The notes below the pieces were generated by a model that saw only the letters and a list, made by a program, of their open reading frames with translations, did not search any database and had not been told where the DNA came from. Shown piece after piece: positions 1 through 64,000 of a DNA stretch of 64,000 nucleotides. The position numbers and the translations under genes were made by a program. The stretch lies in assembly GCA_964549075.1 (NCBI GenBank), contig CAZJUB010000004.1, positions 1-64,000 on the forward strand, given 5' to 3'. Position 1 is the first letter of the stretch. Each line of letters starts with the position of its first letter. This stretch comes from an uncultured archaeon (GTDB lineage Archaea; Asgardarchaeota; Heimdallarchaeia; Heimdallarchaeales; Heimdallarchaeaceae).

Positions 1-1
1 A

Positions 2-727
2 AACATACAAGATGATACGTTTGTCGGTCGGAAAAAAGATGGAACAGTTAAAATCCCTACAAGTTGGGAACCTCTGTCAGCTTCTATGCTTCTTTCTACT
101 ACCTTTACAGTCGGTCTGAATGGTGGAACAGTAGTTGAGAAAAGGAATCCTCTTATGAATAAAATTAGCGAACACATTGCTAGTAAAGAGCTACAACTTT
201 TTGATGATGGTACCAATCCTAAGAAACTTGCTTGTAGAGCTGTAGACGACGAAGGTTCTACATCTAGAAAAACAGAAATTATCAAAGATGGTATACTCAA
301 AAGTTTTCTATTTGATAATTTTTATGGACCAGTTTATGGTACAGGCAGTACTGGAAATGCTCAGAGGAACGAACCTACACAATATGAAAATCTACCTTCT
401 ATAGGACCTAACAAACTTGTTATTAAACCTGGTCAGAAAAACCTAGATGAAATAATTAAGGAATATGATGAAGCTATTTACATTGAAGGTTTCCCAATGG
501 GTATGGGGCATAGCAATATGATAACTGGAGACTTTTCAGTCACAGCAACTAATGCTTATTTGGTAAAGAAAGGCGAGATTGTTCATCCATTAAAACCAGT
601 AAGTATAGCAGGGAATTTCTTTAAGACCTTGAAGGATTTGGATCAAATTGGTTCAGATATAATAGATTTACCCTTTCCACTGGAAAGCTCAACATTAGCT
701 ATAAATAACCACACTATAAGTGGTTAA
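2..727 (+). CDS. pmbA: TldD/PmbA family metallopeptidase, PmbA-like C-terminal part (5'-truncated by window edge)
   Basis: Frame is open from position 2; motifs DDEG, IIKDGILKSFLFD, STGNA and SNMITGDFSV are typical of the PmbA/TldD C-terminal domain. Confidence 0.85.
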   Translation, partial: NIQDDTFVGRKKDGTVKIPTSWEPLSASMLLSTTFTVGLNGGTVVEKRNPLMNKISEHIASKELQLFDDGTNPKKLACRAVDDEGSTSRKTEIIKDGILKSFLFDNFYGPVYGTGSTGNAQRNEPTQYENLPSIGPNKLVIKPGQKNLDEIIKEYDEAIYIEGFPMGMGHSNMITGDFSVTATNAYLVKKGEIVHPLKPVSIAGNFFKTLKDLDQIGSDIIDLPFPLESSTLAINNHTISG

Positions 728-728
728 G

Positions 729-746
729 TTTTTTTTCTTTTTTTTT
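729..746 (+). terminator. Archaeal oligo-T terminator candidate
   Basis: T8-C-T9 tract immediately after the stop codon at 727. Confidence 0.55.
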
Positions 747-807
747 ACTAAACCACTAAAGAAAAGGTTATAACTCTTTAATTTCTCACTAGCACGTTTG
801 TAAGGGG

Positions 808-1722
808 TTGCAGATGAGTGTCTATACTAATTTAGATAAAGATACAATTAATTATCAATGCAATGTTTGTGGAAAGAAAAGACTAGCTCTGATTCCTCCA
901 ACGATGAAAATTAATTGTGATGCAAGAGGTTTGTGCGAGTTTGTAGATGTACATAAATGTAAAGATGAACAGTTATCTGCAAATGTTTTGTTTATTGATC
1001 GTAATCGAGCTGTGAGGTCGCAACTCGCTGTTTCAAGCAGAAGTGATACTACACAAGATTTGGAATTTGCTATTCCATTACCAGAAAAAACCTCTCATGC
1101 AAGATTTGAAATCATTCCAGATAAAAATTTTGAAGCAAGGATTATAAGAGAGTTAGAGATAAAGGATGATTTTCGTAATATAATCTATTCTTTGAACACC
1201 AATAAGCCAAGAGAAAAGATAGAGATAGACACAACTTCCGAATTAGGATTCATTAGTTTAAGTGCAAATATTACAAGAAACACAACTGAGGAAAAAGCAC
1301 AGAAATGGTTGCAGAAATTAGTAGATTTAGTAGAAAAAACAGCTAATTTAGATGAGAATATATTTTCTAAACTTATCTATTTCTTAGATGAAAAGTTGAA
1401 AGAGGATTTAACAGATACTAATGCTAAAACACTTGATTGTATCCTCCAGTCTACCATTTCAGTACCACATGCTAAAGAGTCTGCTCTTGCTGATTTTAAT
1501 CAATTAAAGAATTCAACATTCAAAAAACTGACAATTGTTGAAGTAATTTATTATACAAATATATTGAAGATTTGCACAAATAATGATAATCGTACTTTAA
1601 TTGAAGTTTATACCAGCTTAGACCAAAAGCTTCCTCTATTTCTGTTCCTAAACGCAGTCTATGATTTAGTCTACAATGATTTGCTGGAAGTAGACAAATT
1701 AGAGTTTCTTTCAATCGATTAA
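808..1722 (+). CDS. Uncharacterised protein with N-terminal CxxC...HxC Zn-binding domain; paralog of 60621..61607
   Basis: YQCNVC...RGLCEFVDVHKC...ANVLFIDRNRAVRSQ aligns with YECNIC...RGYIEYVDIHPC...ANILYVDRNMVVRSQ; likely start ATG 814. Confidence 0.75.
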   Translation: MQMSVYTNLDKDTINYQCNVCGKKRLALIPPTMKINCDARGLCEFVDVHKCKDEQLSANVLFIDRNRAVRSQLAVSSRSDTTQDLEFAIPLPEKTSHARFEIIPDKNFEARIIRELEIKDDFRNIIYSLNTNKPREKIEIDTTSELGFISLSANITRNTTEEKAQKWLQKLVDLVEKTANLDENIFSKLIYFLDEKLKEDLTDTNAKTLDCILQSTISVPHAKESALADFNQLKNSTFKKLTIVEVIYYTNILKICTNNDNRTLIEVYTSLDQKLPLFLFLNAVYDLVYNDLLEVDKLEFLSID

Positions 1723-1837
1723 AGCTCTACTTTTCACTGCTAATAAAACAAAAGAATAAATGATAATTTCTAAAACTGATGCTATTTCTCCTAAAATGAA
1801 TTAAAGAAATTGATATTATAAATCTTGTAAATAAAAA

Positions 1838-2878
1838 TCAGTTACCTTGTTTAAATGTTCTAAGCAGAAGAAAGAGATCTTTTTTACAGTTTGGACATCT
1901 AGGATTTGTCTCTAACCAACTGATAAGATGTTCTTTATGAGCATATACTCCACAACAAGGTGTCTGAATTACTTTCTTTTTTTCTGAAGGTTTAGTATCT
2001 AATAAGCATACTACACATCTAGGTCTTGGAGCACCACATTTGTTACACTTTTCTTCATTTGCTTCAAAAACATCACCACATTGATAACATATCAATTTTT
2101 CAACATCAATATTACTGAAGTCTTTTAACATGAGTTGATCATGAATAAATGTAATTATTTTAAAAATAGGATCGATTGCCATATAATTAGAGATTATAGC
2201 AACAGCGAATTTCCCGTTAAAAGCTAAACTAGTTAATGTATCTTTCAAACTTATAATCTTTTCATCAAATTTCTTATCTGTAAATATTTCTTCAAATGCA
2301 ATGGGATGACTAGAATGATAATTAAAATATTGACTTGATCTTATCTCTTTATTGACCTTTTCTTCAGTTTGGTTGTGAGATTTTCTTTTTATACTAAGAG
2401 AAATAGGATATTCAGTTCTCAAGATAGCACTCATTTTGATATTAGTAGGACTCAAAACTTCAATAGAGAGATTATATAAGAAATTATATTTGTGGTCTTT
2501 ATGAAATTCAAAGGTTACTCGAGGAATCAGAGAATCTGAATCTTTCAAATTTATTACACTGATATTATTAAGTAAAGGTTTAACTTTTTCTTCTAGAATA
2601 TGTTCTTCTTGAGTGATTAAATCCTTCATTCTTATAGTTTCAATTGTTTTAATTTTTTTAGGTGAGCGAGTTTCTCTTTTCGTTTTGATGCTCCAATAGA
2701 CATAAATCAAAATCGCACCTACTACAATAAGAAAGAAAATGTAAGTAAAAAACACAGACCAATCAAAATTTTGTCCTGGACCTGTCAAAGAGGCAAAGTA
2801 TAAACCGATCAGAATCCCAACAGTTACCAGAGTAACAGTTACATCTCTGATAACTTTTCGCCAGGAGTTCTTTGACAT
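1838..2878 (-). CDS. Membrane protein (2 N-terminal TM helices) with C-terminal zinc ribbon and RING-type domain; putative ubiquitin E3 ligase
   Basis: Two hydrophobic helices; CYQC...CNKC; CVVC...CCGVYAHKEHLISWLETNPRCPNC; start taken at MSKNSW (ATG 2878). Confidence 0.8.
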   Translation of the reverse strand: MSKNSWRKVIRDVTVTLVTVGILIGLYFASLTGPGQNFDWSVFFTYIFFLIVVGAILIYVYWSIKTKRETRSPKKIKTIETIRMKDLITQEEHILEEKVKPLLNNISVINLKDSDSLIPRVTFEFHKDHKYNFLYNLSIEVLSPTNIKMSAILRTEYPISLSIKRKSHNQTEEKVNKEIRSSQYFNYHSSHPIAFEEIFTDKKFDEKIISLKDTLTSLAFNGKFAVAIISNYMAIDPIFKIITFIHDQLMLKDFSNIDVEKLICYQCGDVFEANEEKCNKCGAPRPRCVVCLLDTKPSEKKKVIQTPCCGVYAHKEHLISWLETNPRCPNCKKDLFLLLRTFKQGN

Positions 2879-2973
2879 CTTAAAGCTTATTTTACGTTGG
2901 TTAATTATATATATTTGCAAACATATGATTCCATTTGGCAAAAATTCTTAAAGAACAGCTGTATTCCCTTTTC

Positions 2974-4245
2974 ATGACTGATCAATTTAGTGAGGAATTC
3001 CTCGAATCGAACTGGAAGTAATGGTACCTTGCTTTACAAGGATTTTTCTATTTTTCTCAAGGAGTAGCTATAGTGGCAATCATAATTCTTCCACTTTTTA
3101 TGCAAGAAGTGATTGGATTAAGTGATACCCGTTCTTTGGGACTTTATGGTATTATCATGTTACCTTGAGGAATTAAGATTGTTTATGGCTTGTTAAGCGA
3201 TAATGTTTCAATTGGGCGGTTTGGTCGAAGGAAACCGTATATTCTTATTGGTGGATTTCTTGGAATTATTGGATGGGTAATACTCCCATTCACTTCAACA
3301 GTAGCTCCGTTTATTGTTGTAGCTTTATTAGTTTCGGTTAGTATCGCTTTAATGGATGCTACTCTTGACAGTTTAGCTGTAGACATCACTCCTCATAAAC
3401 GAAGAGGAGCTATGCAAGCAGTTGGATGGGGATTAAGAGGTGCAGGTATGGCTTTAGCTGGTTTTATCTTAGGAATATTGATGAACAGAGGATTATGGAA
3501 TCTCATTTACATACTTCCTGGAGCAATGTTGTTACTCTCGAGTGGGGTAGTAATGCTCTTCCCCGAAAAAAGACTCTCTCTCGAAGATAAAATAGTGCAA
3601 ACAGATTGGTCAATGTACAAAAAAGCTTTTTCTAAATCAAGTACTTGGTGGGTAACATTGTTTATGATCTTATCAGGAACCGGTATCACTGTAGTGTCAG
3701 TCTTTACAACCTTCGTCAGTCAAGAAACAACTCTAGATTTTTTATATGTAGGATTAGGAGTGACTGTATTTGCTTTAGGACAGTTTGTAGGAGCAGGGAT
3801 AATAGGATTACTTGGAGATTATCTTCCACTAGCACCTGTTCTCATCGGAACAACAATAGTATATGGTGGACTTTTAGGTACGATGTTCTTAATCTCTACA
3901 AGTGGTCTAGCAGTTATCTACACTATTGTAGTGTTTGTAGGAGCTATCAACGGTGGATATGAAGCAACCCAGATGAGACTTGGAATGGAACATTCAGTCG
4001 GACCGGTAGGTGGAACTTTGTATAACTGGTTTATGAGCATTTCAAATCTAGGACAGTTAACATTAGGTGCATGGTTTATCGCTGACTTAGCAAGTGGAAC
4101 AAGATTCAATTATCCAGAAGCAATGCAATTTGCAACAATATTCTTGGTTCTAGCTCTCATACCAGGAATAATAGCAATAAGACAAATCAAAAAGAAACAA
4201 GTAAGTGTTGAAGAATCTGAAAGAGTTGAAATTAGAGATTTCTAA
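2974..4245 (+). pseudogene. MFS transporter (AmpG/BT1-like) interrupted by two in-frame stops, TAA 3019-3021 and TGA 3166-3168
   Basis: ATG 2974 is in frame with ORF 3190..4245; read-through gives FFYFSQG...MLP*GIKIVYGLLSD...FGRRKPY, restoring TM1-2 and MFS motif A. Confidence 0.75.
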
Positions 4246-5054
4246 TTCTTTTTTAAACAAAACTCTTTCAACTCAAATGCACTTTCTATCAATTCACCTA
4301 ATCTTCGCCCAAACCTTACAGAGGGAGCCCCATCAGTAATTGTATGATCAATTCGGATTGAGAGGTTCATGAATTCTCTATTAACCAATTTTCCATCAAA
4401 TAATCTTGGTTTAAATGTTATACCTCCTGTTACAATATTAACAGAATGATAACCAAGATTTATTCCCCATCCTCCCATTCCTTTTCCAAACATACCTATA
4501 GCAGTAACAGATACAGTTCCATTTATTTGTTTGAGAAAATAAGGATTTCTTCTTACTCTATCCCAAAAAACTATTTTACGAACAAATTTTGGAAGTTTCA
4601 ATAACGTTCGTAACTTCTTACTAGAAATATCAGAAGACATCTCATCCTTTGATTTTGGTTTTTGTATTTCTCTTATCTCATTATGTATTTCTAGGAGACT
4701 CTTTTCATTTGCCTTTCGAATAACATGTAAAGCTGGAAAAGGTTTGCCATCGATTTTTCTTTCTATAGCAATAGATACATCAACATCTTCAAAGATATAT
4801 AGTTTATTCCTTTTCTTAATAGCTTGAACTTCTAGATTCTCACTAACAGCAACAGCTACACACCTAACCAACCAAGCAGTAAAAGACAACGATTTACCTG
4901 TTCTTTCCTTATAACATCTAAGTAGTTCTCGAGCTTTAGTTATATCTAATTCAACTAAACCTTGCATGAAATACTTGTAACGAGTCAAAGCTGTAACTTC
5001 AGCTTGTAATTGGCGTTTGAAAGGTATGATAGTGTGTTTACCTGCATCATCCAT
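4242..5054 (-). CDS. Stand-alone 2-oxoacid dehydrogenase E2-type acyltransferase catalytic domain (no lipoyl domain)
   Basis: SFTAWLVRCVAVA, GTVSVTAIGMFG and catalytic DHTITDGAP. Confidence 0.85.
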   Translation of the reverse strand: MDDAGKHTIIPFKRQLQAEVTALTRYKYFMQGLVELDITKARELLRCYKERTGKSLSFTAWLVRCVAVAVSENLEVQAIKKRNKLYIFEDVDVSIAIERKIDGKPFPALHVIRKANEKSLLEIHNEIREIQKPKSKDEMSSDISSKKLRTLLKLPKFVRKIVFWDRVRRNPYFLKQINGTVSVTAIGMFGKGMGGWGINLGYHSVNIVTGGITFKPRLFDGKLVNREFMNLSIRIDHTITDGAPSVRFGRRLGELIESAFELKEFCLKKN

Positions 5055-5129
5055 TATTTACCAATTTTTAGTTTTTTTGAGTTGTTTATATATTTTATCA
5101 AAAAACAACATAAAAGAAGAAAAATGAAA

Positions 5130-5465
5130 TTACCACTTTTCTTCAGGTCTACGTTCTGGAATCATTTTCAAAGGTTGTGAAAAATCATAATCTTTCTTGT
5201 AGAAAAGCGCACAGTAACATCTTGAATATTCATCTATATCTGATTGAGCATAATCACATGGACAAATTATATCTCGATCCATAGTTCTATCTTCAAAAGA
5301 ATCTCTACATGGACAGTTGAAATAACCTACTCGGTTAAAATAATCTTTCAGACCTTCGATGAGAAACTGGTGAGTCTCTCCTTTATTAGGATCAAGAATC
5401 CACCCTCGTTTGTCTGCAACCTGTTGAATATATTTTGCTACATCTTCAAAATTTTTCTCTTTCAT
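5130..5465 (-). CDS. Ferredoxin:thioredoxin reductase catalytic subunit-like (FTR/FDR)
   Basis: CPCR...ICPC...CYCALF motif and C-terminal IPERR. Confidence 0.9.
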   Translation of the reverse strand: MKEKNFEDVAKYIQQVADKRGWILDPNKGETHQFLIEGLKDYFNRVGYFNCPCRDSFEDRTMDRDIICPCDYAQSDIDEYSRCYCALFYKKDYDFSQPLKMIPERRPEEKW

Positions 5466-5473
5466 TTATACAC

Positions 5474-5788
5474 CTATTCCACTAACATTTCTTTCCAGTT
5501 TTCTATGTTAAAACCAGCATAAAACTTTTGTCCATCTACTATTAGAAAGGGGAAACGGATCATAGTATTGAAAAATTTACTAACATTTCTCTTCAATTCT
5601 AGTTTTTCTTCCATTTTTAATTTGTCTACATCAACATACCGATAGTGATAGTTGTGGTCTTTTAACCATTTTTTACCTGACTGACACCAATGGCAGGTAC
5701 TGAGTGCTAGCATAAAGATGTTATTTGTCTTTTTTTCTCCATCAACTTCTACTATCTCTCCAGGTATAAATATATCTTCGAAATTCAT
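5474..5788 (-). CDS. Glutaredoxin/NrdH-like redoxin
   Basis: LSTCHWC active site, cis-Pro region FPFLIVDG, GF motif; directly upstream of the FTR gene. Confidence 0.85.
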   Translation of the reverse strand: MNFEDIFIPGEIVEVDGEKKTNNIFMLALSTCHWCQSGKKWLKDHNYHYRYVDVDKLKMEEKLELKRNVSKFFNTMIRFPFLIVDGQKFYAGFNIENWKEMLVE

Positions 5789-5871
5789 AAGGTAATCGAG
5801 AAAACCGTTGAAATACAAATTATTAAAGATATTTGTTTTGCAACTAGTAGTTTCCTTCTATATCAAAGATT

Positions 5872-7743
5872 TTAACCAAGATATTTACTTTTAAATTCTT
5901 CCCAGTTGATAGTTTTAATTCCCAATTGTTCAGCATTTTCTAATTTGGATTGCCCAGCATTTTTACCAGTTACTAGAAAATCTAAATTCCTTGAAATACT
6001 TGAAGACCAGATCATTCCTTTGTTTTCTACTAGTTTTATTAAATCATCTTTAGAATGTCCTTCTACTTTCCCAGTAATATAGACTTTTAGAGCATCTTCT
6101 GCTGCTTCTTTTGGTTTTTCATAGACTATCTTTACACCATTTTTAAACAGGTTCTCATACAATGTTTCATCTGTAATTCCATTCTTGATGTTTTGTGCAG
6201 TGATGTCTGATATCCCATCAAAACTTGTTAATTTGGAAATCGTGGCATTCTTCAGTTCTTCTAAACCTTTGAAATAACTAGCTAGTTTCTTACCCATAGC
6301 CTTACCTAAGGATTCTATTCCCAAACCCGCTAAGAATAATGGAAAAGGAAGCTCTCTTGTTCCTTCTATAGACGCAAAAATCTTCTCACCATTCTTACCT
6401 AAGAGATCTACTAATTCTTTTTCTTGTAAAGCATAGAGATCAGAATAGTGTTTGACTTTTCCAGTGTCATAGAGTTTTTCTAAACTCTTTCCCCCTAGAC
6501 CATCAATTCCCGTTATAGCTATCCAGTGACCTATTTGTTGGATATCTTTATCTCTACACTTATCTCCTGTACAAAGCAAATTTACTCCAGACCTTCTGGT
6601 ATCAGAACCACAAGAAGGACATTTTTCAGGCAATTTGACATTACCTGTCGTATTCTTAGTTGTTACACTGATGATCTTAGGAATAACTTCTCCAGATCGT
6701 TCTACATAGACATAGTCTCCTGGTTGAGCTTCTAAATCAATCAGAAAATCTGCGTTATGCATAGTTGCTCTGCTTATCACTGCTCCAGCTACTTCTACTG
6801 GCTCTAGTTCAGCAACAGGAGTAAGCACAGAAGTTCTCCCTACTTGCCAGGTTATACCTTTCAGTAAAGTAGATTTGCCTTTGCTTTCAAATTTTAGAGC
6901 TATCTGCCATCTAGGATGATGTTCAGTAGCCCCTGCTTCAGCTCTATGAGCAGCTTCATCATATTTATAGACAACTCCATCAATCTCGAAATCAAGAGTA
7001 TTTCTTGCATCTTCAACATCTTTAAAAGATTGCTCAATATTCTCAAGAGTGGGTTCATCGATTTTCAAGAAATCTGAAGCTTCAAATCCCCAAGATTGTA
7101 ATATCTGTGCTTTCTGTTCCATTGTAGCATCCTCCTCCCAACCTAAAAGATCAAAAACCATAAGATGAAGTTCGCGTCCTTCCATCCCCCGAACATCTTT
7201 TTGTTTCACAGTACCTGCAGCTAAATTACGCGGATTACTATACTTTTCATCATCAAGAAGCAAAGCATTTATTCGGTTAAATTCAGAGATTTTCATATAA
7301 AGCTCACCTCGAACTTCTACTCGTTCTTGTACTGGAATAGTCTTGGGTATAGAATCAATTTTCATAACATTAAGTGTCACATCGTCGCCTAGAGTCCCTG
7401 AGCCTCTAGTGGCTGACTGAATAAGTTTTCCCTTCTTATAGACAACTTTCAATGATATTCCATCAACTTTATACCCCATCATCAAAGGGTGATCATCAGC
7501 CCAAGAAACAACTTTGTCAATTGCTTTAGCTTTCTGACAAGAAAGCATAGGAGGATCGTGAGAAACATTCCCACCCGCAGGTGTTCCAACTATGAATAAA
7601 ACAGGATTATCAGGATCGATATTTCTAAGTCTATCTTCAAGACTATCATATTCAGCATCAGAAATTTCAGGTTCGCCATCATAGTATTTACGTTTATGAT
7701 ATAAAATAAGGATCTCTAGTTTTTTCCTTTCCTCTTCTGTCAT
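5872..7743 (-). CDS. ligA: NAD-dependent DNA ligase
   Basis: YY..PEISDAEYD, KVDG adenylation motif, EVRGE, NPRN, DGVVYK, QVGRT, Zn finger CPSC..C..C, HhH repeats, C-terminal BRCT. Confidence 0.97.
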   Translation of the reverse strand: MTEEERKKLEILILYHKRKYYDGEPEISDAEYDSLEDRLRNIDPDNPVLFIVGTPAGGNVSHDPPMLSCQKAKAIDKVVSWADDHPLMMGYKVDGISLKVVYKKGKLIQSATRGSGTLGDDVTLNVMKIDSIPKTIPVQERVEVRGELYMKISEFNRINALLLDDEKYSNPRNLAAGTVKQKDVRGMEGRELHLMVFDLLGWEEDATMEQKAQILQSWGFEASDFLKIDEPTLENIEQSFKDVEDARNTLDFEIDGVVYKYDEAAHRAEAGATEHHPRWQIALKFESKGKSTLLKGITWQVGRTSVLTPVAELEPVEVAGAVISRATMHNADFLIDLEAQPGDYVYVERSGEVIPKIISVTTKNTTGNVKLPEKCPSCGSDTRRSGVNLLCTGDKCRDKDIQQIGHWIAITGIDGLGGKSLEKLYDTGKVKHYSDLYALQEKELVDLLGKNGEKIFASIEGTRELPFPLFLAGLGIESLGKAMGKKLASYFKGLEELKNATISKLTSFDGISDITAQNIKNGITDETLYENLFKNGVKIVYEKPKEAAEDALKVYITGKVEGHSKDDLIKLVENKGMIWSSSISRNLDFLVTGKNAGQSKLENAEQLGIKTINWEEFKSKYLG

Positions 7744-7930
7744 TTCAATCACTAATCTCACAAACTTTACATTGATATTTTAAATAGTTATCGGGGACAA
7801 GAGTAAAAGAAATAGAAGTGAAAAAAGATTCATTTTTTAACATTTTCAGTTTAGTTATAAAAAAATTTTTGAAAGTAAAACCAAAGCTGAGAATCCTTAT
7901 ATAATTTTAAAAATTATAAACAGAATTGTA

Positions 7931-8398
7931 ATGAAATTAGATAATCAAACAAAACAGATTTTAATAGAAAAAAATTGGACTATAGCTACAGCGGAATCTT
8001 GTACTGGGGGATTATTAGCTCATATAATCACCAATTCTGCTGGAAGTTCAGACTACTTTTCTTATGGTTTTATTACTTACTCAGATGAAGCAAAAATCAA
8101 GGAATTAAACATACCCAAAGAAATCATAGAGAAATACACTAGCTACTCTAAAGAAGTTGCAGAATTCATGGCTGAAAGTGTTCGGAAGAAAACTAAAGCA
8201 ACTTTTGGTATCGCTATTACTGGTATAGCTCCTCCAGGTGATCCAAATTCATCACTACCAATTGGAACAGTTTTTGTTGGAATCTCATCAGCTGAGCATA
8301 CAACACATTTTGAATTCCAATTGAATAAACATTCCAGAATATGGTTCAAGAAAAAAGCAGTAAAACATGCACTGAAGGCTTTTAGCAAAAACCAGTAA
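7931..8398 (+). CDS. pncC: CinA C-terminal domain protein / NMN deamidase
   Basis: ATAESCTGG, GSSDYF, TYSDEAK, ITGIAPPG and GTVFVG motifs. Confidence 0.85.
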   Translation: MKLDNQTKQILIEKNWTIATAESCTGGLLAHIITNSAGSSDYFSYGFITYSDEAKIKELNIPKEIIEKYTSYSKEVAEFMAESVRKKTKATFGIAITGIAPPGDPNSSLPIGTVFVGISSAEHTTHFEFQLNKHSRIWFKKKAVKHALKAFSKNQ

Positions 8399-8477
8399 GA
8401 ACAGGTAGTATTTTGGATGTTACAAAGACACATACTGAATTCAGAGTAATATATCTTACAAATTGATAATATACAAT

Positions 8478-9095
8478 TTAGATAAGCGTTAAAGAATCTT
8501 GAAGTTTCTTTATTACAGCTTTCTTCTTCTTCTCTAAATATTTCATCTGGAAGTGGATTTTAGTTACTTCAGAATATTTTTTTAGTAAAACAATGTTCTG
8601 GAGAAGTGAAAGATCTTCATCAGCTCTTTCGTAAAGTTCTCCTAAAGCTTCTTTGAATTTTTTTGGTTTGATTTCTTCCTCAATCTCCTCTTTGAGCATT
8701 TTATGAACAAACTCAGTTGATCGTTTTTGGAAATAGGCAATAATTACACTGAGCGTAACCATTAATTTGAACTTCTTGTCCTTCATCTGTTCTTCTTCTA
8801 AGTTTGATAACTTGTTTTCATAGTTTTCATAAATTTCCTTTGTTCTAATGTTGAACTTAGAAGCTAGTTGTTTGATGAATTGTTCATCATCACCTTTAAC
8901 AAATGGAGCAATGTTTTTCTTGACTATTTCTATCAAACCTTCTATTACCTCTCCACTCCCCTTTATTTTAATTCTTTGAACTGCTCGTCGATCTATAATA
9001 AAATCTCGGGATTGGTAAAATTGTTGGGAAAAAAGATAATTGACAACATCAAAAAACTCCCAATTCTCATTCCTCTCAACATCCTTCTCACCCAT
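8478..9095 (-). CDS. Hypothetical charged, probably helical protein
   Basis: 205-aa ORF co-oriented downstream of the methyltransferase; no recognised motif. Confidence 0.6.
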   Translation of the reverse strand: MGEKDVERNENWEFFDVVNYLFSQQFYQSRDFIIDRRAVQRIKIKGSGEVIEGLIEIVKKNIAPFVKGDDEQFIKQLASKFNIRTKEIYENYENKLSNLEEEQMKDKKFKLMVTLSVIIAYFQKRSTEFVHKMLKEEIEEEIKPKKFKEALGELYERADEDLSLLQNIVLLKKYSEVTKIHFQMKYLEKKKKAVIKKLQDSLTLI

Positions 9096-9158
9096 ACTAA
9101 CCCATAGTATTGAGATGTGTTCTATTTAAAAACTTTAGGCTTCAAAAATGCAGAATTA

Positions 9159-10661
9159 TTAATCTATATTTTCGAGAATCAAATCGTTAACTTTCAGTTG
9201 AAGGTTAGTTTTTCTTCCGTCAAAAATCTCTTTTGCAAGTTTACTTATTTTAATTTCAACAGAATCATCAAATTTTGGAATTTTGATATTTGCCATTATT
9301 CGTTGAGTGAAAGAAATCCTGTGACCTCTTCTTGCTCCAGCTGAAAGATAATAATCTCGAAAGAAGTGACTATTAAGATAACCTAACAAAAAGAAAGGAT
9401 CTTTTTCTGTTGGAACTATTGTTAATACATCTCCTGAAGGATAAAATGGTTTTAATGACAAACTGAATCTATTAGTTGTACTTCTATCAAGATTTGGCAC
9501 AAAAATCTTTGCTGTATCTTTATAATCTTTTAGTGTTTCAAAATTCCTCAAAGCTTGCCAATGAAACCATTTCTTTTTATCTGGTAGATATCTAACACTC
9601 ATACTGGTTTTGAATTCGATTAATTTCTTGTGAATGAAAGGATATTTCTCTTTCAGTTCTTTTTCTGTCGAAATTCCTTCATCTAGCAAGATATATTCAG
9701 TGTAACCTTCGGTCCAGAAACCTTTACAGTGCTTAGCTTTGATACATTTAATCAACAGTTTTTTTTCCTCTTCATTTAGTAACTGTTTTTCTTCTTTTGT
9801 AATAGTAAATGCTTTTTCGAAACCTGAAACTAATCCTACACCTATCCAAGCTACATCTTTAAGAAAATAAAAATTATTAATTGCTTTTTCAGGATAGGTC
9901 GTCCACACTATGTTTTCGTTTGAAAACAGCTCTTTTGTGTGATAATCAAATGTTGATGAACTTGTTTGTAACTTCAAAACATTAGAAGCTTCTGATCGTA
10001 TTTTTTTAGGACTTAAATTGCGATCCTTTATTCTGAGTATCTTCACTTGAGAGTTAGTCTTCTGTTGAGTTTTGATAAACTTGAAAATGACTGTTTCTGG
10101 ATTTTCTCCTTCAAATAAGCGAGTCTCATCTAAATCGATAATTATCTTGATGAGACCTTTTGATTTTAATTTCTCTCTAACAACCTTTGCATAAGTGTTG
10201 AAAAAAAATCCATATGGAACAATATAGATAAGTTCTCCACCTATTTTCAGGAGATCTATAGATTTCATTATAAAGGCATAATAGATGTCTGATTCTTTAT
10301 TCCCAACTATTTCAGATACTTCAATTTTCATTTGTTTCGGTAATGAATTAAAGTGGCAATATGGAGGATTGCCAATTATCAAGTCGTACTTGGTGTTAGT
10401 TATCCAGCTCAAATAGTCAAAATTTTGAAAATCTAGATTTGGAAATTTAGTTTTAGAATACTGAAATAGCTCTTTATCAAGTTCTACTGCTGTTATATTT
10501 CTGTATCCAGCTTTTGTAAGTCTATCCACGAAAATTCCTTTTCCGGTACCTGAATCCACAATTGAAATATTCTTATCAGCTTTCTTATTTTCACTGATCA
10601 GTTCTATCATCAAATCTGCAATAGGTTCAGGCGTTTCTACAAAAGCAATAGGCTTATCCAT
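9159..10661 (-). CDS. N6-adenine DNA methyltransferase, gamma class (Eco57I/TaqI-like)
   Basis: ETPEPIA (motif X), DSGTGKGIF (motif I), IIGNPPY (motif IV), GGELIYIVP, C-terminal GYLNS target-recognition region. Confidence 0.9.
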   Translation of the reverse strand: MDKPIAFVETPEPIADLMIELISENKKADKNISIVDSGTGKGIFVDRLTKAGYRNITAVELDKELFQYSKTKFPNLDFQNFDYLSWITNTKYDLIIGNPPYCHFNSLPKQMKIEVSEIVGNKESDIYYAFIMKSIDLLKIGGELIYIVPYGFFFNTYAKVVREKLKSKGLIKIIIDLDETRLFEGENPETVIFKFIKTQQKTNSQVKILRIKDRNLSPKKIRSEASNVLKLQTSSSTFDYHTKELFSNENIVWTTYPEKAINNFYFLKDVAWIGVGLVSGFEKAFTITKEEKQLLNEEEKKLLIKCIKAKHCKGFWTEGYTEYILLDEGISTEKELKEKYPFIHKKLIEFKTSMSVRYLPDKKKWFHWQALRNFETLKDYKDTAKIFVPNLDRSTTNRFSLSLKPFYPSGDVLTIVPTEKDPFFLLGYLNSHFFRDYYLSAGARRGHRISFTQRIMANIKIPKFDDSVEIKISKLAKEIFDGRKTNLQLKVNDLILENID

Positions 10662-10721
10662 TGTTTATGTACACTCAAGAGTAGAATATTGATATTACAT
10701 ATAAGTTCTTGCCCACAAATT

Positions 10722-12755
10722 TTAGAGATTCACTTGTTCTAGAAGGTCATCTATTTTACCAGGAACAGCTGAAACAAATTTGGTTACCACAGGTGGAATT
10801 TCCTTAATTCTACTAGCTAAATTCATAGCCCACATTCTTATATCAGAGCTGACTTCAGAAGCAATAACTGCAATGATTCCGTTATTAATTGCTTGAAGAG
10901 AGATACAAAAATCTTCATAATTGACATCTTTCAATCGTCCTATTTCATCTCCTTCAAGAATACTTTCTGCAAATTGTGTAATAGCCATTAAAAGTCCAGA
11001 AAGAAGTAAATCATTTGTTTTTAGTTTATCTTTTAATTTAGAATAGATTGGAATCCCAGAGTCAGAGATAATTAATACTCCTAAAACTTCAACAGGTTTC
11101 TGTCTTGATTGTGTAAGTTTCAATGATAAAAGAGATTTAAATTGTGGAAGGATAAATTCTATAATGTTCTGGCTTTGTAGATCTAAAAGACCAGTATCTA
11201 CAGCTTTATTGATGCTCGTTTCGATTTTGTCTATATCACTCAAAAGATAATCAATATCAATATTTTTGCTAAGTTCTCTTGCTTTATCTAAATCTCGTAT
11301 AGAATCTTCATAATCACCAGTTAAAAGACAAAGAACCGAACAAATCATTAACGAGGTAGTTAAGATCTGGTTATGGTTATTTTCAATTGCCAACTGTCTA
11401 ACAGTATCAATATAAGACACTGCTAGATTGAGTGATTCTTTTTTCTCAAGTAATCTATAATACCAAAGATGAGCAACAGCAAGTTGAATATTACAGAAAA
11501 GAATAAGTTCCAAATCTTTTGTATGTTTTGCTTGTTTAAGCGAAGATTCAAGATATGCTAAAGCATTAGAGAGGTTATGATTTAGCATCTCATAAAAACC
11601 ACGTAGATAATCAACTCGTGCGTTTATAGAAGGTGCTTCTAGTTGTTTTGCTAGTTCTCTAAGTTCTTTCAAATATTTCTTAGAGGAATTTAAATCTTCA
11701 ATTCTGAGGTAATAATGAATTAATTCGTACATGATGAAAGCTTTGTGCATAGATTTTTCTTGTCGTTGAATCTTATATGCATGTAAGAACGATTCCTCAG
11801 CTCTTTTATCTCCAAGGAGATAATAGATATTCCCTATCTCAGTGAGATATAAATAAGGCCATTGACCGGTAGATTCTTTATAGAGATTTATTGCACGTTC
11901 CATTAATTCTTTAGATTTCTGTACCTGTCCTAATTCTAACAAAACCTCTGCTAGGTTACCTATAGCTATAGATAGCCTGTAATCGTCATTAAATTGTTCA
12001 TGAAGTTCAATCAACTTTTCAAAACTTTCCATTGCTTTAATATTGTCTCCAATAAAACTATCAATTGATCCTTTAACATTCAAATAACTAGTTTGTACTT
12101 GATAAAAGTTGTATTTTTTCACATATGGGTCAATAAAATCAATTAACTCTTCAAAATCAACTTCAATTCCTGAATGCAGATACCACCAAAGTGAGTTCAT
12201 GTAAGCTTCTTGTAAGCCACATTGTTCAACAAAATTGTCTGTTTCTTTGATACGATTTTTGACATAATTATGAATTTCTTTGATTTTTGCGATATCCCCT
12301 TGTTGACCATACATCCACGAACTTATTTCTGCGATATGAGCTTTCATTTCATCTGAATAATCGGTTTTGCTCTCTAGAACCTTAATTATTGATTTAAGTT
12401 TTTCAAATGATTCTTCATAATTTGTAGGATTCTCTTCAAAATAAATTATATAAGCTTCAATATAATCATGTTTTACTTTTTTAAGTAAATCAATAAAATA
12501 CTCGTCTGCTTTCATTTTTTGAGTTAGATAACAACACAAACTGGCTACATTTAATCTATCTTGAACACTGTATTTTTTAGGATTTTCAAGAACTTCCTCT
12601 AAGGCAAGTGTAGCTCCTTTTCTTATCTCTTCATTTAGATTTCTTTCTTCTTGATTTTCTATATACTCCTTTAGTTTTAAAGCTAAGGAAGAAGATAATT
12701 TAGCTACGAAATCGTCTAGAAAGTCTTGCATTATCAAATATTTTTTTCTGTTCAA
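10722..12755 (-). CDS. TPR-repeat protein with C-terminal longin/roadblock-like domain
   Basis: TPR-like repeats (GNLAEVLLELGQ, TEIGNIYYLLGD); C-terminal GVLIISDSGIPIYS...LLSGLLMAITQFA pattern. Confidence 0.75.
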   Translation of the reverse strand: MNRKKYLIMQDFLDDFVAKLSSSLALKLKEYIENQEERNLNEEIRKGATLALEEVLENPKKYSVQDRLNVASLCCYLTQKMKADEYFIDLLKKVKHDYIEAYIIYFEENPTNYEESFEKLKSIIKVLESKTDYSDEMKAHIAEISSWMYGQQGDIAKIKEIHNYVKNRIKETDNFVEQCGLQEAYMNSLWWYLHSGIEVDFEELIDFIDPYVKKYNFYQVQTSYLNVKGSIDSFIGDNIKAMESFEKLIELHEQFNDDYRLSIAIGNLAEVLLELGQVQKSKELMERAINLYKESTGQWPYLYLTEIGNIYYLLGDKRAEESFLHAYKIQRQEKSMHKAFIMYELIHYYLRIEDLNSSKKYLKELRELAKQLEAPSINARVDYLRGFYEMLNHNLSNALAYLESSLKQAKHTKDLELILFCNIQLAVAHLWYYRLLEKKESLNLAVSYIDTVRQLAIENNHNQILTTSLMICSVLCLLTGDYEDSIRDLDKARELSKNIDIDYLLSDIDKIETSINKAVDTGLLDLQSQNIIEFILPQFKSLLSLKLTQSRQKPVEVLGVLIISDSGIPIYSKLKDKLKTNDLLLSGLLMAITQFAESILEGDEIGRLKDVNYEDFCISLQAINNGIIAVIASEVSSDIRMWAMNLASRIKEIPPVVTKFVSAVPGKIDDLLEQVNL

Positions 12756-12889
12756 ATTTAAACATTAAGATTCTCCTAATTGATTTTGTTTGGAAATGTA
12801 TTGTATTTAATAATACGAAATAGAAACAAAAGAATTTAAATTAAGGTATAAAATCTTGAAGATAAGATAAGATTAAAAGAGGAATAAAA

Positions 12890-13936
12890 ATGTCTGTCGA
12901 AGAACATAGAAGTATTGCTAAAGAAAAAATGAAAGGGAAGTGTGGAGTTTTTTCTGTTTGTGATGGTGCTCTCAATAAAATATGTCAAGGGAATAGTTAT
13001 GGTAAACCTATAGGTTTTGGTGGTGTTGGTTCAGGAGCAAGTTTCGCGAACAATGTTGAAGCATTGAGAAAGCTCAATCTCAAGATGAGAGTGATTGGGA
13101 ACAATTACACTCCAGATACAAAATATGATTTCTTTGGTCACGAATTAACTATGCCAATAATGGGTGCTTCTATTACCGGTGTAAACTCATTTGGTGGAGA
13201 TAGTGTTATTACTGAACCAGAATTTTGTAAAGCAACTGTATTAGGAGCAAAAGAAGCTGGTACCATAGGATGGAGAGGTGATACTTACACTTATTCTTTT
13301 GATTTCATGCCATGTTATGATGCAATCTGTAATTTAGCTGGTGGCTGGGGTGTAAAAATCTCTAAACCACGAGCACAAGATGTCCTTTTTAAAGTTTTCA
13401 AAATGTATGAAGAAGGAAATGCGATAGCTGTTGGAACTGATGTTGACGGTTGTGGAAGTACAATTATGGCAGCTCACAACAAACCTGTTTTCCGAAAAAC
13501 ACCAGAAGATATCAAAGAATTAGTGAATGCAACAAAACTTCCTGTAATTGTCAAAGGTATCATGTCTGTTGAAGATGCAGTAGCAGCAACAGAAGCTGGA
13601 GCTAAAGCGATAGTAATTTCTAATCACGGAGGAAGGGTTCTTGACCATACTCTTGGAACTGCAGATGCTCTCTTTCCTATAGTCGATGAACTTAAAGGGA
13701 AAGTAAAGATCATTGTTGATGGTGGTATCAGAACAGGGTATGATGTTCTAAAAATGCTTGCAATTGGAGCAGAATCTGTTCTTATTGGTAGAGATATTGT
13801 TCGAGCAGCTGTTGGTGGAGGAGCAGAAGGAGTAAAGGTTTTCCTTGAATTCCTCCAGAAAACACTAGTTAAAGCCATGAAAATGACTAATGTAGCTTCT
13901 CTTGATGAAATAACTCGAGAGATTATTTTCAAGTAA
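12890..13936 (+). CDS. FMN-dependent alpha-hydroxy acid dehydrogenase/oxidase
   Basis: VIVKGIM, ISNHGGRVLD, DGGIRTGYDVLKMLAIGA and IGR motifs. Confidence 0.92.
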   Translation: MSVEEHRSIAKEKMKGKCGVFSVCDGALNKICQGNSYGKPIGFGGVGSGASFANNVEALRKLNLKMRVIGNNYTPDTKYDFFGHELTMPIMGASITGVNSFGGDSVITEPEFCKATVLGAKEAGTIGWRGDTYTYSFDFMPCYDAICNLAGGWGVKISKPRAQDVLFKVFKMYEEGNAIAVGTDVDGCGSTIMAAHNKPVFRKTPEDIKELVNATKLPVIVKGIMSVEDAVAATEAGAKAIVISNHGGRVLDHTLGTADALFPIVDELKGKVKIIVDGGIRTGYDVLKMLAIGAESVLIGRDIVRAAVGGGAEGVKVFLEFLQKTLVKAMKMTNVASLDEITREIIFK

Positions 13937-13942
13937 AATTGT

Positions 13943-15031
13943 CTATTCAGACAATTTTCTTTTTACATTTTCAATCGAAATTGCTTCTGATTTATTGTTA
14001 TCTCTCCCTACTATTGTTTCAGCCATTAGAATTGAATTGAGTATAGCTTCTTCGGTGGATTCAACAACAGCTCTAAGAAGAGATCTGAATAGTTTTGTTC
14101 TTTCGTTCACAATTTTCATAGTAAGAATAGATTCTTTGTTGTCATGGTCGATTTTGTTACTAGTTGAAAATGATATTATCACATCTCCAGAACCATGGGA
14201 ACCAAAACTACCTGTTCTAGATATACCAAGAGGTGCTCTTTTAGAAAGACGACAGAGTTGTCTTGCATTAAGAGGAGCATCAGTTGCCAAGATAACCATT
14301 ATCGAACCTTTTTCTCTTTCTTGTACTTTATCTATTTTATCTATAGATTTTCCTAGTATAGTTAAATCACCTTTCATACCAAAATTAGAAAGTACTAATG
14401 CACCTAAATGATAGGTTAAATTCCTATCCTCTATCTTTCTAGAAGAGCTACCTATCCCAGCCTTATACCCTAAAGCTGTCATCCCAGTTCCTGCTCCTAC
14501 AGAACCTTCTTTAAAAAATTTATCAGCGTTTTTTATCGCTTCATAAACATGTTCTTTCTTAACATGCCTTCCTTGAATATCATTTAACTTCCCATCGTGA
14601 CATTCTCCAACAACAACATTGATAGTTGATGTATCAATCCCGATATCAGGATTCTCTTTAATATGATAATCGATTAAAGCATTAGCAACTAGAGGAACAT
14701 TAAGAGTGTTGGTTAAAGCAATAATAGATTCGATATTACCTAATTCTTGAACTTGTACAAGTCCAGTAGTTTTTCCATAACCATTAAATACAAACGCACT
14801 TGCTCGAACTTTTTCTCTATAATTATTTCCAGGATGAGGTCTAATAATTGTAACACCAGTTCTTTCTGGACCTTTACCAGGTATCAATTTCCCCTCTCCT
14901 TCTATGATAGTTGAATGCCCTACAAGTACTCCTGGAACGTCAGTAATTAAATTGAATTCTCCAGTGGGTAAAATACCAACTTGATAACCTAAATCCCTCA
15001 ATCTCTTTCTTTCTTCTGTCATAATTAACAA
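13943..15031 (-). CDS. dmpA: DmpA/P1 family (peptidase S58) D-aminopeptidase
   Basis: ITDVPGVLVGH, NGYGKTTG, EGSVGAGTGM, autoprocessing GS site (KGSIMV), HGSGD. Confidence 0.92.
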   Translation of the reverse strand: MLIMTEERKRLRDLGYQVGILPTGEFNLITDVPGVLVGHSTIIEGEGKLIPGKGPERTGVTIIRPHPGNNYREKVRASAFVFNGYGKTTGLVQVQELGNIESIIALTNTLNVPLVANALIDYHIKENPDIGIDTSTINVVVGECHDGKLNDIQGRHVKKEHVYEAIKNADKFFKEGSVGAGTGMTALGYKAGIGSSSRKIEDRNLTYHLGALVLSNFGMKGDLTILGKSIDKIDKVQEREKGSIMVILATDAPLNARQLCRLSKRAPLGISRTGSFGSHGSGDVIISFSTSNKIDHDNKESILTMKIVNERTKLFRSLLRAVVESTEEAILNSILMAETIVGRDNNKSEAISIENVKRKLSE

Positions 15032-15068
15032 GAATACTGAAAATATCGAGAATATATCTTTTTGCTTT

Positions 15069-16781
15069 TCATGTGTAACGAAAAGTCTCTAAAACTAATC
15101 TTTCATAAACTTCATCATACATTGCCACAATTGTTTCTTTAGCAATATCCCTTGAGAATTTTCTAGCTATTCTCTCCTCAGGTTTTCGTTTCTTCCAGAT
15201 ATTAGCAATGAGCAGATATAATAATTTAGCGAAATAGAATAGACTTAATGGAAGAGCAAGTATAACTTTGAATAAAAACAGAAAGATTTTTGCAATCATA
15301 TTCAGAGATTGCTTTGCTTCTTGCTTAGTTTGTTTATCCAATTCTTCATGAGGTTCATCTGCTAAAAGTAAAGAGTTCAAACCTTTCTGAATTTCTACGA
15401 ATTTAGAACCTAAATAACTCCCAGCTCTTTTTGTCCAATTCTTAGCAAATATAATTTTAAAACTATTAATTATATGCTTTCCATAAGAGTAGAAAATCAT
15501 TCCAAACTCTATGAAAGGTACAACAAATCCGTAGGAGATATTTCGCAATTTTCTCAGAAATCTCTTAAAGAATTTTTCTTTTGCAAAATGATCAAGAATG
15601 TATCTATGTCCTCCCAAAGCTATGGAAAAAGCAAGTTGATTGTATTCAAGATCACTAATATGAGTCTTATATCTTTCTTCAACTTTAATAATTCCTTTTA
15701 ATGCACCATTCAATAGAATTGATTTAAAGAAATCGTCAGAAACAAATTCCTCACTTAGTTTGTTTGTTACAAAAACCAATGTTTGCTTAGCTTCTTTATA
15801 ACTCATAGAATTCTCTTTTGCAAATGCAGCTAGTCCAGGTTCTTTCTTCCAAGGGAAGATATAAGTCTCTTTTTGCCAGAGTAAAAGAGAAAAGACTCTA
15901 GAGAGAGAATCTTCTACCTTAGTCATATCAAGTCGGTCTTCTGTTTCTGAGGATAAAAATTCTTCATAAAGTTTCTTAGTCTTTTCAGGTAAAGAGAAAG
16001 AAGATATACTAATGATGTTAGTAAACCGTTTCTGAAGATTCCTCAAATCACCTACTAAATCGACTTTGAATTCTTCAAAGGTGGAAGCATCAACCGGAGG
16101 AGCTTCAAAGAACGAGAAACTAGCTTTTGAAGCCAGATAAGGCAAGGAAAAAAGATTTTCTATTCTCTGATAGAATGATCCCCAGCTATAAGCTCCCAAC
16201 CTTATCATCCTTAAACTTGCAGCATGAAATAATGCATAAACAGGTCCAAATACAGTTGCAATAAATGAGAGCATACCCATAATAGTGGAACAAATAACTG
16301 CAGTAGCAGTTATGAGTAGCCATTGGGTAGTGGTGTCAAGTTCACTAAAACTTGGGAAAAAAGTACCAATGATATTATTAACTAAACTATTAAAATCAGT
16401 TGTCTGACTGCCTATAAGAAGAATTGAAACAGAGATTATGACAATAATAATGAGAAGGTGGTCATAGGTTTCCCCTACTCCTCGCTGAATAGGATAAGCT
16501 TTGTTGATACGGTCTTCTCTCATCTGAATTTCTTCAATTTCCTCCTCTAGTTTGACTAGTTCTATTTTCTCTTGACTGGAAAAAAGATTAGAAGCATAAA
16601 CTAGATATCTTCTCCAAAGATTAAGGATAGGAACAAGCTCTCGTAATCCTCTAGGGATTATTAATTCATAAATATATAAAAGAAATTTAGCAAGAACTAC
16701 TGCGACATATAAAATAGCTCCAGCAATCCAGAGAAAGGGAGTAAGAATAGCAATCAGAATCTTACTAAATATTTTTTTCAT
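15069..16781 (-). CDS. Uncharacterised multi-pass membrane protein; paralog of 30302..32341 and 32352..34142
   Basis: Shared motifs GLRELVP, YPIQRGVGE, FGPVYALFH, SFSFFEAPP, GALKGI, MYDEVYERL. Confidence 0.8.
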   Translation of the reverse strand: MKKIFSKILIAILTPFLWIAGAILYVAVVLAKFLLYIYELIIPRGLRELVPILNLWRRYLVYASNLFSSQEKIELVKLEEEIEEIQMREDRINKAYPIQRGVGETYDHLLIIIVIISVSILLIGSQTTDFNSLVNNIIGTFFPSFSELDTTTQWLLITATAVICSTIMGMLSFIATVFGPVYALFHAASLRMIRLGAYSWGSFYQRIENLFSLPYLASKASFSFFEAPPVDASTFEEFKVDLVGDLRNLQKRFTNIISISSFSLPEKTKKLYEEFLSSETEDRLDMTKVEDSLSRVFSLLLWQKETYIFPWKKEPGLAAFAKENSMSYKEAKQTLVFVTNKLSEEFVSDDFFKSILLNGALKGIIKVEERYKTHISDLEYNQLAFSIALGGHRYILDHFAKEKFFKRFLRKLRNISYGFVVPFIEFGMIFYSYGKHIINSFKIIFAKNWTKRAGSYLGSKFVEIQKGLNSLLLADEPHEELDKQTKQEAKQSLNMIAKIFLFLFKVILALPLSLFYFAKLLYLLIANIWKKRKPEERIARKFSRDIAKETIVAMYDEVYERLVLETFRYT

Positions 16782-16848
16782 TGATAGTAAAAGCTAAATA
16801 GCATATATTTTTAATTTTGTGATACAGAGAAAAGAAAGAAAAGAGAAG

Positions 16849-17856
16849 CTAATATTTTATTCTAGGATCGATAAACACATACGTGATATCCGTAAGTAAA
16901 CGCGCTACAAGGAATAAAAATGGGAAAATGGTGTTCGTAGCCATCATCATAGGAAAATCTCTAAAGAGCGCTCCTTGTAAGAAATACGTACCTAAACCAG
17001 GCCAGCCAAAAACGGTTTCTATCATGACACTACCCGATAGTAATCCTGGTAGAGAATTACCTACGATCGTGACTATGGGTAAAAGTCCATTTCTAAACGC
17101 ATGTTTGTATATTACTCCCCTCGATTTTACTCCTTTTGCCTTTGCCGTTGTTATATAATCTTGTCTCAGAATCTCTAAAAGTTGTGATCTAATCAAACGA
17201 GCCATGAAAACGAGATGTCCGAGGGTTAATGCTAGTGTTGGCAATATCAGATACTTGTAGAAATTCTTGTTTAAGAGTAGTGGTTTTACAAACGCATCCT
17301 TATTTGTTACTCCTGTAAAATTGAACAACTCAAAAGATAGATACATAAACAATTTTGCTATCCAGAACAGTGGCATTGAGTATCCTAGTAGCATTGCTAC
17401 TGTAAGAGTTCTATCCCAGAACGAATTTCTTCTTGTTGCTGACACTACACCTATTGCTGTAGACAAAACTAGTGATATAACGAATGATAGTATATTTAGA
17501 ATAAGTGTATATGGAGCGTGATCACCGATAATTTTCGCTATTGGTACCCCTTGTCCTGCTTGAGTATAATACCAACTTTCCCCGAAATCAAATCTTAACA
17601 AATGGCTAACATACAAAACATATCGTTGAAACCAAGGCACTGTATATAATTCTTGGTCTAACAGTCCCATTTCTATTGCTTCTTTGTTATACGCCTGATT
17701 ATAACAATCTGCTGATTCACAATGAATTAAACCTATTCTTACAACTACAGGATCTCCTGGTGCTACATTAATCAGAGTGAAATTCATCAACGTTATACCT
17801 AACATTACAGGTACAATGTATAATATTCTTCTTACAATAAACCCTTTTAATGACAA
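16849..17856 (-). CDS. Peptide/nickel ABC transporter permease (OppB/DppB type)
   Basis: APGDPV, DFGES, QDYITTAKAKG (EAA loop), HAFRN, ETVFGWPGLG, DPRI. Confidence 0.93.
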   Translation of the reverse strand: MSLKGFIVRRILYIVPVMLGITLMNFTLINVAPGDPVVVRIGLIHCESADCYNQAYNKEAIEMGLLDQELYTVPWFQRYVLYVSHLLRFDFGESWYYTQAGQGVPIAKIIGDHAPYTLILNILSFVISLVLSTAIGVVSATRRNSFWDRTLTVAMLLGYSMPLFWIAKLFMYLSFELFNFTGVTNKDAFVKPLLLNKNFYKYLILPTLALTLGHLVFMARLIRSQLLEILRQDYITTAKAKGVKSRGVIYKHAFRNGLLPIVTIVGNSLPGLLSGSVMIETVFGWPGLGTYFLQGALFRDFPMMMATNTIFPFLFLVARLLTDITYVFIDPRIKY

Positions 17857-17940
17857 ATTACCACTCTGACCTTATTAGCATAATTCTTACTCAAACATTT
17901 AAGTTTGTTTCTATGTGTAGAAACTTCAAACAATCCGAGT

Positions 17941-17958
17941 TATGAATAATTATTCATA
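17941..17958. promoter_or_regulatory. Perfect 18-bp palindrome; candidate operator of the DUF134 regulator
   Basis: TATGAATAATTATTCATA just upstream of a TATA-like TTTATTAA and the DUF134 operon. Confidence 0.6.
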
Positions 17959-17993
17959 TCCAAAGATTTATTAAATTAAATAGACAAACACAT

Positions 17994-18293
17994 TTGATGG
18001 TTCAGCAACGAAAAATTCCAAGAAACTGCATAGATTATGAAGGACAAGTATTCAAACCAGTTTCAATTCCTTTAAAAGATTTGGAACAGATGAGGTTAAC
18101 TAAGGAAGAGATTACTGCATTACATCACGCAGATTTTCTGGGTTTAAAACAACAGGAGGCAGCTGAAAAGATGGGAATTTCACAAGCTTCTTTTAGTCGA
18201 GAACTCGCTTCAGCTCATCAAAAAGTCGCAAAAGCATTTTTTGACATTAAAGCTCTTCTCTTTGAGGATCCATCAGAACAGTCAAGTGATTAA
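17994..18293 (+). CDS. DUF134 family HTH DNA-binding protein
   Basis: FKP...L..EE..AL...D..GL.Q.EAAEKMGISQASFSR.L.SA..KVA pattern. Confidence 0.88.
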   Translation: MMVQQRKIPRNCIDYEGQVFKPVSIPLKDLEQMRLTKEEITALHHADFLGLKQQEAAEKMGISQASFSRELASAHQKVAKAFFDIKALLFEDPSEQSSD

Positions 18294-18295
18294 CT

Positions 18296-18625
18296 ATGAA
18301 AGTAGCTATACCTAGTTCTTCTAATCAAGAAGATTCTATAATGTATGAGAGATTTGGCAGATGTAATTATTTCTGTATATACGATTCTGAATATGATACA
18401 CTGGATTTTATTACCAATCCAGCTGTATATGCTAGTGGAGGAGCTGGATTTCAAGCTGTAGAATTCCTCCTTAACAATGATATTGGAGCAGTCATTGTTC
18501 CTCGGTTAGGACCTAATGCGGAAGGAGTTTTAAAGCGAGGTAAAGTTGATATCTTCCAAGGAGAGAATATTCCAGTCAAAGATTTGATAGAAAAATGGAA
18601 AACCAATTCTCTAACTAAAATTTAG
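18296..18625 (+). CDS. NifB/NifX family (FeMo-cofactor-binding-like) protein
   Basis: MKVAIP, RFGRCNYF, GGAG and GPNA motifs. Confidence 0.88.
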   Translation: MKVAIPSSSNQEDSIMYERFGRCNYFCIYDSEYDTLDFITNPAVYASGGAGFQAVEFLLNNDIGAVIVPRLGPNAEGVLKRGKVDIFQGENIPVKDLIEKWKTNSLTKI

Positions 18626-18633
18626 GTGATAAA

Positions 18634-18981
18634 ATGAAATATGCAATTCCAATTGATACAAATAATGATTTAGATTCTATTGTCGGTCAACACTTCGGTC
18701 ATGTTCCCTTCTATGCTATCTGGGATCAAGATTCTGATGAGCTTAACATAGTTGAGAACCAAAGCAACCATAAAGGTGGTTCAGGATTACCAATGGAATT
18801 CTTAGCCTCACTTTGTGATGGAGATTTACTCAAAGGAGCTGGATCCAAAGCTGTAATGTTAGGAAAGCAATTAGGCTTAGATGTTTATATGGGTGCTGAA
18901 GGTACTGTGAAAGACACTATTCAGAAATTCATCAATGGTGAGCTTTATGCAGCAACCAAAGATGATGGATGTAATCATTGA
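18634..18981 (+). CDS. NifB/NifX family protein
   Basis: MKYAIP, QHFGHVPFY, GTVKD, C-terminal CNH; GGTGA RBS upstream. Confidence 0.85.
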   Translation: MKYAIPIDTNNDLDSIVGQHFGHVPFYAIWDQDSDELNIVENQSNHKGGSGLPMEFLASLCDGDLLKGAGSKAVMLGKQLGLDVYMGAEGTVKDTIQKFINGELYAATKDDGCNH

Positions 18982-19832
18982 TTGAAGGCAAATTTATGCA
19001 AATAGCCATAGTATCAGGCAAAGGTGGTACTGGAAAGACTACTGTTGCTGTAAGTCTAGCTTTATCTATAAAGGATACTCATCTTCTAGATGCCGATGTT
19101 GATGAACCTAATTGTGCGTTGTTTTTAGGATTAGAGACAAAAAAAGTTGGTTCAAGTGAGATTCTGATTCCTGTAATTGACAAACAAAAATGCACTCTTT
19201 GTGGAAAATGTAACGAGAGTTGTCAATATAATGCACTGATTAAACTACCAGAAGAAATTTTACTCTTTGAAAAAATGTGTCACGGATGTGGTGTTTGTTC
19301 ATTTGTGTGTCCTGAAGATGCAATCTCTGAAACTCCACGAGAAATAGGGAAAATATACGAGGGGAAGAACGACAACATTCTATTCCATTTTGGAGAGTTA
19401 ATTGTAGGTGAGGAACTTACTACTCCTGTGATTAGCAGATTAAAAGAGGAAATTAGAGATGGAAGTAAGTTTGTTGTAATTGATTCACCACCTGGTTCTG
19501 CTTGCTCTATGGTGGAAACAGTTTCTGATTCTGACTATATTATTCTAGTAGCTGAACCTACTCCTTTTGGACTCTCTGATATGAAGATCGTTGTTGACAC
19601 TCTTCGAGTCTTAAAAAAGCCATTTGGTGTAGTGATTAACAAACACGGTATTGGTGATGACAAATTAGAACAATTCTGTAGAGATGAACAAATTCCAGTT
19701 TTGATGAAGATCCCTTTTGATCTTGAAATCGCACATAACTATTCATCTGGTAAACCTTTAGTTGAAGCTTTTCCGAAATACAAAAACGAATTTCAAGTTC
19801 TTCAAACTAAGATTAAGGAGTTGATAAAATGA
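18978..19832 (+). CDS. MinD-superfamily P-loop ATPase with inserted 2x[4Fe-4S] ferredoxin domain
   Basis: SGKGGTGKTT, DADVDEPN, CTLCGKC...CHGCGVC...CP, DSPPG, EPTPFG. Confidence 0.92.
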   Translation: MIEGKFMQIAIVSGKGGTGKTTVAVSLALSIKDTHLLDADVDEPNCALFLGLETKKVGSSEILIPVIDKQKCTLCGKCNESCQYNALIKLPEEILLFEKMCHGCGVCSFVCPEDAISETPREIGKIYEGKNDNILFHFGELIVGEELTTPVISRLKEEIRDGSKFVVIDSPPGSACSMVETVSDSDYIILVAEPTPFGLSDMKIVVDTLRVLKKPFGVVINKHGIGDDKLEQFCRDEQIPVLMKIPFDLEIAHNYSSGKPLVEAFPKYKNEFQVLQTKIKELIK

Positions 19833-20728
19833 AAGAAGAAGATGTCAGACAAGTTACCATCATTTCTGGTAAAGGAGGAACCGGCAAAAGTTCATTGATT
19901 GCAGCTCTTGCTAGTTATCTTCAAGATCACATAATTCTTGCAGATGCAGATGTAGATGCAGCTGATCTTTATCTGATATTTACACCTTCAAAAACTGTAA
20001 GTTTTGATTATTATGGCTTACAGAAGGCTTTCATTGATGAAGAGAAATGCATAAAATGTGGAGATTGTAAAGCTTATTGCCGTTTTGATGCTATTACAGA
20101 CAATTTGACTGTCAATCCAACTAAATGTGAAGGATGTTCGCTTTGTTATCATGTTTGTTCTTTTGCTGCAATAACCATGAACGATGTTGTATCAGGTCAG
20201 TACTTTATCTCTAGTACAAGAATTGGTGAGATGGTTCACGCTAAATTAAATCCAGGGGAAGAAAGTTCTGGTTTACTAGTCGCAGAAGTACGTAAGACTG
20301 CAAAAACTGTTGCTGCTAAAAATAACAAACAGCTAGTGCTTATTGATGGCTCTCCTGGTATTGGTTGTCCTGTTATAAGCTCACTTACAGGAACTAACTT
20401 TGCAATTGTTGTAACTGAACCAACTCTCTCTGGTTATCACGATTTAGATAGAATACTTCAACTTCTTAAGCAATTTAAAATCCCAGGTTTTATTGTTATT
20501 AACAGATCAGATATTAACGAAGAGATAGCACGAAGTATCCAAGATGAGTTTCATGATACTTATCCTATTATAGGTAAAATCCCTTATAATTCAATTTTCG
20601 TGAAAGCTATGCTAGAGAAGAAATCGATAATGGAAATAAAATCAGAAGAAAAAGAAGATAAAGATATTCAATCTACAATAGAAAGATTTGGTGATCTTAT
20701 TCTCGAAAAATTATCGATAAAAGATTAA
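19829..20728 (+). CDS. MinD-superfamily P-loop ATPase with inserted ferredoxin domain (second paralog)
   Basis: SGKGGTGKSS, DADVDAADL, CIKCGDC...CEGCSLC, DGSPGIGCPVI, EPTLSG. Confidence 0.92.
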   Translation: MKEEDVRQVTIISGKGGTGKSSLIAALASYLQDHIILADADVDAADLYLIFTPSKTVSFDYYGLQKAFIDEEKCIKCGDCKAYCRFDAITDNLTVNPTKCEGCSLCYHVCSFAAITMNDVVSGQYFISSTRIGEMVHAKLNPGEESSGLLVAEVRKTAKTVAAKNNKQLVLIDGSPGIGCPVISSLTGTNFAIVVTEPTLSGYHDLDRILQLLKQFKIPGFIVINRSDINEEIARSIQDEFHDTYPIIGKIPYNSIFVKAMLEKKSIMEIKSEEKEDKDIQSTIERFGDLILEKLSIKD

Positions 20729-20758
20729 CTTTATAGGTTAGCTTTCTTCTGCTAGCTC

Positions 20759-21589
20759 ATGAACCACACTGAAGCATATTTTACAGGTGCTAAGAACTAC
20801 CAGATATTTTATCAGAGTTGGGTACCTGATAAACCAAAAGCTGTTGTTCAGATTATTCATGGTGCCTTTGAACATATAGGTAGATATCAACATTTAACAG
20901 ACTATTTAGTTTCTCGCAATATTGCAGTTTATGGCAATGATCATAGAGGACATGGTAAAAGTGAAGGGAGAAGAAATCATTGTGATAGTTTAGATGATTT
21001 AGTTGATGATTGTTACATATTAACTCAAATTATTCAAAAAGAGCAGAAAGGTGTGCCTATTTTTGTAGTAGGACACTCTATGGGATCATTTGTTGGACAA
21101 CGATTTGCTATCAAACATCAAGAGGATTTGAAAGGATTGGTTCTTTCTGGAACAGGTACTAAAATACCTCCATTACCACCTTTACTAATGATTATTGCAC
21201 GTATATTGGTGAAAATTTGGCCAACATTCAAAGGACCATCAGGACTTATTCCAGAGGAAATTTCTTCAGATCCAGAATCAGTAGAAAATTATGTCAATGA
21301 TCCATTAATTAACTATAAAGAAGCTTCAATTAAATATGGTTTGAATATGGTTTATAATTATAAAGACATAAAAAATAAGATGTCAACTATCAAAATACCT
21401 GTCTTAATCCAAAAAGGCGACCAAGACAAAATGGTTATACATCTAGATGAACTAATTGAAGATCTAAAACAAACTGATTTGACAGTGAAAATCTATAAAG
21501 ATTCAAAACATGAAGTATACACTGAAGTGAAAGCAAAAAGAGAGGAAGCTTTTTCCGATCTCTTTGAATGGATTAACTCTCATCTTTGA
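20759..21589 (+). CDS. Alpha/beta hydrolase (lysophospholipase/monoacylglycerol lipase-like)
   Basis: HGAFEHIGRY, DHRGHGKSEG, GHSMG nucleophile elbow, C-terminal HE. Confidence 0.92.
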   Translation: MNHTEAYFTGAKNYQIFYQSWVPDKPKAVVQIIHGAFEHIGRYQHLTDYLVSRNIAVYGNDHRGHGKSEGRRNHCDSLDDLVDDCYILTQIIQKEQKGVPIFVVGHSMGSFVGQRFAIKHQEDLKGLVLSGTGTKIPPLPPLLMIIARILVKIWPTFKGPSGLIPEEISSDPESVENYVNDPLINYKEASIKYGLNMVYNYKDIKNKMSTIKIPVLIQKGDQDKMVIHLDELIEDLKQTDLTVKIYKDSKHEVYTEVKAKREEAFSDLFEWINSHL

Positions 21590-22763
21590 TTGTTTCATCT
21601 TCAGGACTTGAGTATTCCTTTATAAGAAGACCATCACCAGCATTGATTTTTGCTTCATCTTTTGGAAAGAAGAAGTATTGTCCTTTCTTTCTAACTGCTA
21701 AAATTTGGAAGAAATCATCAGTATATTCAGCTTCTTTGACAGACAATCCGACGTAAGGAGAGTCTTTAGTAACTAGGATATAGTTTACAGCTTCTGAAGA
21801 ATCATCAACTACATCTTCCAGTAATTCATAAGGTTTATGTCTTTTAGTAACTCCAAAAGCGATTTTATTTGCTGCATCAGCTATTTCTTCAAATGAATCA
21901 GCCATTCTGAGATAACCCATTAGAGTACTATCTCCGATTTTATTTTGTTTATAGAGCTTTAATACTTCTTGAATTATCTCATATTGTAGTTTATCGACTC
22001 TATCTTCAGTCTGCATAATTAGATTTTTCACGTTTGGTAAATCTTCTAATGCAAAAAGATATGCTAAATCAACAATTAGCTCAGAAGATTCTTTCATTGT
22101 AACAAGTAAATCTTGATGATACTTCAGTTTCTCTACTTCTATCTTTCTAGTATCATCGATAATATTTTCTCGGGCTTTATCTACTGAATCAACTCTACCG
22201 TTAGCTAATTCTATAAATTGGTTAACATTTTCTAAAGGTCCTCTAAAAATCAGTAAATCACCACACTTCATGATTTCTTTATAATCCAGTAAAAGACCTT
22301 CATTAGGTCGAATTATAGCAGCTACATCTACTCCTAACTTATCGTGAATATCAGCTGTAAGCTCCGAAGTACCACAAAGAGGAGATTGTGCTTTTAATTC
22401 AACTAAATCTACTAATTGATCTAAATGCTGTTGAACTATTTTTATTTCATCTTCGATATGTATGTCCATTAGAACCAAAGAAGCTATGTCAGCTGCACTA
22501 TCTGAGATAAGATTATTTGCTTCTCCTATAATATAATAGATTCGCAACTCTTCTGCTTGATTCAAACTTTTAATCGAGACGGATAGTCTATCGAGAAGGT
22601 TTTTGTATAGACTATCGATTTTTTCTTCTAAAACAAGCACTTGTTTTGCTAATAATTTATCTGAATATAGAAGTGATGCAAAAGCTAAATCAACGCAAAT
22701 TTCTGAGAGCGTTTTCATTTCAATTAAAATATCTTTTACACTTATAGGTTCATTGTCGCTCAT
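21573..22763 (-). CDS. Tandem PhoU-like/TrkA_C (RCK-C) domain protein
   Basis: Two repeats of MK..SE..VDLA...E.I.D.A..IA, each followed by an RCK-C-like segment (SP..G, LAVRK, GD). Confidence 0.75.
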   Translation of the reverse strand: MSDNEPISVKDILIEMKTLSEICVDLAFASLLYSDKLLAKQVLVLEEKIDSLYKNLLDRLSVSIKSLNQAEELRIYYIIGEANNLISDSAADIASLVLMDIHIEDEIKIVQQHLDQLVDLVELKAQSPLCGTSELTADIHDKLGVDVAAIIRPNEGLLLDYKEIMKCGDLLIFRGPLENVNQFIELANGRVDSVDKARENIIDDTRKIEVEKLKYHQDLLVTMKESSELIVDLAYLFALEDLPNVKNLIMQTEDRVDKLQYEIIQEVLKLYKQNKIGDSTLMGYLRMADSFEEIADAANKIAFGVTKRHKPYELLEDVVDDSSEAVNYILVTKDSPYVGLSVKEAEYTDDFFQILAVRKKGQYFFFPKDEAKINAGDGLLIKEYSSPEDETIKDES

Positions 22764-22870
22764 TTCTGATCGAACACTCTTTCATAGATTTATTTCCTCA
22801 ATCAAATATCAAGTTTTCGCTTTTAGAGGAAGAAGATAAAGACTTAAAACGAGAAATAAATAGTGTTGTT

Positions 22871-23287
22871 ATGTATAATCAAGAAGAAGAGAAAAGGGGG
22901 ATTTACTTCGAGAAAAATGAAGTACTTTCTCTTATTGGTATTTTCTTTCTTGGTTTTTCTACTGCAATGTTTCACCTTATGCGCCAATTTGGCTAGCAAG
23001 AATCTTTGAAGTCGATTCTTATTAATATTAGGTTTTGCAGCTATAATTCCTAATTTTATAATCATAATAGGTACAACTGTATAGGGAATTGCAGTTGATA
23101 GATTTGGTAACAAACCCTTTGTGCTAACTGGGTTATTAGGTTCAGCTATTATGTACTTTACTCTTTTATTTATCAATAAAGCTGTTGTTAGGTTATGCCA
23201 ATATTTGCAATGATAACCTCGATTTTTCCATTATTATTTTCAGGAGTGTTATTCATTTATCTGACAAAGAAAAAAGTATTGTTCTGA
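22871..23287 (+). pseudogene. Remnant of an MFS transporter gene (frameshifts, nonsense codon, large internal deletion)
   Basis: Spliced frames read MYNQ...LIGIFFLGFSTAMF / PYAPIWLARIF / LILGFAAIIPNFIIIIGTTV*GIAVDRFGNKPF... / VMPIFAMITSIFPLLFSGVLFIYLTKKKVLF*. Confidence 0.7.
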
Positions 23288-23312
23288 AAAAATTTAAGAG
23301 GTATAAAAATTA

Positions 23313-23352
23313 CTGGTCATTAGTGACCAGCAGTTTAAAATCAAGTGACCAA
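23313..23352. promoter_or_regulatory. Inverted repeat CTGGTCA-N4-TGACCAG plus an extra half-site; candidate operator
   Basis: Repeat at 23313-23330 and TGACCAA at 23346-23352, upstream of the operon ending in a wHTH gene. Confidence 0.55.
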
Positions 23353-23392
23353 TCATAATTATAAATAGAAAACACAAAGAGGTTTAAAAAAA

Positions 23393-23734
23393 ATGAATAT
23401 TGATGAACTCGGAGAAAAACTTGGTGAAGAAATCGAGAAAAAAATTAAGAAGGAAAAGAAAGATAAAGAAGATCCTGAAGAGATAAGAGAAATTCTCTCG
23501 GTTGTAGGTTCTGAAGTTCCTGCATTAATCAAGAACATTTTCACTGCATTGTATGATCCTGAAATTGCTTCAAATTATGGAAAAGGTATAGTAGCCTTAT
23601 ATGAACAATTGAAAGATAAAGGTATACCAGAGGATATGCTTAAAGAAATTGTTATGAATTTCTCTAAATCATTTGATGTTGTCGGTAAAGCAATGAAAAA
23701 TATCAATGTCGATAGAAAAGATGAAGACGATTAG
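23393..23734 (+). CDS. Uncharacterised small helical protein
   Basis: EVPALIKNIFTALYDPE...GIPE pattern; first gene of a 3-gene run. Confidence 0.7.
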   Translation: MNIDELGEKLGEEIEKKIKKEKKDKEDPEEIREILSVVGSEVPALIKNIFTALYDPEIASNYGKGIVALYEQLKDKGIPEDMLKEIVMNFSKSFDVVGKAMKNINVDRKDEDD

Positions 23735-23755
23735 AAATAGCAGTAAGGTGTAATA

Positions 23756-24070
23756 ATGTCAAGTAAATTTTGGAATGTTCTTGTGATTACCTATTACATC
23801 TCTTATCTATTTCTAATTATACCTCCTTTAGCTTTATATTATCTTTTTGCAAATGGGTACAGAAGAAGAAGAAATAAGAGAACTGTAAGTAAAATTCTTA
23901 AAAAAGGAGGATTACCTAAAGAGCTCCAAAAAGGGATTAGACAATCATATAGGGATCAGCTTAAAACTTTTAAAATAATTAACTTGGTCAAAAATAGCAA
24001 GGGGATAAAAGGCTCTAAAGATGAGGATAAAACTAATTTCGCTGGTTTTTTTAAATTCACAACGTCATAA
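23756..24070 (+). CDS. Small membrane protein with basic cytoplasmic tail
   Basis: N-terminal hydrophobic helix followed by RRRRNKR and LKKGGLPKEL; GGTG RBS upstream. Confidence 0.7.
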   Translation: MSSKFWNVLVITYYISYLFLIIPPLALYYLFANGYRRRRNKRTVSKILKKGGLPKELQKGIRQSYRDQLKTFKIINLVKNSKGIKGSKDEDKTNFAGFFKFTTS

Positions 24071-24550
24071 GTGATTTCTATGTCTGAGGATGAACAAAAT
24101 TTGGAGGAAAGAATTGCAGATTTAGAGGAAAAGATAAACTATGTTATCCTTCAGATTAACAATCTTCAACATAAAGTTTCAGATAGTAATCCTGAATTAA
24201 AACAGATGATGAATCTATTACAAATATTAACTTCAACACTTCAGATTTCTAAAGCTCCTTTCACCATACTTAATCAAACTTTTTCTTTAAATGAGCGGAT
24301 ACACCAAAGATTCCCGGAACTCAAATATGACAATATTTCCAAAGTTATTGTAGATATTCTAGGTAAAAAAGGTAATTTGAACATTTCACAGCTAACTGAA
24401 CAAGTTCGAAAAGAAAGAGGTTCTGCTTCTAGAAGGATAGTAAGAGAGAGAGTGGACATACTTATAGATTCAGGAATTATCCGTGAAGTTGATCATGGTT
24501 ATGGAAGACAGATTGAACTTATAGAACCTGAGGAAGAAGGAGAAGAATAG
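24071..24550 (+). CDS. Coiled-coil plus winged-HTH transcriptional regulator
   Basis: N-terminal heptads; IVDILG...NISQLTEQVRKERGSASRRIVRERV..L...GII; likely start ATG 24080. Confidence 0.8.
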   Translation: MISMSEDEQNLEERIADLEEKINYVILQINNLQHKVSDSNPELKQMMNLLQILTSTLQISKAPFTILNQTFSLNERIHQRFPELKYDNISKVIVDILGKKGNLNISQLTEQVRKERGSASRRIVRERVDILIDSGIIREVDHGYGRQIELIEPEEEGEE

Positions 24551-24553
24551 AGA

Positions 24554-25504
24554 TTATTTCCAAACATTCTTCATAACTCGCAGAAAATTTTTATGTGTGA
24601 TTTTTTCAAGATCTTGTTTACTATATCCATTATTCTCTAAGTGGTCTAATAGAACTGGAAAATAACTAACATCTTTGACTACTTCTGGTACTGTTGCACC
24701 ATCATAATCTGAACCAAAGCTCATGTGATTTATCCCTACTAAATCGACTATATGATCAATATGCTTTCTCATATCTTCAAGTTCAATTTCTTCAGGTTTT
24801 TTTTCTGAATGCAAAAACGATACACAGAAGTTCAATCCTATAGTACCATCTTTTTCAGCAATTGCTTGGATTTGGTCATCCTTCAAATTACGAAAATGTG
24901 AACAAATTGCAAAAGTATTACTATGCGAAGCTATAATAGGTTTCTTTGTTGTTTCAATTACATCCCAGAAAGATTTTTCGTTTAAATGACTCACATCAAT
25001 TATGATTCCTAATCTATTCATTTCCTCAACTAAATCTCTTCCTTCATCAGTTAAACCTCGTTCTAAATTAAATCCTTCACCTGTTCTAGGATTGAAAGTG
25101 ACACCTGTAGCAAAACGATTCACATTAGACCAACTCAAACCTATACTTCTTAAACCAACTCTATAATAATTACGTAAAGCCATTAAACTAGAATCTAATC
25201 CTCCTGAACCTTCAAAATGAAGAATAGCACCAACTTTATTTTCTTCTATACTTTTTTTAAAGTCTTCAACTTTCTTGATATGCATAAGTTGGTTATCTGG
25301 ATTTTCTATAAGTTTAAACCATTGATCAATACCTCTTAAAATATCAAAATCACTCCAACTTGGAAAAATTGCAAAAAACGCTGCTTCAACTCCACCTTTT
25401 TTCATACGTGGTAGATCAACATGTCCTCTATCAGATTCATTCGCAAATGTACGCATTTCTCTCATTAATGCCCATAATACGTCTGTGTGTCCATCGATAA
25501 TCAT
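24554..25504 (-). CDS. Membrane dipeptidase family (peptidase M19)
   Basis: IDGHTD, HVDLPRMKKGG, IDVSHLN, ASHSN, RNL.D, GSDYDG. Confidence 0.93.
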   Translation of the reverse strand: MIIDGHTDVLWALMREMRTFANESDRGHVDLPRMKKGGVEAAFFAIFPSWSDFDILRGIDQWFKLIENPDNQLMHIKKVEDFKKSIEENKVGAILHFEGSGGLDSSLMALRNYYRVGLRSIGLSWSNVNRFATGVTFNPRTGEGFNLERGLTDEGRDLVEEMNRLGIIIDVSHLNEKSFWDVIETTKKPIIASHSNTFAICSHFRNLKDDQIQAIAEKDGTIGLNFCVSFLHSEKKPEEIELEDMRKHIDHIVDLVGINHMSFGSDYDGATVPEVVKDVSYFPVLLDHLENNGYSKQDLEKITHKNFLRVMKNVWK

Positions 25505-25548
25505 TCAAAAATAGGTTAAACAATTTAATTAAAAACTTTCTTGATAAC

Positions 25549-26379
25549 TTAGAACAATCCTAGCCTTTTTAGTACGTATAGGACTGATAAAGTAGTAGCT
25601 ACATCAAATTCTTCTCCATCTTCAGAATCCCATCTTCCATCACTTAACTGTCTTTGCGCGAGGACATCTATAAGTTTAGAAACCCACTCATGATTAAGAA
25701 GATTTGCGTTGATAAAACTTTCAATCATCCAAACTATTGAAGAAGACGGGTAATTTTCTAGTTGGAAAGTATGAAGCATTTCCAGCCCTCTTCGGGAAAT
25801 ACTGTCCTCTTTTCCCTTGATTTTAATAAAGGAAGGAATCGCATTCCACAAAGCATGTGAGTAACTTTTAAATCCAGTATCATCCCTCCAGTTTCGTGAT
25901 AAATAAACGATACAATTTTCAATAATTCCAGCATATTTTTTATCTTTCAAACCAATTAAGAAATTCAAAACAATAGATGTACAATAAATCTGATTTGGTT
26001 TGGTTCCAGGTGTTTCCCAAGGTTCATAATCGAAATTTTTTATACTAATAGGTTCTTCAAAAAATCCTTCTTCATTCTGATTCTGGAGGAGGAAATGAAC
26101 AGCCTTATCAAGAAATTCTTTAACTATCTCTGTTTTTTCAAGTATCAGAAAATCCTTGAAAAAAGTTATCGTTGGACCTATAGTACTAATACTATCTTTT
26201 CTCATCTTAAAAGGGATTCCACCATCAGAATTTTGTAATGTTAGATATTCAGCAAGTTTATTCATCGTATTGGAATTTTCATTCAATAAAAGAGATAGTT
26301 TGAGTTTATCTATGTCTTTCCCCTTTTCTCTGATAAAATAGATTGCTTTATCAATATCGAAAGAAACCTCTTGCATCAA
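25549..26379 (-). CDS. Prenyltransferase/squalene-oxidase repeat (alpha/alpha toroid) protein
   Basis: QNSDGG, QNEEGFF and QLSDGRW repeats. Confidence 0.7.
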   Translation of the reverse strand: MMQEVSFDIDKAIYFIREKGKDIDKLKLSLLLNENSNTMNKLAEYLTLQNSDGGIPFKMRKDSISTIGPTITFFKDFLILEKTEIVKEFLDKAVHFLLQNQNEEGFFEEPISIKNFDYEPWETPGTKPNQIYCTSIVLNFLIGLKDKKYAGIIENCIVYLSRNWRDDTGFKSYSHALWNAIPSFIKIKGKEDSISRRGLEMLHTFQLENYPSSSIVWMIESFINANLLNHEWVSKLIDVLAQRQLSDGRWDSEDGEEFDVATTLSVLYVLKRLGLF

Positions 26380-26423
26380 TAAATATAAACAACAATAGTT
26401 CTTAAACCTAATGTGAATTTACA

Positions 26424-27152
26424 TCAGTTGAGTTTCAATTTCTTTAACATTTTTTCTGCTGCTTCTTTTTTTGCAGCTTTTCGATTTTGTCCTTTCCCAA
26501 TAGTACTGATGGTTTTATCTTCAATTATGACTTTACATTCCATATGGAAAACTGGTTCATGATCACTTCCTCCTTTTTTGATCAAACTATATTCGGGAAG
26601 ATCAAGATCTTCTTTTTGAAAAAATTCTTGTAATATATTTATGGGATTTTTTTCGCAAATAGTGAGTTTCAGAATCTTTTCTCTTCCTTCTTCGTTTTTC
26701 AAATCTTCTTTAAACTGATGAAGATTTTTCTGAAAGATTCTTCTGAAAAACTCTCTAGCTACATCAAGTCCTTCAGAAAGATAGAAAGCGCCAAAAATTG
26801 CTTCTACTACATCCTCTAAATCTGTTTCTGCTACTTGATACTTTGATTCTGTTCTAAGATATTTTGCTATTTTCAAATCTTTTCCTACTTCTGCAAGAGC
26901 ATTTGTTCTTACTAATAATGATCGAAGTTGAGACATCAAACCCACTTCCTCATCAGTTTCTTTAAATAGCCATTCTGCTGATAATAAATCTAATACAGCA
27001 TCACCTAAAAATTCAAGTCTTTCAAAATCTTTAGCATCTGGATGTTCTGCTTTTAGATTTGGATGAGTAAATGCTTCTAGCAGTAGATCTTTATTTATTT
27101 TCCAGTCCAAAATTATTCCATTTTTAAAATCTATTTTATTGGTTTTAGACAT
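26424..27152 (-). CDS. rnc: Ribonuclease III with C-terminal dsRBD
   Basis: AFTHP, ERLEFLGDAVL, DVVEAIFGA; dsRBD NPINILQE...G.G..RKAAKKEAA. Confidence 0.93.
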   Translation of the reverse strand: MSKTNKIDFKNGIILDWKINKDLLLEAFTHPNLKAEHPDAKDFERLEFLGDAVLDLLSAEWLFKETDEEVGLMSQLRSLLVRTNALAEVGKDLKIAKYLRTESKYQVAETDLEDVVEAIFGAFYLSEGLDVAREFFRRIFQKNLHQFKEDLKNEEGREKILKLTICEKNPINILQEFFQKEDLDLPEYSLIKKGGSDHEPVFHMECKVIIEDKTISTIGKGQNRKAAKKEAAEKMLKKLKLN

Positions 27153-27206
27153 GTTGAGAAATTATCTATAATAGAGTTTTTAAATTCATTCATAAGTAGT
27201 AGTAAA

Positions 27207-27659
27207 ATGGAGTATTATAATCCAATAACTGAATTAGAATGGGCATATGGCACTTGGGGAGGTAAAATACTTGTTGAAGATAAAGAACAAGAATCTCATT
27301 TAATAATCAGTTCCATAGGTTCAGGAATTATTGAATTTAATCTAACAACGAGTAAAAATGATATTAAGTATCAACTTGAAAAAAATATATTTTTCTATGA
27401 TAAAACAAATGAAATAGCCAAACTCTTTTCTTTTAATTCAGAAGGTTATATCGAATTCTCTGACATTTCAATTAAAAGTAAAAATAAGCAAACAGAGATT
27501 CTAAGTAATTTTTATTCAGGATATAACTTACCTCCAAACATCAAAATAACAAAAAAATGGCGTTTCTTTAAAAATCCTAAACAATTATTCTGTGAAGTTA
27601 AAATGGGAAAAGAAGAAAAAACAGTTGTATCAGCAGAATTACGTTTTTTAGGAAGATAA
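27207..27659 (+). CDS. Hypothetical protein (possibly a small beta-barrel)
   Basis: 150-aa ORF beginning LEWAYGTWGG, reminiscent of lipocalin/calycin-like GxW starts. Confidence 0.6.
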   Translation: MEYYNPITELEWAYGTWGGKILVEDKEQESHLIISSIGSGIIEFNLTTSKNDIKYQLEKNIFFYDKTNEIAKLFSFNSEGYIEFSDISIKSKNKQTEILSNFYSGYNLPPNIKITKKWRFFKNPKQLFCEVKMGKEEKTVVSAELRFLGR

Positions 27660-27751
27660 ATCTATTTAAATTTCTTAATGAATAGGTAAGTTTGCATTGA
27701 AATAATCATAAAGATTATTAGAGTTGAATACATATTAAAACTTGATAACGA

Positions 27752-28243
27752 TTGCCTAGAGATTTCAAATTATTTTATGGAGAAAAAGTGCCTGATGAGA
27801 TATCAGACCATGTTGAAAGGCACTTAAACGACACTTTTGGAATTCATTTTAGGTCAGTCGGACTTCGATTACCCAGTCAAATTTCTTGGGTTGCTACGGC
27901 TAATGCTTATGATGCAAAAAGCTTAATTGCTAATATTAATGCAGATAGAATCAACTTCTGTATGTGGCTGATTGCTTATCCTATTGTAGTGAATGGAAAA
28001 TCTGTCTTCGGATATGCTGAACCTCTTAATGGTGCTGTTATCTCTACCACAAAAATGGCTACAAGAACTTTAATTGCTAAAGAAGTTGCTCATTTTGTTG
28101 GTATTGTCTTAGGGTTAACCAATTGTAAGAATAATTGTTTAATGACAGAAACTGAAAGTTTTGAAAGGTTGGTTCAAAAGCCTTCTTATTTATGTGATTC
28201 ATGTAAAATTAGATTTCAGAAACTTAAAATTAGGTATATGTAA
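27752..28243 (+). CDS. Archaemetzincin-like protein with degenerate catalytic motif
   Basis: VFGYA, AVIST, KEVAHFVGIVLGLTNC.N.CLM...K...LCDSC; Cys4 site retained but HExxHxxGxxH lost. Confidence 0.75.
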   Translation: MPRDFKLFYGEKVPDEISDHVERHLNDTFGIHFRSVGLRLPSQISWVATANAYDAKSLIANINADRINFCMWLIAYPIVVNGKSVFGYAEPLNGAVISTTKMATRTLIAKEVAHFVGIVLGLTNCKNNCLMTETESFERLVQKPSYLCDSCKIRFQKLKIRYM

Positions 28244-28317
28244 TCTGCCATACTTGATGTACCAAAGTTTTTGAATAATATCTTTATCTTAAAATTAAAG
28301 CTATTCAGGAGAAAGTA

Positions 28318-30276
28318 ATGAGTATTCTAGCTTACCTTGAGAAAATTCTACATAAAATCGACAAAGTGTTGTTGAACCAAGGTTATACGGAAGATGAATT
28401 ACATCAAGAAGGATTTCGAATTCTTGGAGAATTATATTTACTCAGTAGTTTGGAAAGAAATGGTTTGTTAAATGCAAATGATAGTTTTCAAAATAAGCAG
28501 AAAGAAGTCGTAAATTCTTTTCCAACGATCTTATCAGGAAAAATAGATACTTTATGCAGTAGTGCTTATGATGATTTACTTAAGCTTAGAGAAAATTATC
28601 AAAAAGATTCTCAACTAGATATTCTTGGATCTTTATATCAGAATGTTCTTACAAGATGGTATATCCAAGATCAAGGGATTGTTTTTACACCTGTACCAAT
28701 TGTAGAGTATATACTATCTCAAATAGACTTTCAATTAAATTCATTTCAAAAAGATGAGAATATAATTGATTTATCATGTGGTTCAGGAATTTTTCTTCGT
28801 AAAGCTGCAGAGAACGCAATTAAAAGTGCTATCTTTAAGAATGAAGAATATAATTTTATCCAAGAATACGTAAATAAAAACATTATAGGTTTTGATATTG
28901 ATCCTGATGCGATTTTTATTTCTCACATCAGTTTAACAGATCTTTTAATAGAAAAACTAAAACAAAATTACTCATTAGATATTAAATTTAATCCTAAAAT
29001 TTTCCAAACAAATTCTTTAGTTGAGAATGATAAAAATGATATCTTAGAAGTACAGAATCTCAAACATTCAAAGTTTAATTATGTAGTTGGTAATCCGCCT
29101 TATATAGAATCCAAAATTATGGATGAAGAAACTAAACAAATATGTATTCAGCATTTTCCTGAAGCAGCTAGGGGTCATTTTGATGTTTATTCATGTTTTC
29201 TATCTTTAGGAACAAGAGTATTAACGAAGGGTGGAAAATTAGGTTATATTATTCCAAATAAATTTCTCAGCTCTAACTATGCTAGAAAACTAAGAGAAAA
29301 ATATCTCTCTTCAAACTGTATTTCTCAGATAGTTGATTTATCACATAATGGTGTATTTCAACCTGCAGTATACCCTATAATTTTGATAATAGATAATCAA
29401 AATACTTTAAAAAATAGCATCAAAATTTCTCGAGCAAAAAGCCTTAACGACTTATCTCTTGATACTTTTTCTCATAACACAAAGATCGTAAAAACGAGTA
29501 ATTTTCTTAAAACTTATAATAAAACAATTTTCATCCTTGAAAATCCAATATTAGATATGGTAAACAGGATTTTCTCAGCGAGTTCTTTGACTTTAGGTGA
29601 GTTAGTTAGATTTCGGTGGGCAATTTCGTTTCATAGAAAAGGATTGCGGGAATTGTTTGTATCAAAAGTCCCTCGAGGACACTCTCCTGTTAAATTTCTT
29701 GGGGGTAAAGCTTTTGGAGGAAATAGAGAAATCAATCGTTATAACTTAAATTGGAAAGGTTATTGGATTGATTACGACCATAAAAAAGCAAAAAGTGTTA
29801 GGAATAATTTTCCTGATTATGAGTATTTTAAAAAAGAGAAAATTATAATTTGTCAGCATGCATTAAGAATAAGAGCAACAGTAGATTATGAAGGATATGC
29901 ATGTAAAGATATTTTTATTATTGGGCATCTTACAAAGAAATCAAGAGAATTAAGGATTAGTCTAGAATACATCCTAGCGTTACTAAATTCAGAACTATAT
30001 AGTCATCTCTATTCAAATATGTATTCTAGTACAGAAATTATGGGTAAATATCTTCACTACTTACCAATGTATCTACATGATCTTCCCGTAATAAAACCTA
30101 CAGAAAGCGACATTGTATATCTAGAAAGTTTGGTGAAAAAAAGATTACAACAAGCAAGTGATGAGTTCTCCTCAATTGATGAAGAAATTGATCAGAAAGT
30201 CTATGAAATTTACAATTGTAGCAAAGAAGAGATAGAACTAGCAAAAAAACATATAAAAGAATATCTAGTGAAATAA
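28318..30276 (+). CDS. N6-adenine DNA methyltransferase (Eco57I/TaqI-like, with TRD; no evident nuclease domain)
   Basis: GIVFTPVPIVEY, DLSCGSGIFL, GFDID, VVGNPPY, GGKLGYIIPNKF, ALLNS, EIDQKVYEIY. Confidence 0.92.
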   Translation: MSILAYLEKILHKIDKVLLNQGYTEDELHQEGFRILGELYLLSSLERNGLLNANDSFQNKQKEVVNSFPTILSGKIDTLCSSAYDDLLKLRENYQKDSQLDILGSLYQNVLTRWYIQDQGIVFTPVPIVEYILSQIDFQLNSFQKDENIIDLSCGSGIFLRKAAENAIKSAIFKNEEYNFIQEYVNKNIIGFDIDPDAIFISHISLTDLLIEKLKQNYSLDIKFNPKIFQTNSLVENDKNDILEVQNLKHSKFNYVVGNPPYIESKIMDEETKQICIQHFPEAARGHFDVYSCFLSLGTRVLTKGGKLGYIIPNKFLSSNYARKLREKYLSSNCISQIVDLSHNGVFQPAVYPIILIIDNQNTLKNSIKISRAKSLNDLSLDTFSHNTKIVKTSNFLKTYNKTIFILENPILDMVNRIFSASSLTLGELVRFRWAISFHRKGLRELFVSKVPRGHSPVKFLGGKAFGGNREINRYNLNWKGYWIDYDHKKAKSVRNNFPDYEYFKKEKIIICQHALRIRATVDYEGYACKDIFIIGHLTKKSRELRISLEYILALLNSELYSHLYSNMYSSTEIMGKYLHYLPMYLHDLPVIKPTESDIVYLESLVKKRLQQASDEFSSIDEEIDQKVYEIYNCSKEEIELAKKHIKEYLVK

Positions 30277-30301
30277 GTGAGAGAAATAAAAACATCTGAA
30301 C

Positions 30302-32341
30302 TTGGTTGAGTTTATGTCAAAAGAGAGTACCGATGAGGTGATAAGTTCTTTTCAGGAGTTCATAAATAATCACCCAAAGCTACAAAAATCCTATGAAATC
30401 ACCCGTTCTTTCCTTCATCGAAAAAGTACGGAAGGTAGCGAAGCTTTTAGAGAAAGTATGAGTAAAACTTGGTTTTTTACCCGAGAGAATATTATTCCTT
30501 ATTTTGCTCCTCTTGCTTTCATCTTTCTATTGTTTTATTTCATATTTTTATACCCATTTATCAAACTATTTACTTGGTTATATCGAATTCTTTTACCTCC
30601 TAAGTTTCGTAATAATTTAAAGAAAGTTTCATTTATCATTATTGCAGGTTTATTTACTTTTGTGTCAGTTGTAGGAAAGATACTTTTAGTTATTTATGAT
30701 ATCTTAGTTCCAACAGGATTACGAGAACTTGTACCTCTTCTTCAATTGTACAGAAAATATGTGTTAGTTATTTCAAATATCTTATCTGGAGAGAAATCTC
30801 AAGAGATTATGGAAGTATCAGAAGAGCTAGATGAATTGATGCTAAAAGAACAAAAAATGATAAAGAATTATCCTATTAGAAGAGGAGTAGGTGAGGTCAT
30901 CAATTTAGCTGTTACTCCTTTGGTATTTATAGCAATACCTACTCTTATTGTACGTATTTTTCGAATAGGTTATGCAACACTATTCTTTACTATAGATAAA
31001 CTTTCAACTCTTGGTCCTCTAGGTCCTCATAATTATCTAAGGTACTTTGATTTACTCAGATTGATTCAGGATTTAACAGGTTTAGGACCTATCTATTCTG
31101 TAGCTTTATTTGGTACTGGCTTACTTCTTGCAAGTTGGATCGCAACCATATTTGGACCAATTTATGCAGTATTTCACAGCTGTAGTGTTACCTTGATGAG
31201 GTTTGGATCATATCGTTGGGCTAATATTTACCAAAGTCTAGAAAATTTCTTTTCTCTTCCTTATTATGCTGCAAAATCATCTTTCAGTTTCTTTGATGCT
31301 CCTCCGATATCAATCGAAACGTACAAGGATTTTAAATTGGTAATTGAGGATGAAGTAGATACGATAAAAGAGAAAGTTCAATCACTTATTGTTTTAGATA
31401 GTGTTAAAGTCCCTGAACGTTCCAAAGAGATGTTAGAAGATCTTTTAGGGAAAGCTGAATTGACTTTAAATGAGCTTGATATTTCACGAATAGAACAAGA
31501 AACAGCTCGAACATTTGCACTTCTTATTTGGAGTAAAGAAGCATCAATTTTTCCTTGGATATCAAATGAAGCTAAAAGCACATTCGCTAAACAAAATGAT
31601 ATGTCTGTTGAAGAAGTAGGAAAAGCTTTTAGTTTGATTCTAAAGAAAATTGATGAAGGGTATCTCACAGATGATCTTTTTTCGTCTGTTTTAATAACCG
31701 GAGCTTTGAAAGGTATTAACGATCAACAAAAGAAATACAAACAGCTATTAGATGATATCGAATATAACAAACTAGCTATTTCCTTAGCTCTAGGAGCAAG
31801 ACAATATCTAAAGGATCAATTTGCAAAAAAACCTTGGTATAAGAAAATTGGAAAGAAGATTTTAATTTCATTAATTGCTCCTTTTATGCCTTTAGCTGTT
31901 ATAATTCTAGCATTTTATAACTATTTCAAACACATAATTTTGTCAACATTAAAAGCAATCATTGCTTTAGGAACAACCCGTGTAGGTCGTTTTATTTCTA
32001 GAAGATTTCTAGAAATTCGTGATACCATCATAACTACTTTTGACACAGTATCTTCGATGGGAAAAGAATTTAGCTTCAAAGAAGATTTGAATATAGATTT
32101 TAACAAGGCTCTCAAAATAACTGGAAAGATAATATTTAGACTAATCTTTTTTGTACCAGTACTTCTTTATTCTCTTTACAAAACAATAAGAAGATTATTT
32201 TACAGGATCTTTAAAAGGAGAAGTGAGGAGGAAGGGATGAGAAGAAGGTTTGAAAGAGAATTAGCAAAAGCATCTCTTGTGGCAATGTATCAAGAGATTT
32301 ATGATAAAATGTTAATCTCAGACTTATTAATTACAGATTAA
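30302..32341 (+). CDS. Uncharacterised multi-pass membrane protein (paralog family member 2)
   Basis: GLRELVP, YPIRRGVGE, FGPIYAVFH, SFSFFDAPP, GALKGI, MYQEIYDKM; several TM segments. Confidence 0.8.
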   Translation: MVEFMSKESTDEVISSFQEFINNHPKLQKSYEITRSFLHRKSTEGSEAFRESMSKTWFFTRENIIPYFAPLAFIFLLFYFIFLYPFIKLFTWLYRILLPPKFRNNLKKVSFIIIAGLFTFVSVVGKILLVIYDILVPTGLRELVPLLQLYRKYVLVISNILSGEKSQEIMEVSEELDELMLKEQKMIKNYPIRRGVGEVINLAVTPLVFIAIPTLIVRIFRIGYATLFFTIDKLSTLGPLGPHNYLRYFDLLRLIQDLTGLGPIYSVALFGTGLLLASWIATIFGPIYAVFHSCSVTLMRFGSYRWANIYQSLENFFSLPYYAAKSSFSFFDAPPISIETYKDFKLVIEDEVDTIKEKVQSLIVLDSVKVPERSKEMLEDLLGKAELTLNELDISRIEQETARTFALLIWSKEASIFPWISNEAKSTFAKQNDMSVEEVGKAFSLILKKIDEGYLTDDLFSSVLITGALKGINDQQKKYKQLLDDIEYNKLAISLALGARQYLKDQFAKKPWYKKIGKKILISLIAPFMPLAVIILAFYNYFKHIILSTLKAIIALGTTRVGRFISRRFLEIRDTIITTFDTVSSMGKEFSFKEDLNIDFNKALKITGKIIFRLIFFVPVLLYSLYKTIRRLFYRIFKRRSEEEGMRRRFERELAKASLVAMYQEIYDKMLISDLLITD

Positions 32342-32351
32342 ATAGTGATAC

Positions 32352-34142
32352 TTGCGGAACATTAAAATTCTTTTAAGAAAATGTTTTTCAATGTCTTCTA
32401 GTGCTAATGTCAATCAAGCAGATGAAGAAATAACTGAAAAAGAAGAAGAGATAAACAAAGAAGTATCTGAGGGAACTGGAGAAGAGGAGGAAAAATTTCA
32501 AAGTAAAAAGAAAGGCAAATTTACCTTTACAATTCTTTCTGTAATAATATCAATTGTTTCTATTAGCACAAAATTCATGATAATTATTTATGATATTTTC
32601 ATCCCAAAAGCACTTCGTGAATATGTTCCTTTTCTAAATATGGTTCGTAAAATTGCTTTACCCATTTCAGAGATACTTGCAGGAAAGAAATCAAAAGAAA
32701 TAACTGAGGTAACAAATGAACTTGATGAATTGGATATTCAAAAAGAGAAGGTAATGAAAGCTTATCCTCTTCGAAGAACTATTGGGCAAGCGATAAGTAT
32801 GGGTGTTTCTCCTCTTATTCTAATTGTAATTCCAACTATTATTTGGGGTGACACTTTGATCGACAAAATCCAACTAGCTCTTAATATACCAGAAGATTAT
32901 CAATGGGTAATTTTTCTGCTATTGGGAACTATTATGTTGATTTTATCATGGATTGTAACCGTTTTCGGACCGTTTTATGTTATTTTTCATAATTCGAGTA
33001 AATATATGCTAAAATTAGGAGCTTACAGGTGGGCAGCCATATTTCAAGATTTAGAAAATCTATTTGCTATCCCTTATTTTACTGCTAAATCTTCGTTTAG
33101 TTTTTTTGATGCACCTCCAATCTCAAGTGAGACTCTAGAGGAATTTAAACTAGACATTAAAGACGAAGTAGAAACAGTTAAAGAGAAAGTGGAAGGATTG
33201 CTTGCACTCGACACGAAGAATGTTCCTGATCGATCAAAAGAACAGCTTGAGAAACTCCTCAAGAAAATAGAGATCCCATTGGAAAAATTAGATTTATCCA
33301 AAGTTAAAGATAGTACTGCTAGAACATTTGCATTATTAATCTGGTCTAAAGAATCATCTATTCTTCCCTGGAGAAGACAAGATGCGTTAGAGAAATTTGC
33401 TGAAAGAAATAATCTAACTAATCAAGAAGTCAAGGAAGCTTTCATTCTCTTAAACAAAAAGAGAAAGGAAGAAGGTATATCTGAGGAAACTGTCAAGTCA
33501 ATTCTTGTTACAGGAGCACTAAAAGGAATTGAGAAACAAGAAGAGAAATATGAACAAATAATGACAGATATTGAAGCTAACAAACTAGCCATTTCTTTAG
33601 CATTAGGTACAGAACAATATTTAGAAGACCTTTACTCAACACTTCCATTATTCTTAAAGATTCTAAAGGAAATTAGTTTTTCAATTTTAGCCTTTTTAAT
33701 GCCATTTCTGCTTATAATTATAGCAATTTTACTTTACATCAAACATGTCATCTTTACTCTGTTCAAGACATTATTTTCAAAAGATACCTTAAGGATTCAT
33801 AGATATATTAAGAAAAGATATAAAGAAATCAAAAACACACTAGAAGAAACTTATCAATCTGTAAAAGAAAAAGGTAAGAAATTCAATTTCAAAGAAGATG
33901 TCGATATCGATTTCAAAGGCTTTTTCAAGAAAATTGGAAAAGGTTTCTTGAAACTTATTCTCGCTCTTATTAAATTAGCAATTCTATGGCCTTTATGGAA
34001 ATCACTCTATATTCGTATAGCTAAACTTGTTGCAAATCGAAAACCAGAAGCAAAGATGAGAAAGATGTTTGAGAAAGAGCTCACAACAGAATCGTTGATT
34101 TTCATGTATCAAGAAGTATATGATAGATTAATTATTCAATAG
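32352..34142 (+). CDS. Uncharacterised multi-pass membrane protein (paralog family member 3)
   Basis: ALREYVP, YPLRRTIGQ, FGPFYVIFH, SFSFFDAPP, GALKGI, MYQEVYDRL; likely start ATG 32391. Confidence 0.8.
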   Translation: MRNIKILLRKCFSMSSSANVNQADEEITEKEEEINKEVSEGTGEEEEKFQSKKKGKFTFTILSVIISIVSISTKFMIIIYDIFIPKALREYVPFLNMVRKIALPISEILAGKKSKEITEVTNELDELDIQKEKVMKAYPLRRTIGQAISMGVSPLILIVIPTIIWGDTLIDKIQLALNIPEDYQWVIFLLLGTIMLILSWIVTVFGPFYVIFHNSSKYMLKLGAYRWAAIFQDLENLFAIPYFTAKSSFSFFDAPPISSETLEEFKLDIKDEVETVKEKVEGLLALDTKNVPDRSKEQLEKLLKKIEIPLEKLDLSKVKDSTARTFALLIWSKESSILPWRRQDALEKFAERNNLTNQEVKEAFILLNKKRKEEGISEETVKSILVTGALKGIEKQEEKYEQIMTDIEANKLAISLALGTEQYLEDLYSTLPLFLKILKEISFSILAFLMPFLLIIIAILLYIKHVIFTLFKTLFSKDTLRIHRYIKKRYKEIKNTLEETYQSVKEKGKKFNFKEDVDIDFKGFFKKIGKGFLKLILALIKLAILWPLWKSLYIRIAKLVANRKPEAKMRKMFEKELTTESLIFMYQEVYDRLIIQ

Positions 34143-34234
34143 ATTTTTCTTCTGTTACTCAATTTTAGAAAACAAAACTTAAAAATGGATTACCTATCCG
34201 TTGGTTCACTAATATTATTACATAGGGTGAAGAA

Positions 34235-35338
34235 TTGACTATACAAGATCCACTTAAAGGGCAGAAATTTGGTCCTGCTATTGTATCTCTAGCTAATGCA
34301 GCTCGAGCTTTTGATGCTCCTGTACGTTATCCAATTTTATTTAACTCACCAAACGCTTTTACTTCCCCATGGGGAATGCCTAGAGCTTCTTCTTTTATAA
34401 CGTTGATTGAACATTTCTTTGGAATACTCATCTTATTACCCATTATAGGATTCTCAAGAGGTTTCAAGAAGTTGTTTTTAGCAATCAAATCATTCACTGT
34501 AAGAGATTGGATATCTCTGTTATACGTTTCATTTGGTGGATCAGCATTGGGTTTATTCTTTTTTCTTATAGCAATGGGTTTAGGAAATCCAACTATTGCG
34601 ATATTAGTCCAAAAAATACAACCACTTGTTACCTTAGTTTTTGCTGTTATAATATTAAAAGAAAAATTATCACTTAGGTTCTATATTGCTCTTGGATTCT
34701 CACTTATAGGGATTGTATTAATGGCTATGCCTGATATTATAAAATTAGTAGAAGAAGGTGATTACACTGGTCTAATTGCAATACTATTCTCCCTAATTGC
34801 AGCAATCCTTTGGGGAGGTAGCACTGTTTTCGGTAGAATTCTTACTGAAAAAGTAGATTTTTGGGATCTAACTTTACTTCGATATGTTGGAGGATTTATA
34901 TTCTTAATTTTCTTGAATATACCTCTAATGACTTACAATTCTACTTATTTTGGATTTCTTCTCCAGAAACAGCATGTATTTGCTTATGAAAATCCAGCAG
35001 GTTCAGGTATTTTTGTTCCTGTTAATTGGCAATGGATTATTATCTTAGCAATACTCTATTTTGCTTCTTTAACAGGTGGTGTTTTACCACTAATGTTATA
35101 TTATTTTGGTCTTAAACGTTCAAAAGCAGCAATAGCAGGATTATCAGAATTAGCTTTCCCTGTTTTAGCAATTATTGTCAATTACTACTTCTTAGGTTAT
35201 GGACTAGATTGGTTTCAAGGTTCAGGAGCGCTTTTATTAGTTGTTACGATGTCTTTACTTTCATATATTAATGCAAAAGAAATGGAAAAGACAAAAAAAC
35301 ACGCTAGCAGTACAAATACGAAGGTTGAGAAAGAATAA
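34235..35338 (+). CDS. DMT/EamA family transporter
   Basis: About 10 TM helices; QKIQPL...LKEK, WGGSTVFGR, YYFGLK...ELAFP. Confidence 0.85.
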   Translation: MTIQDPLKGQKFGPAIVSLANAARAFDAPVRYPILFNSPNAFTSPWGMPRASSFITLIEHFFGILILLPIIGFSRGFKKLFLAIKSFTVRDWISLLYVSFGGSALGLFFFLIAMGLGNPTIAILVQKIQPLVTLVFAVIILKEKLSLRFYIALGFSLIGIVLMAMPDIIKLVEEGDYTGLIAILFSLIAAILWGGSTVFGRILTEKVDFWDLTLLRYVGGFIFLIFLNIPLMTYNSTYFGFLLQKQHVFAYENPAGSGIFVPVNWQWIIILAILYFASLTGGVLPLMLYYFGLKRSKAAIAGLSELAFPVLAIIVNYYFLGYGLDWFQGSGALLLVVTMSLLSYINAKEMEKTKKHASSTNTKVEKE

Positions 35339-35351
35339 AATTGTATTTTTT

Positions 35352-35924
35352 TCACCAATCTATTCCAAAAATTATTTCTAGTTCGAAAGGACTTATTATT
35401 TTTCCTTGATTGAAGTTCAAAAGTGTAATCCTATTGTTCAGATAAGATTTCAAATCTTTTATAATAACCTCATATCCCTCTTTATCAACTTCTTTATCAA
35501 GATGTAGCGTAACAGTAAAAATCTTCATGGCACTATCATATTCAGTTTCAACATCAGCAACTAAATGAGCGAAGAATCTTGAGTTAAACATTTCATCTAT
35601 TTCATTATATCGTTCTGTTAAAAACCACGCAGGAACTAATTCTTCCTCTTCTTCTGCAACTTCCTTATATGATTTTTTCTTCTTATCATGATATACACTA
35701 AGTAATTTAAAAATAAGCTCATCTACTCTGAGCTTAAGATATTCATTCAAGGTTTCACTTTTCAACAGCTTTGCTTTGACATGTTCAAAGTAATCTGAGA
35801 ACATGTCGTCACTATAATGAATCATCTTTGAATCAAACCAATTTCCTACTGTTTCCAGAATCGAATTCAGGTCCAATTCAAAAATCAATGTTTCAACCTT
35901 TTCTTCATCACTCATTGATATCAC
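35352..35924 (-). CDS. Hypothetical acidic protein
   Basis: 190-aa ORF; likely start ATG 35915; no motif recognised. Confidence 0.6.
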   Translation of the reverse strand: MISMSDEEKVETLIFELDLNSILETVGNWFDSKMIHYSDDMFSDYFEHVKAKLLKSETLNEYLKLRVDELIFKLLSVYHDKKKKSYKEVAEEEEELVPAWFLTERYNEIDEMFNSRFFAHLVADVETEYDSAMKIFTVTLHLDKEVDKEGYEVIIKDLKSYLNNRITLLNFNQGKIISPFELEIIFGIDW

Positions 35925-36089
35925 TTTTATGAAGTGAGATTAGTATACTTAATCCAAACTTGTTTAAATAGTATTCTGTGATATCAAGAAAATTTATTTA
36001 GAAAAAGGATAGTAATTGAATATATTAAATTGTATTACCCTTACATTAAGCTTTATTAGTTACAAAAATCAGAAAATAATAGGGGTTCT

Positions 36090-39000
36090 ATGAAATTAAA
36101 TTTTTCAACTGCTATTATCATCAGTATTGTATTTACATCCTTTCTTCTTAATCCACAATTGATCTCATTAATAAATAAATCTAATAATCAATCAACAGAA
36201 TCAAGTCCAGAAACGCAAACAAATAATATTCCTAATTATGATGACGATGTTTCTACCATTAAAAAAATTGAAACACCAGGTCATTATGCATTAAAAGCAT
36301 TTTTTTCACAAAATAACATCATAAATATAGGTCCTGAAGGCGATGCTTTAGAATGGGTTAGCTATGATGACATACGATATTCAGGATGGTCAAGTAGTTA
36401 TTCAACCATGGATTTCAGAATTGATAGTAGTTACACATATAATCCTGATTGTTGGCCAAATCAAGTTGATACATATACCTACATGAGAGATAATGGATAT
36501 CCCTATCCTGTTTCAGTAATGTATAGCCCTGTTTTTGAAGAAGAAACATATATTCAAGGTAAAGTTCATTTTTTGACATATCTTCGAACAAATTTCGATT
36601 ATGCTTATTCATTAACTATAACTTTTCGAATTAGACTCATGCTTTTCAATACTACAGATTCAACATCATCAGAGATTATATCGATAGAAGATGATTTAGG
36701 TTATGATGATTACACACAAGCAATTACTTATGATTACACCTTAGGTTCGCCAGTAACAATACCAGCTGGATTTCGGCTTAAAGTAGCTTATGATGCAAAA
36801 TTATCTACTCTAAGTTATTCTGGAAATATGTTTCTATATGCAGGAGACAGAGGATATAACACTTTACATTGGAATATTTATGATGGAGATTATTCTGCGT
36901 ATTATTCAATATCAAGTACTGATGAGATTTTAGGAGTTCAATTCGATATGTATGATACCATTTATCCTAATATCATAACTTCAGGATTTAGTAATAACAC
37001 TATTTATCAAGAAAATAAAACAATTTCAATTGATGTATCAGGAGCAGAAGATAGTTCCTATACTTGGGATTATGGAACACCTGTTAGTTTTGGTACTTAT
37101 ACAACCACAGATTTACCTTTTACCATGGGCTGGCACACTTTAGCAGTACAAGCTCTAGATGAGTATGAGAACAACAAGACAATGATTTATGAAATAGGTT
37201 ATGATGGTTCAATAATTAATATTGCTCTTCAGAGTCCAAGTAACAATTCAGTTGTTGGTAAAGGAGAAATTCTTGATTTTGAGATATTTAGTATAGATTA
37301 TGCAACGTATGAATGGGATAATAGTGGAACGCAAAATAATTTAACATCACCAGAATATGACATTATTGCGCCAGCATTTGATGGAATTCACAATTTAACA
37401 ATTACAACACATGATGTTTTTGAAACTAAATCTTTCTATTATGAATTTAATTTTGATGGTATAGCACCAGCTATAAATCTCGTAGATGCTAGTGTGTCTA
37501 ACAATTCTATACAACCAGCTGGGAAACTCATTGACATCAATGTAACAGATCCTGTAGGAGTAGCTGAAGTGTATTATAAATGGGATTCAAGAGATAATTT
37601 TACTTGGTATGCTTTTGATGGATCTATCTATAGAACATATTTACCAGAATCGGCTGGAGTTCATACCCTTTATGTCTCAGCTAAAGATAATTATGACAAT
37701 GCAATTAGTTTAGTTTTCCGTTTTACAGCTCAATTAAATCAAATATTAGTGGAATTAAGAAATGTTAATGACAACTCATACTTTCAAGGTAACAATGTTA
37801 TAGAAGTAACTATGCTTGGAATTAATAATACGATAAAATATAAATGGGACTCAGGAAGCGAATTAGATGGTTTATTAGATGCGTTTTATGTTAATTCAAC
37901 GTTGATTCTAAATGGAACTAATGTTCTTCCTTATTCACCCTTAGGAGAACATTATTTGACTATTAGAACCTTTGATACATCTGATATGCAGCATATTTAT
38001 ATTTTTAAATTTACTTTGGATAGAGAAGCTCCTGTAATTCTCACAGACAAACTGGAATATGATGGGAAAAGATTTCTTGATACTGATACTTTACAATTTT
38101 CTTTTAGTGACAATTTTGCTTCAGTGTCTCAGTTAGATGTAATCCTTTCTGTTGATGGAATTACAAACCATTCTCTTATATACCCTTACAATTTTAATCT
38201 TCTCTCACTATCTGATGGAACATATAATTTAACTATATATGTTTATGATATTGCAGATAATTTCGCGATAAGATCCTATCTAATAACTATAGATAATACT
38301 GCTCCTGAGATAGAAATCATTAATATGGAAGATATAGTTTATCTGCAAGGTCAGTATTATATTCCAGGTGATTTTAATGTATCTGTCTTAATAACAGATG
38401 ATGATAGTCAGATTAACAGTACATATTCATGGGGAGGAACAGAATATAATGATTTCAGTAATTCTTTCATCTTAAGTTTTATAGATGGAACTTCAGTCTT
38501 GTATATAAATGCAAGTGATTCTTTAGGAAATCATGAAGAAATTTCTATAACATTAACAATAGATAGTACAGCTCCTATATCCACCTTAGTCTTTCCTTTT
38601 ATTAATTCTAAAATCAATAGTAATACAACTTTAGATTTTGTTATTGAAGATATATCAAGAGCTACAATTGAAACTATATATTATACGTGGGATTATATTC
38701 CAGCAGCTATATTTTTTCCATTAACATTTAATAGTCTAGGCGAAGCAACATTCGATGGATATCCAGAATCTTTCTATCCAGCAAATGGCACAACAGCTGT
38801 TTTGTCAGTTTATGTAGAAGATATAGTTGGGAATAACCATACATATACATATAGTTTTGTTGTTGATAATGAAGGACCAAATTATAATCTGCAACTATAC
38901 AACGAGGATACTGAACAATGGGAAATTCTAAAAATTACAGAGACTTATCTTATAACTAATGATTCATTGATTAGAATAGTTGCAGAAAATACTGAAGATA

Positions 39001-40448
39001 CTTTTAATTATTTCTGGAATAATGAAACAGATAGACCAATAAACAAATCGACTTGGTTAATTTCCGATGTTCCAGATTATGGTTTAGTCAATTTAACAAT
39101 TGTTGCTAATGATGACTCTGGAGAAAGATTATTTCCAAATGAAAAAATTATTACATTTCACTTTACTAATAAAAAAGAAGGTGCTCTTATAATTCTAAAC
39201 TCCAATGATCAAGTAATATATGGAGATAATCTTAGAGTTCGAGTAGTTTTACAAGATGACCTATCAAATAATCAATCTATTATCAAAATTTCTGTGAACG
39301 GAACTTCTTTATCTTTCTCTTTAGAAACTGCAAGTATTTATTATTTTGACTATACTATACGAAAGTCTAAGGGTAATTATAACTTACAAATAATAGCTGA
39401 ATCAGATCTTTATTTTGGTAAAACAAATAATTCCTTAATCTATAATTTTGTCGTTCTTCCGCTTCCTCTCAATTTAACTATTGCTTCTTCAAGCTTAGAA
39501 GTAATAGCTGGTTCAGCAGTAGAATTAACAGGAACATTGACTTTCCTAAATGGAACCCCAGTTGAAGATATGGATTTAATTTTCAATTTTTACATTTATT
39601 ATAAGGATAATAGTTTTTTCACTATTACAGCAGCATTTACTGATTATGATAATATTACAACTCGTACTGGGCAAACAAATTCTTATGGTATTGCAACAGT
39701 AACTTTTACCCCAACAGAAGATTTGGACCATATTTCAGTAGATGTTTCCTTTGAAGGAAGTGATATATTAGGTAATATCTCTTTAGATTTTTCACAGTCA
39801 ATTGTGGTTATTAAAGCAGGTTTACAATCTTGGCTTTTATATACAATTATAGGTGGAAGTTTAGTTATTATAGCTATAGTATCTCTAATAATATACAGAG
39901 CAACTAGATCAACTCCTTTTGAAGATCTTCTAAGTAAAGTTACAGAAGAGGATGTGATGATAAAACTCCAAGAATTTTGTCCGGGTGTGATTCTTACTAT
40001 TTTTGATCAAAGGCAAGGTGCTATACCTATTCTAACTGATCATTCATTCGGATTTGACCATAGTGGAAGAATTGCTTTAGAGTCAGATAATTTCATACTG
40101 AAAGTATCTGACCAAGCCTTTTCAGCTCTGGGATTTGAAGAAACACTTCAAGGAAGAAGATTGGGTTCGTTAACACTTCCAAATGAATCTATGCTAGGTT
40201 TTCTCCAAGGTATTCAAATACAGAATAAAGAAGCTAGAGGAGGACTTGAAAATCTTGTTCTCGTAGTTTTAACTGATTTAGAATATGGTACAACATTATT
40301 AACCTACCAAGAGTATTTACATCCATTAATAGATGATTTACAAGCAATGCTTCAAGAGAAAAAACCTTTGAAGGAAATTGAAAGTCAGATGAGAGTAATT
40401 AGACTTCAAGCTGTAAAAGTAATTTTAGCTGGATACGAATTAGAATGA
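36090..40448 (+). CDS. Large single-pass surface protein: signal peptide, Ig-like beta repeats, TM helix, cytoplasmic longin/uDENN-like domain
   Basis: Repeated Y.WD / G.H.L / D..GN / D..AP units with many N-x-S/T sequons; TM WLLYTIIGGSLVIIAIVSLIIY; tail GVILTIFDQRQGAIP. Confidence 0.8.
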   Translation: MKLNFSTAIIISIVFTSFLLNPQLISLINKSNNQSTESSPETQTNNIPNYDDDVSTIKKIETPGHYALKAFFSQNNIINIGPEGDALEWVSYDDIRYSGWSSSYSTMDFRIDSSYTYNPDCWPNQVDTYTYMRDNGYPYPVSVMYSPVFEEETYIQGKVHFLTYLRTNFDYAYSLTITFRIRLMLFNTTDSTSSEIISIEDDLGYDDYTQAITYDYTLGSPVTIPAGFRLKVAYDAKLSTLSYSGNMFLYAGDRGYNTLHWNIYDGDYSAYYSISSTDEILGVQFDMYDTIYPNIITSGFSNNTIYQENKTISIDVSGAEDSSYTWDYGTPVSFGTYTTTDLPFTMGWHTLAVQALDEYENNKTMIYEIGYDGSIINIALQSPSNNSVVGKGEILDFEIFSIDYATYEWDNSGTQNNLTSPEYDIIAPAFDGIHNLTITTHDVFETKSFYYEFNFDGIAPAINLVDASVSNNSIQPAGKLIDINVTDPVGVAEVYYKWDSRDNFTWYAFDGSIYRTYLPESAGVHTLYVSAKDNYDNAISLVFRFTAQLNQILVELRNVNDNSYFQGNNVIEVTMLGINNTIKYKWDSGSELDGLLDAFYVNSTLILNGTNVLPYSPLGEHYLTIRTFDTSDMQHIYIFKFTLDREAPVILTDKLEYDGKRFLDTDTLQFSFSDNFASVSQLDVILSVDGITNHSLIYPYNFNLLSLSDGTYNLTIYVYDIADNFAIRSYLITIDNTAPEIEIINMEDIVYLQGQYYIPGDFNVSVLITDDDSQINSTYSWGGTEYNDFSNSFILSFIDGTSVLYINASDSLGNHEEISITLTIDSTAPISTLVFPFINSKINSNTTLDFVIEDISRATIETIYYTWDYIPAAIFFPLTFNSLGEATFDGYPESFYPANGTTAVLSVYVEDIVGNNHTYTYSFVVDNEGPNYNLQLYNEDTEQWEILKITETYLITNDSLIRIVAENTEDTFNYFWNNETDRPINKSTWLISDVPDYGLVNLTIVANDDSGERLFPNEKIITFHFTNKKEGALIILNSNDQVIYGDNLRVRVVLQDDLSNNQSIIKISVNGTSLSFSLETASIYYFDYTIRKSKGNYNLQIIAESDLYFGKTNNSLIYNFVVLPLPLNLTIASSSLEVIAGSAVELTGTLTFLNGTPVEDMDLIFNFYIYYKDNSFFTITAAFTDYDNITTRTGQTNSYGIATVTFTPTEDLDHISVDVSFEGSDILGNISLDFSQSIVVIKAGLQSWLLYTIIGGSLVIIAIVSLIIYRATRSTPFEDLLSKVTEEDVMIKLQEFCPGVILTIFDQRQGAIPILTDHSFGFDHSGRIALESDNFILKVSDQAFSALGFEETLQGRRLGSLTLPNESMLGFLQGIQIQNKEARGGLENLVLVVLTDLEYGTTLLTYQEYLHPLIDDLQAMLQEKKPLKEIESQMRVIRLQAVKVILAGYELE

Positions 40449-41672
40449 TTATATACTGTAGTCAAAAATTACCTTTATTGCTTTATTCTTTTTCTTATTA
40501 AATGCGGTTTTAAGTGCAGTTTTATAATCTTTTAAATCAAATCTGTGCGTTATTATCTCGGAGATTTTAGGATTAATTTTTTTCTCAAGTATAAATTCAC
40601 TCACTAATTGAAAAGTTGTTTTCTTTTTACCATTCCACTCTTCAGTACCATGAATACATGAACCAAGGAGGTCAACCTCTTGATACCAAATAGGAGAGTA
40701 ATCAAATTTTCCTTGTTTTAAATTAACACCTAAGACCATAACCTTACCTTTACCTTTAGTCCACCGTAATGAATTCTGAATAGTTCTAGCTTTACCTACA
40801 CAATCATATATCAGATTAAATCCACCAGCGAATGTTTTGTTACCAAAATAGCCTTTGTAGAGAACAGCATCGAGTTTTTGACCAAGATAATTATCCATTT
40901 CTTTATTTGAGATAACATGTGTTGCACCAAATTTCTTTGCCATATCAACTTGAAAATCATATTTAGCTAAAACTGTAACATCAGCATCAGGTAGTATTGC
41001 TTTAACACAGACTAAGGTACACAATCCTATAGTTCCAGCTCCAATTATTAAAATTTTATCATCTTCTTTTGGAGAAGCTCTGAGAACACCTCTTAAGGCA
41101 CATGAAAGTGGTTCGATTAATAGTGCTTCATCTGAAGTGATTTTTTCTGGTACGAAGAACAGCTGGTCTTTATGATATTTGAAACCAGTACTCCATCCTC
41201 CTGCAGCATCATATTCAGTGAACTCTGCAAATTTACCAGCTTGTTCACATAACCAGAAATCTCCTTCTTCGCATCTAGGACACATTTTATCTGCTTGATG
41301 AAGATAACAAGATGGACCTTTTTGTACTATCACTCTATCACCAATTGTTAAATTAGAAACATCTGAACCAACTTCTGTAATTTCAGCTACACATTCATGT
41401 CCCATCTGTCTAGGATCTGGAGAAGGAACAATAGTAGGAGATACATCTAAAGCAAAATCTAACGCTACTAAATGTAAATCTGAACCGCAAACTCCACCAC
41501 GTAAAGTTTTAGTCAATACTTCATCAGGTTTTTCTATTTCAAAATTGTAGTTTTTCTTAAATACTACAGACCCTAATCCGGAAAATACTACACTCTTCCA
41601 AACAGGTTGCAAAATTTGTGATATTAGAACTTTAGGTACAGATGGATCAAAATACACAATTTCAGTTTCCAT
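40449..41672 (-). CDS. Zinc-dependent (MDR family) alcohol dehydrogenase
   Basis: GVCGSDLH, GHE, C..C...C, EPLSCA, GAGTIG. Confidence 0.92.
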   Translation of the reverse strand: METEIVYFDPSVPKVLISQILQPVWKSVVFSGLGSVVFKKNYNFEIEKPDEVLTKTLRGGVCGSDLHLVALDFALDVSPTIVPSPDPRQMGHECVAEITEVGSDVSNLTIGDRVIVQKGPSCYLHQADKMCPRCEEGDFWLCEQAGKFAEFTEYDAAGGWSTGFKYHKDQLFFVPEKITSDEALLIEPLSCALRGVLRASPKEDDKILIIGAGTIGLCTLVCVKAILPDADVTVLAKYDFQVDMAKKFGATHVISNKEMDNYLGQKLDAVLYKGYFGNKTFAGGFNLIYDCVGKARTIQNSLRWTKGKGKVMVLGVNLKQGKFDYSPIWYQEVDLLGSCIHGTEEWNGKKKTTFQLVSEFILEKKINPKISEIITHRFDLKDYKTALKTAFNKKKNKAIKVIFDYSI

Positions 41673-41712
41673 ACTCTTTTAAAATTGAACTAGTTTTTAA
41701 TTTTAACCTATT

Positions 41713-42525
41713 TTAATCAATACTGTAGAAAATTTCTTTGTTCTTTTTTAAATAACCGAATCTCCAGAGCTTCTCAAGGACATCAACTAGATTATTGTAA
41801 AATTCTCTAATTTCTTCTGGTACTTTTAATGATATTTTTAGATTGTGTGTTGTTGCATAGTAATTAAAGTATTGATAATCAAAGAATTCTAACTCAGGTC
41901 TGAAGAATTCCCAATCAATTAATTTGATTTGTTTATTAATAATGAAGTTAGGTGGGACTAAATCGCCATGAACAAATGTTAAATTCTCTTTATACTGATC
42001 AAGAATTTCCTCTTGTTTTTCCACCGATAATACTAGTTCATTGATTAGATCTTTAGGATAAACAAGACTAGAACTTCTATAAATTGAAATAAGATTTCTA
42101 TAATATTCTATAACTTGTTCTCTCGATGGTCCTAGATAAAGTCTAGCTTCATCATGTAATGCAGTTAAAGTTTTAGAAATCTTTTTTGTAAGAGGTTTAG
42201 TAATTTCGATATTAATAAGTTCTATACCATCAACATATTCGTAAACTATCAAATCAGGTTTTTTCATCCATATTAGATGTGAAGAATATGAACCTCCAAA
42301 AAGCTTTAACGCTTTAATTTCTCTTTCCATCCTATCTTCAGATTTAAAAATACTATCGTCTGGAAAGTATTTACATACAGCTAGAGGTTCAGAATTGTTT
42401 CCTTTTATTACTTGATTATTATTAAAATAACCTTTATCGAGATTTACCCATTGAAATTCTGAATGAGATTCAAAGTACTGTAACAGCGCTTCTTCAATTT
42501 CATTCTTTACTTGTTCTGAAATCAA
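41713..42525 (-). CDS. Choline/aminoglycoside kinase-fold phosphotransferase; putative thiamine kinase
   Basis: HGDLVPPNF and LIDWEF motifs; start overlaps the stop of the thiamine ABC ATPase. Confidence 0.75.
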   Translation of the reverse strand: MISEQVKNEIEEALLQYFESHSEFQWVNLDKGYFNNNQVIKGNNSEPLAVCKYFPDDSIFKSEDRMEREIKALKLFGGSYSSHLIWMKKPDLIVYEYVDGIELINIEITKPLTKKISKTLTALHDEARLYLGPSREQVIEYYRNLISIYRSSSLVYPKDLINELVLSVEKQEEILDQYKENLTFVHGDLVPPNFIINKQIKLIDWEFFRPELEFFDYQYFNYYATTHNLKISLKVPEEIREFYNNLVDVLEKLWRFGYLKKNKEIFYSID

Positions 42526-43595
42526 ATTAGAACTACATCCTTAGGTGTTATAGCTAGTGTGATACTAGTATCGACATTTAATTCTTTATTGATTTGATCT
42601 CTTAAACAATCTACTTTAATATATTCTGAAAGTGTGTCTTTGATATCAACAATTAACCTAAATGTTTCATCATCTAACTCTACAACAGACTTAACTGTTC
42701 CTTGAAAAATAATTAAATCATCTTTATTCTTAGTTTTATCAGAATAAATTGAAAATGAAGATGGATTTATTTTAATCCCTGAGATTTTTGATTGAATTTT
42801 TCTATCCAGTTGAATTTTTCCTATTGGAACTGAAAGAATACTACCTTTTTTATCTTTTGTAATAAACTCTACAGGCCAAACATTATCTATACCCATGATT
42901 TTTGCTACAAGATAATTCAATGGTTTTTGGTCGATTTCCAATAATTTTCCTATCTGTTGAATTTTTCCATCATACATCACTGCTACTCTATCACTGATTA
43001 GACGAGCTTCATCACTACTGTGTGTAACATAGATAGTGGTTGTCTGTGTTTGTTTTTGAATACGTCTAATTGAAAGAGCTAAAGATTCTCTTCCAGAAGC
43101 ATCGATGCTTGACAAAGGTTCATCTAGAAGGAGCACTTCAGGTTCAATCGCCATCGCTCTAGCCAGAGCAACTCTCTGTTTTTGTCCGCCACTAATTTCT
43201 CGAGAAAATCTTGAAAATAATTCTCTTATTTGAGTAAGATTAGCAATCCACTCCAATTTTGATTCTACTTGTTCTTTACTAAGTTTTCTTGCTTCAAGAC
43301 CAAATTTTATATTATCTTCGACCGTCATATGCGGGAAGAGAACCTGGGCTTGAGGAACATAACCGATTTTCCTTTTTTGAGGAGGGAGATTTGTTATCTC
43401 TTCCTTATTAAAGTAAATATGTCCTGTTTCAGGTTCTATAATCCCTGCTATAATCTTTAATAATGTAGATTTTCCACAGCCAGATTCCCCCAAAATAACC
43501 AACAGTTCTCCGTTGTGAATATTAAGGTTTAGACCATCTAAAATATATTTCTTCTCATATTTCATGGACACTTCATTAATACTCACATTTACCAT
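42522..43595 (-). CDS. thiQ: Thiamine ABC transporter ATP-binding protein
   Basis: GESGCGKST, ISGGQKQRVALARA, LLLDEP, YVTH; operon context. Confidence 0.85.
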   Translation of the reverse strand: MVNVSINEVSMKYEKKYILDGLNLNIHNGELLVILGESGCGKSTLLKIIAGIIEPETGHIYFNKEEITNLPPQKRKIGYVPQAQVLFPHMTVEDNIKFGLEARKLSKEQVESKLEWIANLTQIRELFSRFSREISGGQKQRVALARAMAIEPEVLLLDEPLSSIDASGRESLALSIRRIQKQTQTTTIYVTHSSDEARLISDRVAVMYDGKIQQIGKLLEIDQKPLNYLVAKIMGIDNVWPVEFITKDKKGSILSVPIGKIQLDRKIQSKISGIKINPSSFSIYSDKTKNKDDLIIFQGTVKSVVELDDETFRLIVDIKDTLSEYIKVDCLRDQINKELNVDTSITLAITPKDVVLI

Positions 43596-43598
43596 TTT

Positions 43599-45347
43599 TT
43601 ACACCTTAAGTTCAATTTCTCCTAATTTATGAATTCCGTAGAAGCAAAGTAAAGTCACAACTATTAAAAGACTAGCCATTGCTAAAGGAATTTGCAATGT
43701 TTGCGTTGAGATTGAATCATATATTCCAATGGAGAGAGTCTTAAATTTGTCTCTTGCAAGAAAATATGTTGCTCCAAATTCCCCAAGGCTAATTGCAAAA
43801 GAAAACAAACCTCCAACAATTATTCCTCTATAAATCATCGGAAAGATTATTTTTCTGAAATTTCTAAATTTAGACGCTCCTAATGTGGAAGCTACATTTA
43901 GTAATTCGACATCTATTCTGTTGTATGCTGATAAAATAGTTCTAGTTGCAAAAGGAATACTAATTATTACATGAGATACTATTACAAAAAACCAAACAGC
44001 TGTATTAAAAAGATTGGAATTTCCATATTGCAGAAAAACTCCCGTTGCAAGGGTTATTGAAGAAGTAGCCATTGGTAGTATAATTAGATATGAAATCAAA
44101 TTATCGACTCTTGAAGATCTATATTTCTGAAGACTTTGGAATCTATTTCTAAGTATAAAAACAATAATCATAGAGAGAATCAATGTTACTAGCGTAGAAA
44201 TTGAAGCTAAAAAGAGAGTATTTCTTAAGAGAACAAGAGGATTAGCATGCAATACGCTAATTACTTTGTTAGAAAAAAATTCTTTGTATCCGAATAGGAT
44301 AGTATTTCCAGTTTTATCTGGAATAAAGGATCTTATTATCACCGCTAAAATAGGTAAAAACGTGAATAAGCCTATCAAGGTAATAAATAAAATTACCATT
44401 ATATTTCTTAATATAATTCTCCAATTCTGATTTCTGAATTTGAACTTGATTGTTTTAAAACTTGATTCCTTTCCCTCAGCTGAATGCCTAGATTTTCTAT
44501 CAAACATTATATATAAAATTATAACTAGACTGTTCAGAATCAGCTGTAGGAGAGCCAAGAAACTTGCTCCCGTGTAATTATTTGCTCCTTTAAATTCTTT
44601 GTAAATCTGAACTTCAATTGTATTGTATATCGGACTTGCTAATTTTAACACTATTGCAAAGCTGTTGAAAGTATACACAAATACTAACAGAGTAGCAGCA
44701 ACAATTGAATTCATTATCTGAGGTGCAATTATTTTTCGTAGAATTCGGAATTTGCTTGCTCCTAAAGTACTAGAGACTTCTACTTGATCATAATCCACAT
44801 TCTGCCAAGCAGGTATTGTCAATCTTATTATTACTGATAAATTATAAAATACATGAGCTAAGATTATGCCTTCTACGGTTCCAAAAATCGAAATAATTGG
44901 ATTTGTACTATTTGTAATTGATTCCCATATAGTGTTTACCCATCCTGAGTTTCCATATGTTACAAGAAAACCAGCTAAGACAACAATAGGAGGAAGAACG
45001 AACGGAATAGTTAATAAATTAACCAGTATTTCCTTACCTTTAAAATTATATTTAGCTAGAAAATATCCAGCTGGTAGTCCTATAAGTAAACATAATATTG
45101 AAGATATGAAAGCTTGTAAAAAAGTGAAACCTATAGCATACAGATTGACTTTATTGGTAATAGTTTCCTTTAAAATTAAGCCAAGTGGTTCTGTTCCAGA
45201 AGTGAAACTGTATTCAAAAATCCTGATGAGAGGAATATAAAAAAAAGCTAATAAAAAAGAGAGAAGAAGAATTACAGCTAAAGCCATTATCAATTTGCTA
45301 TATAGCTCATTCTTAGATTCTGCAATTCCTCTTAAATTTGCGAACAT
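43599..45347 (-). CDS. thiP: Thiamine ABC transporter permease (duplicated, ThiP/FbpB type)
   Basis: FTFLQAFIS, PFVLPPIVV, AHVFYN, two TLGAS EAA loops, SLGEFGAT. Confidence 0.88.
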   Translation of the reverse strand: MFANLRGIAESKNELYSKLIMALAVILLLSFLLAFFYIPLIRIFEYSFTSGTEPLGLILKETITNKVNLYAIGFTFLQAFISSILCLLIGLPAGYFLAKYNFKGKEILVNLLTIPFVLPPIVVLAGFLVTYGNSGWVNTIWESITNSTNPIISIFGTVEGIILAHVFYNLSVIIRLTIPAWQNVDYDQVEVSSTLGASKFRILRKIIAPQIMNSIVAATLLVFVYTFNSFAIVLKLASPIYNTIEVQIYKEFKGANNYTGASFLALLQLILNSLVIILYIMFDRKSRHSAEGKESSFKTIKFKFRNQNWRIILRNIMVILFITLIGLFTFLPILAVIIRSFIPDKTGNTILFGYKEFFSNKVISVLHANPLVLLRNTLFLASISTLVTLILSMIIVFILRNRFQSLQKYRSSRVDNLISYLIILPMATSSITLATGVFLQYGNSNLFNTAVWFFVIVSHVIISIPFATRTILSAYNRIDVELLNVASTLGASKFRNFRKIIFPMIYRGIIVGGLFSFAISLGEFGATYFLARDKFKTLSIGIYDSISTQTLQIPLAMASLLIVVTLLCFYGIHKLGEIELKV

Positions 45348-45359
45348 TTTCAGTCTCTT

Positions 45360-46610
45360 CTACAGCTTTTTTCTCTTTTTAATCATTACATAAACCATTG
45401 TACTTGTAAGTAAGGTAAACAGTAAGAGTACTGGAGAACCAAATGATGCAACTTCTGCTTCCCAATCATCTAACCAGTTATCTAAGTTATCTCGTATCAT
45501 CTCAGGAGTAAGGATGTCATTCAAAATCACATCAATGGAATCTGGATTAATAGAATTATTAGCAAAACAAGATGGGATTTCAGCTTGTATGTTTGCAGGG
45601 TACATCCAATTATTTAATGGTATATTGTCTTGTAATTCTTTATCTAAGAACCAGTCTATGAATTTCTTTGCTTCTGCAGTATGAGGTGCATCTTTAACTA
45701 GGCCTATTCCTTCTATTTGAAGCCAGGCGTTTGACATTATAACTGTCAATTGTGTTGGATTCTCATGTGATACAACAGCTGCAGAAGGAGGAGGATTTCC
45801 TTCTCCAACGCCATATTCTGGGTGACAAACATCATAAGCAGGACTGGTGCCATATGAAATCATTATTGGACGATTTTCTTCTGGAGTGTAATAGATACTA
45901 AAAGCATCACTCCAACTTGAAGTTATTCGCAAATCTTTCTTTGCATCACCCCACCAATCTCTCCAATCTTGTCCTAAGACTCCTTCAAAATTAATTTTTG
46001 GGTCACCATATATTGCTATGGTCCAAAGCAAAAATCCTAAGCCAGGAGAACTTAAAGTTGGATCTTCAACAACTAATTTTTTATCAAGATTATACTTGAG
46101 TATATCACCTAATTTAAGATATTCTAATTCTGGATTAGTAGTAAAATTGATACGATTTAAATCAAACCAGAGAGCTATTATACCATAATCATATGGTAAA
46201 AGATATTTCTCTGGATCGAGGTTGGTAATTAGATTTGAGGAAATGTTAACTAAGGATGGTGAGTTGTAAATCTCAAGTATCCCTTCATCTTTTGCTTTAT
46301 GTATCAATACATTATCTAAACCAATCAACACATCAGCTGTAGGAGAATCTTTTTCTAAAATCGCTTTAGAAAGTATTGTATTTGCATCTTCCATATACAC
46401 TACTTTTATTGAATCAGCTGATATACCACTATAAGTAGCATAAGCGGAGACAAAGTCATATCCAGGGTCTGCTAAAAGAGATTCATATGTATAGATTACA
46501 AGAGAGTAGTCTTCTGCATTAACCACTGTAGTTCCTTTAGTCTGGTGGACCGGAAGTAATAAAGAAGTGAATAATATAAGAATTATGAAAACTCTTTTCA
46601 TGATTATCAT
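45360..46610 (-). CDS. thiB: Thiamine ABC transporter substrate-binding protein
   Basis: YTYES, ADVLIGLDN, PYDYG, SSPGLGFL, SYGTSPAY, QIEG, NWMYP; C-terminal membrane anchor. Confidence 0.92.
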   Translation of the reverse strand: MIIMKRVFIILILFTSLLLPVHQTKGTTVVNAEDYSLVIYTYESLLADPGYDFVSAYATYSGISADSIKVVYMEDANTILSKAILEKDSPTADVLIGLDNVLIHKAKDEGILEIYNSPSLVNISSNLITNLDPEKYLLPYDYGIIALWFDLNRINFTTNPELEYLKLGDILKYNLDKKLVVEDPTLSSPGLGFLLWTIAIYGDPKINFEGVLGQDWRDWWGDAKKDLRITSSWSDAFSIYYTPEENRPIMISYGTSPAYDVCHPEYGVGEGNPPPSAAVVSHENPTQLTVIMSNAWLQIEGIGLVKDAPHTAEAKKFIDWFLDKELQDNIPLNNWMYPANIQAEIPSCFANNSINPDSIDVILNDILTPEMIRDNLDNWLDDWEAEVASFGSPVLLLFTLLTSTMVYVMIKKRKKL

Positions 46611-46650
46611 GTTTATCTAGAGATCAGAGATTTTAAATCTTAGCTTCACT

Positions 46651-46667
46651 ATATAGGTGACCTATAT
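46651..46667. promoter_or_regulatory. Inverted repeat ATATAGGT-G-ACCTATAT; candidate ThiR operator upstream of thiB
   Basis: Perfect 8-bp arms; a 13/17 match lies at 47602-47618 upstream of thiR. Confidence 0.55.
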
Positions 46668-46671
46668 TTTT

Positions 46672-47580
46672 TTATTTTAAAAGCATAACCAATCTCAATA
46701 GATCTTTTTGATCTATAGCAAATAGATATGCGATTGATTCAAATCCAGAACTTGCTTCATCTATTATAGCATTCACATTAACTAATTTATTTCCTTTCTC
46801 GAGTTCTTTTAAGACCTTATCAGTTGCTAAATCAAGATGCTTAGTTTCTATGAATTTGATGTTTTTTTCTTCAAACAATTTTTTGAGTTTATCTTTTGTT
46901 TTAATGCTTAAAATCCAATTAATATCTGGACGATTATTCTTAAACCAAAGAAGTAATGAAGATGAGGTTTTTGAAGAGCCAAACTCAGGGGGATGAACAT
47001 TCATGATTTGATCCTTTACCTTGATAATTCTGCCAGGAAAACTTGCCACATCATCTAATGCACTAGCTTCTGAATCACAACAAGCTAACTGTGATCCTAT
47101 CTCTGGAATCCATTGATGAAAGTTTTGATTTCTCTTTATTTCTTCAAATACTTCTTCTAAGGCACTCAAAATAGAAGTTCTTTTTTCTGAAGATGGAAGA
47201 TATTCTGTCCCATGGCAAATAGTACAAATTTTGATATGTGCAATTTCTTGCAGAATCTCTTTATGGATAGAGCAGATAGGGCCACTTACTCTCAAAGATT
47301 TGCATTTTAAACATATTGTCTTCATCACTTCATCTATACTCACTTTAGACACAATCATATCAGAGACAGAATTAGCTAGAGAATCTAGATGAAAATTTAT
47401 TCTTTCATCTCCTGTGTCTTCAATATTCTTTTGAAGATACGAAACAATAACCGGTTGTTTTACACCTAATATCTTAGCTATTTCATTTTGTGAAAAACCT
47501 TGATTTCTAAGATTATGAGTGACTCTTACTCTTAATCCAGGTAAGAATGACGAAGAAACAAATTCACAAGGAAACCTCAT
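46672..47580 (-). CDS. thiR: ThiR-type regulator: HTH plus ThiN-like ligand-binding domain
   Basis: MRFPCE, GFSQNEIAKILGVKQPVIVSYL, IPEIG, DVASFPGRI, PEFGSS; directly upstream of thiBPQ. Confidence 0.85.
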   Translation of the reverse strand: MRFPCEFVSSSFLPGLRVRVTHNLRNQGFSQNEIAKILGVKQPVIVSYLQKNIEDTGDERINFHLDSLANSVSDMIVSKVSIDEVMKTICLKCKSLRVSGPICSIHKEILQEIAHIKICTICHGTEYLPSSEKRTSILSALEEVFEEIKRNQNFHQWIPEIGSQLACCDSEASALDDVASFPGRIIKVKDQIMNVHPPEFGSSKTSSSLLLWFKNNRPDINWILSIKTKDKLKKLFEEKNIKFIETKHLDLATDKVLKELEKGNKLVNVNAIIDEASSGFESIAYLFAIDQKDLLRLVMLLK

Positions 47581-47601
47581 AAAACCATCAATATAAGCTC
47601 T

Positions 47602-47618
47602 ATATAGGGGGACTATTT
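47602..47618. promoter_or_regulatory. Degenerate copy of the candidate ThiR box upstream of thiR
   Basis: ATATAGGGGGACTATTT versus ATATAGGTGACCTATAT. Confidence 0.4.
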
Positions 47619-47642
47619 ATTCTTTTTAAGATTTGCTGAATC

Positions 47643-47837
47643 ATGTTAAAAAGAGGAAAGCATATAAAGAACTTCTGCACTCTTAGAGATAGAATGACAG
47701 TTTTAAGTGCTATTCTTGGATCAATTACTTTCTTACTAATTACTGTAGCTTTTACATTTATTACTTGGTGGTTATTTCGATATGCTCTAAGAGAAAAACC
47801 TGAAGAAGAAAATAATAATGTAAAAAATGTTACTTAA
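47643..47837 (+). CDS. Small single-TM protein
   Basis: One hydrophobic helix with a charged tail; likely start at internal MTVLSA. Confidence 0.5.
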   Translation: MLKRGKHIKNFCTLRDRMTVLSAILGSITFLLITVAFTFITWWLFRYALREKPEEENNNVKNVT

Positions 47838-47974
47838 GAACGGCTTATTTTCTTTCTATTACTCGTTTAATTTGATTTAATACTATTTAAGGAAATTTAA
47901 TAAAGGTGTCAGTAAAAATTAAATAGATTAAATAAGTTATAATAATGTAAACTAATTAAACTGGTTAGAGCAAA

Positions 47975-48871
47975 ATGAATTCTGCGAATGATATAGACTT
48001 TAGCGGAAAAATAGTATATTTAGAACAGATATTCAAAATTGCTCAAGATAGGCGATATAGTACAGCAATTGATGTATGGGCTATAGTTTTAGATGCAGAA
48101 TTTTCTAATAGAAGATATCATAGTTTAGATGGTAGAGAGATCTATGGAATTACTGCTGCAGATATTGCTTCAAGTCTAAATATGCATCTAAGTTCAGTAT
48201 ATCATAATCTAAAAATCTTACAATCAGAAGATTTAGACCTCCTTAATACAGAGGATTTGATAATTTATAATGAAAAAGGAAGGAGAGTACAACAAAAGGT
48301 CTACCAGATACCGAGGATATATTATGACGAATTCCAACTTGTCCTCAAAGAACTACAGGACGAAGGTTTTCAATATCCTCATCGATTATTTACTTTTTTT
48401 AATATTTTAAAAATCAGAGGGATTCTTGCTCATTATGCTGCTCTTCTTCACAAAGATCGAGTATTAGTAATAAATGAAATTGAAGAAGTTGAAGATTGGT
48501 ATCATACTTGGTTAGATCCTATTAAAATTAAAAATAATGTTGTCGCTCCTGGAGTGATTTACAAATTTACAATAGATGATATGAGAAAAATTTTACCTCA
48601 GATCATAGAATTGCTTGATAAGAATGTAAATAGTTATACTGATGAACATGAAGCAAAAGGGATTATGCCAATTTCCTTTAGTTATTTATTGTTTGTACCT
48701 TATAACGAGATTATGAGAGAAGGCGAATGGTTAAATAGAGATGAGTTTGAGGAAAGAGTAGCTGAAAATATGATAAAAATAGCAAATGGCGAAATAAAAG
48801 AATGCGAAAAAGATCATCAAATATTTTTTAAGTATGGTCTAGCTTGCCCTGTGTGCGGAGAAAAACCTTAA
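47975..48871 (+). CDS. Winged-HTH protein with C-terminal zinc ribbon
   Basis: TAADIASSLNMHLSSVYHNLKIL HTH; terminal CEKDH...CPVCG. Confidence 0.75.
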   Translation: MNSANDIDFSGKIVYLEQIFKIAQDRRYSTAIDVWAIVLDAEFSNRRYHSLDGREIYGITAADIASSLNMHLSSVYHNLKILQSEDLDLLNTEDLIIYNEKGRRVQQKVYQIPRIYYDEFQLVLKELQDEGFQYPHRLFTFFNILKIRGILAHYAALLHKDRVLVINEIEEVEDWYHTWLDPIKIKNNVVAPGVIYKFTIDDMRKILPQIIELLDKNVNSYTDEHEAKGIMPISFSYLLFVPYNEIMREGEWLNRDEFEERVAENMIKIANGEIKECEKDHQIFFKYGLACPVCGEKP

Positions 48872-48873
48872 TT

Positions 48874-49644
48874 TTATCCTAATATTTGTCCAGAATCGAC
48901 TCTTATTATTTGTCCTTGAATATGTTTTGTTTCTAGAAGGAGTTTGATCAAAGGATATATGTCTTCAGGATACAATGTTTGATTCAAAGGATTTTTTTGA
49001 AGTATTCCTTGTTGTATTTCTTCCAATGCTTTTCCTGTTTCTTCAGACTTTTTCTCGATTTCTTGGATATGTCTTTCAGTCATTACATAACCAGGCGAGA
49101 TAGTATTTGTAATAATTTTATATTCTGATCCTTCTTGAGCAAAGAACCAAGTCATAGCATGGATGCCAGCTTTTGCGATACCATAAGGTAATTTTTTGTT
49201 GGAAGGTTTAAATCCTGTAGTTGAACCGAAGAGAATAATGTTTCCTCCACCTGTTGTTTGCATCCATTTCAGCGTTTCTTTCCCAATCAAAAATGCTGAA
49301 TCAAGATTTATTGAAATAACCTTTCTATATTCTTCATAATTTAATTCAGTTGTTTTTTTACTATACAAACTTCCTCCTACCAGATGTATCATACCATCTA
49401 ACTTTGCATATGACTCTTTCATTTTTTTAAATGCTTCTGCAACTTCATTTTCAACAGTACAGTCACAAATAAAAAAAGATACATCAAATCCTTGAGACTT
49501 AAGTTCATCAAAATATTCTTTACTGTGTTCAGTTCCTATTCCTAGTAAGGAATACCCATCTTGGATTAGAAGTTTGGAGATTATTTTACCAATACCACTC
49601 CCTGGAGCAGCTAGTAAAATCGTTTTGCTATTTTCATTTGGCAT
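48874..49644 (-). CDS. Short-chain dehydrogenase/reductase (SDR)
   Basis: GSGIG, YGIAK catalytic motif, NTISPGYVMT, GQIIRVDSG. Confidence 0.9.
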   Translation of the reverse strand: MPNENSKTILLAAPGSGIGKIISKLLIQDGYSLLGIGTEHSKEYFDELKSQGFDVSFFICDCTVENEVAEAFKKMKESYAKLDGMIHLVGGSLYSKKTTELNYEEYRKVISINLDSAFLIGKETLKWMQTTGGGNIILFGSTTGFKPSNKKLPYGIAKAGIHAMTWFFAQEGSEYKIITNTISPGYVMTERHIQEIEKKSEETGKALEEIQQGILQKNPLNQTLYPEDIYPLIKLLLETKHIQGQIIRVDSGQILG

Positions 49645-49750
49645 AATTCTCTATATACCTCTCATTTTTCTTAAAATAAGTATTATCTTCAAACCAAATT
49701 TCAAGAGAGCATAAGATTTAAGGCAGTTTATTACTATTATTATAACAGAG

Positions 49751-50410
49751 TTGATGAAAATGGAAACAGAGATAATTACACTAAATGAATACCAACTCAA
49801 TCTTAACAAACTTCGTGACGCTGCAAATTATGTATTAGATGGACAGGTAATTGCTTTTCCAACAGATACAATATATGGAATAGGATGTGATGTATTTAAT
49901 ACTGAAGCAGTAGAAAAGATCTATACATTAAAACAAAGGCCAAAAAATAAACCTATCAATGTTTTAATCTCTGAAGTAAATCAAGTCTATGATGTAGCAC
50001 GGGATATTAAACCACTATTTTTTGAACTTGCAACACGTTTCTGGCCAGGAGGATTAACCATAATTGTAGAAAAAAACAGAAGTGTCCCTGAAGTAGTTAC
50101 TTCAAAACTTAATTTTGTTGGTGTAAGAATGCCAAGAAATAATATCGTTCAACAACTAATTAAACTAGCTTATACTCCTCTAGCTGCTACAAGTGCTAAC
50201 ATTTCCGAACAACCTGATTCTAAAACAGCAGAAAACGTTCTAGAGTATTTTGAAGGAAAGATTCCTTGTTTAATCGATGGAGGTCCTACAGAATTAGGCA
50301 AACCTTCAACAATTCTTGATATTTCAGGTAAAACTCCAAAGATTGTCAGATCAGGTGTAATTTCTGGAGATATGTTAAGAGAAATCATTCCAAAACTTAA
50401 GGGAAAGTGA
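49751..50410 (+). CDS. tsaC: Threonylcarbamoyl-AMP synthase (TsaC/Sua5, YrdC domain only)
   Basis: FPTDTIYG, KQRP.NKP, FWPG.LT, GVRMP, TSANIS, STI. Confidence 0.92.
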   Translation: MMKMETEIITLNEYQLNLNKLRDAANYVLDGQVIAFPTDTIYGIGCDVFNTEAVEKIYTLKQRPKNKPINVLISEVNQVYDVARDIKPLFFELATRFWPGGLTIIVEKNRSVPEVVTSKLNFVGVRMPRNNIVQQLIKLAYTPLAATSANISEQPDSKTAENVLEYFEGKIPCLIDGGPTELGKPSTILDISGKTPKIVRSGVISGDMLREIIPKLKGK

Positions 50411-50467
50411 AAAAAGTAAAAAATGTTTAAATAAAATGTTTTTAAGTATCTTATATCATATTACTAG

Positions 50468-51124
50468 GTGATAAGAATGAGAACTGAAGTTATTTTTTGG
50501 GATGTTGATACACAAAGAGATTTTATGGATCCAGATGGCAAATTGTATGTAAAAGGAGCGGAGAATCTTAAAGAAAACTTGGAGAAATTAACTCAGTTTG
50601 CGAATATTAATAGAATTCGTATCTTAGGTACTGTAGATTATCATTCTGAAGTAGATCCCGAGATAGAAAAGGACAATCCTGATTTTAATGAAACTTTCCC
50701 TCCCCATTGTATGCAGAATGATTCAGGACAAGAGAAGATTTTGGAGACAAGATCAGAGTTAACTAACTGGATAGATCCAATCACATACCCTGAGGAGAAA
50801 ATCGATCAAATTTTAGAATCTAAAGGACCTATTATTTTTAGAAAAACAACCTTTGATGGCTTCTCAAATCCTAATGTTATAACATTTATTAGTAAAATAA
50901 AACCACAAAAAGTAGTAGTTTATGGAGTAGCTATTGATTATTGTGTAAAAACTGCTATAGAAGGTCTATTGAATTTTGGAGATTTAGAGATCTATTTAGT
51001 AATCGATGCAATAGAAGGGATTAATGAAGAAAATTCTCTTAAATTAATTGAAGACTGGATACAGAAAGGCATAAAAACTGTCACAACTGAAGCAGTTCTA
51101 AAAGGGTATGTCCATGGTTCTTAG
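50468..51124 (+). CDS. pncA: Isochorismatase family cysteine hydrolase; probable nicotinamidase
   Basis: DVDTQRDF, D.H, FPPHC, K, GVAIDYCV; GGTGA RBS favours ATG 50477. Confidence 0.8.
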   Translation: MIRMRTEVIFWDVDTQRDFMDPDGKLYVKGAENLKENLEKLTQFANINRIRILGTVDYHSEVDPEIEKDNPDFNETFPPHCMQNDSGQEKILETRSELTNWIDPITYPEEKIDQILESKGPIIFRKTTFDGFSNPNVITFISKIKPQKVVVYGVAIDYCVKTAIEGLLNFGDLEIYLVIDAIEGINEENSLKLIEDWIQKGIKTVTTEAVLKGYVHGS

Positions 51125-51456
51125 AATGTTAGTTGATGCCACCCCTCTTTTAACATATCAGAAACAAAAGAACCAACATATCTAACATCAATACCTATTT
51201 CTTCTAACTGCTTACTAACTTCAAAATGATCACTACAAGATTTACACGCATAGACTTCAATTCCCTCATCCAATAACATTCGAATTTCCTCTTGGAATTC
51301 TAAATCTTCTAAAATTAATTTCTCTGTAGGTCCCCAAAGAATAACTCTGACTTGATCCATCCAACCTTTGGTTTTGGAGTTGAAAGAATATGGGAAGCTT
51401 AGTTCTCTATGAACAACAGAATCTGCACTACTTAAAATCAAAAAAACTTTATTCAT
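51121..51456 (-). CDS. DsrE family protein
   Basis: W...V.VILWGP, ACKSC, terminal LTF. Confidence 0.8.
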   Translation of the reverse strand: MNKVFLILSSADSVVHRELSFPYSFNSKTKGWMDQVRVILWGPTEKLILEDLEFQEEIRMLLDEGIEVYACKSCSDHFEVSKQLEEIGIDVRYVGSFVSDMLKEGWHQLTF

Positions 51457-51633
51457 AATATCTCTAAAGCTAAGCAGATTTAAATCTGTTAGGATTTATC
51501 AGTTTTTTACATAAACAAACTTTGATGTTAATTAGACTGATTCAAACATAAATAAATAAAAACTAGTTAAAAATTTACTAATTTCGTTTCAATAAAAATT
51601 TATATGTAACGAATCTTTTTTCTCTTGAAATAC

Positions 51634-53076
51634 ATGGATGACTTAATAGCTAAAGCTATAGATAAAGCTGAAAAGGGAGGCGCATCTTTTGCAGAAGTTA
51701 GAGTATTTGGTTATAAATATGAAACTGTTTCAACAAGAGATGGACAAATTGAATCTTGTGGGAATTACAATGATAGAGGATATGGTATTAGAGTAATTAA
51801 AAATGGTGCCTGGGGATTCGCATCCACTTCTATCATTGATGAAAGCACAGTTGATGAAATTGCACAACTTGCACTTAAAGAAGCAGAAGCTACTAGTAAA
51901 GTTCAAAAGAGTAAGATTGAACTAACAGAAGAACCAATAATCAAAGATAAGTATAAAACTCCTTACAAAGTCAATCCTTTCGATATACCAATCGAAGATA
52001 AGATTGAGATTCTAAAATTATCTGACCAAATAATTATGGAGAAAGGAAATATAATTAAATCTAGAAGCAACGGGATGAGTTTTTACAACGTTTATTTAGA
52101 TTATGGAAATTCAGAAGGAACTCGCATAACTCAAGAGGAACTTTTTACAGGAGCTGATGTCTCAGTTATTGCAATTGCAAATGATAACCAATCACGGAGT
52201 GAAGGATTATTTGAAATGAGAGGTTATGAATACATCGATAAATTCGATTTTGAAAAAACTTCTGATTATGTCGCTAAAGAAGCAGTATTACTGGCAACAG
52301 AAGCTAAGGCTCCAAAAGTACAAAAAACTAACTTCATTTTAGAACCATTTCAACTTGGACTAACTATTCATGAAAGCTGTGGACACCCAACTGAATTAGA
52401 TAGAGTGTTAGGATGGGAAGCAGATTTTGCTGGAACTAGCTTCTTAACTTTAGATAAACTTGGAACCAATTACAAATATGGTTCAGAGAAAGTTAATCTT
52501 ATTTGTGATCCTACAATGCCATATGTTTTAGGACATGAAAAGTATGATCATGAAGGAGTAGCTACTAAGAAATTTGATGTTGTTAGAGAAGGAATATTCA
52601 AAGGTTACCAATCTGATCGACAAACAGCTAAAATCGTTGGATTAGAACATAGTAACGGAAATGCGAGGATAGCACGATACAACAGAGTTCCTCTTGTTCG
52701 TATGAGTAATCTCTATCTTGAATCTGATCCTGAAGGACCAAAAGATTTAGATGAACTGATTTCTGAGACCAATGAAGGAATTTACGGTATTGGATGGAAA
52801 TCTCATTCTATTGATGATAAAAGAATCAATTTCCAATTTGCTGTACAGATAGCATATGAAATCAAAAATGGCGAACTTGGACAGCCTCTAAAAAATACTA
52901 TCTATCAAGCTGCAACTCCAGAATTTTGGGGTGGATTAGATATGATGACACAAGAATGGTCAATAGAAGGTCTAGGTCCTTCTTGTGGAAAAGGAGCTCC
53001 ACACATGCAAGCTATGTGGGTATCTCATGGTGGCCCTTATTCCAGATTTAAGGATGTGAATATCTTTACAGGGTGA
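51634..53076 (+). CDS. tldD: TldD metalloprotease subunit
   Basis: GIRV...GAWGFAS, HESCGHPTELDR, DHEG, RMSN, CGKG. Confidence 0.93.
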   Translation: MDDLIAKAIDKAEKGGASFAEVRVFGYKYETVSTRDGQIESCGNYNDRGYGIRVIKNGAWGFASTSIIDESTVDEIAQLALKEAEATSKVQKSKIELTEEPIIKDKYKTPYKVNPFDIPIEDKIEILKLSDQIIMEKGNIIKSRSNGMSFYNVYLDYGNSEGTRITQEELFTGADVSVIAIANDNQSRSEGLFEMRGYEYIDKFDFEKTSDYVAKEAVLLATEAKAPKVQKTNFILEPFQLGLTIHESCGHPTELDRVLGWEADFAGTSFLTLDKLGTNYKYGSEKVNLICDPTMPYVLGHEKYDHEGVATKKFDVVREGIFKGYQSDRQTAKIVGLEHSNGNARIARYNRVPLVRMSNLYLESDPEGPKDLDELISETNEGIYGIGWKSHSIDDKRINFQFAVQIAYEIKNGELGQPLKNTIYQAATPEFWGGLDMMTQEWSIEGLGPSCGKGAPHMQAMWVSHGGPYSRFKDVNIFTG

Positions 53077-54461
53077 TATCTATGAGTTTAGAACAACAAA
53101 AAGAACTATTGAGTGAATTAATTCAACTTGCACTTAAAAGAGTAAAGGAACTTGGTGCAGAAGGGTATGTTAATGCTAATATTTCTAAACAACATGCAAC
53201 TAGATTTTCAAATTCAGAAATATTACAGAATTATGTCGATCTTCAAAGAAGCTTCGAATTGACTGTTGTATATAAGAACAAACAAAAATCAACGTCCTAC
53301 ACAAATGATTTCTCAAACGATAGCATACTGAGCTTAGCAGATTATGTAACCAAAGTAGCTAAATTAGTACCACCCGATCCTATGTATCCAGGAATGTTAA
53401 CAGAAGAACAGAAATTTTCGAAACTTCAATTAAATGATCCAAAAGTTAGAAATATCCAACCAGATAATATTGCTGATAAAATCGAAGGAGCTATAATTGC
53501 AGGAGAAGGTATGGATCAAAAGGTTACTGGAGTTTCTGGGAACTTACTTATAGTTGATGGATATAATGTATTCTCGTCATCTGCTGATATAGAACTAGTT
53601 TTTCCAGAAACAGGGATAGTAGCAACTCTCAACACACAAGCAATACAAGGGGAAGAAGAAAGTAGATCAAATAGCGATTTTGGAGCTAGATATTTCGATA
53701 AACTTGATATGGAGAAAGAATCCAAAGAAGTAGCTGAAAGAGCAGTAAATGGACTAGGTTCAACATCTATAGAACCCGGAGAATACGAAGTTATATTTGA
53801 TCATCAAGCTGCTTCAACAATTGCTAGAATGACAGGAATGGCTACATCTTCAATGCAACTTATAAGTAGAAGGAGTTTCTTGAATGATCGAATTGGACAA
53901 CAAGTATTTGATGAAAATATATCTGTAATTCATGAACCTCATAATCAAGATTTGTTAAGTGCTAGACCAATAGATGATGAAGGAATGGCAACTCACGGAT
54001 TTCCTGTTATTGAAAATGGCGTATTGAAAAATTACTCTTTTTCTAGATTAGATGCATCGAAATTAGGAGCTATACCGAAAGGATGTGGATTTAGTTTCTT
54101 TGGACGAACCATTGGATTCCCGTTTGCTATGGTCATGCAACCTGGCGATAAATCAAGAGAACAATTAATTTCAGAGATTGATGATGGTTTACTAATTACA
54201 AATTTCCATTATACTAATTTCGTAAACCCACCAATTGGATCAATCACTGGTATGTCAAAAGATGGACTTTTCATAATCAAAAACGGAGAAATTATTGGTT
54301 CTGCAAAGAATATGCGATTTACAGATGAAATACCTAGATTTTTGAAAGAGGTTGACGTTGGAAAAGAACTGCGACAACCTGTAGGTATGATGGGTATAGG
54401 AAGTATGGTTGCTCCTATAAGATCCAAAAGTTTCAGATTTACAAGTAAAACAGGACACTAA
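53073..54461 (+). CDS. pmbA: PmbA/TldE family protein
   Basis: TRFSNSEI.QN, IEPGEYEVIF, DDEG, TGMSKDG, NMRF; no HExxH; likely start ATG 53082. Confidence 0.9.
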   Translation: MISMSLEQQKELLSELIQLALKRVKELGAEGYVNANISKQHATRFSNSEILQNYVDLQRSFELTVVYKNKQKSTSYTNDFSNDSILSLADYVTKVAKLVPPDPMYPGMLTEEQKFSKLQLNDPKVRNIQPDNIADKIEGAIIAGEGMDQKVTGVSGNLLIVDGYNVFSSSADIELVFPETGIVATLNTQAIQGEEESRSNSDFGARYFDKLDMEKESKEVAERAVNGLGSTSIEPGEYEVIFDHQAASTIARMTGMATSSMQLISRRSFLNDRIGQQVFDENISVIHEPHNQDLLSARPIDDEGMATHGFPVIENGVLKNYSFSRLDASKLGAIPKGCGFSFFGRTIGFPFAMVMQPGDKSREQLISEIDDGLLITNFHYTNFVNPPIGSITGMSKDGLFIIKNGEIIGSAKNMRFTDEIPRFLKEVDVGKELRQPVGMMGIGSMVAPIRSKSFRFTSKTGH

Positions 54462-54658
54462 TTCTCTTCTTTTCTTTTTTTTATTTCGAACGTATATTTT
54501 TCTTCATCAAGCCACGGACATTTTGCACAAGAATCACACGATTCATTGCAATTTCCTCTAGATATGAAAAATCTCACAAATCGCCTTTTTATCTTAGTCC
54601 AGAAAGATAGTTCATCAGCTGGTTCTTCACATGAGTTCATTTTTCTAACCTCAAACAA
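54458..54658 (-). CDS. Small Cys-rich FeoB-associated protein
   Basis: CNESCDSCAKCP motif, immediately downstream of feoB. Confidence 0.6.
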   Translation of the reverse strand: MFEVRKMNSCEEPADELSFWTKIKRRFVRFFISRGNCNESCDSCAKCPWLDEEKYTFEIKKRKEEN

Positions 54659-56891
54659 ATTGTGCTAATACATGATAAACAATTACCGTTAGTATAATGG
54701 TTATTGCTAGTGGATAAAATATACCTACTATTGTTAGTTTCCAGCTCTTAGTCTCAGATTTAATTGTTGCAATCGTAGCAAAACATGGAGCATAAGTTAA
54801 TTGAAAAAGCAAGAAGGATATAACTTGTGATACTTTCCAAGTCGTAGCTGTTATTCCACCTGGATAAAGTATTGTCAAAGCTGAGATTATAGTTTCTTTT
54901 GCCGGTATTCCAAAGATTAACGGAACAGTCATTCTCCAATCAAAGCCAAACAAAGGCATTGTAACTACTTGTAATCCTCTGCCGATATATTCAGCTATTG
55001 ATAATTTGGTCACTAAAATTGGGCTCATTTGAACATAAAGGAGAACTTCACTTTCAGTAGGTTTGACAAAAGGTACATTACTGAGAAACCATATAAAGAG
55101 GGAAGCTATAAAAATAAAAGTTCCAGCTTTCTTAAGGAAGATACCACCTCGTTCCCAAGTTAGATTCATGACATTCTTGAATCTTGGTCTTCTGTAATCT
55201 GGTAGTTCTAAGATCAAGGGAATTGGATCTTCATGCTCATAAAAGATTCTAAAGAGAAAAGCTGTTAACAAAACTAGTAATAAGCTAACTCCATAAAGAA
55301 GTAACATGATTATTGCTGCTAACCAAGGTTGAAAGAATATACTAGTTAGAAACGCTATAACACCTAATCTCGCAGCACAAGGAATAAAAGAGTTAGCAAT
55401 AATCATCGTTGTTCTGTCTTTTTTATTTCTGATTGTTCTTGTTGCCATTATACCTGCAACATTACATCCAAATCCCATAATAAGACTTAGAAAAGCTGAA
55501 CCTTGCATCCCGAATTTACCCATCACTTTATCCATTAAATATGCGGACCTTGCTAAATAACCTGAATCTTCTAGAACTGCAATTAGTGTATAGAAAATCA
55601 AGATGATAGGTACAAATAAAAGAACAGCAGTAATTCCTGCTATGATTCCATTAACTAATAGACTATTCAAGAATGGAGGACTATTGATACTAACAAGCGA
55701 ATTCATTGTCCAATCTGAGAATTGAGTAAAAATCCATTCTAAACCACGTATTATAGGAGATGTAGCATAAAATGTTATTAGGAAAAATACTGCAAATACT
55801 GCTATGAGAACAGGATACCCATAGATTTTGTGAATTAGAACTTTATCAATTTTATCACTTACTGTTACTTCAAATGCTTCTCCTCCTTCAGTAACTTCAT
55901 TTACTATATTATGTAAAGCACCATATTTTCTTTTAGAAATTTCAACAGATGGATCAAATTGTTCTATCCTTGCCAAATTTTCTATTTTTTCTTCAAGATT
56001 AGATAAATCAAATTCCTGAGATATTTCTTCCTTTACTAAAGAATCTCCTTCTAGTATTTTGAAAGCTAACCATCTAGTTGGATAACTCAACATGGTTTCT
56101 CTTGCTTCAATTTGTTTTGAAATATTATTAATCATAAATTCAATTTTTGGAGGATAGACTACATTCGCAGGATTAAAGTGGTATTTATCTGTATGTAAGG
56201 AATCATAGATAAATTTCTTTATTCTCAGAATATCCAAAATATCATATGCACAAACATAAAGAATCGGAACTCCTAGTTTCTCTTGCAGAAGTTGAGTATC
56301 AATATCAAGACATTCTTTTTCTGCGATATCTTTCATATTTATAATGATAGCAACGTTTGAGGTCAATTCCATCACTTGAAGTGCTACAAATAAGGTTCTT
56401 TCTAATCTTGTAGCATCTGCAATTACACATACTAAATCAGGTTTTTCTTGAACAATATATTGACGAGTAACCAATTCTTCTTCAGATCTAGCAGCAAGAG
56501 AGTAAGCACCTGGTAAGTCGATTAATGAGAAATATTCGTCAGAAAGAATAAAATGACCTTCCTTTCTCTCTACTGTTTTTCCAGGCCAATTACCAATATG
56601 CTGGTGCGAACCTGTAAGAAGATTGAACAACGAGGATTTACCAACGTTAGGATTACCAAGAAAAGCTATCTTATGTTCAATCGAATGATCGTTATAAATA
56701 TGTCTTCGCATATGAGTACGAAAATGCATTCTAAATTCTTTTCTAAATCCAGTAAATTGTTTATTCCACTGAGTGCGAAAATGATGACTTATTCTTTGTT
56801 TAAATTTGTTAAATTGTTTACGTCTAAAACCTTTTTTTCTCTTTCTTGAAGGTCTTCCTCTTCTATGGTGATGACCACGTTTGTTAGGCAT
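54651..56891 (-). CDS. feoB: Ferrous iron transporter FeoB with Arg/His-rich N-terminal extension
   Basis: GNPNVGKS, NWPGKTV, DLPG.YSL, LEDSGY, GFGCNV, PCAARL, ELP.Y, Y.PC.AT. Confidence 0.96.
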   Translation of the reverse strand: MPNKRGHHHRRGRPSRKRKKGFRRKQFNKFKQRISHHFRTQWNKQFTGFRKEFRMHFRTHMRRHIYNDHSIEHKIAFLGNPNVGKSSLFNLLTGSHQHIGNWPGKTVERKEGHFILSDEYFSLIDLPGAYSLAARSEEELVTRQYIVQEKPDLVCVIADATRLERTLFVALQVMELTSNVAIIINMKDIAEKECLDIDTQLLQEKLGVPILYVCAYDILDILRIKKFIYDSLHTDKYHFNPANVVYPPKIEFMINNISKQIEARETMLSYPTRWLAFKILEGDSLVKEEISQEFDLSNLEEKIENLARIEQFDPSVEISKRKYGALHNIVNEVTEGGEAFEVTVSDKIDKVLIHKIYGYPVLIAVFAVFFLITFYATSPIIRGLEWIFTQFSDWTMNSLVSINSPPFLNSLLVNGIIAGITAVLLFVPIILIFYTLIAVLEDSGYLARSAYLMDKVMGKFGMQGSAFLSLIMGFGCNVAGIMATRTIRNKKDRTTMIIANSFIPCAARLGVIAFLTSIFFQPWLAAIIMLLLYGVSLLLVLLTAFLFRIFYEHEDPIPLILELPDYRRPRFKNVMNLTWERGGIFLKKAGTFIFIASLFIWFLSNVPFVKPTESEVLLYVQMSPILVTKLSIAEYIGRGLQVVTMPLFGFDWRMTVPLIFGIPAKETIISALTILYPGGITATTWKVSQVISFLLFQLTYAPCFATIATIKSETKSWKLTIVGIFYPLAITIILTVIVYHVLAQFV

Positions 56892-56902
56892 AAAAACAAA
56901 TC

Positions 56903-57127
56903 CTAATTCACTTCAATTTTCGCTGCTAATCCCCGCCCTAAAGCTACACGTGTTCCTTTTACTTCTATTATCACTGGACCTGAATCATTCTTAATTACTT
57001 TAATTTTTTCCCCATCATGTATCCCCATATCAGCTAGAAACCTGTGAGCTTTACTACCTGCATAGATATGAATGATGGTAAGAACTCCATTCTCATGCAT
57101 ATCAATCAAGTATTTCTTATCAGACAT
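56903..57127 (-). CDS. feoA: FeoA
   Basis: LADMGI..G, GPVII.VKG.RVALGRGLA.KI.V. Confidence 0.93.
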   Translation of the reverse strand: MSDKKYLIDMHENGVLTIIHIYAGSKAHRFLADMGIHDGEKIKVIKNDSGPVIIEVKGTRVALGRGLAAKIEVN

Positions 57128-57154
57128 TAATACCCACTTCTAGCCAGCCAGAGA

Positions 57155-57176
57155 AAATTTGGACGCATCCAAATTT
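57155..57176. promoter_or_regulatory. Inverted repeat AAATTTGGA-N4-TCCAAATTT; candidate DtxR/MntR-type metal-repressor box
   Basis: Perfect 9-bp arms 28-49 bp upstream of feoA, overlapping a TATA-like element. Confidence 0.65.
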
Positions 57177-57343
57177 ATATGTTGATTGTATTGAGTTCGA
57201 GTATCTTATAAGATTATCGTTAGAACCTCTGAAATTTTGGAAAATAAGCAGCTTATCCAAATTATCTGAACAGTTCTAAATTTAGACACAAAAAATGCAA
57301 CTTGTTTTTAAAACCGAATCAATTTTCCGCAGTATTCGATTGT

Positions 57344-57726
57344 TTAAGCATCTGATCTTTTTTCAAAAGATTTTCTACTTCTAATCGAAAGAAAGATAAT
57401 ACTTAGAAGAGCAAAAAGAAGAAAAAATTGATTAATACCACCTAAAACTACACTTGCAACACTCCAAATAGCTTGAACTGACCACCCTTCCATACTTATC
57501 CATCCAATAAGATGTATTATCGAAAGAATTCCACCTGTACACAGAACAACAATAAAAATAACTTACTGATCTTTAAAAATTAGAGTTACTTTAGGACTAT
57601 CAAAGAAATCGTTAAAGGTATAACTGGATTTAGAACTTCGCTCTAGTTTTCTTAAAACTTTCTTTCGTAAATTTTTGGGTTTATGTTTTTGTTTGTTAGA
57701 AGGCTAGCGTCTGTGCGAAGATTCAT
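57344..57726 (-). pseudogene. Possible degraded small membrane-protein gene
   Basis: Frame reads ...LIFKDQ*VIFIVVLCTGGILSIIHLIGW...FFLLFALLSIIFLSIRSRK; internal TAA 57563-57565; nearest ATG (57726) is out of frame. Confidence 0.4.
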
Positions 57727-57898
57727 ATCTTTAAGAATTAAATAGAGCTATTAAATTTATTGCCTTATTTGCAAAAGACAAGAATTTATTGCCTTACACA
57801 TGTAAATTCCTACCTTCTTGTAAACCCTCTTATTAAATGGGGTTCTTATTAAGAAGGGAGTAGGGATGTTTCCAATGGAGAAAATTACAACTATACAG

Positions 57899-58798
57899 TT
57901 AATTTTCTTTCTGACATATAGGGCAGAAATAAATTGAACCACCAAGATATGCTTTTTTTTCTATCAACGTATCACAATTTGGACATGGAGTTCCAGCTGT
58001 TTTACTATAGAGCTTACTTTGATAACCACCATTATTATCAAACAGATCTTTCTCTGTACTTCTTCCTCCCTTAATAGCCATTTCATTGAGTTCCTTTCGA
58101 GTAGTATCATAGAGAAGTTTCCTTTCTTCTTTACTTAACGATTTCATTTCTCTAGCAGGATGGATCTTAGCTAAAAAGAAGATATCTTGAATGACTCCAT
58201 TTCCTATCCCTCGTAAACCTGGTTTAGTTATGAAGAAATACTTTGCACCACATTTTCTTTTTTCTGGAAGAGTATCAATTAACTCATTAAATTTCTCAAA
58301 AGCAAATTCCTCAGAAAGAGGATCTAGTTTATCATAGCCAACATGAGGATGTTGATTTATATACTTGGATTCGAATAATCTTACTTCCCCCCATCCTGAA
58401 ATTGTAACTGTAAAATAAGTACCATCTTCAAATTCGATGAATAGTTGATGTTTTTTTGGTAAGTTCTTATCATTCTCGTGATAGATAATTTTTTGTCCTC
58501 CACAGCCTAATGTGAGAATATAATCATCATCCATCTGGATAAAGATTATGTTCCCATTTCCCCAGCTTCTCTGGATTATTTTACCTTTTAATTTGTTAGT
58601 AAAAACCTCTCCTTTGTTTTCTTCACCTAATTGGACAGAAGAAGATCCTTGATACTGATGCTCAGGCAGATTATGTTTATCCATTGGAAACAGAAATTTA
58701 TGTGGTGTGAAACCTCTTATAGCATTTTTTATTTTCTTACCCACAAGTACGTCATTAATCTGTTTTGCTAAAGCTAGTGCTTCTGGAAGTTCAATCAT
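57899..58798 (-). CDS. Fpg/Nei family DNA glycosylase-like protein
   Basis: MIELPE N-terminus, H2TH GIGNGVIQDIFF.AKIHP, zinc finger CPNC...FCPICQ. Confidence 0.88.
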   Translation of the reverse strand: MIELPEALALAKQINDVLVGKKIKNAIRGFTPHKFLFPMDKHNLPEHQYQGSSSVQLGEENKGEVFTNKLKGKIIQRSWGNGNIIFIQMDDDYILTLGCGGQKIIYHENDKNLPKKHQLFIEFEDGTYFTVTISGWGEVRLFESKYINQHPHVGYDKLDPLSEEFAFEKFNELIDTLPEKRKCGAKYFFITKPGLRGIGNGVIQDIFFLAKIHPAREMKSLSKEERKLLYDTTRKELNEMAIKGGRSTEKDLFDNNGGYQSKLYSKTAGTPCPNCDTLIEKKAYLGGSIYFCPICQKEN

Positions 58799-58846
58799 GT
58801 GCAAATATTCATGATATTAATATAAAAACCTAACTTGTGGTATTGC

Positions 58847-59890
58847 TTATTCAAGTTCAAAAATTGGTGCTGATATAGTAATTCTAGTTCCAACGATTGT
58901 TCCTAATCTTTTTACAGACTCGATTTGCAGTTGCATTTCATATCTTTCTAACATACTTTGTGTCACCGCTACATCAAGTTTTTTTCTATCCAAAGCTGCT
59001 ATTTCAAGAATCTCAGTTTTTGCATCTGAAGAGAGTATAATTCCTTCAAACTGCAATTTTATATTTACTTTGTCTCTTCGAGGTTTGGTTACATAAATTT
59101 CTACATGTACTTTTTCATCAGTATACTCTAACATTCTTACTATTAAGTTGACAAAAATCCTGTAAAGGTATTCATCTCCCAAAATGATTATGTCCTCCAT
59201 ATGAGTAACTTCTGCTAAGATTTGATTTGCAAAGAAATTCTTAAGATACCCGATACTATAATTGATTACATCTTTGACCTTTTGTTTCGATAAAGGTCTT
59301 TCTTCTTGAAGTAACAAATTAATGTTAGCATTTTGAATAAGATAAATAGACCTAACCATTAATTCCCTCATTTTTTCTAATAGTTGTTCAGCTGTCTCTC
59401 CTTTCCATTGTTTATCATTCTTGAGTCTTTTGAAAAAATCAAGATAACCAATTTCTGCATGAAGATTATTTAATATGTCGTGTTGGAAAAGTTCGAAGAA
59501 AAATCTTCTTTGAGTAGCTACATCAATTAGATCTTGAATATCTCTGCACAAAAGAACAGAATAACTGAAAGATTCTGTTTTTATCAAAGTAGCAGACACA
59601 TGAAAAGGAATTTCAGTATTATTCTTTGTAATAAATGTAAATTGACCATTTTTAGATCCTTGTTCTAGTGTTTCTTCAAGGAAGGTTTTAAATCTCTTAG
59701 ATTCTTTCACAAATTTTCTTAATTCTTGTTTTTGAATATTAATTAAAGTCATACCTAAGTATCTAAGAGCTTGAATATTGGAATCCAGAATAACACCATC
59801 ATTATCTACAACAAAGATCATATCCATGCTTTCTTGGAATATGATATCAAATGTTTCTTGAAATAGTATCGCTTCATCTTCCGGATTCAT
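58847..59890 (-). CDS. PAS domain plus degenerate histidine-kinase-like protein
   Basis: PAS (DMIFVVDNDGVILDSN...RDI), H-box HDILNNL; N/G1/G2 boxes degenerate. Confidence 0.75.
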   Translation of the reverse strand: MNPEDEAILFQETFDIIFQESMDMIFVVDNDGVILDSNIQALRYLGMTLINIQKQELRKFVKESKRFKTFLEETLEQGSKNGQFTFITKNNTEIPFHVSATLIKTESFSYSVLLCRDIQDLIDVATQRRFFFELFQHDILNNLHAEIGYLDFFKRLKNDKQWKGETAEQLLEKMRELMVRSIYLIQNANINLLLQEERPLSKQKVKDVINYSIGYLKNFFANQILAEVTHMEDIIILGDEYLYRIFVNLIVRMLEYTDEKVHVEIYVTKPRRDKVNIKLQFEGIILSSDAKTEILEIAALDRKKLDVAVTQSMLERYEMQLQIESVKRLGTIVGTRITISAPIFELE

Positions 59891-59971
59891 GAAACAAAAC
59901 TTCCAACAATATTTTTAGTTCAGATGCGAATAAATATGTTGTGATTTTTCAAATATAAAAAAGTTGGTACG

Positions 59972-60571
59972 TTAGTACCAAACATCCTTTATTTTCAACC
60001 AGTAAGCAGCTATATTTACAACGAAATGTAGCAGAGGTGTGACAATTATCAAAACTATAAAGTAGAACCAGACATGAACTGCCCCCCATGTAAAAGGCAA
60101 AGCTAGAAGCACTCCAGTGACCATCCAAGATCCTTGATCATATAAAGGTAAAGCTCCACCAGATTTAATATTCATTCTACGTTTAATAAAAGAACCTGCT
60201 AAATCTGCAGCATGGTCCCCTATACTCATAAAGAAACCTACATACCAGGGATAAACAGGATAACCTGTTGGTGTTTCTACATTCCAAGATTCATAGATTA
60301 CATTGATTTGGAACATATGATATTTAAAGTAACATAAATACCAAACTAAAACGCCTGTAACTGTTCCTGCAATAATTCCAGCAATTATCCCTCTCCAAGT
60401 TTTATGATCTCCAAAAACTCTCCTTCCATCTTTCCAATCTTTACCAAAATCAACTGGTGTTCCTAAAAGTGGAATGAATTTGCTAAGATTTGCAAATGCA
60501 TTACACATTAGAACTGGTAAGCCAAAAAGTAGAGCGTAATAAACTAGGAGAAAAAACTGTTGAGCATCCAT
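59972..60571 (-). CDS. carS: CDP-archaeol synthase (DUF46)
   Basis: PVDFGK...DGRRVFGDHKTWRG, DLAGSFIKRR, P.YDQ, K.VWY terminus. Confidence 0.92.
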   Translation of the reverse strand: MDAQQFFLLVYYALLFGLPVLMCNAFANLSKFIPLLGTPVDFGKDWKDGRRVFGDHKTWRGIIAGIIAGTVTGVLVWYLCYFKYHMFQINVIYESWNVETPTGYPVYPWYVGFFMSIGDHAADLAGSFIKRRMNIKSGGALPLYDQGSWMVTGVLLALPFTWGAVHVWFYFIVLIIVTPLLHFVVNIAAYWLKIKDVWY

Positions 60572-60620
60572 GGAATTTGCAATAACTAAGGAAATTTAAG
60601 TATTTTGCATCGTATATTTA

Positions 60621-61607
60621 GTGGTTTGTTATAATAGAAAGAAAACATTAATATTTACCAAACAATTTCACAGTATCATAACACCTTTGAGGTCTCATTC
60701 ATTGAGTAATAAATCTGGCAGACGAAAAATCGACTATGAATGCAATATTTGCCGAAAAACAAGGATTTTGTTTGTTTTACCTTCACTACACCATAGTGTC
60801 GATGAAAGAGGTTACATTGAATACGTAGATATCCATCCTTGTGCAGATGAAAAATTGAATGCGAATATTCTCTATGTGGACAGAAATATGGTTGTGAGGT
60901 CTCAAGTTCCTGTCAAGGTTGGGGATGATGTTTCTAAACAAGACATTTCCTCTATGCAAATACCTGTTCCTAAAAGAGTAGATTTTAAAACAGTAAAGCT
61001 ATCTCTAGAAAAAGATTTCAAAGGTAAAAATATAAAGGAATTTACTATAATTGACAGATTAAGACAAACACGTTTTCAAACTTCAGAAAAAGAAGAGGAT
61101 TATACTTTAGAAATTTCTTCTGATCTTCAATTTATAGATATAAAAGTTAAGTTAAACAGAAATATTGATCTTGAAATAGCGGAAGATTGGTTAAAACAGA
61201 TAGCTTCAATTCTCGAGTCTGTAGTGATTCTTGACGAAGAGATGCTTTCATACATGTTATCTTACTTAGATCCAAAAATTCCTACAGGAACGACTGGAGA
61301 AACCATTATGGAGCTAGATATGATACTCCATGCTAAAAGTTCATTCCCCTTAGCATCTTTGAAATCGTATGCTTCTTTCAGGAGACAATGGCCATCTATA
61401 AAAGATGATCTCTCAGGAAAAGATTTCTTTACTTATGAGAAATTACTAACATATTGTATAGGTAATCAATACAAAACTCTTCTTGACATCTATTTTAAGG
61501 CTGAAGAATCAATGAATTTTCTAACATTTATTGATCGAGTAGAAGATCTCTCCATGCTTGGTTTGATAAATATCAAGAAAACTGAGTTCTACACTATTGA
61601 TGATTAA
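60621..61607 (+). CDS. Uncharacterised Zn-binding protein; paralog of 808..1722
   Basis: CNIC...HPC...YVDRNMVVRSQ; shared C-terminal EF.(S/T)ID; true start probably downstream of 60621. Confidence 0.75.
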   Translation: MVCYNRKKTLIFTKQFHSIITPLRSHSLSNKSGRRKIDYECNICRKTRILFVLPSLHHSVDERGYIEYVDIHPCADEKLNANILYVDRNMVVRSQVPVKVGDDVSKQDISSMQIPVPKRVDFKTVKLSLEKDFKGKNIKEFTIIDRLRQTRFQTSEKEEDYTLEISSDLQFIDIKVKLNRNIDLEIAEDWLKQIASILESVVILDEEMLSYMLSYLDPKIPTGTTGETIMELDMILHAKSSFPLASLKSYASFRRQWPSIKDDLSGKDFFTYEKLLTYCIGNQYKTLLDIYFKAEESMNFLTFIDRVEDLSMLGLINIKKTEFYTIDD

Positions 61608-61756
61608 ATTTATTATATTTATAAATCTAATAGCTCTTAATGTTTATAAGATGAAATACACAATGCGGTTTCTCATTCTAATTCATACATACCTTGAAAA
61701 ACAGAGATAAGTAACTGCAAAAAATTTAAAAAATTCAAAAAAGCTCTCTATTTTAG

Positions 61757-63121
61757 ATGGCTGATAATCCTGCACCTAAAAAAATGTCGCTAGTTGAAGC
61801 TATTTCAATGGCAGTTGGAACAATGATTGGTGCAAGCATTTTTTCGATTTTTGGACTCGGAACAGAAATTGCTGGTAAGAATCTTCCGTTCGCTTTTCTT
61901 TTATCTGCTTTTTATGCAATGATTGTTGCATATTCCTATGCAAGGATGGGATCCGCAATTAGATCAAATGCTGGACCTATTGCATTTATTTTAAAAGGTA
62001 TTGGAGATAATATAGTCACTGGTGCCCTTAGTATATTGATATGGATGATAAATGTAGTTTCAATCGCCTTATTCCTAAAAGGTTTTGCAGGATATTTACT
62101 GCCACTATTGAATTTTAACTCTACTACATTAAATTTCGCTATTGTTGAAGGGATTTTGATCATTATCTTCACAGCATTAAATTTCTTTGGGAGTAAAGCA
62201 GTCGGAAAAGTAGAATTCTTTATTGTTTTAATTAAACTTAGCATTCTGGTAGTTTTTATAATTGCAGGGCTAATAACTTTAAACGTCGGGAATATAATTC
62301 CTAGTACAGATAGCTCCCATATATCCGGGACCTTACATGCCTCAGTGATTTTCTTTCTTTCATATATGGGATTTGGTCTCATAACAAACGCTTCAGAAAA
62401 TATCAAAAATTCCAAGAAAAACGTTCCTAGAGCAATTTATTTGAGCATAATAATTGTGTCTATTGTATATATTTTGGTGGCAATCACTGCTGTGGGTAAT
62501 CTGTCAATCCAAGATTTAATCGCTGCTCAAGAAAACGCTCTAGCTGAAGCAGCAAAACCATTATTGGGGAATTTTGGTTATTTATTGATATCTATCGGAG
62601 CACTCTTCTCCATATCATCGGCATTGAATGCGACAATTTATGGTGGGGCAAATATTGCTTATTCTTTAGCCAAGGATGGAGAATTACCTGAATTTTTTGA
62701 AAGAAAAGTATGGTTTAAATCAACAGAAGGATTATATATTACAGCAGGTTTAGCTCTTGTTTTTGCAATAGTTTTTAATGTGGGAGAAATCGCTTCTATC
62801 ACTAGTTCCATCTTTATCATCATCTATCTCTTCGTTTTAATTTCTCATTTTCGACGTGCGAAGGAGTATAGGGGAAACCGTGTCATCCTTGGAATTAACA
62901 TCTCAATTCTATCGGTAATTTTCATTGCATCCATGTATTATCAGTTTACTACCCAACAAGTAGCTTTCTATGGAACTATCATCACACTTTTTGTAGCATT
63001 AATTGTAGAATACATCTTACGACGCTTCACAGTCAGAGAATTCAAGGTTATTGAAAAAACGATAGAAGAGGATGCCAAAACAATAGAACAGGACGTTAAA
63101 AAAATTGTTGAAAAATTATAG
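61757..63121 (+). CDS. APC family amino acid permease
   Basis: GTMIGASIF, YMGF, E..KN.KKNVPRAI, AKDGELP. Confidence 0.92.
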   Translation: MADNPAPKKMSLVEAISMAVGTMIGASIFSIFGLGTEIAGKNLPFAFLLSAFYAMIVAYSYARMGSAIRSNAGPIAFILKGIGDNIVTGALSILIWMINVVSIALFLKGFAGYLLPLLNFNSTTLNFAIVEGILIIIFTALNFFGSKAVGKVEFFIVLIKLSILVVFIIAGLITLNVGNIIPSTDSSHISGTLHASVIFFLSYMGFGLITNASENIKNSKKNVPRAIYLSIIIVSIVYILVAITAVGNLSIQDLIAAQENALAEAAKPLLGNFGYLLISIGALFSISSALNATIYGGANIAYSLAKDGELPEFFERKVWFKSTEGLYITAGLALVFAIVFNVGEIASITSSIFIIIYLFVLISHFRRAKEYRGNRVILGINISILSVIFIASMYYQFTTQQVAFYGTIITLFVALIVEYILRRFTVREFKVIEKTIEEDAKTIEQDVKKIVEKL

Positions 63122-63237
63122 ATAACTCAGTTACTCAGTAAGGGGAAAAGTATAAAACTTTGACACCTTTTTGACATCCTCGGAGTATTGAGATAGGTAA
63201 AGTAGTTTATTTATAGTAGTTTATTAATTAAAATTTG

Positions 63238-64000
63238 ATGAAATATTTAGCTAATAGGATCAATTTATTTCAAGAGTCTGTAATTCGTGAAATGACAAGA
63301 AAAGCAATAGAACATGATGCAATAAATCTCTCTCAAGGAATGCCAGACTATTCTCCGCCTTCAATTTTATTAGAAGGTCTAGATGAAGCTTTGAAGGACA
63401 ATGAACACCAATATTCTGTCACCTATGGGAGAAAAGATTTGAGAGAAAAAATCTCAGAAAAACTTGAAAATTATAATAACATCCTATATGACTCAGAGGA
63501 TGAAATTACAATAACTTGCGGTGCTAGTGAGGCGATAGCAAGTAGTATCCTAGCTATACTCAATCCTTCAGATGAAATTCTTATCTTTGAACCTTGGTAT
63601 GAAAATTATGTACCTTTAACGTACCTTAGTGGAGCCAAACCTGTATTCGTACAACTGGGAAATACTAATTTCAACATCGATGAAGAAAAGTTAAAACAAA
63701 GTATAACTGATAAAACTAAAGCTATTTTTATTAATACACCTCACAATCCTAGTGGAAAGGTTTTTTCAAAAGAAGAACTTCTTGTTTTATCTGATATTTG
63801 TAATGACAATGACTTGATAGCAGTTACTGACGAAATATATGAATATATCATATATGATAATTTAAAACACATAAGTCCTGCAAGTATTGGAGATATGTTT
63901 AACAAAACAATAACTATTTCTGGTTTTAGTAAGACTTTTTCTATTACTGGATGGAGGATAGGATATGTTGCAGCTGAGAGGGAACTTATGAGTGGAGTAA
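63238..64000 (+). CDS. PLP-dependent class I/II aminotransferase (3'-truncated by window edge)
   Basis: AINLSQG.PD, NTPHNPSGKV, DEIY, SKTFSITGWRIG; frame open to the window end. Confidence 0.93.
   Translation, partial: MKYLANRINLFQESVIREMTRKAIEHDAINLSQGMPDYSPPSILLEGLDEALKDNEHQYSVTYGRKDLREKISEKLENYNNILYDSEDEITITCGASEAIASSILAILNPSDEILIFEPWYENYVPLTYLSGAKPVFVQLGNTNFNIDEEKLKQSITDKTKAIFINTPHNPSGKVFSKEELLVLSDICNDNDLIAVTDEIYEYIIYDNLKHISPASIGDMFNKTITISGFSKTFSITGWRIGYVAAERELMSGV

Follow-up and report, generated by a model that had tools for sequence, protein, structure and literature searches.

A conserved helical membrane protein family of one Heimdallarchaeia order, a candidate scaffold of the cytoplasmic membrane face

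Sequence analysis of the window (the whole stretch of DNA studied here, 64,000 nucleotides) places three of its genes, paralogs A, B and C, in a conserved, vertically inherited, all-helical protein family with one convincing transmembrane hairpin, TM2-TM3. We favour a topology in which three or four further helices, flanked by basic residues and often kinked at a proline, accompany this hairpin and stay in the inner leaflet. Our preferred reading, which is tentative and draws on analogy, is that one Heimdallarchaeia order uses the family on the cytoplasmic face of its membrane, as a scaffold or shaping protein with a housekeeping role. How the Heimdallarchaeia, which rank with the closest prokaryotic relatives of eukaryotes, shape their membranes is an open question. 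The family could point to an archaeal way of shaping membranes or of scrambling lipids. A 580-residue protein that is found in nearly every genome of an order, has a mostly one-leaflet topology and belongs to no recognisable family is a good target for structural genomics and reconstitution.

Table 1. Coordinates of the paralogs and their features in the window (residue numbering of paralog B)
Feature	Positions	Strand	Residues	Basis and character
Paralog A	30302..32341	+		ORF; three-way alignment; A clade in tree; extra N-terminal helix H0, long hairpin loop
Paralog B	32352..34142	+		ORF; three-way alignment; reference for residue numbering
Paralog C	15069..16781	-		570 aa; outside 30302..34142; older duplicate
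H0 of paralog A	30485..30625	+		Additional hydrophobic segment with proline, L..P(P)K(F/L)R at its end; both flanks basic
H1 with P..LRE.VP	32529..32648	+	B47-86	Hydrophobic helix, then conserved motif
TM2-loop-TM3 hairpin	32787..32990	+	B133-200	Ends in FGP
Helix YR...EN.F..P...F...D.PP	33024..33119	+	B212-243	Most conserved element
Soluble helical domain	33120..33644	+	B244-418	F.LL.W, PW, GALKGI, LA.SLALG; cytoplasm-like
Helix H4	33645..33746	+	B419-452	Hydrophobic, central proline, basic on both sides
Helix H5	33927..34025	+	B513-545	Amphipathic, basic
C-terminal helix F..EL....L..MY.E.Y	34044..34139	+	B552-583	Conserved

The earlier note on this DNA had placed all three paralogs in one interval; this holds for A and B, which follow each other on the same strand 49 nt apart, while C lies 13.5 kb away from A on the opposite strand (Table 1). 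Read from TTG, A and B are 679 and 596 aa long. The likely starts, ATG 30314 and ATG 32391, give 675 and 583 aa, just as long as the database clusters P0001 (675 aa) and P0002 (583 aa). Identity is 44-45% for A-B, 35% for A-C and 32% for B-C, in alignments of 549-576 residues with E between 1e-103 and 1e-169, and no fourth copy was found in the assembly, the next match standing at E 0.61. The shared motif layout that the note had described is borne out in full, as P..LRE.VP, YP..R..G, FGP.Y..FH, EN.F..PY...K.SFSFF(D/E)APP, F.LL.W.KE..I.PW, GALKGI, E.N.LA.S.ALG and MY.E.Y(D/E) were each found in the three-way alignment. Across the order some of these motifs loosen (H200 is kept at 65%, K233 at 56%, and SFSFF becomes AGF(L/M)LL), and the invariant residues are G193, P194, Y212, P228, P242, P243, R311, F313, F336, G406 and D413. 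Conserved positions are chiefly prolines, glycines, aromatics and paired charges, and the family alignment holds no invariant His, Cys or Ser.

Of 47 genomes of the order, 45 carry the family, the 1.4-Mb assembly G040 among them. It was not found in 36 genomes from the other orders of the class, and 353 other Asgard genomes gave one weak, stop-interrupted match. A sequence-profile search of 1.84 billion representatives, a library without lineage names, returned 29 matches and no tail of remote relatives, and no link to eukaryotes was found. Selection is purifying (dN/dS 0.03-0.20 in 11 of 11 pairs), no surplus of non-synonymous change was found in the hairpin loop, and the GC content of the family genes equals the genome average. 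Near-universal presence in the order, purifying selection and average GC together suggest a housekeeping pattern.

Copy number bears on whether the paralogs form an obligate hetero-oligomer of A and B (and C); the note had taken a hetero-oligomeric complex as the defining trait. A and B occur together in 8 of 15 intact loci running from the methyltransferase (MTase) gene to EamA, an independent tandem duplication has arisen separately in one genome (G030), and both single-contig genomes (G065, G109) carry two copies, all of which, with the tandem arrangement of A and B, would suit co-assembly. However, the other seven of the 15 loci, with the same flanking genes, hold a single paralog (A alone in five, B alone in two), and 12 of 16 genomes from the order's other three families, f2-f4, have one match, though these genomes are 63-94% complete. 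The tree splits AB from C at the base of family f1 and implies an ancestral state of one gene. On these sequence data an obligate hetero-oligomer is unlikely, and we rate that reading as very improbable. Because one gene suffices, any assembly would be homomeric by default; the paralogs A, B and C arose by later duplication and may tune assembly or mix optionally. The same copy-number data, together with the position of C on the other strand, led us to reject a co-encoded, co-required trio of the ClyA type. The ClyA-type tripartite alpha-pore-forming toxins (SmhB, AhlB) likewise comprise three all-helical paralogs with a hydrophobic hairpin, but Foldseek rows to them are at noise level (E 3.7-3.8, TM-score 0.08), and the present family is often single-gene, integral and vertically inherited.

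An Eco57I-type N6-adenine MTase lies 37 nt upstream of the likely start of A and a second such enzyme four genes downstream of C, and this synteny is kept in family f1, which could point to a membrane effector of a defence system working with the upstream enzyme. A defence role is already unlikely because of synteny, since none of 15 loci from f2-f4 has an adjoining MTase. PADLOC matched none of five family members, and the near-universal vertical presence and the selection data also speak against this reading, which we hold to be extremely improbable. A conserved partner gene was sought and rejected, as neighbours differ between families and none is kept across the order; no solute-binding or ATPase partner was found linked across the order either. 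A promoter and terminator scan, of a kind not suited to archaea, stayed at chance level, and among RNA runs none was listed as containing the family.

Searches for known relatives agree with the note that the family is undescribed, as no sequence profile recognises it. Among 44 members the best Pfam match had E 0.0011 and no Pfam family was matched by more than three members; NCBIfam reached E 0.0095 (16.5 bits against a cut-off of 75) and PHROGs, with six proteins, E 0.0091. Neither Pfam nor NCBIfam gave a transporter or channel profile at a meaningful level for the 44 members and the three window proteins, in keeping with the note's statement that no Walker, catalytic or known transporter motif is recognisable. 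The closest database proteins, Ca. Heimdallarchaeaceae/Heimdallarchaeota hypothetical proteins such as HeimAB125_12720, K9W46_02950 and K9W45_02555, belong to the same family (44-57% identity to A over 84-95% of A); they are unannotated, carry no Pfam domain, and these three locus tags were not found in the literature searched. Against the PDB by sequence the whole profile reached E 0.84, and one match of a 53-column sub-profile to TilS 1wy5 (E 0.0034, stretch E 0.063, 35 residues) was rejected as a short helix match. None of 24 pattern matches in viral contigs was confirmed. With the divergent alignment, one of 141 metagenome contigs was confirmed and added no new context, and a search with divergent alignment A6 recovered P0091 only.

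The AF2 model of B is all helix, with pTM 0.62 and mean pLDDT 68, falling below 50 at residues 99-153, TM2 included; the model of the domain B236-420 has pTM 0.61. Foldseek of the 583-aa model returned 0 of 236 PDB rows at E <=0.001 (best E 0.35) and 0 of 85 rows for viral structures (best E 0.17), and the domain model 0 of 488 rows, but with models of pTM ~0.6 these blanks show neither a new fold nor the exclusion of any family. Of 48,161 chains compared with the 583-aa model by VIA-align, one reached Z >=8, over a 66-residue hairpin, and the domain model had no chain at Z >=5 (best 4.7, 38 residues); the ESM Atlas held no usable match for B or its domain. The hairpin in question is B177-242, which superposes on the PspA/ESCRT-III hairpins 4whe_A, 8wb7_A and 9fn1_U (Z 8.4, 7.8 and 6.7, rmsd 2.8-3.6, 66 residues). 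This match covers 11% of the chain, has no Pfam counterpart and lies within one Z unit of rubrerythrin, designed bundles and other generic hairpins. PspA and ESCRT-III combine a soluble alpha1-alpha2 hairpin with more helices in a chain of roughly 200 aa, whereas one arm of the family's hairpin is a transmembrane helix. A ribbon-helix-helix domain at B320-361 was also rejected: structural rows span ~40 residues at Z <=4.7, hhalign of B300-369 windows against a narrow ribbon-helix-helix set (two orthologous groups from related genomes) gave probability <=0.26%, and the fold is absent from the Pfam and PDB sequence matches of a 44-row sub-alignment. The family is new, although its mechanism may turn out to be of a known kind.

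Topology was assessed from uncharged-run lengths across 102-107 homologue rows, with runs of at least 18 taken as long enough for a crossing. TM2 and TM3 have medians of 20 and 34. The region between them (B150-175) is 14-57 residues long in 107 homologues, as variable as the note had claimed, and is probably exposed to the outside as also proposed there: net charge is <=0 in 93% of the 107 rows, and with a flank K/R of 0.4-0.5 it is the only segment without basic flanks. Its own composition score is intermediate (0.005) and its sequons are few (0.43 per 100 aa). The other hydrophobic helices look different. H1 has a median run of 17, with 40% of 102 rows reaching 18 or more, a mean of 3.4 K/R on each flank and a proline within it in 33% of rows; P72 and P80 show 100% weighted conservation. 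H4 has a median of 23, with 68% of 106 rows reaching 18 or more, an internal proline in 85% and flank K/R of 4.7 and 2.7. The median for H5 is 13, with an internal proline in 71% and flank K/R of 4.7 and 5.6, and its uncharged span reaches 18 in 2% of 105 rows, too short for a normal crossing. In sequence H1, H4 and H5 are variable (mean entropy 2.2-2.7) and yet their hydrophobicity is kept, as expected for lipid-facing helices.

The soluble segments (73-128, 201-418, 456-512 and 546-583) score -0.11 to -0.22 in composition, against held-out controls of -0.089 for cytoplasmic and +0.064 for ectodomain sequence, a score that also sets helical folds apart from beta-rich ones. They are sequon-poor, with 0.05-0.57 against 1.67 per 100 aa in ectodomain controls. 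For B201-418 alone, the score is -0.113 (controls -0.083 and +0.072) and sequons number 0.33 against 1.79 per 100 aa in ectodomain windows. Natural N-terminal extensions of relatives place an even number of hydrophobic segments before H1, four in seven proteins, with linkers alternately acidic and basic, and two in two others. Fourteen A-type proteins instead have a single extra segment with strongly basic residues on either side. This segment, H0, is probably a tandem duplicate of H1, as hhalign of H0 (11 rows) against H1 (102 rows) gave a probability of 59% (pairwise E 9e-5, 28 columns) and the remaining 14 segment pairs 0.1-16%. From charge, composition and the extensions, we infer that every conserved part is cytoplasmic and that the hairpin loop alone faces out. 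Flank charge, composition, sequons and extension parity likewise suggest helices with both ends in the cytoplasm, most strongly for H5 and H0/H1 and less so for H4. The N-terminal transmembrane region claimed in the note is thereby called into question, as H1 probably lies in the inner leaflet or is re-entrant, rather than spanning the membrane.

The same data bear on a conventional five-pass protein, in which H1, TM2, TM3, H4 and H5 all cross and the conserved domain lies outside, as in a receptor or surface assembly factor. Strict alternation would be geometrically self-consistent, as the conserved segments would share one side while the N-terminus and the basic linker 456-512 would be inside, and the run length of H4 would allow it. 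However, K/R-rich, sequon-poor segments (0.33 and 0.05 against 1.79 per 100 aa) would then lie outside and the acidic loop inside, H5 would have to cross despite its short span, and, given the single extra segment of A, a linker carrying 5-10 basic residues would need to be translocated. We consider this arrangement improbable.

In the scaffold that we prefer, roughly 315 conserved soluble residues would sit on the cytoplasmic side, and H1, H4 and H5 (with H0 in A) would start and end in the cytoplasm as proline-kinked inner-leaflet wedges with basic flanks. These wedges would expand the inner leaflet, by analogy to reticulon- and caveolin-type proteins and with no homology claimed, and self-association of the helical core, which we infer, could turn this expansion into a curved or ordered membrane patch. 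In reticulon and REEP proteins short hydrophobic hairpins act as wedges and oligomerisation is required, according to a passage of PMC9804665. The parallel to these ER-shaping proteins is that of hydrophobic wedges that work alike: the family has no sequence match to them, is ~580 aa long with a large conserved helical body, and has one full hairpin plus single kinked helices where reticulon and REEP have two short hairpins. In ATG9 and caveolin-type proteins, proline-kinked half-membrane helices, re-entrant or monotopic, occur next to true crossings and a helical body in the cytoplasm; kinked helices and body would be alike in the family, while the order and number of membrane segments differ. 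The 44 members match 21 Pfam families at E <=0.1, and neither reticulon/REEP, caveolin nor ATG9 is one of these, Pfam presumably having models of each.

Several points weigh against the scaffold. Its function is assigned by analogy, no order-wide conserved neighbour points to a pathway, the topology tests are statistical, model confidence is moderate, and H4 and, less often, H1 are long enough to cross. We also count against it that the first cultured Asgard archaeon showed no internal membranes, as stated in a passage of PMC9804665. A bolder version, which we regard as unlikely, would make the family a new fold of membrane-remodelling protein that arose in this order independently of eukaryotes. 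It would be a self-assembling cytoplasmic-face coat in which three to four kinked wedges per subunit bend or thin the ether-lipid membrane, a re-entrant D.PP loop passes lipids or solutes, and curvature is tuned by wedge duplication (H0 in A) and optional paralog mixing.

The note had named a channel, membrane shaping or scaffolding as possible roles; the last two fit the inferred topology, and a channel, or more broadly a lipid scramblase or insertase-like conduit, remains the main rival, possible though on balance doubtful. Helix 212-239 would re-enter beside TM3 and end in F...D.PP. Together with the G/T/S face of TM3 and the polar beginning of TM2, G(Q/E)..(D/N), this helix would line a hydrophilic groove, or a pore in a ring, with the bilayer thinned or anchored by the basic helices. 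Conservation peaks exactly there, with Y212, P228, P242 and P243 invariant, E222 and F236 at 97% and D240 at 93%. Small or polar residues occur in TM3 (G/S179, T/S180, S/A186, T/G190) and at the TM2 start (Q/E133, D/N/S136), and the predicted model folds B212-243 back along TM3, pairing residues 177-242 as a hairpin. B212-243 is a candidate re-entrant element, and its course beside TM3, with D240 in it, suggests chemistry or a pore over a passive wedge. The run around P228 is 17 uncharged residues in 17 of 107 rows, but 9-11 in the other 90, where a charge breaks the 222-240 segment. A conduit is further disfavoured by having two clear crossings only per chain and by the missing transporter or channel profiles and order-wide transport partners noted above.

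Finally, the protein could serve as an anchor or adaptor at the membrane, or as the membrane subunit in a larger machine specific to this lineage. Its partner would then be encoded at another locus and bound by the cytoplasmic helical domain, the hydrophobic helices merely tethering it. No neighbour is conserved across families, no fused longer form appeared among 7999 long candidates scored (weak evidence), and three to four additional interfacial helices, with one duplicated, are more than an anchor requires; we judge this reading distinctly unlikely. What speaks for it, apart from near-universal presence in the order, is the large conserved cytoplasmic body with surface-type charges at R311, E321, K357, D393, R476, E479 and E575. 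The last of these lies in the C-terminal helix, which is modelled at pLDDT 81-91 over residues 561-583 and in which F560, Y573 and E575 are 90-94% conserved.

The earlier note described three paralogs of one membrane protein family under the range 30302..34142. Two ORFs (A and B) do lie in this range, but the third paralog, C, lies outside it. Compared in pairs, the three are 32-45% identical along almost the full sequence (E 1e-103 or better), every motif listed in that note was recovered in their alignment, and the 3.2-Mb assembly holds no further copy. The likely starts of A and B fit the 675 and 583 aa recorded in the database, and the GC content of the family genes is that of the window. 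These are real, conserved genes: dN/dS was 0.03-0.20 in 11 of 11 orthologous pairs (dS near saturation in six), and the hairpin loop, which evolves faster in B and C pairs, does not exceed dS.

Features of the window discussed in the text
Feature	Position	Strand	Remarks
Paralog A	30302-32341		ORF; likely start ATG 30314
Paralog B	32352-34142		ORF; likely start ATG 32391 (residue numbering in text)
Paralog C	15069-16781	-	
N6-adenine methyltransferase	28318-30276	+	Eco57I/TaqI-type; NPPY motif
N6-adenine methyltransferase	9159-10661	-	Eco57I/TaqI-type; NPPY motif
DppB-like ABC permease	16849-17856	-	solitary
~300-aa protein	808-1722	+	C..C and H.C motifs near N-terminus
~300-aa protein	60621-61607	+	C..C and H.C motifs near N-terminus
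RNase III	26424-27152	-	bacterial-type; dsRNA-binding domain
RING-finger membrane protein	1838-2941	-	two N-terminal hydrophobic segments; C-terminal zinc ribbon and RING finger
Surface protein	36090-40448	+	1452 aa; Ig-like repeats; one TM; ~180-aa cytoplasmic tail
TPR protein	10722-12755	-	677 aa
Presumed DNA ligase	5872-7761	-	K.DG motif, zinc finger, BRCT-like end

The family is present across the window's order. A 107-row profile, run against 400 genomes of the phylum with only three candidates scored per genome, matched 45 of the 47 genomes of the order: 29/30 in the window's own family (f1), 1/1, 11/12 and 3/3 in three others (f2, f3 and f4), plus genome G000. The two genomes without a match are 76% and 82% complete. 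Among the other 353, there was one 21-bit match, interrupted by two stops, in G260; the same genome gave the sole weak match when 36 genomes outside the order were searched class-wide with up to 16 candidates scored. When 1.84 billion representatives were searched with HMMER without an index, 29 proteins came back; 24 reached E 1e-30 or better, the others were short fragments, and no trail of weaker, more distant relatives followed. A word-indexed search found 79 relatives, all named ones annotated 'hypothetical protein' and labelled mostly Heimdallarchaeota or Heimdallarchaeaceae, with one 'Asgard group' and one Thorarchaeota; the synteny of the latter locus is C-type, and its label may be wrong. 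Searches of Pfam, NCBIfam, PHROGs, PADLOC and PDB sequences gave no meaningful match, bearing out the proposal of an undescribed membrane family, and the literature searched, which included few subscription journals, contained no publication on it and no mention of three locus tags of its members. A 2024 preprint (10.1101/2024.07.04.601786) reports 83 orthogroups specific to Heimdallarchaeaceae and 127 specific to Kariarchaeaceae; the family may be listed unnamed in its supplements or those of PMC13734099, PMC9804665 and PMC7997004. It is an order-specific Asgard family with an unusual predicted topology, and its gene belongs to an old, vertically transmitted core, not to mobile cargo.

A midpoint-rooted tree, built by quick search from 74 of the 107 rows with SH-aLRT as the only support measure, goes back to a single ancestral gene. 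Its duplications are AB/C at the base of f1, A/B inside one f1 genus, and an independent tandem event in genome G030. Two members, P0089 and P0091, form deep branches outside the four sampled families, and a long-branch artefact may be what unites them. We counted 18 distinct loci that start with a methyltransferase and are closed downstream, leaving out those open at a contig end. Fifteen end at an EamA gene, with A and B in 8, A only in 5 and B only in 2; the other three hold a single pre-duplication copy with different flanks. The 16 genomes of f2-f4 (63-94% complete) have one match in 12, two non-overlapping fragments in 1, two copies in 2 and none in 1. Since A or B stands alone at 7 of the 15 EamA-ended loci and 12 of these 16 genomes have one match, a fixed heteromer is unlikely as the family's defining trait, and the hetero-oligomeric complex proposed earlier is unsupported. 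A single gene suffices; an obligate heteromer is very improbable, though paralogs may optionally mix in f1.

Gene context differs between families. In f1, an Eco57I-type methyltransferase precedes AB, usually followed by an EamA transporter, and C adjoins a DppB-like permease; 9 loci of f3 have a DsbD/CcdA transmembrane gene adjacent or nearby; the f4 copies sit beside genes for an epimerase and a SIS protein. Because no partner is shared across the order, context offers no clue to function and lends no weight to a defence system, in which the protein would be a membrane effector, a reading we consider highly improbable. The two methyltransferases of the window each lie near one family locus, with synteny kept across f1 and no restriction nuclease gene evident beside either. 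The DppB-like permease adjoins C in most f1 loci, has no other ABC subunits nearby, and has a second copy (82% identity) on another contig, C40.

AlphaFold2 predicts an all-helical protein (pTM 0.62, mean pLDDT 68), confident at about residues 190-225, 330-390, 400-460 and 561-583; residues 99-153 are poorly predicted. The longest uncharged runs of its five hydrophobic segments have medians of 17 (H1), 20 (TM2), 34 (TM3), 23 (H4) and 13 (H5) residues. A log-odds score, trained and checked on separate halves of a set with 103 signal-to-TM ectodomains and 603 soluble proteins from this genome, rated all four long soluble segments, which have few N-glycosylation sequons, as cytoplasmic, although this score may partly reflect fold class. 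The TM2-TM3 loop scored intermediate, is the sole segment without basic flanks, and has a net charge of zero or below in 93% of the 107 rows. Natural N-terminal extensions point the same way: 7 proteins gain four hydrophobic segments and 2 gain two, and, the number being even, H1 would still start inside. Such extensions, with four or two added transmembrane segments, occur at loci L051, L052, L053, L056, L057, L060 (f3) and L059 (f2); the members that were scanned gave no Pfam match for them. Fourteen A-type proteins carry a single extra segment, H0, with basic residues on each side; it aligns with H1 at 59% probability (other pairs, 16% or less) and is probably a duplicate of it. On the simplest reading, TM2-TM3 is the one true hairpin and H0, H1, H4 and H5 lie in the inner leaflet; the case for that placement is strong at H5, fair at H0/H1 and weakest at H4. 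A five-pass receptor is quite unlikely.

Invariant residues are G193, P194, Y212, P228, P242, P243, R311, F313, F336, G406 and D413. As noted earlier, no Walker or catalytic motif is visible: a nucleotide-binding motif is absent, and the alignment has no invariant His, Cys or Ser. Conservation peaks at helix 212-239 and the D.PP turn. Model residues 177-242 superpose on straight hairpins of two helices; for PspA, Z is 8.4 and rmsd 2.8 over 66 residues. By this superposition helix 212-239 would return along TM3 toward the membrane. This predicted geometry is the main support for a conduit, either channel or scramblase, which we regard as possible but doubtful. Rubrerythrin, Snf7 and designed bundles score on a par with PspA, and a match this generic implies no kinship with PspA or ESCRT-III. 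The analysis turned up no eukaryotic link.

The reading we tentatively prefer is a scaffold or membrane-shaping protein. This part of the earlier proposal is plausible given the inferred topology; the steps are by analogy: hydrophobic helices would act as wedges, the protein would self-assemble, and the assembly would shape the membrane. The model is the reticulons and REEPs, which bend membranes by hairpin wedges and require oligomerisation (PMC9804665). A role as anchor or adaptor, rather than in shaping, is unlikely. Features of ATG9 and caveolin are further analogues for wedge action.

Several other genes of the window merit mention. The two ~300-aa proteins are 31% identical paralogs with no Pfam match and two further copies, on contigs C32 and C88. 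The RNase III gene, bacterial-type in an archaeal genome, is single-copy with synteny across f1. We take the ligase to be NAD-dependent (bacterial-type). The C-terminal ends of the surface and TPR proteins, judged by eye, may be longin/roadblock-type domains. The RING finger at 1838-2941 matches zf-RING_2 at cut-off, making its product a candidate membrane-anchored ubiquitin ligase.
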